DNA from: an archaeon
GTDB taxonomy: Archaea > Asgardarchaeota > Thorarchaeia > Thorarchaeales > Thorarchaeaceae
Direction of reading: 5' to 3'
DNA length: 32,000 nucleotides
NCBI GenBank assembly: GCA_024275415.1
Contig: JAJRZD010000059.1
Coordinates: 1 to 32,000, forward strand
Shown: in pieces, positions 1-32,000 of the stretch
Position numbering within the stretch: the first letter of the stretch is position 1
Layout of the letters: every line of letters starts with the position of its first letter
Notes under the pieces: generated by a model
The model's input: only the letters and a program-made list of their open reading frames with translations
Database searches by the model: none
What the model was told of the DNA's origin: nothing
Made by a program: the position numbers and the translations under genes

Positions 1-2
1 GA

Positions 3-434
3 TACATGAACGCATTCCGAGCGCTGCCTATAGCAGGGCTGAGTGAGAATGGAGTGTTCGCATGTCATGGTGGAGTGCCTGAGCATGTTCATTCGTTAGC
101 AGACTTGCAGATTGGAAATAGGTATGCAATCAACTTTGAGGACCCAATCATCATGCAAGTCGTATGGAACGACCCCGTGGAGAGCGATGTCGAGTTCAGA
201 GAGAACATAAGAGGTGCTGGTATTCGAACCTATGGAAAAAGAGCATTCGATAGGTTCATGGAGGACTTGGATCTTACGCTGATGATCAGAGCCCATCAAG
301 TGTTCCCAGAGGGGTATAAGATGTTCTTCGATGGAAAGCTTCTCAGTATCTTCAGCACAAAATACAACGGACGCGTAACACCAAAAGTCGCAAGAATAGG
401 AAAGAACCTCATCTATGAAACCATCCCCATTTGA
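3..434 (+). CDS. PPP-family Ser/Thr protein phosphatase (PP1-like), 5'-truncated by the window edge
   Basis: C-terminal PPP motifs in order: CHGG, WNDP (cf. WSDP), RG, RAHQV..EGY, LLSIFS..Y. The frame is open upstream of ATG at 6, so the gene starts outside the window. Confidence 0.9.
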   Translation, partial: YMNAFRALPIAGLSENGVFACHGGVPEHVHSLADLQIGNRYAINFEDPIIMQVVWNDPVESDVEFRENIRGAGIRTYGKRAFDRFMEDLDLTLMIRAHQVFPEGYKMFFDGKLLSIFSTKYNGRVTPKVARIGKNLIYETIPI

Positions 435-444
435 GCACTCCCGA

Positions 445-486
445 AATTTAGTAGTACGGAATATCATATTGGACTAAATTCTTAAG
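445..486. promoter_or_regulatory. Candidate operator and TATA-like element upstream of the DUF362 operon
   Basis: AATTTAGT (445-452) / ACTAAATT (473-480) inverted repeat encloses the palindrome AATAT-C-ATATT (460-470). TTCTTAAG at 479-486; SD-like AAGGAG at 541-546 before ATG 556. Confidence 0.35.
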
Positions 487-555
487 GCGCACAGCAAGTT
501 CTCTCGAATAAACCAGAGGACTATTTGATTTGCTAAGAAAAAGGAGCCGATTCCA

Positions 556-1638
556 ATGGTCAAAGTCGCAGTAGTAAAGACCTCACCAAAGACAGTCTAT
601 GAAGATATTGCTCGTGTTTTGGACGCCGCGGAATACCAGAAATTCGTTTCAAAAGATGTGGCGACAACCATCAAGCTCAATCTCTCGTGGAGTAAATTCT
701 ATCCAGCCTGCTCGACGAACCCCTATGTCTTTGATGGGTTACTGCGAAAGATGATCGCAGATGGGTTCAGCAACCGACGCATTCAGGCAGTCGAGAATGA
801 AACTGTTGTGACGAATATATTTGCAGGCACTCATGGGAACAACTGGTACCCTGTCATCAAGAAGCACAAGATCAAGTTCCTTCCTCTCATCCATGCCAAC
901 TATGTGGATGTCAAACTCCCACGAGAAACTCTCGTCCTTGAAGACACGTTTGGCGAGGTCATCGCTCCCAAGGAGATATTCGGCACAAATATCATCCATC
1001 TTCCAACTTTCAAGACTCACGGCCACACCCAGATGACTGGTGCACTAAAGGATTCCTTTGGACTGTATCTTACAAAGAATAGACATCTTGCACATCTCAA
1101 GATCCATGAGGTACTCGTCGACCTACTATTGCTACAGCAAACTATCTCCCATTCCGAATTCGTTCTGACAGATGGAACGGTAATGGGTGACGGCGCAGGT
1201 CCAAGAACAATGATTCCAAAGATTGGAAACCTACTACTGGCTACTAACGATATGGTGGCTGCGGACACGGTCCAAACAAAAATCATGGGCTTGGATCAGA
1301 AGAAGGTACACAAACTACAGATAGCCAAGGAACTCGGACTTGGTGAGTCAAATCTGGACAACATCGAAATAGTAGGGGATTTCGAGTCTGCAGAGGATCT
1401 TCCCAATTTCCACATGAGTCCAGGGAAAAGCCCTGTGATTGCCTGGAATCGTGGGTTCCTGAAGTTCCCCGGAATGGAAACGTTGTTGTTCCGCTCTCCA
1501 CTGATGTGGCTCCCGACACAGCTCTCCGGATTGTACCACGATGGGTTTTGGCTCCCTCTGAAGGGGAAGAAATGGGTGAAGTGGTTCCTTGAGGAAACTG
1601 AATGGGGCGAACTCTGGAAGACCTACAGCAAGAACTAG
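556..1638 (+). CDS. DUF362 family protein without appended ferredoxin domain
   Basis: N-terminal KVAVVKT, IKLNLSW..FYP..STNP, HLPTFKTHGHTQMTGALK..FG, DGT..GDG.GP and D.VA.D match the DUF362 pattern as I recall it. Only one Cys; SD upstream. Confidence 0.75.
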   Translation: MVKVAVVKTSPKTVYEDIARVLDAAEYQKFVSKDVATTIKLNLSWSKFYPACSTNPYVFDGLLRKMIADGFSNRRIQAVENETVVTNIFAGTHGNNWYPVIKKHKIKFLPLIHANYVDVKLPRETLVLEDTFGEVIAPKEIFGTNIIHLPTFKTHGHTQMTGALKDSFGLYLTKNRHLAHLKIHEVLVDLLLLQQTISHSEFVLTDGTVMGDGAGPRTMIPKIGNLLLATNDMVAADTVQTKIMGLDQKKVHKLQIAKELGLGESNLDNIEIVGDFESAEDLPNFHMSPGKSPVIAWNRGFLKFPGMETLLFRSPLMWLPTQLSGLYHDGFWLPLKGKKWVKWFLEETEWGELWKTYSKN

Positions 1639-1647
1639 GTGATGCGA

Positions 1648-2607
1648 ATGAATATCAAAGACTACTTGAGAATCATGCGGCCACACCAGTGGTACAAGAA
1701 CTTCCTAATCTATCTTGCAATACTCTTTGTCGATGTGCGGGAACCACTGCCTGCCATCCTTAACTTTGTCAACTATATTCCCCTCACACTGGGATTTGCA
1801 GCATTTTGTATGGTTTCAAGTGCGGGTTACATTTTCAATGATGTGAAGGACATCGAAGAAGACGCAGCTCACCCAGAAAAGAAAAATCGTCCTTTACCTG
1901 CTGGAACGATCAGTAGAGAAACTGCTCTGGTATTCGGTGCGGTTCTCATAGTCGCAGGGCTGACGCTGTCCTATTTCCTGAATGGGATATTCTTCATCAT
2001 GGTCATCTTGTACATCCTCAACTCACAGGCCTACAATTATTACTTACGCAAGTACGCTGTTGTCGATGTTGTTACTATTGGAACAGGTTTTATCATTAGG
2101 GCCATATCAGGAACCTTTCTGGTCGCAGTGCCATTCACATCTTGGCTCATCCTTGGTGTATTCTTTGTGGCATTGGTGCTCGGCTTTGGAAAACGCAAGA
2201 ATGAACTCATGTTAATGGGAGAAGATGCTGCCCTTCACAAGCCGGTATTCAAGCAATACAACATGGCATTCTTGGATCAGGCGGTGGGGATGTCGGCGAC
2301 TTGGCTTGTGTTTTTCTACACGCTCTACGTCTACCAGAACTTCGGGCAGTATTTCGATACTCAACCTGTCCTACTCACAGTCCCGATTGTCGCCGGTGTG
2401 ACTTTGCGTTACATCTACCTGATATACATCGGACATCCAGTAGGTAGAAAGCCACACCTTGCCATCAAGGACAAGGGAATGGTCGCGGGAATCATCCTTT
2501 TCGGGCTCATCCTTGCCATCACTGTCCTTAGGATTGGCGACCAGACCATCTGGACAATCATCTTCAACTACTTTAGTGGATTGATTCCAGAGCCTCCGGT
2601 CATGTAG
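1648..2607 (+). CDS. UbiA-superfamily prenyltransferase, decaprenyl-phosphate phosphoribosyltransferase (DPPR synthase)-like
   Basis: RPHQWYKN, Asp-rich NDVKDIEED..HPEK.NRP, D...I..GFIIRA..G, SWL......L.LGFGKR.NE; about 8-9 hydrophobic segments. Start placed at ATG 1648 behind the GGTGA SD (1638-1642); the ORF track starts at GTG 1639. Confidence 0.85.
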   Translation: MNIKDYLRIMRPHQWYKNFLIYLAILFVDVREPLPAILNFVNYIPLTLGFAAFCMVSSAGYIFNDVKDIEEDAAHPEKKNRPLPAGTISRETALVFGAVLIVAGLTLSYFLNGIFFIMVILYILNSQAYNYYLRKYAVVDVVTIGTGFIIRAISGTFLVAVPFTSWLILGVFFVALVLGFGKRKNELMLMGEDAALHKPVFKQYNMAFLDQAVGMSATWLVFFYTLYVYQNFGQYFDTQPVLLTVPIVAGVTLRYIYLIYIGHPVGRKPHLAIKDKGMVAGIILFGLILAITVLRIGDQTIWTIIFNYFSGLIPEPPVM

Positions 2608-2622
2608 GAGTGAGGGACATCA

Positions 2623-3297
2623 TTGAATCGCCGGCTTTCTGCATTTGACCTTCACACGCATACACTGCACTCTAAAGACGGGTTGAACGACCCGAAAGGT
2701 CTCTTCAAGTTGATGAAGAAGAAAAATCTTCGGGGACTGGCATTGACCGAGCATTGGAGAGCGTCCACGCTGAAGGTGATCGAGAAGGACGACCGGTTCA
2801 TATTACCCGCATGCGAGTTCAAGACGACAGACTATGGCGAGGTCATCGGGCTCTTCCTATCAGACCACATCGAAAACAGGACATTCGAGGAGGTAGCAGA
2901 TGATGTCCATGCACAGGGAGGACTGGTCGTACTCCCACATCCGTGCGACCCTCTGAGGAAGCACACAGCCATTCGAAAAGGTCTCCCAGAGAACCTAATG
3001 AGAAAGCATGTAGATTTGATTGAGGGAATTAATTCCCGTTGTATCATCAACCTGTTCAATACATGGGCTCAGAAGCTTGCAAAGAGACTCGAAAAACCTG
3101 TCACGGCAGGCAGTGACGGGCACTCGTTCCTAGAAGTTGGGAACGCTCGGACTTGGTTGCAGGACATCAGTTGTCCAGAGGACATCTACACGGCACTCAA
3201 GAAAGGGAGAACCCAGATAACTGGACACTGCTCGATATTCCTTTACCATATCCCGACAATGCTATGGCAAAGATTGAGGAAGATTGCTTATGAATGA
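2623..3297 (+). CDS. PHP-domain metal-dependent phosphoesterase
   Basis: DLHTH..HS.DG, LTEH, CEF, GEVIGLF, HP.D, EGINSR and GSDGH metal-ligand motifs; TTG start with purine-rich GGAGTGAGGG upstream. Confidence 0.85.
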   Translation: MNRRLSAFDLHTHTLHSKDGLNDPKGLFKLMKKKNLRGLALTEHWRASTLKVIEKDDRFILPACEFKTTDYGEVIGLFLSDHIENRTFEEVADDVHAQGGLVVLPHPCDPLRKHTAIRKGLPENLMRKHVDLIEGINSRCIINLFNTWAQKLAKRLEKPVTAGSDGHSFLEVGNARTWLQDISCPEDIYTALKKGRTQITGHCSIFLYHIPTMLWQRLRKIAYE

Positions 3298-4321
3298 AAT
3301 AGATATAGAACAAGGAACCAAAAGTAGGTCTTTCATCAGTTTTGGTAAACTATTTGCGCTCATCATAGTAGGTATGGTCATCTATCTGTTGATGATGTAC
3401 CTTTCCAAATGGGAAGAAGTCGTTGGCATCATTGTAAACATGGAGTGGTACTGGATCATCCCCACCATGATGATGCTAAGTTTCCTGAACTATGTCATTC
3501 GGTATTTCAAGTGGAACTACTACCTAAAACGGATAGATGTCCACTTCTCCCATGCCGATAGCTTCAGCATCTTCCTTGCGGGTTTCACGCTGACGGTCAG
3601 CCCAGGCAAGATTGGCGAAGCAATCAAGGGATACTTCTGCAGGGACGTGGATGGGACACCAGTGGCCAAGACGATTCCTGTCGTAGTTTCAGAACGAGTG
3701 ACTGACCTGCTTGCCATGGTGTTTCTTGCAGCTTTCACGTTTCTATTCATTTTCACAGAGGGCAACCAGCTTCTGTTTGTTGTTGCGTTAGGAGGCGCCG
3801 TGGTCGTGGGCGCGTTCGTCCTGACCAATAAGACATTCTACAACAAGATTCTCAAACGGATGACCTCATTTGGCCCGCTGAAGCAGTTTCAGGACAGTTG
3901 CGATGTGATCGAAGACACTATGGTTCGCACACTCTCGCCCAAACCCATGATGGTCGGCGTGCTGATAAGCATCCCCGGCTGGTTCATGGAATGCATAGAA
4001 CTGTGGCTCCTTCTCTCAGTCCTCTCTGGAGCTGGTCTGCCATCACTCTCTGCTGCATCATTATTCATCCTTATCCAAGCGACCTTTGTCCATGCCAGCG
4101 CCTCTGCAATCGGGGCTGTCGCATTCTTCGCCCCCGGAGGACTTGGAGCATACGAGATATATGCTCCAGCAGTATTGACCTCGCTCGGTTTCATAGTGGC
4201 AGTGGCGACAGCAAGCACTATCTTGATCAGATTTGTCACTCTGTGGTTCAGCGTCGTCGTTGGGTTTGTGGCACTGGGCATTGTCACCTATCGGAACCGA
4301 AAACGGCATTGTGAAACTTGA
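3290..4321 (+). CDS. UPF0104 / lysylphosphatidylglycerol-synthase TM-region protein (putative flippase, AglD2-like)
   Basis: About 8-9 TM segments with R..KW..YL, PGKIGEAIK, SERV.DL and PGGLG.YE motifs; ATG 3290 overlaps the PHP stop by 8 nt. Confidence 0.8.
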   Translation: MNEIDIEQGTKSRSFISFGKLFALIIVGMVIYLLMMYLSKWEEVVGIIVNMEWYWIIPTMMMLSFLNYVIRYFKWNYYLKRIDVHFSHADSFSIFLAGFTLTVSPGKIGEAIKGYFCRDVDGTPVAKTIPVVVSERVTDLLAMVFLAAFTFLFIFTEGNQLLFVVALGGAVVVGAFVLTNKTFYNKILKRMTSFGPLKQFQDSCDVIEDTMVRTLSPKPMMVGVLISIPGWFMECIELWLLLSVLSGAGLPSLSAASLFILIQATFVHASASAIGAVAFFAPGGLGAYEIYAPAVLTSLGFIVAVATASTILIRFVTLWFSVVVGFVALGIVTYRNRKRHCET

Positions 4322-4353
4322 TCAATGGAAAAGTCATTTCCTAGCGTGTCCAG

Positions 4354-4387
4354 AAAAATGTAGAGTGGGGGAGGAACCCCCATTCTA
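4354..4387 (-). terminator. Hairpin terminator between convergent operons
   Basis: TAGAGTGGGGG (4361-4371), loop AGGAA, CCCCCATTCTA (4377-4387): 11-bp stem with one non-WC pair. On the minus strand it is followed by TTTTT (4358-4354) and starts 11 nt after the stop at 4398. Confidence 0.6.
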
Positions 4388-4397
4388 TCTGTACTAA

Positions 4398-7300
4398 TCA
4401 CTCCATCTTGATCCCAAGACTGTTAAGCAAAGCCTCAAGGTCAGCCTTGGACAGAGTCTTTGCTTCCTCAAGGATGACCTCGATCTCGGCAGGTGCCAGT
4501 CCCTTCGCGAGGAGCTTCTGCCTTATCTCCTCAACCTCTTCAGGACGGGACTCGAGTGCAGCTGTTTCAACTGGCTTCTCGGGCTCTCTTTCCCTTGCAA
4601 GCGTGTCAGCCCTGCGGGCTTCCTCCTGAGCAATGACTTCCCTGATAAAGCCGGGTCTCTCGCTTGCCTTCATCTTGGCAAGGTCAGCTCTGAACGCTTC
4701 GATCTCAACAGCACCCAGTCCTGTAATCTCAGCAAGACGATCAAGAAGCTCGTTCACTTCTGGGACATGAGCTTGAATGGTTTCACCCACAACGTCATCC
4801 GGTTCCTTCACAAGTCCTATGGGTTTGAGTTCGTCTTGGATTATGGAAAGGAGCGTCATCTGGCGAGTCGGGGCACGGGCGGGCCTTGGCACCTTTCCTT
4901 TCTTCAGCTCCTTAATCATCCGGTTCAGTGCGCGTATCTGAACAGGGATGCTCCAGACACGCACGTAGTAGTACATCAGCACGGCTCCAATGATGAGTAG
5001 CGAGCCGATACCATAAGTGGCATTCTGGACAAGCACCTGTTCTGGCGTAGGATTGGAATCAATCTGAAGGTCAATTGCCGCTGCTGCATAGTCGCCTCTC
5101 GAGAACTGTATGGTCAGGTCATAGATGCCACCCTGCTCCACGACAAAGTACAGCACATAAGTTCCACCGTATTCGTCTATAGTGCGAATGAAGGATGGAT
5201 AATAGATGACCGCATCTGGATTGTCTGCTGTCACAGTATATGTGATGGTTGCATCGGGAATCGTTCTACCGTGGTCAATATCGAGATATGATATCGTCAG
5301 TTCGATGGTCTGACCAGGTAGTGTTTGAATAAGAGAGGAATCGTGGCTGATAAGGACAAGATCCGTGTCTACCTGTCTCACAGTGACAATGATCTGATAT
5401 GGTGAGATTTGGTATAGAGGTTTGATGAACGAGAGGTCAATTGTATATTCACCTATGTCCAAATCTCCAGGAATCTCAAGGATGTAGCTACCATTCTCCG
5501 CTATATCAAGAACCACCTGCTCAAGCCCAACCCAGTTCGCAATACCTGACGCATCACTGACGAACTCAGATACGATAGTGTTGTTCAGGTTATAATAGAA
5601 TACCAACGAGTCGTTTACAGGGATGGATATATATCGAGGCCCTTGAACGACAACTGGGAATGCATTGAGGTCAAGTCGTACCTTAAGATATGCCGTATCG
5701 TAGTTCTGCAAGATGAAGCGTACCTCTACATCATACCTCTTCGGTGTAGTCACATTCAAGTTCACGGCAACCGAGTACGTGCCATTTCCATAATCAGTGA
5801 CTTCTCCTGATCCGCCATCCCAAGAAGCCCGAACATCTGCCCCTGAGAGGGGAACATCGTGAAGTGAGTCGTTCAGTGAGAAGACATATACTACTGTATC
5901 ACCAAAGTAGCCGGCCTTGGAGCTAAGGTCAACCTCTACTGTTGTTGGAATTGGTTGGATGTTCACAAGGAACCGCACAATCTTTGTTTCATAGTACTCC
6001 TTTGAAAATGTAATCTTGAGGTAGATTGATTGTGCTGGCAACGAGGAGGTGTCGATTGTTGCTACGTAAGAGCCATTAGGCAACTCAGTTAACGAACCTG
6101 TTATATTTGCGAGGGCATATGTGACATTTGCACCTCTAATCAGACCACCGCCGAGATTGTCAGTCAGCGTCAATAAAAGATCTAGGTCTTCACCGTAATA
6201 GCTAAAAATGCTCGTAGCCAAATTGGGAAGATTCAATGAAATGGGAATAGGGTCGACTATAACCACAACAACCAAGTCTAGGAAATCATAGTTATTGTGG
6301 AATGCAGACACCTGCAACTCGTATTGTCCTATAGCAAAGCCTACAGTGTCAATATTGCTGACATAATAACCGGGGGTTCCATTCGTGACCATGCTGTAAA
6401 TTGTATTATTCCACTCTGCGGTAATGACAGCGTCGGTTATCGGTTGGTTCCTGTTTGTATCGTTGAGATAGACCCAAATCTGTCGGGTCGTATTTGTAAT
6501 GATGTTTATGAACGTCTGCTCTGGGATCACGTAGCCGATAGCCTTGGAAATGATGAAGGTCATCGTTGTCTGCTTTGGTTGATAGAACTCCTTTGTGATA
6601 GTAATTTGCGGCTGAGACACTCCGAAGTCATTGTCGGTCGTGTCAACAACCGTAACATATGTCCAATTGAGTAGGTCGCTGAACACATAGATACTCCCAT
6701 TCCAATATAGTGTGGCATTCATCCCTGGTATGTAAGTCCCATACAACGGGTCTTTGACATCTATCTTGATTGTCAACTGGTCGCCCCAATCCGCATAGAC
6801 TGTTGTGCTGGCAAGGATGATCTCAGCCGATGCGTCCCCAGGCGTTACACTGACGGTTATGTTGGCAATCACATAGAAGGCCAGTTCTGCTTGGATAGTG
6901 AACACGTATTCCTGTGCTAGTAGTCCAGTTGTGTTTATTGTAATCCTATAAGCTCCAGAACCCAGGTCTTGGATTATTGCATCTGTCGAATATAGAGTTA
7001 CCCAGTCAGTGGTTATCGCAGCTCCTGAGATAGGAGAGCCATCCTGAGTGGTCGTAAAGGTCAGATTGACTAGGATAGGTTGCCCAACAGGTTGCGATGC
7101 TACGGAGGGAACCTCTGCGATAAGAATTGTCGGGATGAGGATAATCTTCGCTGGTATCTGGCTTGCCGAACGTGCACTGTAGAATGGAGACCCAGATATT
7201 GACACGCTGACATTGAAATATATGGTGCCGGTGTTACCGAACTGCGCTGTCGGGACTATGATTTCGTATAACCCCGAACCAAGGTCAGTGATGTAGTGAG

Positions 7301-10300
7301 TCGGGCTTGTCATATTCAAGAATGAAACGGTCACTATTGCCCCTTGGATTCCGCTGTCTGTCAGGAAATCAATGTACTCGAAGTTGATTGTGATGTTCTC
7401 ATAGTATGGAGTGTCCGCTACGAGCGGAAACAGTATCTGTGTGGGTCTCTCAGTAGTCGTGACTGATGTTGATATGCTCCGAGGTGCATAGTATGGTACT
7501 CCTGCACTTGCATCAATAGTCATCTGAATTGGATGACCTGTTACCAATGCACTTGGATTCAGGATTGTCGAGTTGAACGAGATAGTATAGATACCGCCCG
7601 ATTCTGTGAGTGTGTAATCTGTACTTACGATGACAGTCATCCCTGCGCCATGGGTTAATGTGATCTCGGCCTTGGTGATTGAGATGCTTATGCCAGTCAG
7701 GAAATCGGTATAACGGAACTTGAACACGACCAGCTCCAGGAAGGGGACTTCGCCAGGAGTTTGTGTGATGAGTATCTGGGTTGTTCTCTGGGTGACTCGC
7801 GAGTTCACGTTGGCACTGGCAAGGGCATAGAACGGAGAGCCGCTCCTTGAGATGTTGACCTGCAAGACGAACACACCCACGCTCCCAAGAGCGGTGCTAT
7901 CGATTTCGATGAGATACTCTCCAGTCCCAAGATCAGACACCCAATAGTTGGTGTTGATTAGCAGGGAAGATGAAGAGTTAGAACAGTAAACAACTACAGA
8001 GCCTCCAGATATTGGAGTGCTCGTCGAATCATCAAGATAGGTCACGATGAATGAAACGTTGTTCAGATATGGTGTAGGATCAGGGGTTTCATAGCCCAGC
8101 TGGGTTATCCGCTCAATGATAGTGAGTTCAAAGATTTCGATAGCATCCGAGGCAAAGTTGGATCCATCATAGATTATGGTCGCGTTGATGTAAAACAGCC
8201 CAGCGCTTGCAAAATAGGTGGTATTGATCTCTGCAAGATAATGTCCTCCACCTAGTGATGTGATGGTATACGCTGCTAATGAAAGGTTGAAACTAAGTAT
8301 GCCGGTCATGCCACTAGATGTCCCTGACACCAAATCTGTGTACACGAATTCGATGGTCACATTTTGACCCCATTGCGGAGCTGCAAATGAGAGATGTGTG
8401 AGCTGGGTAGACCGATACGTGACTGTCACCGAGAAGTCTTGAAAAGCCTCTTCATAGAACGGTTCACCAATCCATGTGATGTTAAGGGTCAAACTGCTCG
8501 TGCCAACGCCTAACGCAGAGGTGTCAATCCTCATGGTGAATACCATTGTCACACTGTCATACAACAGAGTAAATGGCACACCACCACCGACGATGCTGAT
8601 GTACAGATTGCTTGAGTTAGAAATCTTCTCCGACGTAAGGGAGTTTACATAGCTGAATGAGAAATCAGCAAGTTCGCCATAAGGTGTAGATCCAATTGGG
8701 GTGTAATCCACATAGGTTGGAATCCCAAGAACCACAAGTGTAACGGTGATGGTCTGATTTTCATAAAGGGGATTGATTGCCTTTCTCCAAAGGAAATCGA
8801 TTTGGAACTTGAAAGTTCTTGCAGCACCAAATAACGAGGCGTTCAGCTCAAAACTGTAGGTGCCACTTGTGTCTATCTCCGCTATCACAAAGTCTGCTTG
8901 AGTCACACTGTGTCCTGTAGTAATCGGAATAACAGAAATCAGCACATTGTTTGTGGAGTTCGATATCCTTGTGGCATTCACCACATCATAATAGACGAGG
9001 GTGAACGTGAAGTTGTCGAGATAGTTTGTTGCAGTCGGAGCTATCTCCAGATAGAGATCGGTTTCCGTTCCCAAAAGCCTGACCCTAGTATCCAGCACCT
9101 GTGAGTAGTAAGTCTGTCCACCCGTCCAAGAAGCTGTGATTGTCAGATTCTTCCATCCTATAGACGACCATTGTGAGCTCGATATAGTGATATTATAGTG
9201 TCCATCGCCCAGAGCTGAAACAGACGAGATGAAGGCTAGAGATGTTACATCAGGGGATGTGATATCAAAATCGACAAAGCCAGACCCATTCGTGATTCCT
9301 TGAAGCAAGTCTGTGTCTTGATAGAACACAAGAACCACAATGTCCTGCCCAATGGGGGTCTGCTCGATGGGAGAGTCGAGGACGAACTGGGTATTGTGTC
9401 TGCGAATCTCGACTCCTATTGAGAATGTGTGATTCTGGTAGTCCTTTCGAGTCACATTGAAGACCACATTGTAGAGGTTGCTTGGTGTGGTCAATGGGTC
9501 ATCGATCTCTGTGAATATCGTGACGTTGTACACGCCCGGGCTTGTTTCGACGACAGTGTAGTTTTGCTCACCCGTTGTGTGGAACGATGTCCAGTTGCTT
9601 GTGATTGCTGATGCCATCCCTGTGATGGGTTGGTCATTATCAGTGTCATACCATGTAATGGTAAACGAAGCAGACTCGCCAACTGGGATTGATAGTTGAT
9701 TTGCTGAATAGCTGACTGTGTTATAGACCTCACGGATTTCTACAAACATCAGCATACTTCGGGGTTCTACAAATGATGCACTTGCTGAGATCAAAACGGG
9801 ATAACTACCGAAAACTATCCCAGAAGTAGTAAGAACAATTTGGTACTGACCTGAACCAATCTCTGTAACCGTGTAGGAATTTGTCCAATTCGTCTGTATC
9901 GAGGCACCAAGAATTCCTGTCCCGTTGACATTCTTGAATTCCACAATGAACGTCTGGTCATTGCCGATAGGACCCTGAATCCCAGGATAATCAGGAGATG
10001 TCAGTTCAGCATTATAATTGACATTCACTGTCAGAACCGCATTCGCAGTATCAAAATTATTTGCAGTCCATGTTAGGTCGATTGTGTATTGACCCTTACC
10101 AGGGAGTAGCGAGGTATCAAGAACTTTGGTATACTGTCCATTACCACTATCATCGAAGGTATCGCTTCCCAAGACCCAGTTCATCGAGAGTGTACCTCCG
10201 GGAACGACCACCTGACTGTCTGTATCGTTGGCAGTGATGATGATCAGCAAGAGGTCACCATAAGTCACGTTCGTCTTCCAAGTACCTACTGCATCATCCG

Positions 10301-12161
10301 GATAGTTGATTGTCAATGCAGATGTGTGCGTGACCGAAAAGGGTCTTTTGAAAAATCCTGTCGACCTCCAGTCAGTATTTGTCCCTACATCATTGCTGAA
10401 TGCTTGAACCATCCAAGACCCAGCAGAAGCATTGGCTCCATCAAAAGTCAGCCATGGAGTAGTCGCATATCCTGAACCATCAGTTGTTGCGTTCACACTA
10501 TACCATTTTTGGCCTGTAGGGGTGTAAACAGTGAAATTGACCACAGAATTGGCGTAAGCAGCGCCTAGATTGGCACGGATCTGTGTGGAATTCCCAGCCC
10601 TAAGGTCAATTGTCCTGCTCCATACAAGTGCATTCGGATCATAAAGCTCGATGTCACTAATCATGTTTGGTGACTTGCTCAATATCCGCCAGTAACCGTA
10701 ACGACCTGCCTCAGTGGCAACATCATACGTAGACACATTTAGGAACCCATCACCTGGGTTTCCTCCATTCCATCCGGTGGTCAGATTCGTTGATGGGGCC
10801 AAAGGACGAGCTACAAAGTAGACATCCCTGTTGGCCGGGATGGTCATGTTGAAGAAGTATCGATTCGCGTAGCCTTGAGGAATATCTGCATAGAAATATG
10901 TGGAATAAGACGCATCAGTGCCGTTTTGTATCGAAAACCGCTCACCGAATGCTGTAGGATTAATCTCCTTCACAGTTCCAAAATCCAACCGCCGAGCGAA
11001 CATATTGATGTTAACATCAAATTCGACTATGATGGTTCGATTCGGCACCGGATTGATAGGAGTTGGACTCCAAGTGAAATTCATTCTCACAGGATCAGTA
11101 ATCCACGGAGTAGTTGGAGTTTCAACGATGAATCCAGAACCATAGCCCGTGTTATCTGTAACAGGATTCCCGTTCATCTCGAGGTTGAGGCTAGTGGGTG
11201 TGGCACGAGTCTTCAGATACAACTCGATGTTATCAAATTTCGCAGCTGGAAGAATGTTAGGCGCATAGCCATAGGTTCCTTTGCACCAGAGACCCACTTC
11301 AAGTGTGACACTTTGATCAGTAGGCAGGTTGAATGTGGATGTGGGAATAGAAACCAAACCTGAGTCGTACCATGTTTCCTCAGCGCCAATTTCTGTAAAC
11401 GACTTCTCCCAAGTCCAAGTGCTTTCGACTGTTAGATAGATCGAGAATGCTCCGGTCATCCCATAGTGTGTGTCATCTCTCGTATCGGCCCAATAGTCAG
11501 TTCTAAACCCGGCCCAAACAACTTGTCCGCGGGGAGCTGTCATTGTCTGTTGCGCCCAAGCTCGATCACCTCCAGAGTAGTAAAATGGTGAGCTTGCACT
11601 ATTAGAGTCAATGAAGAAATCAAAGCTACCATCTCCCGGGCCATGTCCGCTGGAGTTGTAGAGAGAAGTTTCTGATGAATACGACCCTCCATCTGTCGTT
11701 CCTCGGGTCCAACCAGTATCAGACCCTGTCAGGTCGGGGTTCTGTACCCAAGTCCGGTTCTCGGTAATCTCGGTCAAATCAGCACGGACTTGGTAGGCTT
11801 CCCAGTTGTTGCCAGTGGGGATATCAACTGTGACATTTGTTGTCACATTTGTCGGAAGGTAGGTCATCTGCATTGTGTTTTGGAGGGTCGTTGAGTTGCC
11901 GAATTCAGATGCGATGAGTTCCGTCGAGTCACCTTGCCACTCGACCCATCCCTGTTCAGTCAAGACAAACTTGTGAAGTGTTTCACCGGGAGCCACCTCA
12001 ATTGTTTCTCCATTGCCAATATCGACTAAAGATGAACCACCAGCACTATCATCTGAAACTCCCACTGTTCCAAGGTCAGGACCAAGAGCAGGACCCGCGA
12101 AGGTAGATAGTAGCATCAATAATCCTACGAGGATAACTGGAATCAGGCTTGTCTTCTTCAT
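4398..12161 (-). CDS. Giant (2587 aa) single-pass cell-surface glycoprotein A with cytoplasmic tail
   Basis: Signal-like N-terminus MKKTSLIPVILVGLLMLLSTFA; Thr/Tyr/Ile-rich beta repeats with recurring G.G.Y; about 60 N-x-S/T sequons by manual count; TM YGIGSLLIIGAVLMYYY (~4963-5016); charged ~187-aa tail. Confidence 0.9.
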   Translation of the reverse strand: MKKTSLIPVILVGLLMLLSTFAGPALGPDLGTVGVSDDSAGGSSLVDIGNGETIEVAPGETLHKFVLTEQGWVEWQGDSTELIASEFGNSTTLQNTMQMTYLPTNVTTNVTVDIPTGNNWEAYQVRADLTEITENRTWVQNPDLTGSDTGWTRGTTDGGSYSSETSLYNSSGHGPGDGSFDFFIDSNSASSPFYYSGGDRAWAQQTMTAPRGQVVWAGFRTDYWADTRDDTHYGMTGAFSIYLTVESTWTWEKSFTEIGAEETWYDSGLVSIPTSTFNLPTDQSVTLEVGLWCKGTYGYAPNILPAAKFDNIELYLKTRATPTSLNLEMNGNPVTDNTGYGSGFIVETPTTPWITDPVRMNFTWSPTPINPVPNRTIIVEFDVNINMFARRLDFGTVKEINPTAFGERFSIQNGTDASYSTYFYADIPQGYANRYFFNMTIPANRDVYFVARPLAPSTNLTTGWNGGNPGDGFLNVSTYDVATEAGRYGYWRILSKSPNMISDIELYDPNALVWSRTIDLRAGNSTQIRANLGAAYANSVVNFTVYTPTGQKWYSVNATTDGSGYATTPWLTFDGANASAGSWMVQAFSNDVGTNTDWRSTGFFKRPFSVTHTSALTINYPDDAVGTWKTNVTYGDLLLIIITANDTDSQVVVPGGTLSMNWVLGSDTFDDSGNGQYTKVLDTSLLPGKGQYTIDLTWTANNFDTANAVLTVNVNYNAELTSPDYPGIQGPIGNDQTFIVEFKNVNGTGILGASIQTNWTNSYTVTEIGSGQYQIVLTTSGIVFGSYPVLISASASFVEPRSMLMFVEIREVYNTVSYSANQLSIPVGESASFTITWYDTDNDQPITGMASAITSNWTSFHTTGEQNYTVVETSPGVYNVTIFTEIDDPLTTPSNLYNVVFNVTRKDYQNHTFSIGVEIRRHNTQFVLDSPIEQTPIGQDIVVLVFYQDTDLLQGITNGSGFVDFDITSPDVTSLAFISSVSALGDGHYNITISSSQWSSIGWKNLTITASWTGGQTYYSQVLDTRVRLLGTETDLYLEIAPTATNYLDNFTFTLVYYDVVNATRISNSTNNVLISVIPITTGHSVTQADFVIAEIDTSGTYSFELNASLFGAARTFKFQIDFLWRKAINPLYENQTITVTLVVLGIPTYVDYTPIGSTPYGELADFSFSYVNSLTSEKISNSSNLYISIVGGGVPFTLLYDSVTMVFTMRIDTSALGVGTSSLTLNITWIGEPFYEEAFQDFSVTVTYRSTQLTHLSFAAPQWGQNVTIEFVYTDLVSGTSSGMTGILSFNLSLAAYTITSLGGGHYLAEINTTYFASAGLFYINATIIYDGSNFASDAIEIFELTIIERITQLGYETPDPTPYLNNVSFIVTYLDDSTSTPISGGSVVVYCSNSSSSLLINTNYWVSDLGTGEYLIEIDSTALGSVGVFVLQVNISRSGSPFYALASANVNSRVTQRTTQILITQTPGEVPFLELVVFKFRYTDFLTGISISITKAEITLTHGAGMTVIVSTDYTLTESGGIYTISFNSTILNPSALVTGHPIQMTIDASAGVPYYAPRSISTSVTTTERPTQILFPLVADTPYYENITINFEYIDFLTDSGIQGAIVTVSFLNMTSPTHYITDLGSGLYEIIVPTAQFGNTGTIYFNVSVSISGSPFYSARSASQIPAKIILIPTILIAEVPSVASQPVGQPILVNLTFTTTQDGSPISGAAITTDWVTLYSTDAIIQDLGSGAYRITINTTGLLAQEYVFTIQAELAFYVIANITVSVTPGDASAEIILASTTVYADWGDQLTIKIDVKDPLYGTYIPGMNATLYWNGSIYVFSDLLNWTYVTVVDTTDNDFGVSQPQITITKEFYQPKQTTMTFIISKAIGYVIPEQTFINIITNTTRQIWVYLNDTNRNQPITDAVITAEWNNTIYSMVTNGTPGYYVSNIDTVGFAIGQYELQVSAFHNNYDFLDLVVVVIVDPIPISLNLPNLATSIFSYYGEDLDLLLTLTDNLGGGLIRGANVTYALANITGSLTELPNGSYVATIDTSSLPAQSIYLKITFSKEYYETKIVRFLVNIQPIPTTVEVDLSSKAGYFGDTVVYVFSLNDSLHDVPLSGADVRASWDGGSGEVTDYGNGTYSVAVNLNVTTPKRYDVEVRFILQNYDTAYLKVRLDLNAFPVVVQGPRYISIPVNDSLVFYYNLNNTIVSEFVSDASGIANWVGLEQVVLDIAENGSYILEIPGDLDIGEYTIDLSFIKPLYQISPYQIIVTVRQVDTDLVLISHDSSLIQTLPGQTIELTISYLDIDHGRTIPDATITYTVTADNPDAVIYYPSFIRTIDEYGGTYVLYFVVEQGGIYDLTIQFSRGDYAAAAIDLQIDSNPTPEQVLVQNATYGIGSLLIIGAVLMYYYVRVWSIPVQIRALNRMIKELKKGKVPRPARAPTRQMTLLSIIQDELKPIGLVKEPDDVVGETIQAHVPEVNELLDRLAEITGLGAVEIEAFRADLAKMKASERPGFIREVIAQEEARRADTLAREREPEKPVETAALESRPEEVEEIRQKLLAKGLAPAEIEVILEEAKTLSKADLEALLNSLGIKME
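5065..10325 (-). repeat. About 17 degenerate ~100-aa beta-sandwich (Ig-like) protein repeats in protein A
   Basis: Approximate consensus T.L...(Y/W)G....V.Y.D....I.GA.....G.G.Y.I.I.T..L..G.Y...I; 17 instances of the G.G.Y.I.I.T strand counted. Boundaries approximate; not a DNA-level repeat. Confidence 0.65.
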
Positions 12162-15100
12162 TCTTTCATTCCTCCGAGTTGGTCGAGAAGTGCTTGTATC
12201 TCGGCCTTTGACAGGTGTCGAGCTTGTTCCATCATCAATTCAGCTTCGCTTTCCTCGATTCCCATCTTCAGTAGTTGCGCTTTCAGGTCTGCAAGCTCTT
12301 CTTCGCTCAGTCGGGCTTCTGCCTCTTCGGCTGCCCTAGCTGGAGCCTCGGCAGCATCCGCAATCTCCTTGGCACGTCGGGCTCGTTCCTGCCTAATGAC
12401 CTCATTGAGGAAACCACCACGTTCGCTTGGCTTCATCTTATCCAAGTCGCGTCGAAGCACAGCTGTGTCAGCCTCGGTCAACCCAACAAGTGTCGCAAGC
12501 TCTTCTAGTAGCCTCTCAGTATCAAGAGTTTCTACTTCCACGGAATACTCTGAGATGTCTTCGGGTGGTTTTACGATACCTATCGGTTCCAGTTCCTCAT
12601 TGATCCATTCCAGCATCATCTTTCTCCGTGAACGCACAGGCTTGGGAGATGGTATGCGACCCTTGGAGAGGGTCGAAATCATTGAACGGATCCACCTCAA
12701 CATCTTTGGAATTGAGAGTACCCTGAACCAGAGAGCGGCAAAGGCGAATAGTGCAAGAATGCCGATGGATCCCCATCTGAAAGCATTCTGAGCTGCAATC
12801 TGCTCTTCGGTAGCCACGGCATGTATGATGACCTTTGCAACTGAGTCCTCATGGTTGCTCGAAGACAGGGTAACGACGATTTCATAACGTCCAATATCAT
12901 TCAACCTGAAATAGAAGAAGTATGTGCCATTCGTGCCCTGATGCTCTTCATCTACTAACCTCTCAGCGTTCGTTCCTTCTGTACTATTGGTCGCATCATA
13001 GATTGGGATGTTATGGTCAAGATCCCAATAAGTCAAGTTTAGAATCACGAGTCCACCTGCAAATGCTGAAGGAGAGGGACTTTCGAAGAAAACAGTCGTA
13101 CGAATCGGTCGTATGGTAAGAGTCACTTCCATGACACGACGTTCATAATTCTCCTTGGAAAGAACAATTCTCAAAGAGTAATTGCCGATGGGTAAGGTCG
13201 TTTCTCCAGTAATATCAGGGCCAAAGAAGTACGTGCCGTTCCCTGCGTCTGATAGGGCTATAGTTCCAAACTCCCAGAATACGGTATTTATCGCATCTGT
13301 GACCCACTGATCATTGAGAGAGTCATAATAGCTGAATGACTGCGAGTAGTCATCACCCCACGGAATGACTGGATGTTCATTTCCTATGATCTCTGTAGGA
13401 ATTGGATTTACCAACAGCCGCACAATCACATTGGAGAACTTGTATCCATCTTTCTCGAAGCTTACTGTGATCTGATATGGTACTGAGCTCGAAACAAGTA
13501 GAGATGTATCAATTGTCATCGAGTATGTTCCGTTGTCATAGTCAGTCAGATTACCACCAAACGCTGAGAAGAGGAAGGTAGCATCTGCACCAGGTACTCC
13601 TTCATCAAAGCCAACGTCCCAGAAGTTGAACCTAAATGTGGCGTTCTGTCCGTAATACACATCAATCTGAGTATCAGTCAGGATGATGATTTCTGTGGGG
13701 GCATCGTCAATCTCGATGGTGAACTGGATGGATGAAGGAGCGTATCCTTCACGGGAGCTGGTGATTGTCAGAATCCATGTTTTTATTTCCAGACCGAGTG
13801 TGGAGATATTTGCCGAATAGTAGCCGTTGCCAATCTCAGTCAGATTGCCGATGATGTCGCCAAGACTGTAGGTTAACGTGGCACCTGTGATGGGCTGAGA
13901 AAGGTCTGTGTTGTTGAGGTAGACTGTTACCGTGAAGTTGTTATTTGCTACAACCTCAATATATGTCACAACGTTTGCTGCCACCATCTCGGTTTCAATC
14001 ACATTGACTTCCAGTGTGACTTGCGTATTGATATCACGGTAGTTTGTAGAACTAGCTTGGATGAGTATTTTATGACTGCCAACGATGACATCATTGATTG
14101 TGAACTGACCGACATAGCGATTCTCGGTTGATGACCAAATCAAAGAACCTGAACCACCAATCCATGAGAAGGTCACCACTCCGTTCGGGATATCAGTCCC
14201 GTTTGATTGGATCTCGTAATCCACATAGACTGCGACTGTATCACCATTGACCGTGGAGAACGGGGTCAGGTCAGCTGCAATCTTCGATGCAATCTTCTCA
14301 ATCCGTAATTGACTATCGAACTGCCGCACTTCATGGTTTACTTTCTCGAACTGGATTGTTAGTGAATAGTCCCCAGCATCGTAAATCTTGGAATTGAAGG
14401 TAGTCTGGTAGATCCCGTTTGCGACGTATGTGAACACGTAGGTATCACTCAAGATAGTTACATTTGTGACACCCCCTGCAATTGGGTTACCATTGAGTGC
14501 GTTGGTGATGTTCAACTGAATCGTGATTAAATCACCCCACAAAGGAGTTTCAGGTACTATGCTTACCTCAATGTTTACAGGGATAGCAGCCAGAAGAATC
14601 TCCACATCAATTGATTTGTTCACATGGATAAACTTCGATGCGTTTATCATGAACGGGTATTTCTGAGCATCGAGGCCTGACGTGTTTATGAGCAACTGAT
14701 AGATACCATTACCAAGGGGAGTGATTGTCATTATGGTGCTATAGGTCGTATTCCAGTCAGAAGTCACATTCGCACCATCGATTCCGATTCCAGTGTCGGC
14801 CTCTGTGAATGTCACATTCACCTCGACTATCTCGCCGAGGTAGTTGGTCGAGCCGCCACTTGTCTGAAGCGTGAGGACAGTTGCGACCGGGGTGAGAATG
14901 ACCGAATATGAGATGGCGGTCTTGTTTTGGTAGTATGGCGAACCAAACCATGTGATGTTCGCCCTGAAGAAGTAACGACCCATCTTCACAAATCCGGACG
15001 AGTTTACACGGATCGTGTAAGTCCCATCATTGTTATCGAACCACCAAAATTGGATGCTCGTTTCGTTCAAACATTCTACAGTGATCGATGCACCAACAAT

Positions 15101-18100
15101 ATCGGAACCTGATAGATAGTCGGAATACGTGATGATTGCGGTCATGTTATAGCCATATGATGCAGGAGGAGTGGAAAGAATCCCGCTCTGTGTTAGACGA
15201 CTTGTAATCGATGCCTGCGTCGAAGTAGTAGCATTCGCGTAGTAGGGAGACACATCACCCCAGATGAAGTCCAGCTGAATCAGAAGCGAATCCACAAGAA
15301 CCGATGTAATCAGCTGTGAATCAATCGATATCGAATAGGTCGTACCATCGTAAGATAGAGAGTAGGAGGTATCGGGCAGAGTTGTCCCTGACCCATAGCT
15401 CACGGTCAAGTGACTTTTAGTCAATGCTATGCTGGAACCAGATAGCCCATCAGTTGCCGTGAACTCGAAGGTGACATTCTCCAAGAAAGGTGTGTTAAGG
15501 GGAGACTTGGTCACAACCAGCCTTGCTTCTCGTCGTGATACCTCAATTGCAATATCACGAACGCGTTCAACATAATATGGTGCCCCGGTCCAATTCACAG
15601 TGATTGTGACTAGATATGAACCAAATGTTCCCAGAGCTTGGGTCGAAATCCGGATAACATATTCTCCTGTACCTAGGTCATCAACCCAGTAGTTAGTGTT
15701 CAGTTCGAGGGGTGTCGAGGCATTCGAGCATTCAGCAAAGACGTTGGCAGATACAATGCCAGTCCCGTTGCTGTCATCAATGTAGTTGACAGAGATATTT
15801 GCCAGTGTCAGGTACGGAGCCAAATCGGGCAGCTCGCTTGTGAGCTGGGTTCGCCGCTGAACGACAGAAAGGTAGAACGAATCTGTTGCGTCATTGCAGT
15901 ACCGGATTCCTCCGTACGCTATTGAAACATTGATATGATAATAGCCTAGGACTGCAAAAGCAAAAGTGCTCAGCTCTAGCGAGTATGTGCCATCGCCATT
16001 GTCAGTAACCCAGTAGAACCCACTTAGTGACGCGTCTAACGTAAGTGTACCACCATTCATCCCAGTTGTTGTATAATCGTCGAGGTCGCGATAGGAGAAA
16101 AGAATCGTGACATTGTTCCCATACTGCACAGGAGCATAGGCTCCGTGTGTTAACTCAGTATATCGATATCGCGTTGTGATTGAGATAGATATCCCTGTGC
16201 GGTTCTGATAATAGGGTACTCCACTCCACTCGATAGATACCGTGAACGAATTCTCTCCGGGAACCCAAACAGAGGTGTCTACCTCTATGAAGAATATCCC
16301 AGTTAAATCACCATCATAGTAAATCGTGAAGCCGTAGCCAGGGACTGTGATTGTGAGGTTGGGCGCATTCAGTATGACATTACCGGTCAACACATCTTTG
16401 TACGTCAGTGACAAGTTAACCAGTTCATCATAGGGAGTGAGAGGCAATGGATTCCATTCTACCGTGGTAAGCCGATAGGTGGAATATACAGTCAGCTGGA
16501 GGGATTGGTTAGCATAATACGGAAGGACACCTTTTGTCCAGTTCATCCACACACGGAGGTCACAGCCAATGAGTCCACTCAGATAGGACGTATTGAATTC
16601 AATCCGGTATTCTCCAGGGCTGTTGATGTAGTCGACCTCGGTGATGACCATATTCTGCTGAGTCAAAGCCTGCCCAGCAGTCAGTACCTCAACATAGATT
16701 CTTACGTTCCCCAGATATGCACCAGTGCCATTAACAATCCCTGTGTCGTTTCCAAGATCATAATAGATGATTGTGAAAGTCACATTCTCACCGTAAGGAG
16801 TCATAACAGGACTCTCGCCGATGAAAATGTCAGTTGGAGCCTCGATGATTCTCGCGGTCACATCAAGCGTTTCATTGGTGTACTTGACGGTGGGCCCCGT
16901 CCAATTAGCATAGATATGTAACACTTGAGACCCTATGCTTCCCCATTGTGATGCATCAATATAGATGATGTATTCCCCAGCCTCGGTGCCATTCTGAACA
17001 GTAAAGACAAGCCCAGGCAGAGTGTCACTCACAACATCGATCCGCACGTTATATCCGACAATACTCCCATTCTCAATACCTGTGTCCGCGTCTGTATCGA
17101 AGTAACGTACAGAGATCGAGATATCACCTGTATACGGCGTGGGATCTACGGGGTTAACAAGATAGAACGATGTCAGATGAGTTCGCAGTTCAACTGTCAC
17201 TGTGAAGGTATGATTTTGCACGCCATATTGCTCGACATTGAAAACCACAGTATATACTCCAAGAGTATCAAGGTCAGAGGAGTAGATGTCTACTGTATAG
17301 ACGCCGGGTGTAGCAGATTCTGTCACAGTGTAGTTCATATCACCAGATTTGTGGATAGCAGACCAGTTGCTCGATATCGCGCTTTCAGCACCTGTGATAG
17401 GGGTGTTATGGTCTGTATCAGTATACGTAATGGTGAATGAGGTAGTGTAGCCTACAGGTAATGAGAGTACGCTCGTTGAAGGGATTGCAGAGGTGAAGAG
17501 CTCACGGACTTGCACCGATAGCAAGATGGTGCGTGATTCAAAGAAATCTTTCTCGGCGGTTATTGCTACCACATAGGTTCCAAGGGGAACGGTATTCGTT
17601 TGAAGGCTGATTAGGTATTTCCCTGGCGTCACGCCATCAGGTGTGACTGTATAGGTGTCCAACGTCCAGTTGATACTAATTGTAGCAAGGTCAATCCCCG
17701 TGAGTGTTTGATCCTTGAACTCCACTGTGAGTTCAGCATCGTACCCCTGTGGCACGTCGACGCCGGGTGCCTCAGCAGAAAAGAGGTCAGTGGTGTATAT
17801 AGCATTGATCGTAAAGGTCGCCACTATTGGGTCATAATAGCTCTTTGACCAAGAGAGGCTGACATCATATTGTCCATTTGATGGGAGAGTTGTCGTATCT
17901 AGTGTGACGCTATACTCACCCGTTCCCAAGTCACTCATCGTCCCTGAGCCTCCTGCCCAGTTATAATTCAGAGTGCCTCCACTTAGTAAGTCACCATTGT
18001 CTGAATCATTCACTCGAACCTGAAGAAGCACAAGATCCCCATAAGTCACGTTCGTTGTCCAAGAAACAACTGCATCCACAGGGTATTTCACATTCATCGA

Positions 18101-19957
18101 AGTGGAATGCTCGATATCGAATGTCCTAGTGAAGAAGCCTACGTTATGAACCTCGGCCTGTGATATAGCATCAGTGCTGAATGCCTGTACCTCCCAAAGT
18201 CCCACAGAGGCATTTGCTGCGTCCAGATTGACGAAGGGAGTGATGGCATAACCACTACCATCAACGGTTCCTTGAAGTGTGACCCACACAGAAGTATTCG
18301 GAGAGTAGACTGTGAATGTAACGACATCATTGGTGTAGGTTGGTGAGAGCGTTGCTCGGAATCTGGTGTCCTCATTGGCTCGGAATGTATGAGTCCTAGT
18401 CCATTGCGCCAGTGTGCTATCCCACACCTCAACATTTGTAATCATATTAGGCGAAGAACCCTTCAGCAGCCAGAAACCATTCTGGTTTGTTTGGGTTATC
18501 TGAAACACAGAGATATTGACTAGACCGTCCCCCGGATTCCCATAACTCCATCCTGATGTGAGATTGACAGTACGAGCGTAGGGTTGAGCAACGAAGTCAA
18601 TATCCCTATTAGATGGTAATGACACATTGAAGTAATACTTTGAAGAATAGCCACCGGGAACGGCAGCATAATGGTTGGTTTCCCAACGCACATCGGTACC
18701 ATTCTGAACTACATAGTTGTCGCCCAGAGTAAATAGCTCGGTGTTATTGATGGTGAGAACATTATACCGTCGAGCCCAGACTGTTACGCTCACATCAAGG
18801 GCGATGTTTATGTCGAGATTAGGGTCAGGCGGGTTAGGTATGGGGGTCCAAGTGAAATTAGCGAATGCCGCACCTCCAGTGAATATATTTGAGGTATCGG
18901 TGGCCGTCCCAAGTCCAAAGATTGGAGTTGATCCGGAGAAAACATCATTGACAGAAACCCCATTCATCTGCAGGTTGATATTGGATGGCGTTGCCTTCGC
19001 AGTGATATATACAACAAGGTTGTCGACACGGGCCTGAGGTTCTGTGTCGGGCCTCCACCACTCAAAGGCAGTGGTACGCAGTCCAACCCATAAGGAAATA
19101 TTCGGTAATGTCAGCGTGCTGACATCAACTGTAACATATCCAGATGAAAACCACGTTGCCGAGGCAGCCATGGAGTCAAATTCCATACTCCAGAGATAGG
19201 TCCCACCATTATCGGGGTCACCAACTGACACGAAAATCTCACAGAACCCTGTCAGTGAACTCCAAGTGATGTCGGCCCAATAGTCAAGGGAGATGCCAAT
19301 CTGAGTCACATCGCCTCTATCAATCGTAAGGTTTTGGACGGCGTATGCCTTATCACCAATGTCATACCAATAACCATAGAGCCCTCCTCCTGCGTCATAG
19401 TAATAACCATCCAGTTGAAATTGCGCGGCGCCACCTGGATTTCCTCCGGTTGAAATCCACTGAGAAGTGAACGGAGGGTTGCTTATGTTGTAGATTGATG
19501 GTTCATCATGAGTATACCAATTCCAGTCAGTATCAGCGTCAAACCCTGAGTTTGCGACCCATGTTCGATTCTCGGTAATGCTTGTGACATTAGTGAAGAC
19601 CTTATAGCCCTCCCATCCTGTACCGAGTGGCACTTGCAGGCTTGCTCCTGATGTTGTTTGTGTGCCAGAATCATAGTAGAGTTGGACATTGGAGAACGAG
19701 TCGGTTCGGTTACCATACTCTGATGCTGATAGAGAATCGCTTGTCCCAGTCATCTGCGTCGGTACATCGGAAAGTCGATATTCATAGACAGTTTCATCAG
19801 ATCCAATCTCTATGAGATCCCCAGAGTCAGTTTCATAATAGTTGGATCCATCTTCATTTGGTATCATCGCTCCTTGCTGTAATGGGAAGAGAAGTATACC
19901 GGTCAGCAATGGGAGAATGACTCCAAAAAATAGGATAATCTTCTTTCTGTGACGCAT
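12158..19957 (-). CDS. Giant (2599 aa) single-pass cell-surface glycoprotein B, paralog of A
   Basis: Signal-like MRHRKKIILFFGVILPLLTGILLFPL; same domain order as A; TM WGSIGILALFAFAALWF (~12727-12777); ~188-aa tail homologous to that of A. Its TGA overlaps the ATG of A (ATGA, 12158-12161). Confidence 0.9.
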   Translation of the reverse strand: MRHRKKIILFFGVILPLLTGILLFPLQQGAMIPNEDGSNYYETDSGDLIEIGSDETVYEYRLSDVPTQMTGTSDSLSASEYGNRTDSFSNVQLYYDSGTQTTSGASLQVPLGTGWEGYKVFTNVTSITENRTWVANSGFDADTDWNWYTHDEPSIYNISNPPFTSQWISTGGNPGGAAQFQLDGYYYDAGGGLYGYWYDIGDKAYAVQNLTIDRGDVTQIGISLDYWADITWSSLTGFCEIFVSVGDPDNGGTYLWSMEFDSMAASATWFSSGYVTVDVSTLTLPNISLWVGLRTTAFEWWRPDTEPQARVDNLVVYITAKATPSNINLQMNGVSVNDVFSGSTPIFGLGTATDTSNIFTGGAAFANFTWTPIPNPPDPNLDINIALDVSVTVWARRYNVLTINNTELFTLGDNYVVQNGTDVRWETNHYAAVPGGYSSKYYFNVSLPSNRDIDFVAQPYARTVNLTSGWSYGNPGDGLVNISVFQITQTNQNGFWLLKGSSPNMITNVEVWDSTLAQWTRTHTFRANEDTRFRATLSPTYTNDVVTFTVYSPNTSVWVTLQGTVDGSGYAITPFVNLDAANASVGLWEVQAFSTDAISQAEVHNVGFFTRTFDIEHSTSMNVKYPVDAVVSWTTNVTYGDLVLLQVRVNDSDNGDLLSGGTLNYNWAGGSGTMSDLGTGEYSVTLDTTTLPSNGQYDVSLSWSKSYYDPIVATFTINAIYTTDLFSAEAPGVDVPQGYDAELTVEFKDQTLTGIDLATISINWTLDTYTVTPDGVTPGKYLISLQTNTVPLGTYVVAITAEKDFFESRTILLSVQVRELFTSAIPSTSVLSLPVGYTTSFTITYTDTDHNTPITGAESAISSNWSAIHKSGDMNYTVTESATPGVYTVDIYSSDLDTLGVYTVVFNVEQYGVQNHTFTVTVELRTHLTSFYLVNPVDPTPYTGDISISVRYFDTDADTGIENGSIVGYNVRIDVVSDTLPGLVFTVQNGTEAGEYIIYIDASQWGSIGSQVLHIYANWTGPTVKYTNETLDVTARIIEAPTDIFIGESPVMTPYGENVTFTIIYYDLGNDTGIVNGTGAYLGNVRIYVEVLTAGQALTQQNMVITEVDYINSPGEYRIEFNTSYLSGLIGCDLRVWMNWTKGVLPYYANQSLQLTVYSTYRLTTVEWNPLPLTPYDELVNLSLTYKDVLTGNVILNAPNLTITVPGYGFTIYYDGDLTGIFFIEVDTSVWVPGENSFTVSIEWSGVPYYQNRTGISISITTRYRYTELTHGAYAPVQYGNNVTILFSYRDLDDYTTTGMNGGTLTLDASLSGFYWVTDNGDGTYSLELSTFAFAVLGYYHINVSIAYGGIRYCNDATDSFYLSVVQRRTQLTSELPDLAPYLTLANISVNYIDDSNGTGIVSANVFAECSNASTPLELNTNYWVDDLGTGEYVIRISTQALGTFGSYLVTITVNWTGAPYYVERVRDIAIEVSRREARLVVTKSPLNTPFLENVTFEFTATDGLSGSSIALTKSHLTVSYGSGTTLPDTSYSLSYDGTTYSISIDSQLITSVLVDSLLIQLDFIWGDVSPYYANATTSTQASITSRLTQSGILSTPPASYGYNMTAIITYSDYLSGSDIVGASITVECLNETSIQFWWFDNNDGTYTIRVNSSGFVKMGRYFFRANITWFGSPYYQNKTAISYSVILTPVATVLTLQTSGGSTNYLGEIVEVNVTFTEADTGIGIDGANVTSDWNTTYSTIMTITPLGNGIYQLLINTSGLDAQKYPFMINASKFIHVNKSIDVEILLAAIPVNIEVSIVPETPLWGDLITIQLNITNALNGNPIAGGVTNVTILSDTYVFTYVANGIYQTTFNSKIYDAGDYSLTIQFEKVNHEVRQFDSQLRIEKIASKIAADLTPFSTVNGDTVAVYVDYEIQSNGTDIPNGVVTFSWIGGSGSLIWSSTENRYVGQFTINDVIVGSHKILIQASSTNYRDINTQVTLEVNVIETEMVAANVVTYIEVVANNNFTVTVYLNNTDLSQPITGATLTYSLGDIIGNLTEIGNGYYSANISTLGLEIKTWILTITSSREGYAPSSIQFTIEIDDAPTEIIILTDTQIDVYYGQNATFRFNFWDVGFDEGVPGADATFLFSAFGGNLTDYDNGTYSMTIDTSLLVSSSVPYQITVSFEKDGYKFSNVIVRLLVNPIPTEIIGNEHPVIPWGDDYSQSFSYYDSLNDQWVTDAINTVFWEFGTIALSDAGNGTYFFGPDITGETTLPIGNYSLRIVLSKENYERRVMEVTLTIRPIRTTVFFESPSPSAFAGGLVILNLTYWDLDHNIPIYDATNSTEGTNAERLVDEEHQGTNGTYFFYFRLNDIGRYEIVVTLSSSNHEDSVAKVIIHAVATEEQIAAQNAFRWGSIGILALFAFAALWFRVLSIPKMLRWIRSMISTLSKGRIPSPKPVRSRRKMMLEWINEELEPIGIVKPPEDISEYSVEVETLDTERLLEELATLVGLTEADTAVLRRDLDKMKPSERGGFLNEVIRQERARRAKEIADAAEAPARAAEEAEARLSEEELADLKAQLLKMGIEESEAELMMEQARHLSKAEIQALLDQLGGMKE
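12825..18105 (-). repeat. About 17 degenerate ~100-aa beta-sandwich protein repeats in protein B
   Basis: Same consensus as in A (GTGEYSVTLDT, TPGKYLISL, GDGTYSLEL, GNGIYQLLINT, DNGTYSMTIDT etc.); 17 counted. Boundaries approximate. Confidence 0.65.
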
Positions 19958-20023
19958 TTTATTGGGACCTCCATCTAGTCTATCATCAGCTATGTTCTCT
20001 GCAAAAGCAGAGGAAGTCTTACC

Positions 20024-20034
20024 TATAAATATAC
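20024..20034. promoter_or_regulatory. TATA-box-like element in the divergent giant-protein/cupin intergenic region
   Basis: TATAAATATAC on + (GTATATTTATA on -), about 70 nt upstream of the ATG at 19957; a small IR CTCTGC-AAAA-GCAGAG (19997-20012) lies between them. Confidence 0.4.
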
Positions 20035-20132
20035 ACTGTCACAAACAGGTCAAAAAATCGAAATATATCCCGAATTTTCGAAATAGCGGTTTTCAGAACG
20101 GTACAATAATATCTGACGTACATATAGTGTGC

Positions 20133-20492
20133 ATGGTTAAAGTGAGAGTCCATAAAATAGTCAATGCAGAAATTGCAAGCAGAGCGGGGTATCAAGCTCG
20201 ATATATCGCAGATGTGCGTCTACAAAGTCCAATCGCAACTGTGGGAGTGATACAAGTCGAAATCAAACGGGGAAGGAAGACAAGTCCGCATACACATGAA
20301 CATCTTGAAGAACTGTTCATACCGCTTGGTAGGACGAAGATGGGAGTTGGCGAGTCAATCATAGAGTTGGAGCGTGGGGATGTGGTCATTGCGGAACCGG
20401 GCGAGAAGCACTGGTTCGAAACGTATCCGGACGAGGATGTGATGGTAATCGCCCTCAAACTACCCAACCTAAAGGACGACAAAATCCAATAG
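20133..20492 (+). CDS. Cupin-domain protein (119 aa)
   Basis: Cupin motifs PHTHEHLEELF and GDVVIAEPGEKHWF. Start moved from 19962 to ATG 20133 because the upstream extension covers the AT-rich divergent promoter region. Confidence 0.85.
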   Translation: MVKVRVHKIVNAEIASRAGYQARYIADVRLQSPIATVGVIQVEIKRGRKTSPHTHEHLEELFIPLGRTKMGVGESIIELERGDVVIAEPGEKHWFETYPDEDVMVIALKLPNLKDDKIQ

Positions 20493-20496
20493 GTCA

Positions 20497-20916
20497 CTAG
20501 AGTGGCTCGTCGTCATCCTCATCAAAAGATAGGTCAATCGAGCCAGGTCGCTTCTTTGACACGGTGGGTACTGCACGGAATATTGCCCTTGTGAGTAGTT
20601 TCCATTCCTGATATCTGTGGTGTCGTCCAAGCACCCCTGCAAGGGTGATCACAATGAAGACAACAGAGCCAAAAAGAACCATTTCCCAGATAGAGGAAAA
20701 GTGAGCTGAGGCGGTCATTAAAGCTACAACCGCTACAGCGGACACGATGATAGTGTTGAGATAGCAGTCACAGGTTATATTGAGTTCTGGTGGTCCCAAC
20801 TGGAAATCCTCTGGATCCGAACCCGGTGCTCGGTTCAGGTAATAGTTGAAGACTGCTGCAAGAAGCGTCCCAATTATAATAAGAGCCCCAGTAATGATAT
20901 CCATGTTATTGCACAT
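20497..20916 (-). CDS. Small hypothetical membrane protein (3 TM) with acidic C-terminus
   Basis: Three hydrophobic segments, a basic stretch, then DEDDDEPL. Starts 6 nt after the PIN gene stop; alternative start ATG 20904. Confidence 0.7.
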   Translation of the reverse strand: MCNNMDIITGALIIIGTLLAAVFNYYLNRAPGSDPEDFQLGPPELNITCDCYLNTIIVSAVAVVALMTASAHFSSIWEMVLFGSVVFIVITLAGVLGRHHRYQEWKLLTRAIFRAVPTVSKKRPGSIDLSFDEDDDEPL

Positions 20917-20922
20917 CCAGAT

Positions 20923-22731
20923 TCAATGTTCAGGTTCTGTGATCTTAAGATAGCTGAATCCATACTCTCCTTCGTATGATATCTCAGACGACTTACTCGG
21001 AGTGATTATACACACGACCGAATATGTCTTTCGAACCGTGTCATCTGCCTCAACAAGACTGAACTCTCCTTCAGTCAACGCGACCTTGTGGCCGGACTTT
21101 AACGTCTTTAACAACGGGTGCTGGGAGATATCGATCCCGACTCTGATGTGAAGCTGTTCGTTCCTAACAACAAGCATCTCCATGTCATTGACCTTCTCGA
21201 TCGTGAGGACATCCATCCAACCTTTGAACTCATCAGGGAGTTTGGACAACGGTACAGGCTTCTTGTAGGTCTTGATATTGACGGGAGATAGGTTTCCTTG
21301 CACTTCGTTGAGGATAGGTGTGATACTGTTGGTAGACCAGCCTTTCTTGACAAAGAACTTCAGTGCGTGCTCGGCGTATTTCTCAAGGGCTGCCTTGAGC
21401 TTGTCGTGTGCCGAGGATGATACTTTGTACAGCATCAGGAAAGACGAGAGTGCTGATTCTTCCTTGCCATAGGCGACACCAATCTTGTACGCTGTTTCGG
21501 CTAGCTGCCATGCGTTCTCGTAGTCATTGAACAGTACTGAATACTTGGCGATGTCATTCAGCATCGCGATTGTGACCTCTGGATACTCCAACTTGTTCTT
21601 AGTCAGTGAAAAGCCGCCCATGAACTTTCTGAGGATTTGCATCGTGACATAGAGACCCTCTGATGTTTCCATCATGTCCTCAAGTCCCAATCGCTTCAAC
21701 AGACTGTCATAGAGGCTGTAGTAATAGTCGATCTCCTCATAGTCCTCACGGATAAGTGCGATGACGATACGGACGAAGAACACGGATGCTTTCAGGGAGT
21801 CGTCTTTCACCCCTGTGAACATGAGCAGTCTGAATGCCTCATCACTAATTGCAAGGGCATCCTCAACACCTTCCCGTGTGCCACGATAAAGGTGACATAT
21901 CATATCCAGATAGTAAAGGAATAGCGTCAGGTCAGCAGCATGACCAACAAGCTTCTCATGGGTTTCGTTGTTCTCGGTGAGGGTGGACACGATGAGCAGC
22001 CGTTCGATCTCCGTCTGGACAGCCTCGATTTCTCGTGATAGCGAATCATATTTGCCCAGCTTGAAATCCTCGAACATCGTCGGGATGCCAGCCTTGATGT
22101 CCTCAAGAAAATCAAGAACGAAAAGTGGTTGTCCATGGGTCAAGTCACTGTCAAGTTGGCCTGCGGGTCTCTTTACTTCCCGCAAGACACGCATGGCATG
22201 CTCTTCGATAATCCGTATCCTTGTTACCGGGTCGTATGCCTCTCTACGAGCGATGCTGTATCGTACTTCCTCACCGTAGATACGTTCACGTAATGGAGCG
22301 AGCTTCTTCTTCATTGATTCATCATCAATGGACTCCATCAGTTCTAGGAGGAATGCAGAGCCAACGATGCCAACAATCTCCAGATTGAGGTCTTGAATAG
22401 TGTTCAAGAGTTTCAGGTCGCTGGTGACAATCTTGGAGTTCTTATTCCTCATCGCAGCTAGAACGAGTGACATGTCATTGGGTTGGGGAAGCGAGGACTC
22501 GGGACGGTTGAAGCTGCTAATCAGTTCCTTGATGTCCTTCTTGAGAGTTTCATCGATCTCGACGACCTGCTCTACCTCTCGACGGAGGTACCACCGGAGC
22601 TCTTGAAATACCTGACGTGTTACCCAAAGTTCTATCCCCAACTGATTCGCAGCTTCCTTCACTAGGAAGACATCCTTTGGACGCTCGCTGAATCCGGAAA
22701 TAAAGAAGTTTGCATCTAGATAGGCTCGCAT
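20923..22731 (-). CDS. PIN-domain protein fused to a long alpha-helical (TPR-like) region and a beta-rich C-terminus
   Basis: PIN acidic tetrad: LD6AN, VFQE44L, ND86MSLV, VTSD105. Followed by ~360 aa of helical-looking sequence and ~100 aa beta-rich end. Confidence 0.75.
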   Translation of the reverse strand: MRAYLDANFFISGFSERPKDVFLVKEAANQLGIELWVTRQVFQELRWYLRREVEQVVEIDETLKKDIKELISSFNRPESSLPQPNDMSLVLAAMRNKNSKIVTSDLKLLNTIQDLNLEIVGIVGSAFLLELMESIDDESMKKKLAPLRERIYGEEVRYSIARREAYDPVTRIRIIEEHAMRVLREVKRPAGQLDSDLTHGQPLFVLDFLEDIKAGIPTMFEDFKLGKYDSLSREIEAVQTEIERLLIVSTLTENNETHEKLVGHAADLTLFLYYLDMICHLYRGTREGVEDALAISDEAFRLLMFTGVKDDSLKASVFFVRIVIALIREDYEEIDYYYSLYDSLLKRLGLEDMMETSEGLYVTMQILRKFMGGFSLTKNKLEYPEVTIAMLNDIAKYSVLFNDYENAWQLAETAYKIGVAYGKEESALSSFLMLYKVSSSAHDKLKAALEKYAEHALKFFVKKGWSTNSITPILNEVQGNLSPVNIKTYKKPVPLSKLPDEFKGWMDVLTIEKVNDMEMLVVRNEQLHIRVGIDISQHPLLKTLKSGHKVALTEGEFSLVEADDTVRKTYSVVCIITPSKSSEISYEGEYGFSYLKITEPEH

Positions 22732-22866
22732 TAATCATGTCTCCGCTCAGATAATAATGTCTAGACTCACTCAGGAATGGTTCTGCTGAAGAGCTTGCTT
22801 GTTGGTTTTCAATGCCCATAAAGCACTTTCGCTATGAATGCTCTTGATTTCAATTCGGCATCATAC

Positions 22867-22899
22867 GGTAAAAAGATTCCTTTAGGTAAAGAGATTCCT
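22867..22899. repeat. Imperfect 15-bp direct repeat, 18-bp period; probable U-tract terminator of the GT-C gene
   Basis: GGTAAAAAGATTCCT (22867-22881) and GGTAAAGAGATTCCT (22885-22899). On the minus strand it reads as TCTCTTT and TCTTTTT tracts just downstream of the stop at 22915. Confidence 0.5.
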
Positions 22900-22914
22900 G
22901 TATGGCATGGCGGA

Positions 22915-24081
22915 TTAGGGAGGTGAAAAATCTGGGTACGTTTTGATATGACCAAAGAACTCCTGAATAGGTCCTGCAAGGAAATACTCGAAGTTGAGTA
23001 GGACTCCAAGGAAATGAGCAATTAGCAACCCGATAATCATAAAGCGATATTTCCTCATATCTTCACTATCTTTCAGATAGAACATTGGAATTACCACCCA
23101 GTAATAATACCACATAAGAACCCATGAAACAAATATCAACACCAAAGGCAACAGGAAAATGATGACCATCCTGACATCCCGTTTCCGGAGTTTAGGACGA
23201 GGAAATGGAATTCCGTGCCACGACCCTGTATCAAGGATACCATAGAGCAACACGACTACCAGTACTAAAGGTGCTAGGACTGCAACTGGGTTATTCCATA
23301 TCAGCCCGATATAGAATGGATTCTGAATGGTTGCAGCGTAGTTCGGATCACTTGTGAAATGAGAAACCAATGCGCCATACCCTACGCCTGCCAACATGAG
23401 AGGGACGAATAGGATACCGGCAACAGCTCCGAAAGCGAGAATAGTAATTGGATCCACCAGAAACATCACTGGCAATATCATAATGGGATATGCCTTTGTG
23501 TGAAATGCCAACCCTAAGAATGCGTTGCTCAACCACCTTCGCTCCTGCCTGAAAAGCGATAGAGATACTAGCCAGAAGAAATCCGCCAGTGGATCTGCCT
23601 TCCCGAATCCTACTGACATGAAGAACCCAAAGAAGTAATAGAACCCCCCCATGAACCAGAACCATTTTCGATCCCAGTAGTTCTGACCGATATACAGGAA
23701 CAAAATGATATTGAGGTGGAATATCAGGGTGAACAAGACATTCGCGATGTAGTGGGGGCCATACCATCCGGGCTCTAGAGCTGCGAGTCCAGCATAGACA
23801 AGAAGTGTTATGATAGGATATTCATATGAAACGTTCAGGACATCTGTGAGCAGATGGTCTGATGGGACTGCATACGTTTCATTCAAGTCCTTGTCAGTGC
23901 GATTGAATACCTCCAGACCCTCAATAAGAAACACTTGTCCATAGAGCATGTTTCGGTTCCGATCCCGCTCGATTATAATCGAGTCGATTACGGGAATCAG
24001 GATAAATGAAAGCGTTAGTGAAAGCAAAAGTAGATTCCGATATTTCCGGATGACCTTTCGGAGAGGAATGGTAGCTCCCAT
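22915..24081 (-). CDS. GT-C fold membrane glycosyltransferase (GT87/DUF2029, PimE/PIG-M-like)
   Basis: TM1, then an acidic extracellular loop ending in YEYP; G.AD..ADFF; LGLAFHTK.YP; about 10 TM segments. Start uncertain (24081, 24102 or 24105). Confidence 0.7.
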   Translation of the reverse strand: MGATIPLRKVIRKYRNLLLLSLTLSFILIPVIDSIIIERDRNRNMLYGQVFLIEGLEVFNRTDKDLNETYAVPSDHLLTDVLNVSYEYPIITLLVYAGLAALEPGWYGPHYIANVLFTLIFHLNIILFLYIGQNYWDRKWFWFMGGFYYFFGFFMSVGFGKADPLADFFWLVSLSLFRQERRWLSNAFLGLAFHTKAYPIMILPVMFLVDPITILAFGAVAGILFVPLMLAGVGYGALVSHFTSDPNYAATIQNPFYIGLIWNNPVAVLAPLVLVVVLLYGILDTGSWHGIPFPRPKLRKRDVRMVIIFLLPLVLIFVSWVLMWYYYWVVIPMFYLKDSEDMRKYRFMIIGLLIAHFLGVLLNFEYFLAGPIQEFFGHIKTYPDFSPP

Positions 24082-24117
24082 TTTCACATCCCATATTCCC
24101 ATCACGCCTGTGATGAA

Positions 24118-24169
24118 TTATAAAAGGGATTGGGTCGGCGTGATTGGTCCTATGACACTACTCTTAAAT
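24118..24169. promoter_or_regulatory. Back-to-back TATA-like boxes for the divergent GT-C and acyl-CoA synthetase genes
   Basis: TTTTATAA on - (24125-24118), 37 nt from ATG 24081; TTAAAT on + (24164-24169), about 42 nt from ATG 24211. Confidence 0.4.
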
Positions 24170-24210
24170 GCCACATAATCCTCACCGCGAGCATTGGAGA
24201 CAGGGATAGA

Positions 24211-25650
24211 ATGGACAGTTCTGAACCACGATACTCACTACAGGAAATGCTTGACATCAGATCAGTGGCAATTGTGGGAGTTTCCCAAAAGATGGGGTAT
24301 TACTGGGCACATTCCATGCTGCAGTGGGATCATGGCCTGAATGTCTGGCTTGTTTCCAGAAGTGGCGGAGAGGTTCTGGGTAAAACGATATTGAAAGACA
24401 TTAGCGAGATTCCTGAGACAATCGACTATGCTATAATCGCAGTGCCAAAGAGATACGTGGCTGAGGTACTGAAACAGGTTTCAGAGAAGGGCGCCAAGGG
24501 TGTGACAATATTCACAAGTGGGTTCTCTGAATTGGGCATACCCGAAGGAGTCCAGTCTGAACAACACCTTAAGGAATTGGTCATGGGATCGAAGACCCGT
24601 GTCCTCGGCCCCAATTGCATGGGGTTGTGTTATCCAAGATTGGGATTTGCATTCATGCCCACTGCCAAGAGAGGGATTGGCAACATCGGGTTTATGTCTC
24701 AATCAGGGGCGGTCGCAATCACCACATACACGACAGGTGTTGAATCAGGGTTGGGCTTCAGTAAAATCTTCAGCTTTGGAAACTCGATTGATGTCACTCC
24801 TACTGAGATAATGCAGTTCTATGTGAATGATGACGAAACTGAGGTCATTGGTGGATATATCGAAGGCACAAAAGAGGGCAAGGAGTTCTTCGACGCGATG
24901 AAGGATTTGGCATCAAGAAAGCCCATGGTCATCCTGAAGGGAGGGAGATCCAATGAAGGGTCCAGAGCGGCGTCCTCGCATACAGGCGCGTTAGCAGGTA
25001 GCCGCGAAATATGGGAAGCCGCCTTTCGGCAGGCGAATGTCCCCATAGTGCGAACTCTTGAAGAAATGGTGGCTACCTTGAGCGTCTTCTCGCTATGCCC
25101 ACCACCCCGCTCGCCAAATGTGGGTATTATTGCCATCAGTGGTGGTACGAGTGTCATATACACCGATCTGTGTATAGAGCATGGCCTTGCTGTGCCTCAG
25201 ACTTCAGATGAAACCATCAGCAAACTAGATGATCTGATCCGTGATGTTGGCACAGGACTCAAGAATCCAATTGACCTTGCTGCTGATTATTATGACGACG
25301 CTACGATGAGGAAGGTAATCGCACTCGTTGGTGCTGAGAAGAATTTTGACTCCATCATCTTAGAGGCAGATGTGCATAATCTGTATCAGGTCGCAACAAT
25401 CATGAACGCACAGGATGTCTTGGGCAGCTATTGGGATGCAATGGCAGATACCGCCAAGAAGGTGATGACCGAGTATAACAAGCCGGTCGTGGTCGCCATT
25501 CCAGAAGTCGCGTATCCTGAAGCACGAGTCACCGCTTGGAAGTCATTTGTTAAAAGGAACGTTCCTGTGACGCGAAACATCAATGAGGCGATAATCGCTC
25601 TTGCAAGAGTTTCAGAGTATTATATCAAAAGGGACAAACGCACAAAATAG
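24211..25650 (+). CDS. ADP-forming acyl-CoA synthetase alpha-subunit-like protein (CoA-binding)
   Basis: SVAIVGVS, DYAIIAVP, IFTSGFSE, LGPNCMG, SQSGA, FSFGN, YIEG, KGGRS..G..AASSHTGALAG (phospho-His), SGG, NPIDL. No ATP-grasp beta domain. ATG 24211 preferred over 24130. Confidence 0.88.
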   Translation: MDSSEPRYSLQEMLDIRSVAIVGVSQKMGYYWAHSMLQWDHGLNVWLVSRSGGEVLGKTILKDISEIPETIDYAIIAVPKRYVAEVLKQVSEKGAKGVTIFTSGFSELGIPEGVQSEQHLKELVMGSKTRVLGPNCMGLCYPRLGFAFMPTAKRGIGNIGFMSQSGAVAITTYTTGVESGLGFSKIFSFGNSIDVTPTEIMQFYVNDDETEVIGGYIEGTKEGKEFFDAMKDLASRKPMVILKGGRSNEGSRAASSHTGALAGSREIWEAAFRQANVPIVRTLEEMVATLSVFSLCPPPRSPNVGIIAISGGTSVIYTDLCIEHGLAVPQTSDETISKLDDLIRDVGTGLKNPIDLAADYYDDATMRKVIALVGAEKNFDSIILEADVHNLYQVATIMNAQDVLGSYWDAMADTAKKVMTEYNKPVVVAIPEVAYPEARVTAWKSFVKRNVPVTRNINEAIIALARVSEYYIKRDKRTK

Positions 25651-25677
25651 TATTCTCCTTGAACACCAAGAGAGATC

Positions 25678-26790
25678 TTAGTTGATGCTTGCAATACTGT
25701 ACACATAGTCTAGAAGTCCCTTAGAAAACCTTTCAGGAACAACAGGACCGTCGAGAGCGACCTCCATGACATCCAGTTCATACCCTAGCTGTTCAATATT
25801 CGTCCTTATGAGGGCAAGTCCTTTCATGTCGGTCGTCAACCCGAAGTTGAGAGCCCCAAGCAGCTCCGAGCCATAGTGAGTCATCCAGAGGGGGAACAGG
25901 TTTACCCGATTACCACCAACATGGACAGATATGTCCTGTAGTTCCAATTCACGTGCTGAAACAAGCAACGGCACCAATTTCGACGCACGTGTGTGTGTCA
26001 TCCGATGGGCATCGAAAAAAAGGGTGGAGCCCCCTTGTTGAAGCTGTTGTTCAACCAGTTCGATGGCCCTGTCGTAGATACTCTGTTGTAGCGGATAGAA
26101 ATCGTCTTCATCGTCAACACCCTGAATCAATTGTCGAGGGTCACCATCAAGACCAGCCAGCTCAGGCATATCGAATCCCTCAAGAATCCCTTTTTGTAGC
26201 CGGAACCATTTCCGCGGTCCCAGCTTGTCGATGAAGTGCAGAATCGAATCTCGTACCTTACGCCATCCATGGGCTTCAATGAGTTGTTCGTATTTTACCC
26301 ACGTTATCCGGGGTGAGGTGATGGTTCGAGAGCCCTCTGGAGTACACAAGCTTATCCGAGTAGTATCTTTGCCGCTGAGGACATAACGCAGTGTATGATC
26401 CAGATTAACGGTCATACCTTCATCAAGTCTGACACATACATGGTGGATGACAGGACTCAAGTTGATGCTCGGCATTCTGTTCATCGAGAGGTCAATCTCC
26501 TCCAAGTTGTCCAAGTTCCTGAGCGGCCACAGGTCAACGTGCAATAGATGGTTATGGTCTAGCCGTAGTCGTTTCAAGGAAGCTACTTCTTCGAGGGGGG
26601 AAAGATCAATCGACTTTAGCTGATTGCGCGATAGGTCAATTGTTTCAAGTACGCTGCACTCTCTGACCTTAGTGAGGTCTATCCGATGTGCCATCCGGTG
26701 GGAGAGGTTGAGGTGTCTGGTATCGAGAGGGATATCCTTCTCAATCTGACGCCCATGCGTCCCGTCATACACTATTGAGAAGGATCCCAT
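25678..26790 (-). CDS. Leucine-rich repeat protein
   Basis: About four 24-aa LRRs LxxIDLSxNxLxxIDLxPL (LETIDLSRNQLKSIDLSPL, LKRLRLDHNHLLHVDLWPL, LEEIDLSMNRMPSINLSPV), then an unassigned ~240-aa domain. Start ATG 26790 or GTG 26799. Confidence 0.85.
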   Translation of the reverse strand: MGSFSIVYDGTHGRQIEKDIPLDTRHLNLSHRMAHRIDLTKVRECSVLETIDLSRNQLKSIDLSPLEEVASLKRLRLDHNHLLHVDLWPLRNLDNLEEIDLSMNRMPSINLSPVIHHVCVRLDEGMTVNLDHTLRYVLSGKDTTRISLCTPEGSRTITSPRITWVKYEQLIEAHGWRKVRDSILHFIDKLGPRKWFRLQKGILEGFDMPELAGLDGDPRQLIQGVDDEDDFYPLQQSIYDRAIELVEQQLQQGGSTLFFDAHRMTHTRASKLVPLLVSARELELQDISVHVGGNRVNLFPLWMTHYGSELLGALNFGLTTDMKGLALIRTNIEQLGYELDVMEVALDGPVVPERFSKGLLDYVYSIASIN

Positions 26791-26809
26791 GCAATTCACC
26801 GGTCAGTGG

Positions 26810-28276
26810 TTACAGCAGTCCGACGTGTTCGTTGAACTCGAGAATCAGCTCGTCGATCTTGGGGATGCTCCTCTGGATGGAACCCCAGTACCCGTCATAG
26901 TCGTACCACTGCCTGTCAAGTTCCTCGACTTCGAAGCCTTGCTGCTCTATCCACGTGAAGTACTTCAAGTGGTGGATACGCTTTCTGTCATAGTAGGTGA
27001 GTTCGACCATCGCATCAGTCCTCTGACCGAGCAGCCTGCTGTGGTAGTCGCGAATCGCATCCTCTCGCGAGTATTTGCCGTGTGCTGCGGTCGCTTCCGC
27101 CAAACGTGACTGGTACATCTCCATCGAATCTGTTGCAACGGTAAGGACAACATCATTTGAGGAGAGCTCAAAGTATTTTGCGTACTTGACGCTCATCAAG
27201 ATGTTAGCGATGCTCGAGATGCCCAGAAGATGAAGCTGTGCCACTAGGCTCTCATCCACTCCAATGTCGTCTACCAGATACTTCTGACCTGCTGGTTCAT
27301 TGAACAGCCTGATGAGGTTCATCGGGTCGTTATCATCAATTGCAATGACCAGATCAGTGTTCTTCACGTTATGGATCCACGGGACATGCTTATCACCAAT
27401 CCCCTCTATCCGGTGACCACCATAACCGTTGAGCCACAGGGTGGGGCATTGGACTGCCTCTCCAGCAGCAATCTTGGACATCGGGAATTGCTGCTTCATG
27501 AAATCCCCGGATGCGATTGTCCCTGCGGAGCCCGTAGTCAGACACAGACCATGATAGTTGTCATTGCCTAGCTCCTTCTCAAGAACGTCCTTCATAGCGT
27601 TCCCAGTGACATCATAGTGGAAAAGATAGTTCCCGAACTCAGCGAACTGGTTGAATATGAACACATCGTCCCTTGTCCGCCTCAGCTCCCAGACCTTGTC
27701 ATAGATCTCCTTGACATTGCTCTCGCAGCCAGGAGTGGCAATGACCTCACTCGCTACAGTGCGGAGCCACTCGAATCGTTCCTTGGACATCTCCTCTGGA
27801 AGAATGGCTATGCTCTCACAGGCCAACAGCTTTGAATCATATGCGCCACCCCGACAGTAGTTGCCGGTGGATGGCCAGACAGCCTTGTGCCGAGTCGGGT
27901 CGAACTGACCAGTCACCAGTGGTGGGACAAGGCAGCCAAATGCGGCACCGACCTTGTGGGCGCCAGTGGGGAACCATTTCCCGATAAGCGTGATGACCCT
28001 TGCATCAACACCTGTAAGCTCTCGTGGCAGCTCGATGTAGTTAGGTGTCGTCCGGAAAAGCCCACCTCTCTCAACAGGCTCGTTCTTCCAGGTTATCCTG
28101 AATAGATTCTCTGGTGTGATATCCCACAGACCGATATCCCGAAGCTTCTCTTTGATAGCATCGGGACTGGACTCGGGATGCTTCATCTGTTCGAATGTCG
28201 GGATGACGATACTTCGTTCGCGGCACCTCTGGATTGTGCGCTGCAGCTGCTCTTTATTCTTGGTCAAATCGATCAT
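26810..28276 (-). CDS. Fold-type II PLP-dependent enzyme (CysK/TrpB/threonine-synthase superfamily), long form
   Basis: FPTGAHKVGAA (Schiff-base Lys), STGNYCRGGA, TTGSAGT phosphate loop, HRIEGIG. Start ATG 28276 with SD GAGGA; the ORF track starts at 28312. Confidence 0.85.
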   Translation of the reverse strand: MIDLTKNKEQLQRTIQRCRERSIVIPTFEQMKHPESSPDAIKEKLRDIGLWDITPENLFRITWKNEPVERGGLFRTTPNYIELPRELTGVDARVITLIGKWFPTGAHKVGAAFGCLVPPLVTGQFDPTRHKAVWPSTGNYCRGGAYDSKLLACESIAILPEEMSKERFEWLRTVASEVIATPGCESNVKEIYDKVWELRRTRDDVFIFNQFAEFGNYLFHYDVTGNAMKDVLEKELGNDNYHGLCLTTGSAGTIASGDFMKQQFPMSKIAAGEAVQCPTLWLNGYGGHRIEGIGDKHVPWIHNVKNTDLVIAIDDNDPMNLIRLFNEPAGQKYLVDDIGVDESLVAQLHLLGISSIANILMSVKYAKYFELSSNDVVLTVATDSMEMYQSRLAEATAAHGKYSREDAIRDYHSRLLGQRTDAMVELTYYDRKRIHHLKYFTWIEQQGFEVEELDRQWYDYDGYWGSIQRSIPKIDELILEFNEHVGLL

Positions 28277-28278
28277 TA

Positions 28279-28530
28279 CAGTTTCCTCGGCTGCTCTGAA
28301 TGCACTCATCATCGGGGTTGTTCTCTGAAAAAGGCTTTCGGAGTGACGAATTGCATGATACCAGAAAGGACTGCATATCTATGACAACCAAGACCAGTGT
28401 CGGTCAAATCCTAGAAGGCCCTCGTGTTGACTAGCATCGAGAAGCCGTCCTTCTCAGATCCTACGTTCTCTGTCATCCAGTCCCTCATCGCTCTATCGGA
28501 GGCGGTGGTGGTCGTCCTCCTCCACCTATC
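28279..28530 (-). ncRNA. Candidate structured 5' leader (riboswitch-like) of the PLP-LRR operon
   Basis: Nested helices AGGGACUG/CAGUCCUU (28485-28478 / 28373-28366) and AUGACA/UGUCAU (28476-28471 / 28386-28381); inner hairpins GAGAAG/CUUCUC and GACC/GGUC; second domain AUGCAAUUCGUCA/UGAUGAGUGCAU. G-U pairs mostly favour the minus strand. I recognised no known family. Confidence 0.35.
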
Positions 28531-28534
28531 GAAT

Positions 28535-28560
28535 GGTCGCCCCTAACGTGACCTTAATAA
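28535..28560 (-). promoter_or_regulatory. TATA-like box with abutting palindromic operator
   Basis: TTATTAA on - (28560-28554), immediately followed by GGTCAC-N7-GCGACC (28553-28535). Confidence 0.35.
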
Positions 28561-28690
28561 CAAGGGGATGCCGAGTAAAATCGTTCACACATGCAAGACT
28601 CAAACTCTATTCTTATGGAGCGATGTGCAGATTCGGATGTGATTGCCTGTGTGCTACATCTATCGTCACCATATGTAGGCAGTGATATGA

Positions 28691-31426
28691 ATGGGAAAAA
28701 AAGGTAAGAAATACGTCTACAAGTTTGGGGCCGGACAAGCTGACGGCCGAGCCGATATGAAAGATATCCTTGGTGGCAAGGGAGCTTCACTTGCAGGAGC
28801 TACACTGATGGGCCTGCCTGTCCCACCAGGGCTTACGATTTCCACAGAAGCATGCAATATCTACCTCAAAGAAGGCGGATTGCCTGAGTCAATCAAGAAG
28901 GAGATCATTGAAGCCCTCCATTGGGTCGAGAATGTGATGAGCAAAAAGTTTGGAGACCCTGAAAATCCGCTACTGGTATCCGCTCGTTCGGGAGCAAGAC
29001 AGAGTATGCCGGGCATGATGGAAACCGTATTGAATGTGGGACTCACATCCCAGACCATTCCTGGACTCATCAAAGTGACAAACAACGAGAGGTTTGTCTA
29101 TGACTCTTACCGGCGGCTCATAATGATGTATGCGGATGTAGTCATGGAAAAAGCCGAAGGCATCGAGCCTGAAGAGGGACAAGGCATCCGGCAGCAGTTG
29201 GAATGGATAATGTCGAAAAAGAAACGAGAGATTGGAGTGCAGAATGATACTGACCTCTCTGTCGATGACCTGAAGGATCTGTGTAATCTTTTCAAGGAAC
29301 GAATTGAGCATACCTTAGGAAAGCCTTTCCCTGATGATCCAATGGAACAGCTGTGGGGTGCAATTGGAGCGGTCTTCAAAAGCTGGGGCGGTGGCAGGGC
29401 AGTCGCATACCGCAGGATTGAGAACATCCCTGACAAGTGGGGAACCGCATGTACCGTTCAGAGCATGGTATTTGGTAACCTTGGCGACAACTCTGCCACT
29501 GGCGTCGCCTTTACCCGAGACCCAGCTACCGGTGCAAACAAGTTCTATGGCGAGATGCTTTTCAATGCCCAAGGCGAGGATGTCGTCGCAGGGATCCGGA
29601 CTCCCAATCCTATGAACGAAGACTCCAAGAATGACCAGAACAAACACCTTCCGACCCTTGAGGAAAAGATGCCCGAGATATACGATGAACTGAAAAAAAT
29701 CCGAGAAAAACTGGAGGATGAAACGAAAGACATGCTGGATATCGAGTTCACCATCGAGCAAGGAAAACTCTTCCTAGTCCAGCACAGGGTCGGGAAAAGG
29801 ACTGCAACAGCTGCGTTGAACATTGCCATGGACCTATTAGAAGAGGGGATGATTGACGAGAAGACTGCGATCCTTAGACTGGCGCCCGAGCAACTGGGAC
29901 AACTGCTATTCCCCATTCTTGATCCTGCCGAAGAAGCAAAGCATTCGCCTATCGCAAAAGGACTGCCTGCTGGTCCAGGTGGTGCGGTAGGCCAGATAGT
30001 ATTCACTCAAGAAGATGCTGTCAAATGGACGAGTGAGGGGAAGAAAGTAATCCTCATCAGAGAAGAAACGAGCCCCGAAGATATCGAAGGGATGCGGGCA
30101 GCCGTAGGACTGTTGACTGCACGAGGTGGGATGACCAGCCACGCAGCATTGGTGACACGTGGATGGGGCAAATGTTGTATCGTTGGAGCGTCGGAGCTGG
30201 AGATAGACCCCTTTGAGAAGAAGATGTCAGTTGATGGCAAGATTTACAGTGAAGGGGACGTGCTGACATTGAACGGCACACTTGGACTTGTCTATGAAGG
30301 CGAGCTTCCTATGATGGATTCTACAAAGAACCCGAGGCTCCAAGAGTTCATGTCCCTAGTTGACAAGTACAGACGACTTGGCGTTCGTGCGAATGCCGAA
30401 ACACCAGAGGATGCCAAAATAGCCCTCGACTTCGGTGCCGAAGGAATTGGTCTTTTCAGAACCGAACATATGTTCTATGGCGAAGGGTCAGACGAGCCCC
30501 TCTTCCTTCTGAGGAAGATGATAATGAGCAATACTAAGGCTGAACGGGAGTTGGCTCTGGAAGAACTAATGCCATATATGAAAGCAGATGTCAGGTCAGT
30601 TCTGGAAATCATGGACGGAAGACCGGTCACTATCAGGTTGCTTGACCCGCCACTTCACGAGTTCGTCCCGAAAAGCAAGATTGGCCAAGAACGTCTGGCA
30701 CTTGCATTGGACATCGATATCGATGAAGTACGAAAACGAGGAGATGCACTACATGAGAGTAACCCAATGATGGGACATCGAGGCGTGCGACTGGGAATCA
30801 CTGAGCCCGAAGTCTATGAGATGCAAGTGAGAGCAATACTCGAAGCAGCAGCAGAAATGCTCAAGGACGGCAAGAAAGTCAAACTTGAGATTATGATCCC
30901 TGTCACTGTGGGCTCTGCAGAACTGAGGGCTATGAAGATGGCTGTTGACAGGATATACGAAGAGGTCAAGGAAGAGCAAGGAATTGACATCGACTTCTTG
31001 TATGGCACGATGATCGAACTCCCGCGTGCCTGCATGCGAGCTGCTGACATGGCAGAGAGCGCAGAGTTCTTCAGCTTTGGAACAAACGACCTGAGCCAGA
31101 TGAGCTTTGGCTTCAGTCGGGACGACATCGACTCTTTCTTGCCAAAGTACCTTGAGATGCACCTACTTCGAAACGACCCCTTTGTCAGTATTGACAAAAG
31201 AGGTGTCGGTCAGCTTATCGAGATAGCTATCGAGCGAGGACGAAAGACACGTCCAGACATAAAGCTAGGTGTGTGTGGTGAGCACGGTGGTGATGCGAGG
31301 TCGGTGGAGTTCTTCCACAAGATTGGCCTGGACTATGTATCATGTTCGCCGTTCAGACTCCCCATTGCAAGGCTGGCTGCTGCCCAAGCTGCAATCAAAG
31401 AAGAACGTGGGCTTCCATACCTCTGA
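28691..31426 (+). CDS. ppdK: Pyruvate, phosphate dikinase
   Basis: 911 aa with LGGKGA.L, PLLVSARSGARQSMPGMMETVLN, QSMVFGN, ATGVAFTRDP, GGMTSHAA (phospho-His), EGIGLFRTEHMF, NPMMGHRGVR, SFGTNDL and GVCGEHGGD. Confidence 0.97.
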   Translation: MGKKGKKYVYKFGAGQADGRADMKDILGGKGASLAGATLMGLPVPPGLTISTEACNIYLKEGGLPESIKKEIIEALHWVENVMSKKFGDPENPLLVSARSGARQSMPGMMETVLNVGLTSQTIPGLIKVTNNERFVYDSYRRLIMMYADVVMEKAEGIEPEEGQGIRQQLEWIMSKKKREIGVQNDTDLSVDDLKDLCNLFKERIEHTLGKPFPDDPMEQLWGAIGAVFKSWGGGRAVAYRRIENIPDKWGTACTVQSMVFGNLGDNSATGVAFTRDPATGANKFYGEMLFNAQGEDVVAGIRTPNPMNEDSKNDQNKHLPTLEEKMPEIYDELKKIREKLEDETKDMLDIEFTIEQGKLFLVQHRVGKRTATAALNIAMDLLEEGMIDEKTAILRLAPEQLGQLLFPILDPAEEAKHSPIAKGLPAGPGGAVGQIVFTQEDAVKWTSEGKKVILIREETSPEDIEGMRAAVGLLTARGGMTSHAALVTRGWGKCCIVGASELEIDPFEKKMSVDGKIYSEGDVLTLNGTLGLVYEGELPMMDSTKNPRLQEFMSLVDKYRRLGVRANAETPEDAKIALDFGAEGIGLFRTEHMFYGEGSDEPLFLLRKMIMSNTKAERELALEELMPYMKADVRSVLEIMDGRPVTIRLLDPPLHEFVPKSKIGQERLALALDIDIDEVRKRGDALHESNPMMGHRGVRLGITEPEVYEMQVRAILEAAAEMLKDGKKVKLEIMIPVTVGSAELRAMKMAVDRIYEEVKEEQGIDIDFLYGTMIELPRACMRAADMAESAEFFSFGTNDLSQMSFGFSRDDIDSFLPKYLEMHLLRNDPFVSIDKRGVGQLIEIAIERGRKTRPDIKLGVCGEHGGDARSVEFFHKIGLDYVSCSPFRLPIARLAAAQAAIKEERGLPYL

Positions 31427-31440
31427 TGATTATCCCACAT

Positions 31441-31493
31441 GAGTCGATTGACGCAAGCATCTGCAAAACGTCAATCGGACTCCTATTTCTTTT
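31441..31493 (+). terminator. Hairpin plus U-tract terminator after ppdK
   Basis: GAGTCGATTGACG (31441-31453) pairs with CGTCAATC-G-GACTC (31469-31482): 13 bp, one bulge, 15-nt loop; then TTTCTTTT (31486-31493). Starts 15 nt after the stop. Confidence 0.65.
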
Positions 31494-31520
31494 ATGCAGG
31501 CAAGCACCATCAGTAGCGTA

Positions 31521-32000
31521 CTATATTCCCCTTCGAATCCAATTGACAAGTTCTGCATGCATCAAATTCTCTTCCATGAACACATCTCGGTATTCAGGAT
31601 TCCTGAGCCGGAGCCAGACACAGGTAATGCCTAAATCGAAACCGATGATTTTCACATACATTTCAAGCTCGCTTGGTCTAAAGATTAAGATTGCAAGGAT
31701 CATGCTTACGCCCAGCAGCACGATGACAAGCGGAAGTCCAATGGAAACAGGTCGCCCTAATGATAGGTCACCACTAGCAAAGATGACCTCAACCAACAAC
31801 AAGGAGATAAGAATACCAGTAGTGGCCGCACAAAGGCACTTGCCACGTTCGCGTTCGTCGTCTGGCTGGTAATGCTCATCGCAGACGTACACGAGCATGG
31901 ATCTAGTTCCAGGACCCGAAAGCCTAGCACCCTTGTAAGTCCTGACAGGGCCCTCACGGGGGGCTACCATAATACGTGAGCGTCTTTTAGCACTCCCACC
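31521..32000 (-). CDS. Hypothetical 2-TM membrane protein, possibly 5'-truncated by the window edge
   Basis: VYVCDEH, two hydrophobic segments, C-terminal LRNPEYRDVFMEEN. No stop in frame between 31970 and 32000, so the true start may lie outside the window. Confidence 0.6.
   Translation of the reverse strand, partial: GGSAKRRSRIMVAPREGPVRTYKGARLSGPGTRSMLVYVCDEHYQPDDERERGKCLCAATTGILISLLLVEVIFASGDLSLGRPVSIGLPLVIVLLGVSMILAILIFRPSELEMYVKIIGFDLGITCVWLRLRNPEYRDVFMEENLMHAELVNWIRRGI

What the first reader, a model, noticed from the sequence alone, without database searches (positions are those of the whole stretch)
556..4321. Four-gene operon that reads like a lipid-linked pentose donor pathway in an archaeon
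Seen: DUF362, DPPR-synthase-like UbiA, PHP phosphoesterase and UPF0104 flippase-like genes with gaps or overlaps of 15 nt or less. Known: in Actinobacteria, Rv3806c joins PRPP to decaprenyl-P, a phosphatase removes the 5'-phosphate, DprE1/E2 epimerise to arabinose, and a membrane protein assists export for GT-C transferases. Inference: here UbiA makes polyprenyl/dolichyl-P-ribose-5-P, the PHP enzyme replaces the PAP2 phosphatase, and UPF0104 flips the donor. That would give ribosyl or arabinosyl surface glycans by a non-actinobacterial gene set.
Basis: partly seen in the sequence, partly recalled or inferred. Interest (0 to 1): 0.7.

Follow-up and report, generated by a model that had tools for sequence, protein, structure and literature searches.

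The report
Asgard lipid-linked pentose donor operon
Four tightly packed genes in a Thorarchaeota (Asgard) genome most likely load ribose phosphate onto a membrane lipid carrier, trim it and flip it outward for surface glycosylation. This is a bacterial-type pathway built with different helper enzymes, one of them an uncharacterised relative of lactate racemase.

Summary
Window 556-4321 (+) holds DUF362, a UbiA-family gene, a PHP phosphoesterase and an LPG_synthase_TM/UPF0104 gene, with junctions of +15 nt to -14 nt.

The UbiA is of the Rv3806c type (polyprenyl-phosphate phosphoribosyltransferase). It matches the solved Rv3806c at E 2.6e-30, against 1.8e-8 for DGGGP synthase. It keeps 11 of 13 experimentally defined PRPP and lipid-phosphate ligands. 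The genome has separate DGGGPS-like and MenA-like UbiAs.

The quartet is present in the same order in 19 of 19 Thorarchaeota loci examined. Outside that group the conserved core is UbiA plus this DUF362 subfamily: 14 of 19 other Asgard loci and 12 of 23 loci from other archaeal lineages, in four orientations. PHP is often present and GT-C glycosyltransferases are sometimes adjacent.

DUF362 folds like LarA (Z 14.5-16) and keeps a His/Lys/His motif at the LarA cofactor positions. However, LarC was found in only 1 of 10 other carrier genomes, so dependence on the nickel-pincer cofactor is doubtful.

Verdict: an archaeal variant of the three-component pentofuranosylation systems described in bacteria in 2024, not a new kind of system. 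The sugar made and the role of DUF362 remain open. This scan has already noted the same operon on other genomes.

The parts
556..1638 (+). DUF362-family protein (360 aa), LarA-like fold. Candidate sugar-modifying (epimerase or redox) enzyme, or another processing enzyme, acting on the lipid-linked pentose.
   Evidence: PF04015, E 6e-20. AF2 model pLDDT 93.2. The only strong fold matches are LarA-superfamily enzymes, Z 14.5-16, with the next hit at 5.7. Invariant H155/K165/H180 align with LarA H174/K184/H200. Identity is 80-93% across Thorarchaeota and about 47% to other archaeal phyla. It lies next to the UbiA in many lineages.
1639..2607 (+). UbiA-superfamily polyprenyl-phosphate 5-phosphoribosyltransferase (Rv3806c/DPPRS type). 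The likely start is ATG 1648.
   Evidence: NF008977, 212 bits, against 39 bits or less for DGGGPS models. PDB 8j8j Rv3806c, E 2.6e-30. Equivalents of R22, K28, Y70, N73, D77, K87, R90, Y138, K143, Y157 and K191 are conserved. Orthologues are 319 aa.
2623..3297 (+). PHP-family metal-dependent phosphoesterase. Candidate 5'-phosphatase of polyprenyl-P-ribose-5-P.
   Evidence: PHP_C 48.9 bits, PHP 25.1 bits, CehA/McbA domain 72.5 bits. Invariant H11, H13, H44, E65, H106, D165 and H167 over 19 orthologues. AF2 pLDDT 93.5; Foldseek probability 1.00 to PHP phosphoesterases, including RNase AM, TM0559, Cv1693 and YcdX.
3284..4321 (+). LPG_synthase_TM / UPF0104 (arCOG00899-type) membrane protein. Candidate flippase of the lipid-linked sugar.
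   Evidence: PF03706, 122.7 bits; TIGR00374, 70 bits. The family was predicted to act as flippases in archaeal glycosylation (PMC5898192). It also follows DUF362-UbiA in a Methanocella-like contig and pairs with DUF362 in another Asgard family.
3..434 (+). C-terminal part of a calcineurin-like phosphoesterase (Metallophos). Conserved upstream neighbour; whether it belongs to the unit is uncertain.
   Evidence: PF00149, E 7e-5. A homologue lies upstream of the quartet in nearly all Thorarchaeota loci. It is separated from the DUF362 gene by 121 nt.
22915..24105 (-). GT87-like multi-pass membrane protein. Tentative GT-C transferase that could use the lipid-linked donor; the link to the operon is weak.
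   Evidence: GT87, E 8e-4, below cut-off. Protein-language features place it among GT87/GT-C clusters, score 0.97. It lies within about 7 kb of the quartet in 4 other Thorarchaeota loci but 18.6 kb away here.

Best explanation
The four genes form an operon that makes a lipid-linked pentofuranose donor for glycosylation outside the cell.

- **Step 2** (inferred from family and context): the PHP metallo-phosphoesterase removes the 5'-phosphate. This is the job done by PAP2 Rv3807c in mycobacteria and by a fused HAD domain in Citrobacter.
- **Step 3** (hypothesis): the DUF362 protein has the two-domain LarA fold and a conserved His/Lys/His site. It modifies the lipid-linked ribose on the cytoplasmic face, most plausibly by a hidden-redox epimerisation at C2' or C3', in place of DprE1/DprE2 or the SDR-type epimerase.
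- **Step 4** (inferred): the UPF0104 protein flips the product.
- **Step 5**: a GT-C enzyme encoded elsewhere then adds the pentose to a surface glycan or glycoprotein. The GT87-like gene at 22915-24105 is one candidate.
For: **UbiA identity**
- DPPRS models score 212, 167 and 137 bits, against 39 bits or less for DGGGPS, heme O synthase and UbiA models.
- The solved Rv3806c matches at E 2.6e-30 over residues 10-280.
- Residues shown by mutagenesis to bind PRPP, Mg and the lipid phosphate (PMC10994848) are kept. Most are invariant in 18 archaeal orthologues.
- The genome's other two UbiAs are DGGGPS-like and MenA-like.
- A Methanocella-like orthologue passes the DPPRS equivalog cut-off, 238.5 bits against 234.

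**Operon and context**
- The quartet is present in 19 of 19 Thorarchaeota loci.
- UbiA plus DUF362 are linked in other Asgard families and in Woese-, Nano- and Micrarchaeota, Methanosarcinales and Methanocella-like contigs. The arrangements are upstream, downstream, convergent and divergent.
- PHP is adjacent in 10 of 42 non-Thorarchaeota loci.
- PMT_2-type GT-C genes are adjacent in some loci. GT2 and Glycos_transf_4 genes are common neighbours.

**Accessory enzymes**
- PHP has an intact active site and the PHP fold.
- UPF0104 carries a published flippase prediction.
- DUF362 has the LarA fold and motif.
- In several lineages an intein sits exactly at K153|T154 of the invariant KTHGH motif. 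This marks the motif as a functionally critical site.
- No DprE1-type (ALO) domain was found in this genome, while the control rang in Corynebacterium.

**Precedent**
- Bacterial three-component pentofuranose systems are described in PMC11127046.
Against: - There is no biochemical evidence for any step, and no known archaeal glycan has been tied to such a donor (one search found no relevant paper).
- No GT-C gene lies in the operon. The GT87-like gene is 18.6 kb away and scores below the Pfam cut-off.
- The UbiA scores below NCBI's equivalog cut-off, 212 against 234 bits. Gln135 and Lys208 of Rv3806c have only neighbouring equivalents.
- The role of DUF362 is open:
  - The sequence link to LarA is weak (hhalign local E 0.05).
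  - The second LarA catalytic His (H108) has no conserved counterpart.
  - LarC was found in only 1 of 10 other archaeal genomes carrying the DUF362-UbiA pair.
  - DUF362 is nearly always present while PHP is often absent. An essential role, even the phosphatase step, is therefore as compatible with the data as an optional epimerase.
- In one Asgard family this DUF362 subfamily pairs with UPF0104 and two unknown membrane proteins, with no detectable DPPRS-type UbiA.
Confidence: 0.6

Rival explanations
1. The pathway makes a membrane lipid head group rather than a glycosyl donor. The UbiA-type enzyme phosphoribosylates a lipid phosphate, for example an archaetidic-acid-type or polyprenyl phosphate. 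PHP and DUF362 tailor the head group. UPF0104 flips the finished glycolipid to the outer leaflet, as MprF and the predicted GpgF do for modified phospholipids.
For: Characterised or proposed partners of the UPF0104/LPG_synthase_TM family are modified membrane lipids, namely Lys-PG and GlcN-PG. No GT-C gene lies in the Thorarchaeota operon. DUF362 pairs with UPF0104 even without the UbiA in one Asgard family.
Against: The lipid-phosphate ligands and overall similarity match Rv3806c, which uses polyprenyl phosphate. GT-C (PMT_2), GT2 and Glycos_transf_4 genes neighbour the pair in other archaea. UPF0104 is also the C-terminal domain of the Dol-P-hexose synthase AglD.
Confidence: 0.17
2. DUF362, not PHP, performs the obligatory processing step. 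This could be 5'-dephosphorylation or another essential conversion of the phosphoribosyl lipid at a His-rich metal site, with no epimerisation. The product is then simply polyprenyl-P-ribofuranose, and PHP is an auxiliary or unrelated phosphoesterase.
For: DUF362 is the near-constant partner of the UbiA, while PHP is missing from most non-Thorarchaeota loci. The Methanocella-like triad lacks PHP. DUF362 has many invariant His, Asp and Cys residues. LarC is missing from 9 of 10 carriers.
Against: The only structural relatives are hydride-shuttling racemases and epimerases. The conserved His/Lys/His residues sit at the LarA cofactor positions. PHP has an intact phosphoesterase site and is translationally coupled to its neighbours in the operon.
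Confidence: 0.15
3. The UbiA homologue is an ordinary prenyl-diphosphate-dependent prenyltransferase in a small-molecule (cofactor or secondary-metabolite) pathway. The resemblance to DPPR synthase is only phylogenetic.
For: The score is below the NCBIfam equivalog cut-off. Many databases name these proteins '4-hydroxybenzoate polyprenyltransferase'. Two PRPP-site residues are shifted.
Against: The K/R cluster, the 5'-phosphate ligands K28 and Y70, and the basic residue replacing the second Asp-rich motif (K191) are specific to Rv3806c. All are kept here. Scores against all prenyltransferase models are 5 to 10 times lower. The genomic context is glycosylation.
Confidence: 0.05

Closest known systems
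Three-component extracytoplasmic pentofuranosylation systems of Gram-negative bacteria (Citrobacter youngae O1/O2: ORF15 PRP-PPPRS, ORF14 MATE flippase, ORF12 GT-C/GT136, ORF13 epimerase; Kelly et al. 2024, PMC11127046)
   Same: An Rv3806c-type UbiA enzyme sits at the entry point. Dedicated 5'-phosphatase, flippase and optional sugar-modifying functions are encoded beside it. GT-C genes are adjacent in some archaeal versions.
   Different: The phosphatase is a separate PHP protein, not a fused HAD domain. The flippase candidate is UPF0104, not MATE. The candidate modifying enzyme is a LarA-fold DUF362, not an SDR epimerase or DprE1/E2. No GT136 or other GT-C gene lies in this operon. The host is an Asgard archaeon, so the carrier is probably a dolichol-type lipid.
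Mycobacterial decaprenyl-phospho-arabinose pathway (Rv3806c DPPRS, Rv3807c PAP2 phosphatase, DprE1/DprE2, Rv3789, Emb/Aft GT-C enzymes)
   Same: The first enzyme is homologous, with conserved PRPP, Mg and lipid-phosphate ligands. The order of steps is the same.
   Different: No PAP2, DprE1 or DprE2 homologue lies in the operon, and no ALO-domain protein was found in the genome. The flippase family differs. The sugar produced is unknown.
LarA superfamily (nickel-pincer-nucleotide 2-hydroxyacid racemases and epimerases; PDB 5huq, 9eia, 7s91, 9q3j)
   Same: The DUF362 model superposes on both LarA domains, Z 14.5-16. The His-x9-Lys...His residues lie at the positions of the catalytic His, the cofactor-tethering Lys and the Ni-ligand His. 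Pfam places DUF362 and DUF2088 in one clan (PMC11770544).
   Different: There is no Lar_N or Lar_C Pfam match. The second catalytic His is not conserved. DUF362 is about 70 residues shorter and has its own Trp-rich C-terminal helices. Most other carriers lack LarC. The presumed substrate is a lipid-linked sugar, not a hydroxyacid.
Haloferax volcanii AglD/AglR/AglS branch of N-glycosylation (Dol-P-mannose made inside, flipped, and added outside)
   Same: The logic is the same: a single sugar is charged on dolichyl phosphate and delivered across the membrane. The UPF0104 domain is the C-terminal half of AglD.
   Different: Here the sugar donor is PRPP acting through a UbiA-fold enzyme, not a nucleotide sugar acting through a GT2 enzyme.

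Membership tests
Rv3806c-type polyprenyl-phosphate phosphoribosyltransferases (DPPRS/PPPRS clade of the UbiA superfamily) | Closer to DPPRS profiles and structure than to any prenyl-diphosphate-dependent UbiA clade | tested here: met
   NF008977 scores 212 bits, NF008978 167 and NF008976 137, against 65 bits or less for all prenyltransferase models. PDB 8j8j matches at E 2.6e-30, against DGGGPS at 1.8e-8. The score is below NCBI's equivalog cut-off of 234, although a Methanocella-like orthologue passes it.
Rv3806c-type polyprenyl-phosphate phosphoribosyltransferases (DPPRS/PPPRS clade of the UbiA superfamily) | PRPP pyrophosphate K/R cluster (R22, K87, R90, K143), Mg ligands (N73, D77), 5'-phosphate ligands (K28, Y70) and lipid-phosphate ligands (K28, Y157, K191) | tested here: met
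   These map to R14, K81, R84, R137, N67, D71, K20, Y64, F151 and K185. Most are invariant in 18 archaeal orthologues. Q135 and K208 have only adjacent equivalents, Q130 and K201.
Rv3806c-type polyprenyl-phosphate phosphoribosyltransferases (DPPRS/PPPRS clade of the UbiA superfamily) | PRPP-dependent transfer of ribose-5-P to a polyprenyl phosphate | not testable with these tools
   Needs an enzyme assay.
Three-component pentofuranosylation system (Kelly et al. 2024) | [quoted passage not shown] | tested here: not met
   Neither the UbiA nor its neighbours carry a HAD domain. A PHP phosphoesterase stands in that place.
Three-component pentofuranosylation system (Kelly et al. 2024) | MATE-family flippase | tested here: not met
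   The membrane protein in the operon is LPG_synthase_TM/UPF0104.
Three-component pentofuranosylation system (Kelly et al. 2024) | GT-C transferase (GT136) encoded with the system | tested here: inconclusive
   There is none in the operon. A GT87-like GT-C candidate lies 18.6 kb away. PMT_2-type GT-C genes are adjacent to the UbiA/DUF362 pair in L142 and L157, and in 4 of 23 non-Asgard loci by an iterated profile.
LarA superfamily (NPN-dependent racemases and epimerases), tested for the DUF362 protein | LarA two-domain fold | tested here: met
   VIA-align Z is 16.0 (9eia), 15.7 (7s91, 9q3j), 14.9 (5huq) and 14.5 (4nar), over model residues 5-341. The next hit is 5.7. Foldseek probability is 0.96-1.00.
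LarA superfamily (NPN-dependent racemases and epimerases), tested for the DUF362 protein | Cofactor and catalytic residues His174, Lys184 and His200, plus second catalytic His108 (L. plantarum numbering) | tested here: inconclusive
   H155, K165 and H180 align to H174, K184 and H200. The H-to-K spacing of +10 is the same, and the residues are invariant in the subfamily and kept in other DUF362 paralogues. However, the profile alignment is weak (E 0.05), and no conserved counterpart of H108 was seen.
LarA superfamily (NPN-dependent racemases and epimerases), tested for the DUF362 protein | Carrier genomes encode NPN biosynthesis (LarB/LarC/LarE) | tested here: not met
   This genome has LarC, LarE and LarA. 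Only 1 of 10 other archaeal genomes carrying the DUF362-UbiA pair has a LarC match, with either TIGR00299 or PF01969. The completeness of those genomes is unknown.
PHP metal-dependent phosphoesterases | PHP fold with the His/Asp/Glu metal ligands (HxH, H, E, H, DxH) | tested here: met
   H11, H13, H44, E65, H106, D165 and H167 are invariant over 19 orthologues. Foldseek gives probability 1.00 for 35 PHP-family chains at E of 1e-3 or better.
UPF0104 / LPG_synthase_TM (arCOG00899) flippase-like proteins | Full-length match to PF03706/TIGR00374 above cut-off | tested here: met
   122.7 bits (cut-off 33.4) over profile positions 1-302; TIGR00374 at 70.1 bits (cut-off 43.2). Flippase activity itself cannot be tested here.
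Mycobacterial DPA pathway | DprE1 (FAD oxidase with ALO domain) and DprE2 epimerase pair | tested here: not met
   No PF04030 match in the 92.9%-complete genome, while the control rang in Corynebacterium glutamicum. DprE2 was not searched separately.

The most novel reading that the evidence does not exclude
The DUF362 protein is a new kind of LarA-fold catalyst that works on a lipid-linked sugar. It would be a single-enzyme 2'- or 3'-epimerase of polyprenyl/dolichyl-P-ribose, replacing the DprE1/DprE2 pair. It would use the His/Lys/His site with a nickel-pincer cofactor or, in the many carriers that lack LarC, a different bound cofactor. That would give the large DUF362 family its first function and take LarA-type chemistry beyond 2-hydroxyacids.
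Probability: 0.3. Interest if true: 0.8.

Novelty: new variant of a known kind. Interest (0 to 1): 0.6.

Why it matters
Nothing is known experimentally about the surface glycans of Asgard archaea, the closest prokaryotic relatives of eukaryotes.

This operon predicts a concrete and testable product: a dolichyl- or polyprenyl-phospho-pentofuranose made from PRPP. It extends a pathway known from mycobacteria and some Gram-negative bacteria to many archaeal lineages.

It also gives DUF362 a defined genetic partner and a plausible substrate. DUF362 is a widespread family with no known function and a lactate-racemase-like fold. According to a 2026 paper (PMC13524815), known reactions of the LarA family are still limited to the racemisation and epimerisation of hydroxyacids.

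Cultured or enrichable carriers make lipidomic and glycoproteomic tests feasible. One candidate is suggested by a database label: an orthologue is labelled Methanocella conradii by its source, although the contig examined here is from a metagenome assembly. An earlier, unverified note of this scan also names a Promethearchaeum gene string.

Tried and rejected
- **Profile comparison of DUF362 with LarA.** hhalign of the DUF362 alignment against a single LarA sequence and in global mode gave nothing. Only local mode against a 30-sequence LarA alignment gave the motif alignment, at E 0.05. The residue mapping is therefore suggestive, not proven.
- **Sequence searches against solved structures.** Searches with DUF362, PHP, UPF0104 and the GT87-like protein found no solved relatives.
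- **Neighbourhoods of distant DUF362 representatives.** Look-ups by the look-up of encoding contigs landed on contigs of 2-5 kb and were uninformative. I therefore could not independently test the earlier notes that lar genes sit beside this module in some bacteria.
- **Phyletic profile of DUF362.** The genome search profile is incomplete. For example, G008 scored no match although its locus L066 holds a 285-bit homologue. I relied on direct locus inspection instead.
- **UbiA phylogeny.** A tree with named bacterial DPPRS, MenA, UbiA and DGGGPS references could not be built, because no named reference sequences were retrievable. Profile scores and the PDB comparison were used instead.
- **Promoter and terminator scan.** The bacterial-type scan showed no excess over shuffles and does not apply to archaea.
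- **Giant surface proteins as acceptors.** The idea that the adjacent giant surface proteins receive the pentose was considered but not pursued. In most other Thorarchaeota a tRNA-synthetase gene separates them from the operon, so the adjacency may be inherited gene order.

Full report
**Where the window comes from.** The closest database relatives of the UbiA and DUF362 proteins are all labelled Candidatus Thorarchaeota. The window is contig C38, positions 1-32000, of a 3.5-Mb assembly that is 92.9% complete.

**Observation.** Positions 556-4321 (+) hold four ORFs.
- DUF362, 556-1638: PF04015, E 6e-20.
- A UbiA-family protein, 1639-2607. The likely start is ATG 1648, because orthologues are 319 aa.
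- A PHP phosphoesterase, 2623-3297: PHP_C 48.9 bits; PHP 25.1 bits, just under its cut-off.
- An LPG_synthase_TM/UPF0104 protein, 3284-4321: 122.7 bits; TIGR00374 'flippase-like' 70 bits.

**The UbiA enzyme.**
- NCBIfam's three decaprenyl-phosphate phosphoribosyltransferase models score 212, 167 and 137 bits. NF006088 scores 150 bits, matched over its C-terminal positions 191-478 of 482. DGGGP synthase, heme O synthase, MenA and UbiA models score 65 bits or less.
- Against solved structures, Rv3806c (8j8j) matches at E 2.6e-30 over residues 10-280. DGGGP synthase matches at 1.8e-8 over a short stretch.
- The cryo-EM and mutagenesis study of Rv3806c (PMC10994848) names these ligands:
  - pyrophosphate K/R cluster: R22, K87, R90, K143;
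  - Mg ligands: N73, D77;
  - 5'-phosphate ligands: K28, Y70, Y157;
  - ribose ligands: N73, Q135;
  - also Y138, and the lipid-phosphate ligands K28, Y157, K191, and K208.
- In the HMMER alignment these map to R14, K81, R84, R137, N67, D71, K20, Y64, F151, Y132 and K185. The paper notes that Phe also occurs at position 157 in some mycobacteria.
- Q135 and K208 have only neighbouring equivalents (Q130, K201).
- Most of these residues are invariant in an alignment of 18 archaeal orthologues that reaches down to 29% identity.
- The genome has two further UbiA-family genes. One is DGGGPS-like and one MenA-like, so the window's gene is not the lipid or quinone prenyltransferase.

**Co-conservation.**
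- In a sample of 200 genomes of the same phylum, the UbiA is present in 37 of 43 genomes of the window's family, and in 37 of 40 of a second family at 33-41% identity.
- I fetched about 20 kb around 39 of these genes and searched the six-frame ORFs with the window's proteins.
- All 19 long Thorarchaeota loci have DUF362-UbiA-PHP-UPF0104 in that order.
- In one genome PHP and UPF0104 lie in a single open frame (L041).
- The five family members that lack the UbiA also lack the DUF362. These genomes are 74-85% complete.
- In other Asgard families the UbiA has this DUF362 subfamily within about 10 kb in 14 of 19 loci, PHP in 4, and no UPF0104.
- A pattern scan of one genome per species added loci labelled Woesearchaeota, Nanoarchaeota, Micrarchaeota, Altiarchaeales, Methanosarcinales and Heimdallarchaeota.
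- Of 23 non-Asgard loci, many on short contigs, 12 have the DUF362 subfamily, 6 have PHP and 2 have UPF0104.
- The pair occurs in four arrangements:
  - DUF362 upstream on the same strand (Thorarchaeota, L071, L138, L145, L151);
  - DUF362 downstream on the same strand (L054, L059, L062, L063, L065, L148);
  - convergent (L137, L141, L142, L158);
  - divergent (L146, L153, L154).
- A single-copy gene would lie within 10 kb of another by chance in about 1% of genomes of this size. The linkage is therefore functional, not accidental.
- A contig whose DUF362 protein is labelled Methanocella conradii by its source has DUF362-UbiA-UPF0104 without PHP.
- Neighbours in these loci are glycosylation genes: PMT_2-type GT-C transferases directly adjacent (L142, L157), GT2, and Glycos_transf_4 phosphoglycosyltransferases.
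- The widely conserved core is UbiA plus DUF362. The full quartet is a Thorarchaeota form.

**PHP.**
- An alignment of 19 orthologues down to 25% identity keeps H11, H13, H44, E65, H106, D165 and H167, which are the PHP metal ligands.
- The AF2 model (pLDDT 93.5) matches PHP phosphoesterases with probability 1.00. Matches include RNase AM, TM0559, BVU_3505, EndoQ, the bisphosphate phosphatase Cv1693, YcdX and histidinol phosphatase.
- A role as the 5'-phosphatase is a reasonable inference from family and position. It is not shown.

**UPF0104.** Makarova et al. (PMC5898192) predicted this family (arCOG00899, pfam03706) to be flippases of archaeal glycosylation pathways. It forms the C-terminal domain of the dolichyl-phosphate hexose synthase AglD and is related to the flippase part of MprF. 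A bacterial member is the predicted flippase of GlcN-PG.

**DUF362.**
- This is the most conserved protein of the set: 80-93% identity within Thorarchaeota, against about 60% for the UbiA, and about 47% to homologues from other archaeal phyla.
- The AF2 model is confident (pLDDT 93.2, pTM 0.92).
- Its only strong structural relatives are LarA-superfamily enzymes: Z 16.0 (9eia), 15.7 (7s91, 9q3j), 14.9 (5huq) and 14.5 (4nar), covering residues 5-341. The next hit is at 5.7. Foldseek agrees.
- Pfam places DUF362 and DUF2088 (LarA) in one clan (PMC11770544).
- I aligned a LarA of this genome to L. plantarum LarA to fix the numbering.
- A local profile-profile alignment of DUF362 against 30 Asgard LarAs then puts H155, K165 and H180 on LarA H174 (catalytic), K184 (cofactor tether) and H200 (nickel ligand). 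The His-to-Lys spacing is identical.
- That alignment is weak (E 0.05). However, the three residues are invariant in the subfamily and largely kept in five other DUF362 paralogues.
- LarA's second catalytic His (H108) has no conserved counterpart.
- In several lineages a roughly 520-aa intein interrupts the gene exactly between K153 and T154 of the invariant KTHGH motif. The intein starts with Cys and ends with His-Asn. Inteins typically sit in catalytic sites, which supports the importance of this motif.
- The last 70 residues form Trp-rich helices absent from LarA. I read this as a possible membrane-interface anchor (inference only).

**Is DUF362 a nickel-pincer enzyme?**
- This genome encodes LarC, LarE and LarA homologues, so the cofactor is available here.
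- In ten other archaeal genomes that carry the DUF362-UbiA pair (0.8-1.7 Mb, completeness unknown), LarC was found in only one. Two different models gave the same result.
- Earlier notes of this scan report lar genes beside the same module in some bacteria. I could not check them.
- On my own evidence, nickel-pincer dependence is possible here but cannot be a general property of the subfamily.
- No DprE1-type ALO domain occurs in this genome, so the mycobacterial epimerase is not present.

**An exception.** One Asgard family (f12) has this DUF362 subfamily at 37-39% identity but no DPPRS-type UbiA was found (0 of 19 genomes). There the DUF362 sits in a conserved string: UPF0104, then DUF362, then two unknown multi-pass membrane proteins. 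DUF362 plus UPF0104 can therefore work with another membrane enzyme.

**Conclusion.**
- The locus is best read as an archaeal version of the lipid-linked pentofuranose donor pathways described for mycobacteria and, in 2024, for Gram-negative bacteria as 'three-component systems' (PMC11127046).
- The entry enzyme is homologous. The phosphatase, the flippase candidate and the candidate modifying enzyme belong to different families.
- Whether the donor carries ribose, arabinose or another pentose, which GT-C uses it, and what it decorates are unknown.
- The GT87-like gene at 22915-24105 is a candidate transferase.
- The two adjacent genes of about 2,600 aa are conceivable acceptors, but nothing links them beyond gene order.
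- The same operon has been noted by this scan on several other Thorarchaeota genomes, and related modules in other phyla. My independent tests reach the same reading and add the LarC counter-check.

Noticed in passing
L031:610-3339 (G161) and homologues in G075, G037, G098, G158; representatives P0244-P0247, P0258, P0260, P0261: In several lineages the DUF362 gene carries an intein of about 520 aa. It is inserted exactly between K153 and T154 of the invariant KTHGH motif, starts with Cys and ends with His-Asn. The window's own copy has no intein.
   Followed up: partly
L196:5611-10430, L197:5511-10352, L198, L199:7184-12522: In one Asgard family with no detectable DPPRS-type UbiA, the same DUF362 subfamily sits in a conserved string: LPG_synthase_TM, then DUF362, then two unknown membrane proteins of 405-454 aa. 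A large LVIVD-repeat surface protein lies beside it in L196.
   Followed up: partly
L137, L141, L142, L153 (DPANN-type contigs); L138, L147, L151, L154: Many non-Asgard loci add a second, more distant DUF362 paralogue next to an FAD amine-oxidase/CrtI-like oxidoreductase. This could be an oxidase/reductase pair analogous to DprE1/E2, or a lipid-saturating enzyme.
   Followed up: no
L052, L054, L056, L059, L063, L065 (second Asgard family): Directly upstream of the UbiA lies a membrane protein of about 850 aa with 9-10 predicted helices and a Peptidase_M48 domain. It is often preceded by a Glycos_transf_4 phosphoglycosyltransferase.
   Followed up: no
window 4322-4397 and 20497-24105, compared with L034-L050: Gene order differs here from most other Thorarchaeota. 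There, a class-I (Tyr/Trp-type) tRNA-synthetase gene lies between the operon and the giant genes, and the GT87-like/PIN/3-TM block lies upstream of the Metallophos gene. In this window the synthetase gene is absent and that block lies beyond the giant genes.
   Followed up: partly
window 4362-4382: The 76-nt spacer between the convergent UPF0104 and giant genes holds a GC-rich hairpin (GTGGGGG-AGGAA-CCCCCAT). It may be a two-way terminator.
   Followed up: no
G129:C129:71855-73006, G147:C2:232079-233230, G180:C346:7817-8968, G052:C28:62526-63560: The DUF362 matches in three genomes of one genus include one in-frame TAA, and one other genome has an in-frame TGA. This may only be the natural stop read through at the end of the match.
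   Followed up: no

Follow-up and report, generated by a model that had tools for sequence, protein, structure and literature searches.

Does a pair of giant, adjacent and mutually related genes encode two surface proteins, or two parts of a single surface structure? The question is raised by a locus in a 32,000-nt stretch of archaeal DNA, referred to here as the window, in which two genes, A and B, follow one another on the minus strand. A first, sequence-only reading of this DNA had proposed a possible heterodimer of long stalked membrane proteins and had spoken of an Asgard host only conditionally; the host is indeed an Asgard archaeon, a member of the Thorarchaeota. The Asgard cell surface is central to models of how an archaeal host met its bacterial partner, and we know of no cultured Thorarchaeote. 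No description of the A/B family was found in the literature on Thorarchaeota surface and S-layer proteins.

Results

The genes, their junction and the signals around them lie at the following positions of the window, (-) denoting the minus strand.

12158..19957 (-): gene A, 2599 aa, with signal peptide, head, 16-17 Ig-like repeats, transmembrane (TM) helix and tail
4398..12161 (-): gene B, 2587 aa, the co-linear paralog of A, 35% identical
12158..12161 (-): ATGA overlap of the A stop and the B ATG, read in the window sequence
12171..12175 (-): GGAGG Shine-Dalgarno site for B, 9 nt 5' of the B ATG, within the codons of A's conserved C-terminal Gly-Gly
19968..19972 (-): GGAGG before A, 10 nt 5' of the A ATG
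20024..20033 (-): TATA-like box (TATATTTATA), -76 to -67 from the A ATG, a candidate promoter element from sequence only
4354..4381 (-): terminator-like site, a GGGGG-TTCCT-CCCCC hairpin (G5/C5) and then T5, 16 nt past the B stop

Both open reading frames match homologs over their full length, at E = 0, in dozens of genomes and are therefore not due to chance. Their near-equal length and their ATGA overlap are as first described, and an end-to-end alignment with 35% identity (923/2609) and 4% gaps bears out the proposal that they are co-linear paralogs. Candidates for the shared upstream promoter region and downstream terminator that had been proposed can also be recognised, the former as the TATA-like box, in the spacer of about 175 nt between A and a divergent cupin gene, together with the GGAGG before A, and the latter as the hairpin and T5 after B. 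When the A/B junction was compared in 20 other pairs, a 4-nt overlap was seen in 13, a distance of -1 nt in two and one of +4 to +14 nt in three, with the start of B not resolved in the remaining two. The window and 15 of these 20 loci have GGAGG before B, 9-10 nt from the B ATG and in the invariant Gly codons of A.

The sequence-only reading had asked for a check of whether A and B always occur as neighbours, and the answer was positive. A followed by B on one strand, with A upstream, was found in 41 of the 87 genomes of the class and in 14 of its 17 genera, including the sole genome of the second family, with the overlap and the Shine-Dalgarno site kept. No intact A or B with another neighbour was seen in the 87 genomes, and neither copy has been lost in any lineage in which the locus is assembled. 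The arrangement A-B-A-B in one genome (G060) indicates that the unit of duplication is the pair. In a phylogenetic tree, A forms one clade (support 91) and B another (support 99), with mirror topologies; the duplication is therefore older than the sampled class, and neither copy has been lost or homogenised since. Judged from these sequences, one ancient duplication gave rise to A and B. The genomes, with a single exception, come from one family, which means that the synteny is in part a matter of descent and not of selection. A query with the head found no ortholog in G010 (a single contig), G082 (96% complete), G038 (99%) or G017 (same genus, 91%), and the pair is thus either not strictly universal or often unassembled.

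A functional link to neighbouring genes was considered and rejected. A DUF362-UbiA-PHP-LPG_synthase_TM operon is convergent to B in 8/10 flanks, and ACD and LRR genes lie upstream of the pair in 4/10, the LRR gene being 5.7 kb away in the window. Both associations are absent in G001 and G003, which keep the pair and share none of the window's neighbours, so that the association with the flanks may be inherited synteny. No conserved cytoplasmic partner gene was found adjoining the pair.

Each protein has the parts that had been proposed for it, namely a signal peptide, an N-terminal head, about 17 repeats, one TM helix and a tail.

19868..19957 (-): signal peptide of A, residues 1-30, with a basic n-region and a hydrophobic core at 5-27
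18995..19573 (-): CBM-like beta jelly roll of A, residues 129-321, from an AF2 model, VIA and Foldseek
18101..18448 (-): macroglobulin (MG)-like beta sandwich of A, residues 504-619, from VIA matches
10287..12080 (-): head of B, residues 28-625, co-linear with the head of A
12806..18055 (-): stalk of A, residues 635-2384, 16 detected Ig-like repeats and one unmatched gap
5049..10274 (-): stalk of B, residues 630-2371, 17 Ig-like repeats
12707..12772 (-): TM helix of A, residues 2396-2417, above the hydropathy threshold
4944..5015 (-): TM helix of B, residues ~2383-2406, placed by eye from the sequence, below the hydropathy threshold
12161..12706 (-): tail of A, residues 2418-2599, 182 aa, all-helical and family-specific
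4401..4943 (-): tail of B, residues 2407-2587, 181 aa

The N-terminal hydrophobic segments span residues 5-27 in A and 3-27 in B. There are 67 N-X-S/T sequons in A and 64-65 in B, all of them N-terminal of the TM helix and outside the membrane, and a basic stretch follows the helix; shuffled sequences hold 32.6±5.1 sequons, against 67 in A, and 29.3±4.7, against 64 in B. Such a topology is as expected of a long type I membrane protein, in agreement with the original description. Cysteines are few (2-5 per protein). NCBIfam gave no match in A or B to PGF-CTERM, the tripartite signal that ends haloarchaeal S-layer glycoproteins (archaeosortase substrates); in A and B about 182 residues follow the TM helix. 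Whole A and B, and their head and tail pieces searched separately, gave nothing above the curated Pfam/NCBIfam cut-offs, the only matches being sub-threshold ones to MG2, an EMC7 beta-sandwich, FH2 and RecX_HTH1, and phmmer found no match of A among all PDB chains.

The heads were more informative at the level of fold. An AF2 model of the A head (pLDDT 87.8, pTM 0.71) contains a jelly roll that matches a hyaluronan-binding module, CBM16 and an alginate CBM (VIA Z 12.1) and CBM16/61 (Foldseek TM 0.60-0.65). The MG-like domain behind it resembles the MG domains of complement C5/C3, alpha2-macroglobulin and an S-layer domain (VIA Z 10-10.8), and B has a weak Pfam MG2 match. Fold matches also include the S-layer Ig domains 7ptp and 8c8o and an extender repeat of a large adhesin (6xi3, Z 10.0). 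The heads of A and B are 37-40% identical to each other. In many lineages A, and A only, has gained an extra beta-propeller tip, which in the long-form A orthologs is of the NHL/6-bladed type.

An iterated repeat HMM found 16 units in A, with an unmatched gap one unit long at 1871-2000, and 17 units in B, with a period of about 100-110 aa from residue ~630 to residue ~2375. The repeats are known from sequence, and Pfam matches in orthologs (PF13620, PF09430) hint at beta sandwiches. Across 20 genomes each repeat is position-specific, and the stalk measures 1766.6±5.8 aa in A and 1752.0±4.5 aa in B, with sequences only 41-55% identical; the two stalks match in length to within 1%. A and B share one gradient of conservation, from 0.48-0.66 in the head and repeats 1-9 to 0.29-0.44 in repeats 12-17, with 0.56 in the tail.

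The long conserved tail of the first description was upheld, its length of about 188 aa being corrected to 182 aa in A and 181 aa in B. Both tails are helical, net acidic past a basic juxtamembrane stretch, and end in Glu. Mean column identity in the tail is 67-68% within A orthologs and within B orthologs, and A-type and B-type tails each keep their own distinct invariant residues. A model beginning 11 residues upstream of the TM helix shows those residues as helical and continuous with it; the tail is well folded locally (pLDDT 80.8) without a fixed global shape (pTM 0.34). Among 1.84 billion representative proteins the tail is present in just 141 clusters, and the matches sit at the C-terminal end, or close to it, of large proteins or their fragments. 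It matched no known family; Foldseek against the PDB gave no hit at E below 1, only generic three-helix bundles, an ESM Atlas feature search gave no usable match, and searches of the A and B tails revealed neither a signalling domain or kinase nor a known binding motif. A UBA-like identity of the last tail module was backed neither by Pfam nor by fold matches. An internal duplication of the tail was considered but is unproven, as hhalign aligned its two modules only weakly (19 columns, 72% probability). A third paralog in the same genome, on another contig (C1), has the same tail and no partner gene downstream, and many larger relatives carry it too. The tail alone therefore cannot be the device that pairs A with B.

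Codon adaptation places A at the 47th and B at the 55th percentile, against the 92nd-99th for other giant ORFs of the same genome, a weak proxy with a reference of four genes only (EF-1alpha, EF-2, thermosomes), the ribosomal protein L2 family not having been found in this assembly.

Discussion

Related genomes nearly always keep A and B together, and the two proteins therefore probably form one surface structure. As to what that structure is, we tentatively favour a stalked, glycosylated spike or coat for which both subunits are obligatory and which docks a cytoplasmic partner through its tails, while recognising that this may well prove wrong. A and B would be transcribed as a single bicistronic mRNA, with B translated by coupling through the ATGA overlap and the Shine-Dalgarno site inside the last codons of A. 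Both proteins would be exported by Sec, N-glycosylated and anchored in the membrane by one C-terminal helix. Each ectodomain would consist of a distal head (CBM-like and MG-like) atop 17 position-specific Ig-like domains of fixed length, and the two would assemble side by side, in register, into spikes tens of nanometres long that form or bear a surface coat. The better-conserved distal halves may contact each other, glycans, or partner cells or particles; the proximal repeats, which are less conserved, would serve as spacers, and through its conserved helical tails the spike would be attached to a cytoplasmic partner. Coupled translation, co-retention and matched lengths suggest a putative A/B heterodimer, possibly of 1:1 stoichiometry. 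In cryo-ET, cultured Asgard archaea have complex, non-crystalline surface proteins of unknown identity (PMC9834061; 10.1101/2025.11.06.686947). Weighing against this reading are the median codon adaptation, the four genomes in which the head query found no ortholog, the presence of the same tail on an unpaired paralog, and a synteny that is in part inherited.

The same tails could instead belong to a heterodimeric transmembrane receptor, integrin-like in function only, with heads that bind an external glycan or partner cell and paired tails that relay to cytoskeletal, trafficking or GTPase machinery. We consider this unlikely. The tail is among the best-conserved parts of A and B, its local folding without a fixed global shape is as expected of a docking region, and its invariant residues differ between A and B; a CBM-like head and a codon adaptation that is moderate, not extreme, also agree with a receptor. 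However, the tails lack a signalling domain, kinase or known binding motif, unpaired giant paralogs bear the same tail, and no conserved cytoplasmic partner gene adjoins the pair, an LRR gene being present in only 4/10 upstream flanks.

It is similarly doubtful that A and B are two independent adhesins, co-expressed paralogs with different ligands and no mutual contact, adjacent only through co-regulation and shared history. The divergence of the heads, the propeller tip gained by A alone and the many tandem giant genes of this genome are all in keeping with such a view. Independent adhesins usually vary in repeat number and undergo gain and loss, and the invariant, matched length of both stalks therefore argues against it, as do the retention of both copies wherever the locus is assembled, the duplication of the pair as a unit and the maintenance of the stop/start overlap.

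A true paracrystalline S-layer appears more improbable still. A and B would be the lattice- and pillar-forming proteins of a colossal two-component S-layer, in which the conserved distal half builds the lattice and the proximal Ig repeats serve as pillars, after the manner of PySLP of Pyrobaculum arsenaticum (Thermoproteota), which has 292 kDa, 19 Ig-like domains, a lattice core with an Ig pillar, a C-terminal TM helix and 14 Cys (bioRxiv 10.64898/2026.08.21.746120). The size and plan of A and B, their conservation (high distally, low proximally), fixed stalk length, core-gene distribution and sequon enrichment, and the matches to S-layer Ig domains all speak for this proposal. Against it, cultured Asgard archaea imaged to date have no ordered S-layer, A has no sequence match to any PDB chain, and A and B contain 2-5 Cys each rather than 14. 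Moreover, both are TM-anchored with acidic helical tails of 182 aa, whereas the PySLP family is defined by a very short, highly basic cytoplasmic tail that ends in Lys (bioRxiv 10.64898/2026.08.21.746120). As for expression, the average codon usage of A and B weighs against a dominant S-layer protein, since high scores are anticipated for any protein that dominates a coat. The claim of the sequence-only reading that these are not plain S-layer proteins stands in so far as known archaeal S-layer proteins with a TM anchor have short basic tails and not a long conserved one, and goes too far in that a stalked coat is still a live reading.

We would give equally little credence to a heterodimeric outside-in linker, a glycan-binding head on a rigid, ruler-like stalk coupled through two complementary tails to Asgard cytoskeletal, ESCRT/trafficking or small-GTPase machinery, which would be a prokaryotic functional analogue of adhesion receptors with a tail family new and restricted to Thorarchaeia and Hermodarchaeia.

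The A/B pair is large and class-wide, and its fixed dimensions and ease of recognition in sequence make it a concrete molecular candidate to seek in tomograms and proteomes, and the cytoplasmic domain could serve as a defined bait for a link from the surface to the interior. An obligate heterodimer with a cytoplasmic partner, if true, would amount to a new way of organising an archaeal envelope, and an outside-in linker, if true, would be an adhesion-receptor analogue in the lineage closest to eukaryotes.

Among known systems, PySLP is likewise found on an archaeal surface and comparable in length (about 2,600-2,700 aa), and it too has a signal peptide, a long Ig-like array with a distal functional region and membrane-proximal pillar, N-X-S/T sites and a single C-terminal TM anchor. 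It is encoded by a single gene rather than a translationally coupled paralog pair, its tail is short and basic with a Lys end where that of A and B is of about 182 aa, conserved, acidic and helical with a Glu end, and it lacks their CBM-like jelly-roll head and low Cys content; in the searches made here, no sequence relationship to it was detected. In the PySLP family a conserved beta-hairpin joins the last Ig domain to the TM helix; the tail model described above reaches 11 residues into this interval, all of them helical. PySLP forms a paracrystalline lattice as the most abundant protein of the envelope; a lattice of A and B would be hypothetical. SlaA and SlaB of the Sulfolobales are, like A and B, encoded by two adjacent, co-expressed genes for one Ig-rich surface structure, which stands tens of nanometres above the membrane. 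Unlike A and B, which are paralogs of equal length, both anchored and tailed, they are not paralogs and are very unequal in size, and only SlaB is anchored, by a coiled-coil stalk.

The analogy to cadherins and integrins drawn at the outset holds for architecture and not for domains, as Pfam searches of A and B gave neither an FG-GAP propeller (integrin alpha) nor a betaI/vWA domain (integrin beta), and no match at E up to 0.1 to a cadherin family, whose EC repeats bear Ca-binding motifs. Integrin alpha and beta are likewise two type I proteins, each with a large ectodomain on a stalk, one TM helix and a tail, but the chains are not mutual paralogs, as A and B are, and their tails are short peptide motifs; a heterodimer that, like theirs, is obligate and non-covalent would for A and B be suggested by co-retention only. 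Finally, the giant Ig-repeat adhesins of bacteria (SiiE, LapA, Bap/Embp type) share the head-stalk-anchor plan and the many tandem beta-sandwich repeats. They are secreted by a T1SS or anchored by sortase and are without a TM helix and a cytoplasmic domain; their number of repeats is usually variable, and they do not come as matched pairs, whereas A and B combine an invariant stalk with a TM helix and a tail.

The A/B gene pair in the window

Genes A and B are in tandem on the minus strand, with A upstream, and the TGA of A and the ATG of B have the four bases ATGA in common. The features of the locus are as follows.

556-4321, plus strand: four-gene operon (DUF362, UbiA prenyltransferase, PHP phosphoesterase, LPG_synthase_TM-like), convergent to B
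4354-4381: G5/C5 hairpin, then T5, downstream of B
4398-12161, minus strand: gene B, ORF of 2587 aa
12158-19957, minus strand: gene A, ORF of 2599 aa
19962-22731: cupin gene, 139-aa gene and 602-aa PIN-domain gene, between A and the two genes listed last
19968-19972: GGAGG upstream of A
20024-20033: TATA-like box upstream of A
24130-25650, plus strand: acetyl-CoA synthetase-like (ADP-forming) gene, upstream of A
25678-26799, minus strand: leucine-rich repeat (LRR) protein of 373 aa, upstream of A
A, residues 2396-2417: hydrophobic helix above the hydropathy threshold
B, residues ~2383-2406: hydrophobic helix, placed by eye

BLASTP aligned A and B end to end (35% identity, 4% gaps), and they are therefore co-linear paralogs; the sequence-only reading, which had described overlapping paralogs of ~2,600 aa, was accurate on this point. 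Its order of signal peptide, repeats, one transmembrane (TM) helix and tail also agrees with the hydrophobic segments and with a repeat HMM. Both N-termini are signal-peptide-like, basic and then hydrophobic, and in both proteins the C-terminal hydrophobic helix is followed by a basic juxtamembrane stretch and then ~182 residues. The promoter region and terminator it had placed around the pair have candidate elements in the TATA-like box and GGAGG before A and the terminator-like hairpin with T5 after B; the spacer between A and the divergent cupin gene is ~175 nt.

All N-X-S/T sequons, 67 in A and 64-65 in B, are N-terminal to the TM helix, at about twice the frequency seen in composition-preserving shuffles of A and B (expected 32.6±5.1 and 29.3±4.7; maxima 47 and 42). 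Judged from sequence, this placement and enrichment would fit an N-glycosylated ectodomain and a cytoplasmic tail.

Conservation of the A/B pair

We searched 87 genomes of the class for A-like and B-like matches. The two were adjacent on the same strand, with A upstream, in 41 genomes and 14 of 17 genera, including G001, the sole genome of a second family in the set. In the others the genes were fragmented or at contig ends, and no intact A or B with another neighbour was seen among the 87, which answers in favour of the pair the question left by the sequence-only reading, whether A and B always occur together. The pair is nearly, not strictly, universal, because the A-head query found no ortholog in G010 (a single contig), G082 (96% complete), G038 (99% complete) and G017 (91% complete, and of the same genus as the window's genome), and because the locus of G058 is degraded or rearranged. 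Giant repetitive genes are easily lost from metagenome-assembled genomes (MAGs).

Among 20 fetched loci, the A/B junction was a 4-nt overlap in 13, a 1-nt overlap in two and a gap of 4-14 nt in three. A GGAGG 9-10 nt 5' of the ATG of B is encoded by an invariant Gly-Gly near the C-terminus of A, a motif that B does not have.

A phylogeny built on stalk plus tail, with unpaired relatives as outgroup, placed A and B in one clade each (support 91 and 99), with mirrored topologies and G001 basal in both. We therefore infer one duplication older than the sampled class, with both copies retained without conversion. The order A-B-A-B on a single contig of genome G060 makes the pair itself the duplicating unit. 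A distant relative from Hermodarchaeia, 2687 aa long and with a diverged form of the tail, is unpaired on its contig.

None of the window's neighbour genes is common to G001 or to a further genome, G003, and so the flanks do not hold A and B together. Of 10 other genomes compared, 8 have the four-gene operon immediately 3' of B, and G001 and G003 lack it there; it may represent a lipid-linked sugar pathway for surface glycosylation, or mere inherited synteny. The LRR and acetyl-CoA synthetase-like genes also precede A in 4 of 10 other genomes, as well as in the MAG GCA_004524595.1; in those loci they have unannotated companions of 1167, 197 and 731 aa, which the window does not have. In other genomes the cupin, 139-aa and PIN-domain genes lie beyond the operon that follows B, which indicates a local rearrangement in the window's genome.

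Head, stalk and tail

Structure prediction from a 40-row alignment gave an all-beta head for A (residues 28-640; pLDDT 87.8, pTM 0.71). Residues 129-321 form a predicted jelly roll, with best matches to a hyaluronan-binding module, CBM16 and an alginate CBM (Z 12.1), followed by CBM4, CBM61 and CBM22 (Z ~10-11); Foldseek gave TM scores of 0.60-0.65 to carbohydrate-binding modules. The modelled domain thus resembles such modules, a likeness of fold that is not proof of sugar binding. The model also shows a macroglobulin-like sandwich at residues 504-619 (Z 10-10.8). An NHL-type propeller with six blades (~290 aa) is added at the N-terminus of A in many lineages and never at that of B. Two contigs of GCA_004524595.1 (SDOA01000009 and SDOA01000027) have the same gene order, one with a 2895-aa A bearing the propeller and the other with a propeller-less 2607-aa A, and on both A is followed by a B of 2580 aa. 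Either the tip is polymorphic between close strains or the bin is mixed.

An iterated HMM seeded with one repeat found 16 repeats in A, plus an unmatched gap one unit long, and 17 in B, with a period of ~100-110 aa from residue ~630 to ~2375. Over 20 genomes the stalk of A measured 1766.6±5.8 aa and that of B 1752.0±4.5 aa, in proteins just 41-55% identical, and each repeat is position-specific. Identity to the window sequence is 0.48-0.66 for the head and repeats 1-9 and 0.29-0.44 for repeats 12-17, a gradient alike in A and B. These features suggest a structure of set size, in which the distal half would be functional and the proximal half would act as a spacer.

Mean column identity in the tail is 67-68% within A orthologs and likewise within B orthologs, and the invariant positions are type-specific. 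The AF2 model is all-helical, with good local confidence (pLDDT 80.8) and a global arrangement that is not fixed (pTM 0.34). Foldseek, Pfam and the ESM Atlas yielded no relatives of the tail. A profile of 24 tails matched just 141 clusters among 1.84 billion representative proteins, mostly at the C-termini of large proteins, the longest of 5543 aa, or of their fragments, together with a few weak matches to small, apparently unrelated proteins; the named matches were from Thorarchaeota or Hermodarchaeia. Besides A and B, the tail is carried in the window's genome by a third giant protein, a paralog (G000:C1:63021-71066; >2682 aa, cut by the contig end). It shares their TM helix and tail, with the conserved tail blocks set further apart by a longer linker, and has no paralog or partner gene downstream. 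Because of this unpaired paralog and the wider carriers, we regard the tail as a lineage-specific anchor or docking domain of a giant surface-protein superfamily, and not as a device special to A:B pairing. In some larger relatives (P0192, P0194, P0197 and P0128) the last three-helix tail module (~60 aa) occurs in four tandem copies.

Function and relation to known systems

No Pfam or NCBIfam family was above cut-off for A or B, no PDB chain matched in sequence, and we found no description of the family in the published literature; source-named homologs are nearly all 'Candidatus Thorarchaeota' hypothetical proteins. We tentatively favour, at somewhat less than even odds, a stalked, glycosylated spike or coat on the cell surface with two obligate subunits, whose tails would dock a cytoplasmic partner. 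The support is genetic and evolutionary, and from it we infer physical association of A with B.

A receptor seems unlikely. The likeness to integrins and cadherins is one of architecture alone, and A and B do not have the domains that define these proteins. We think it equally improbable that A and B are independent adhesins; strain-variable adhesins differ from A and B, with their constant stalk length and position-specific repeats. A true-lattice S-layer is more doubtful still, since against a classical dominant S-layer protein stand a merely median codon adaptation (47th percentile for A and 55th for B, with EF-1alpha, EF-2 and two thermosomes as reference) and the absence of ordered S-layers in the cultured Asgard archaea imaged to date (PMC9834061; 10.1101/2025.11.06.686947).

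By the same proxy, a 1561-aa S8 subtilase and an unannotated 1891-aa ORF (G000:C1:2-4684 and G000:C67:1-5673), at the 99.5th and 98.8th percentiles and top among giant ORFs, are better candidates than A and B for very abundant surface proteins. The same genome has another giant adjacent ORF pair (G000:C63:62487-76962), both at the 92nd-97th percentile, one of 2697 aa with FG-GAP/beta-propeller (integrin-alpha-like) repeats and one of 2183 aa with a bacterial TSP3-repeat match below threshold.

Returning to the spike or coat, among known systems PySLP, a family of colossal S-layer proteins (bioRxiv 10.64898/2026.08.21.746120), comes closest as an analogue; it has size, Ig array and single TM helix in common with A and B, and its lattice-plus-pillar plan follows the same logic as the suggested distal/proximal split of their stalk. 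In contrast to PySLP, A and B come as a coupled pair, carry a CBM-like head and lack the defining short basic tail. SlaA/SlaB have a similar two-gene logic but neither the paralogy nor the double anchoring of A and B. From these comparisons, and that with integrins and cadherins, we place A and B among the giant Ig-repeat, TM-anchored archaeal surface proteins.

Follow-up and report, generated by a model that had tools for sequence, protein, structure and literature searches.

An internally duplicated helical tail on the paired giant surface proteins of Thorarchaeota

To our knowledge, archaeal surface proteins normally end at the membrane. The giant adhesins built of Ig-like repeats and the TM-anchored S-layer glycoproteins of archaea generally stop a few basic residues past their anchor, unless they are anchored by PGF-CTERM/archaeosortase or by a secretion system. 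The two giant proteins described here share with them a signal peptide, a beta-sandwich stalk, heavy N-glycosylation and a C-terminal anchor, but carry past that anchor a folded cytoplasmic domain of 184 residues (up to about 400).

In general architecture the giants also resemble the integrin alpha/beta pairs and the classical cadherins, which are single-pass type I proteins with a large, glycosylated repeat ectodomain, with two different subunits that are encoded and kept together, and with a membrane-proximal cytoplasmic segment that is more tightly constrained than the ectodomain. However, the tails of integrins and cadherins are short and consist of linear motifs, whereas that of the giants is a folded helical domain with an internal duplication. 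It is unrelated to them in sequence and fold and lacks NPxY, GFFKR and catenin-binding motifs. The comparison is an analogy only, and the pairing shown for the giants is that of their genes.

The paired giants and the layout of their tails

The window, a stretch of 32,000 nucleotides (GCA_024275415.1, JAJRZD010000059.1:1-32000), carries on its minus strand two huge open reading frames, P0001 (2587 aa) and P0002 (2599 aa), which overlap by 4 nt and whose products are 35% identical overall. They are the translationally coupled, co-transcribed, paralogous type I giants of an uncultured Thorarchaeota (Asgard) archaeon. The Asgard host proposed in the first-pass annotation agrees with the named records that contain the tail, almost all of which belong to Thorarchaeota, including SMTZ1-45 and AB_25. 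The full-length orthologues of the P0001 type (n = 53) all measure 2457-2600 aa.

Both proteins start with a hydrophobic segment that resembles a signal peptide, and a second hydrophobic helix is located towards the C-terminus of each. In P0001, nine Lys/Arg residues are found in the 30 residues after this helix versus none in the 15 before it. Moreover, the NxS/T sequons (65 in P0001 and 67 in P0002) all lie on the other side of the helix, the tails having none. The distribution of the basic residues together with the confinement of the sequons therefore indicates a signal peptide, an ectodomain that is outside and a tail that is inside; the cytoplasmic position of the tail had been proposed from the sequence at first reading. 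Glu, Ala, Leu, Arg and Lys are abundant in the tails, whose net charges are -6 and -9.

The tails constitute the final 184 and 185 residues of the two reading frames (Table 1). The ranges given for them originally, 4398-4962 and 12158-12726, were right, and include the stop codon and three to four residues of the transmembrane helix in addition to the tail proper.

Table 1. Features of the two giant genes and their tails in the window (sub-coordinates checked by translation)
Feature	Position	Strand	Remarks
P0001, giant type I surface glycoprotein	4398..12161	-	signal peptide, ectodomain with 65 sequons, one TM, tail; downstream gene of the pair
P0001 tail proper	4401-4952	-	184 residues
P0001 transmembrane helix, residues 2384-2403	4953..5012	-	hydropathy scan
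P0001 tail residues 1-29	4866..4952	-	SIP..R start, amphipathic basic juxtamembrane helix (4-17), KGK.P.P loop
P0001 tail residues 30-61	4770..4865	-	second helix (30-45, invariant R30), loop with conserved G.xK
P0001 module 1, tail residues 62-121	4590..4769	-	helices a 66-77, b 81-92, c 96-121
P0001 acidic linker, tail residues 122-134	4551..4589	-	poorly conserved; pLDDT about 50; orthologue identity 0.35
P0001 module 2, tail residues 135-184	4401..4550	-	terminal three-helix unit (137-149, 154-164, 169-178), homologue of module 1
P0002, paralogous giant, 2599 aa	12158..19957	-	upstream gene; stop overlaps P0001 start by 4 nt
P0002 tail proper	12161-12715	-	185 residues
P0002 transmembrane helix, residues 2395-2414	12716..12775	-
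P0002 tail residues 1-61	12533..12715	-	juxtamembrane basic helix and second helix
P0002 module 1	12353..12532	-	MKPSERGGFLNEVIRQERARRA core
P0002 acidic linker	12311..12352	-
P0002 module 2	12161..12310	-	terminal three-helix unit

Conservation, predicted fold and internal duplication

The two window tails (A and B) align, as had been noticed by eye, almost without gaps, with 39% identity, a single gap in 185 columns and an E-value of 2.4e-33. The ectodomains of P0001 and P0002 are 35% identical, with 102 gapped columns. The further claim that the tail is better conserved than the ectodomain held only marginally between these two paralogues, as 36% of the 184-aa ectodomain windows equal or exceed the tail in identity, and the tail looks better by eye mainly because it aligns without gaps. 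The same claim was clearly upheld among the 53 orthologues of P0001, where the mean pairwise identity in a MAFFT alignment is 0.635 for the tail versus 0.51 for the ectodomain, and where the best ectodomain window of 184 residues reaches 0.579. The tail family is thus under stronger constraint than the ectodomain. More specifically, identity rises to 0.77 for the core residues 2461-2520 and drops to 0.35 in the linker, and no stretch of P0001 is better conserved than module 1.

Ten columns of the tail (P3, R7, P22, R30, M94, S97, F102, V106, Q109 and E110) are invariant in 74 homologues with identities down to 30%, and L69, L73, E98, E105, I107, R113 and A115 are nearly so. All invariant columns are present in both window tails, in the S.P...R start, the ..P.. 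element, R30 and the core M..SE...F..EVI.QE. The family motif of module 1 consists of M94, S97, E98, F102, E105, V106, I107, Q109, E110, R113 and A115.

AlphaFold2, supplied with the family alignments, predicts an all-helical tail (pLDDT 80.2, pTM 0.38). For tail residues 1-122 alone the pLDDT is 88.9 and the pTM 0.50; as the pTM values of 0.38 and 0.50 show, the models do not firmly predict how the helices pack. The helices comprise residues 4-17, 30-45, 66-77, 81-92, 96-121, 137-149, 154-164 and 169-178, and confidence is low in the short linker (residues 122-134), which is acidic and disordered. These models support the structural half of the original proposal, i.e. a folded, repeated, helical cytoplasmic domain with a charged linker. 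The basic juxtamembrane helix that was part of that proposal was recovered as well: helix 4-17 is basic and strongly amphipathic (hydrophobic moment 0.64). In helix c the conserved residues E98, F102, E105, Q109 and R113 cluster on one face, which we infer to be an interaction surface.

The composition of the tail might suggest that it is nothing but a charged, helix-prone spacer without specific function, whose similarities derive from its composition. Indeed, the matches to designed helical repeats mentioned below show an idealised helix-loop-helix pattern. This explanation is hardly credible, however: the tail outranks any part of the ectodomain in conservation and contains invariant polar residues, the model of its N-terminal part is a confident one, and column-shuffled and reversed controls score below the observed profile scores.

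It was also claimed originally that the tail contains one module twice. The proposed alignment of module 1 with module 2 was not significant when the profile was shallow. With deeper profiles, residues 62-121 and 135-184 aligned in a register shifted by one helix (hhalign P 4.7e-5), with a score of 25 versus 10 +/- 2 for column shuffles (maximum 19), and none of the 150 shuffles reached the observed score. Decisive for the register are the distant tails of another Asgard family, f12 (loci L015-L024), in which a homologous juxtamembrane segment is followed by two or three in-phase copies of a 46-residue unit that is laid out as helix, P.L[SG], helix, [PS], helix. The first f12 copy is related to the later copies (P 1.8e-9) and aligns in phase with module 1 of the Thorarchaeota (P 2.5e-5). 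The later copies match module 1 with a P of 1.3e-4 and module 2 with a P of 2.2e-6, in the last case with a score of 28.8 versus 8.9 +/- 1.9 for shuffles (0 of 120 as high). Once one profile had been merged from all first modules and another from all later ones, hhalign aligned the two over 50 columns with one gap, covering the whole three-helix unit (P 2.8e-5), whereas the shifted alternative fell to a P of 0.97. The shifted register was therefore rejected in favour of the in-phase one, and the tail contains an old duplication of one three-helix module, in the register that had been proposed at the outset. Module 1 is the copy that became specialised. Helix-level self-similarity inside a module was not found (P = 1).

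Taking the anatomical and the evolutionary statements together, we are highly confident that the tail is a folded, internally duplicated, cytoplasm-facing domain.

Distribution and comparison with known families

HMMER, run exhaustively against 1.84 billion representatives, found 98 proteins with a match to the tail. The match is always C-terminal, and the proteins measure up to 5543 aa. All homologues recovered follow a fixed plan: a TM, the amphipathic basic helix, the second helix, module 1, the acidic linker and either one or four terminal modules. In the collected set of 213 proteins, 166 combine the N-domain with one terminal module and 28 combine it with four; the remainder are mostly fragments cut at contig ends. 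In the four-copy relatives the terminal modules are strung like beads, with acidic spacers of roughly 10 residues. Each window tail has one match to the terminal module (E 1.4e-16 and 3.1e-17).

The first-pass annotation had advised a search for the module fused to other proteins, but no other type of protein turned up. A search of 5.8 billion proteins (94-2000 aa) with the terminal-module profile recovered the same architecture only. In the genome of the window the terminal module is strong only in three giant paralogues, three weak extra matches being unrelated enzymes, and in 26 good genomes of the same family all matches with E below 1e-7 are located in giant frames or in contig-end fragments. 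As the module is not fused elsewhere, guilt by association offers no clue to its function. In fact, the tail is confined to proteins with the same Ig-like stalk. The stalk repeats (residues of about 670-2380 in P0001) are common to all members, whereas the heads vary (e.g. Laminin_G_3/DUF2341).

The phyletic range is equally narrow. The tail is present in 72 of the 76 sampled genomes of the window's own family and in the one genome sampled from a sister family; the number of matches per genome is 1-14. Outside these families, weak and distant versions are present in 9 of 19 genomes of family f12 and in one of four genomes of family f3. The 26 other Asgard families sampled yielded none. The tail is thus a lineage-specific domain family of the giant stalk proteins of Thorarchaeota. 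Full-text literature searches returned no published description of it, and the family is new to the literature searched.

The absence of a recognisable family and of a catalytic motif, noted from the sequence at the start, was confirmed by the searches of Pfam, NCBIfam, PDB sequences and folds. Scans of the tails and of the whole proteins against Pfam and NCBIfam gave nothing above the cut-offs. At the level of sequence profiles, the recommended comparison with SAM, UBA, death-fold and FliG domains was negative: neither tail has a Pfam match to them at E up to 1, and they are absent from the 25 families most matched by 27 tails at E up to 5. Fold searches with models of the whole tail and of the N-domain (Foldseek against the PDB, VIA wide, ESM Atlas) gave only generic three-helix matches, with VIA Z-scores of 4-7.1 over 45-61 residues (best 7.1 over 60), Foldseek E-values of at least 0.4 and Atlas TM-scores of at most 0.35. 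A chain of HR23A, a UBA-containing protein, appeared once among them, in complex with HIV-1 Vpr (Z 4.0, within the noise). The feature search of the ESM Atlas returned no usable match. Linear motifs of the MIM1-like and WH2-like type were dropped by eye, since the family alignment shows no conservation of their key residues.

Profile searches of the PDB retrieved designed helical repeats and the N-terminus of uS15 (0.0023) for module 2. For module 1 the best match was Thf1/Psb29 (5MJO), with a marginal E-value of 0.011 over 55 columns of its C-terminal helices; here helices a-b-c of the tail are covered, with ..KELVEQERKRRAQ aligned to ..KEVIKQERARRA of Thf1. However, ThylakoidFormat is missing from the 25 weak families that recur most often in the 27 tails, and Thf1/Psb29 is absent from the top fold matches. 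The match is probably a chance one between charged helices.

The commonest weak match in Pfam was RecX_HTH1, in 12 of the 27 tails (best E 0.0023). It raises the question of whether the tail could be a nucleic-acid-binding array of helix-turn-helix units. The RecX repeats (PF21982/PF02631/PF21981) are likewise tandem three-helix units of about 45-50 residues, and the weak profile resemblance covers the helix-turn-helix part 'L..KG....I..hh'. Moreover, source databases named some four-copy tails 'RecX/OraA' or 'HTH antitoxin', and JGI names and a precomputed PF21982 assignment are attached to two relatives. Nevertheless, all matches stay below the curated Pfam cut-off of 26 bits (15 bits for P0001). 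Among the matches up to E 10 in the profile search of the PDB, and among the first 50 entries of the VIA wide lists, there was no RecX chain, an absence that still leaves room for a match. The units of the tail are acidic, tethered to the membrane and separated by flexible spacers. We therefore consider a role in the binding of nucleic acids very improbable.

Gene pairs and possible roles of the tail

In every neighbourhood examined the giants are encoded in tandem pairs of which both partners carry the tail. Four such pairs were read, and in three of them the genes overlap by 4 nt. L006/L007 and L025 show the same overlap as the window pair. The larger members of the family are paired as well (4810 + 3991 aa, more than 4007 + 4257 aa, and 5007 + 3157 aa). 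Two pairs are asymmetric, with one terminal module in the upstream protein and four in the downstream one, so that the valency across pairs is either 1+1 or 1+4. The neighbours include a lipid/glycan-type operon, a tRNA synthetase, a cupin and a PIN protein. More specifically, the L006/L007 pair adjoins a convergent DUF362-UbiA-PHP-LPG_synthase_TM operon, as does the pair in the window. A conserved cytosolic gene beside the pairs was not found in the neighbourhoods examined.

The synteny with the UbiA/PHP/flippase-like operon, which was seen in the three other contigs examined, could be taken to mean that the tail is a signal for biogenesis or sorting, i.e. that it serves in insertion or retention or as a contact for Sec/SRP/YidC or for N-glycosylation, and has no role once the protein has been placed. 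The position of the tail directly behind the sole C-terminal TM, the strongly basic juxtamembrane helix and the fact that the tail always accompanies the same stalk are consistent with this explanation. However, a stop-transfer signal needs few basic residues, whereas here 184 residues are conserved, with a peak at 60-120 residues from the membrane. In addition, the occurrence of one versus four terminal modules within pairs fits a binding valency better than it fits insertion. A role limited to biogenesis is accordingly quite improbable.

The conserved tail is probably a docking or a pairing site. Indeed, its anatomy combined with a platform for docking or pairing is in our view the best explanation as a whole, and a reasonably likely one. 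The basic amphipathic helix would rest on the inner face of the membrane, and module 1, with the conserved, largely polar face of helix c, would form a fixed binding site near the membrane. The terminal module or modules, borne on a leash, may then act as further protein-binding units of which the valency can be tuned. In this way the pair of surface stalks would be tied to a conserved cytoplasmic partner, or the tails to each other.

Because both partners are tailed in the four pairs, binding of the tails to each other is a rival reading. In that case tail A would bind tail B, or neighbouring tails would bind laterally, to build a heterodimeric stalk or a surface coat that is held together from beneath the membrane and for which no separate partner is needed. 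The tails A and B form separate subtypes, which are about 40% identical to each other; among orthologues, the identity within the A type is about 63%. Nearly all genomes of the family retain both genes, and the constant length of the proteins suggests a structural assembly. On the other hand, helix c lacks the hydrophobic heptad of a coiled coil, the residues at its a/d positions being F, E, Q, A and D. The 1+4 asymmetry in terminal modules would be needless for simple pairing, and the tails are not charge-complementary, because both are net acidic. Pairing of the tails is thus possible but somewhat doubtful.

The docking of a separate cytoplasmic partner is the reading that we prefer, albeit tentatively. 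The original proposal likewise had the tail couple the surface stalk to an intracellular partner, from the cytoskeleton, trafficking or signalling; none of the searches brought up such a partner. A more specific and unlikely version would see in the tail the inner part of a transmembrane coupling device specific to Asgard archaea, through which the heterodimeric stalk would convey what happens at the surface to the eukaryote-like inside of the cell (actin, ESCRT or small GTPase/longin systems). Such a device would be composed of a membrane-proximal docking module and one to four leash-borne adaptor modules and, if real, would represent an independent archaeal counterpart of the outside-in linkage of the integrin type.

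The Thorarchaeota are uncultured relatives of the ancestor of the eukaryotes. What is added here are the boundaries of the domain, its invariant motif, the proof of its duplication, the 1-versus-4 valency and the phyletic range. The hallmark giants of a whole Asgard lineage keep inside the cell a folded domain whose evolution is slower than that of any part exposed outside, a pattern that is the signature of a conserved interaction within the cell. Considering that these organisms have not been cultured, this small, defined and well-behaved helical domain (about 45-120 residues) provides a practical handle on the cell cortex of the Asgard archaea.

Gene neighbourhood of the giant pair

The table lists features that adjoin or overlap the genes of the paralogous surface glycoproteins P0001 and P0002, together with a third paralogue elsewhere in the genome. 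The association of the pair with the convergent DUF362-UbiA-PHP-LPG_synthase_TM operon recurs in three homologous loci (L005, L006 and L007), where operon and pair are syntenic. In L005, PHP is fused to LPG_synthase in a single product of 568 aa. The cupin, the small membrane protein and the 602-aa PIN-domain protein are again found near the pair in L006, in a rearranged order. The two antisense ORFs over the P0002 tail-coding region were taken as by-products of the GAR/CTY-rich coding strand.

Features in the window and in the remainder of the same genome (G000)
Feature	Position	Strand	Remark
DUF362-UbiA-PHP-LPG_synthase_TM operon	window 556-4321	+	convergent to giant pair
Antisense ORF, 108 aa	window 12013-12339	+	overlaps P0002 tail-coding region
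Antisense ORF, 140 aa	window 12369-12791	+	overlaps P0002 tail-coding region
Cupin, small membrane protein, 602-aa PIN-domain protein	window 20497-22731 (-) and 19962-20492 (+)	-/+	adjoin giant pair
Third paralogue, 2647 aa	G000:C1:63018-70961 = L014:11019-18962	-	

Further family members and unusual arrangements

The third paralogue has a longer tail, of approximately 240 residues. As the contig ends some 100 bases from this gene, the upstream partner that would be expected for it was probably lost beyond the contig end. Just past its 3' end lies an ORF of 254 aa on the opposite strand, and a Rad51-family gene, also of 254 aa, occupies the matching position beside P0041 in another homologous locus (L027).

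One related genome carries four consecutive tail-bearing giants at a spacing of around 7.7 kb (G134:C22:6012-30111), a row that looks like two adjacent tandem pairs. On the 916-kb contig of L005, the position of the upstream partner (L005:5533-10004) is taken by three successive shorter calls of 915, 283 and 297 aa, apparently pieces of a partner gene that was split by frameshifts or assembly errors; they end 4 nt inside the downstream giant. A further tail match (G027:C24:7035-7565) sits in a frame of 4618 aa containing one in-frame TAG; possible explanations are sequencing error, a pseudogene or recoding.

Module copies in the tails

Distant versions of the tail are present in the Asgard family f12 and in one genome of family f3 (L015-L024; genomes G096, G043, G085, G073 and G035), in giant frames that reach 4075 aa. 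Their juxtamembrane segment reads SIPW.VR+MRKM, and the 46-aa module is clearly present in two to three in-phase copies. Some of these tails also have a long Pro-rich linker.

The number of terminal modules also varies within tandem pairs. In two pairs formed by larger family members (L025:1-19976 and L026:1-20774), the tail of the upstream giant bears a single terminal module, compared with four in its downstream partner. Thus, tail valency inside these pairs is asymmetric (1+4), unlike the 1+1 composition of the pair in the window.
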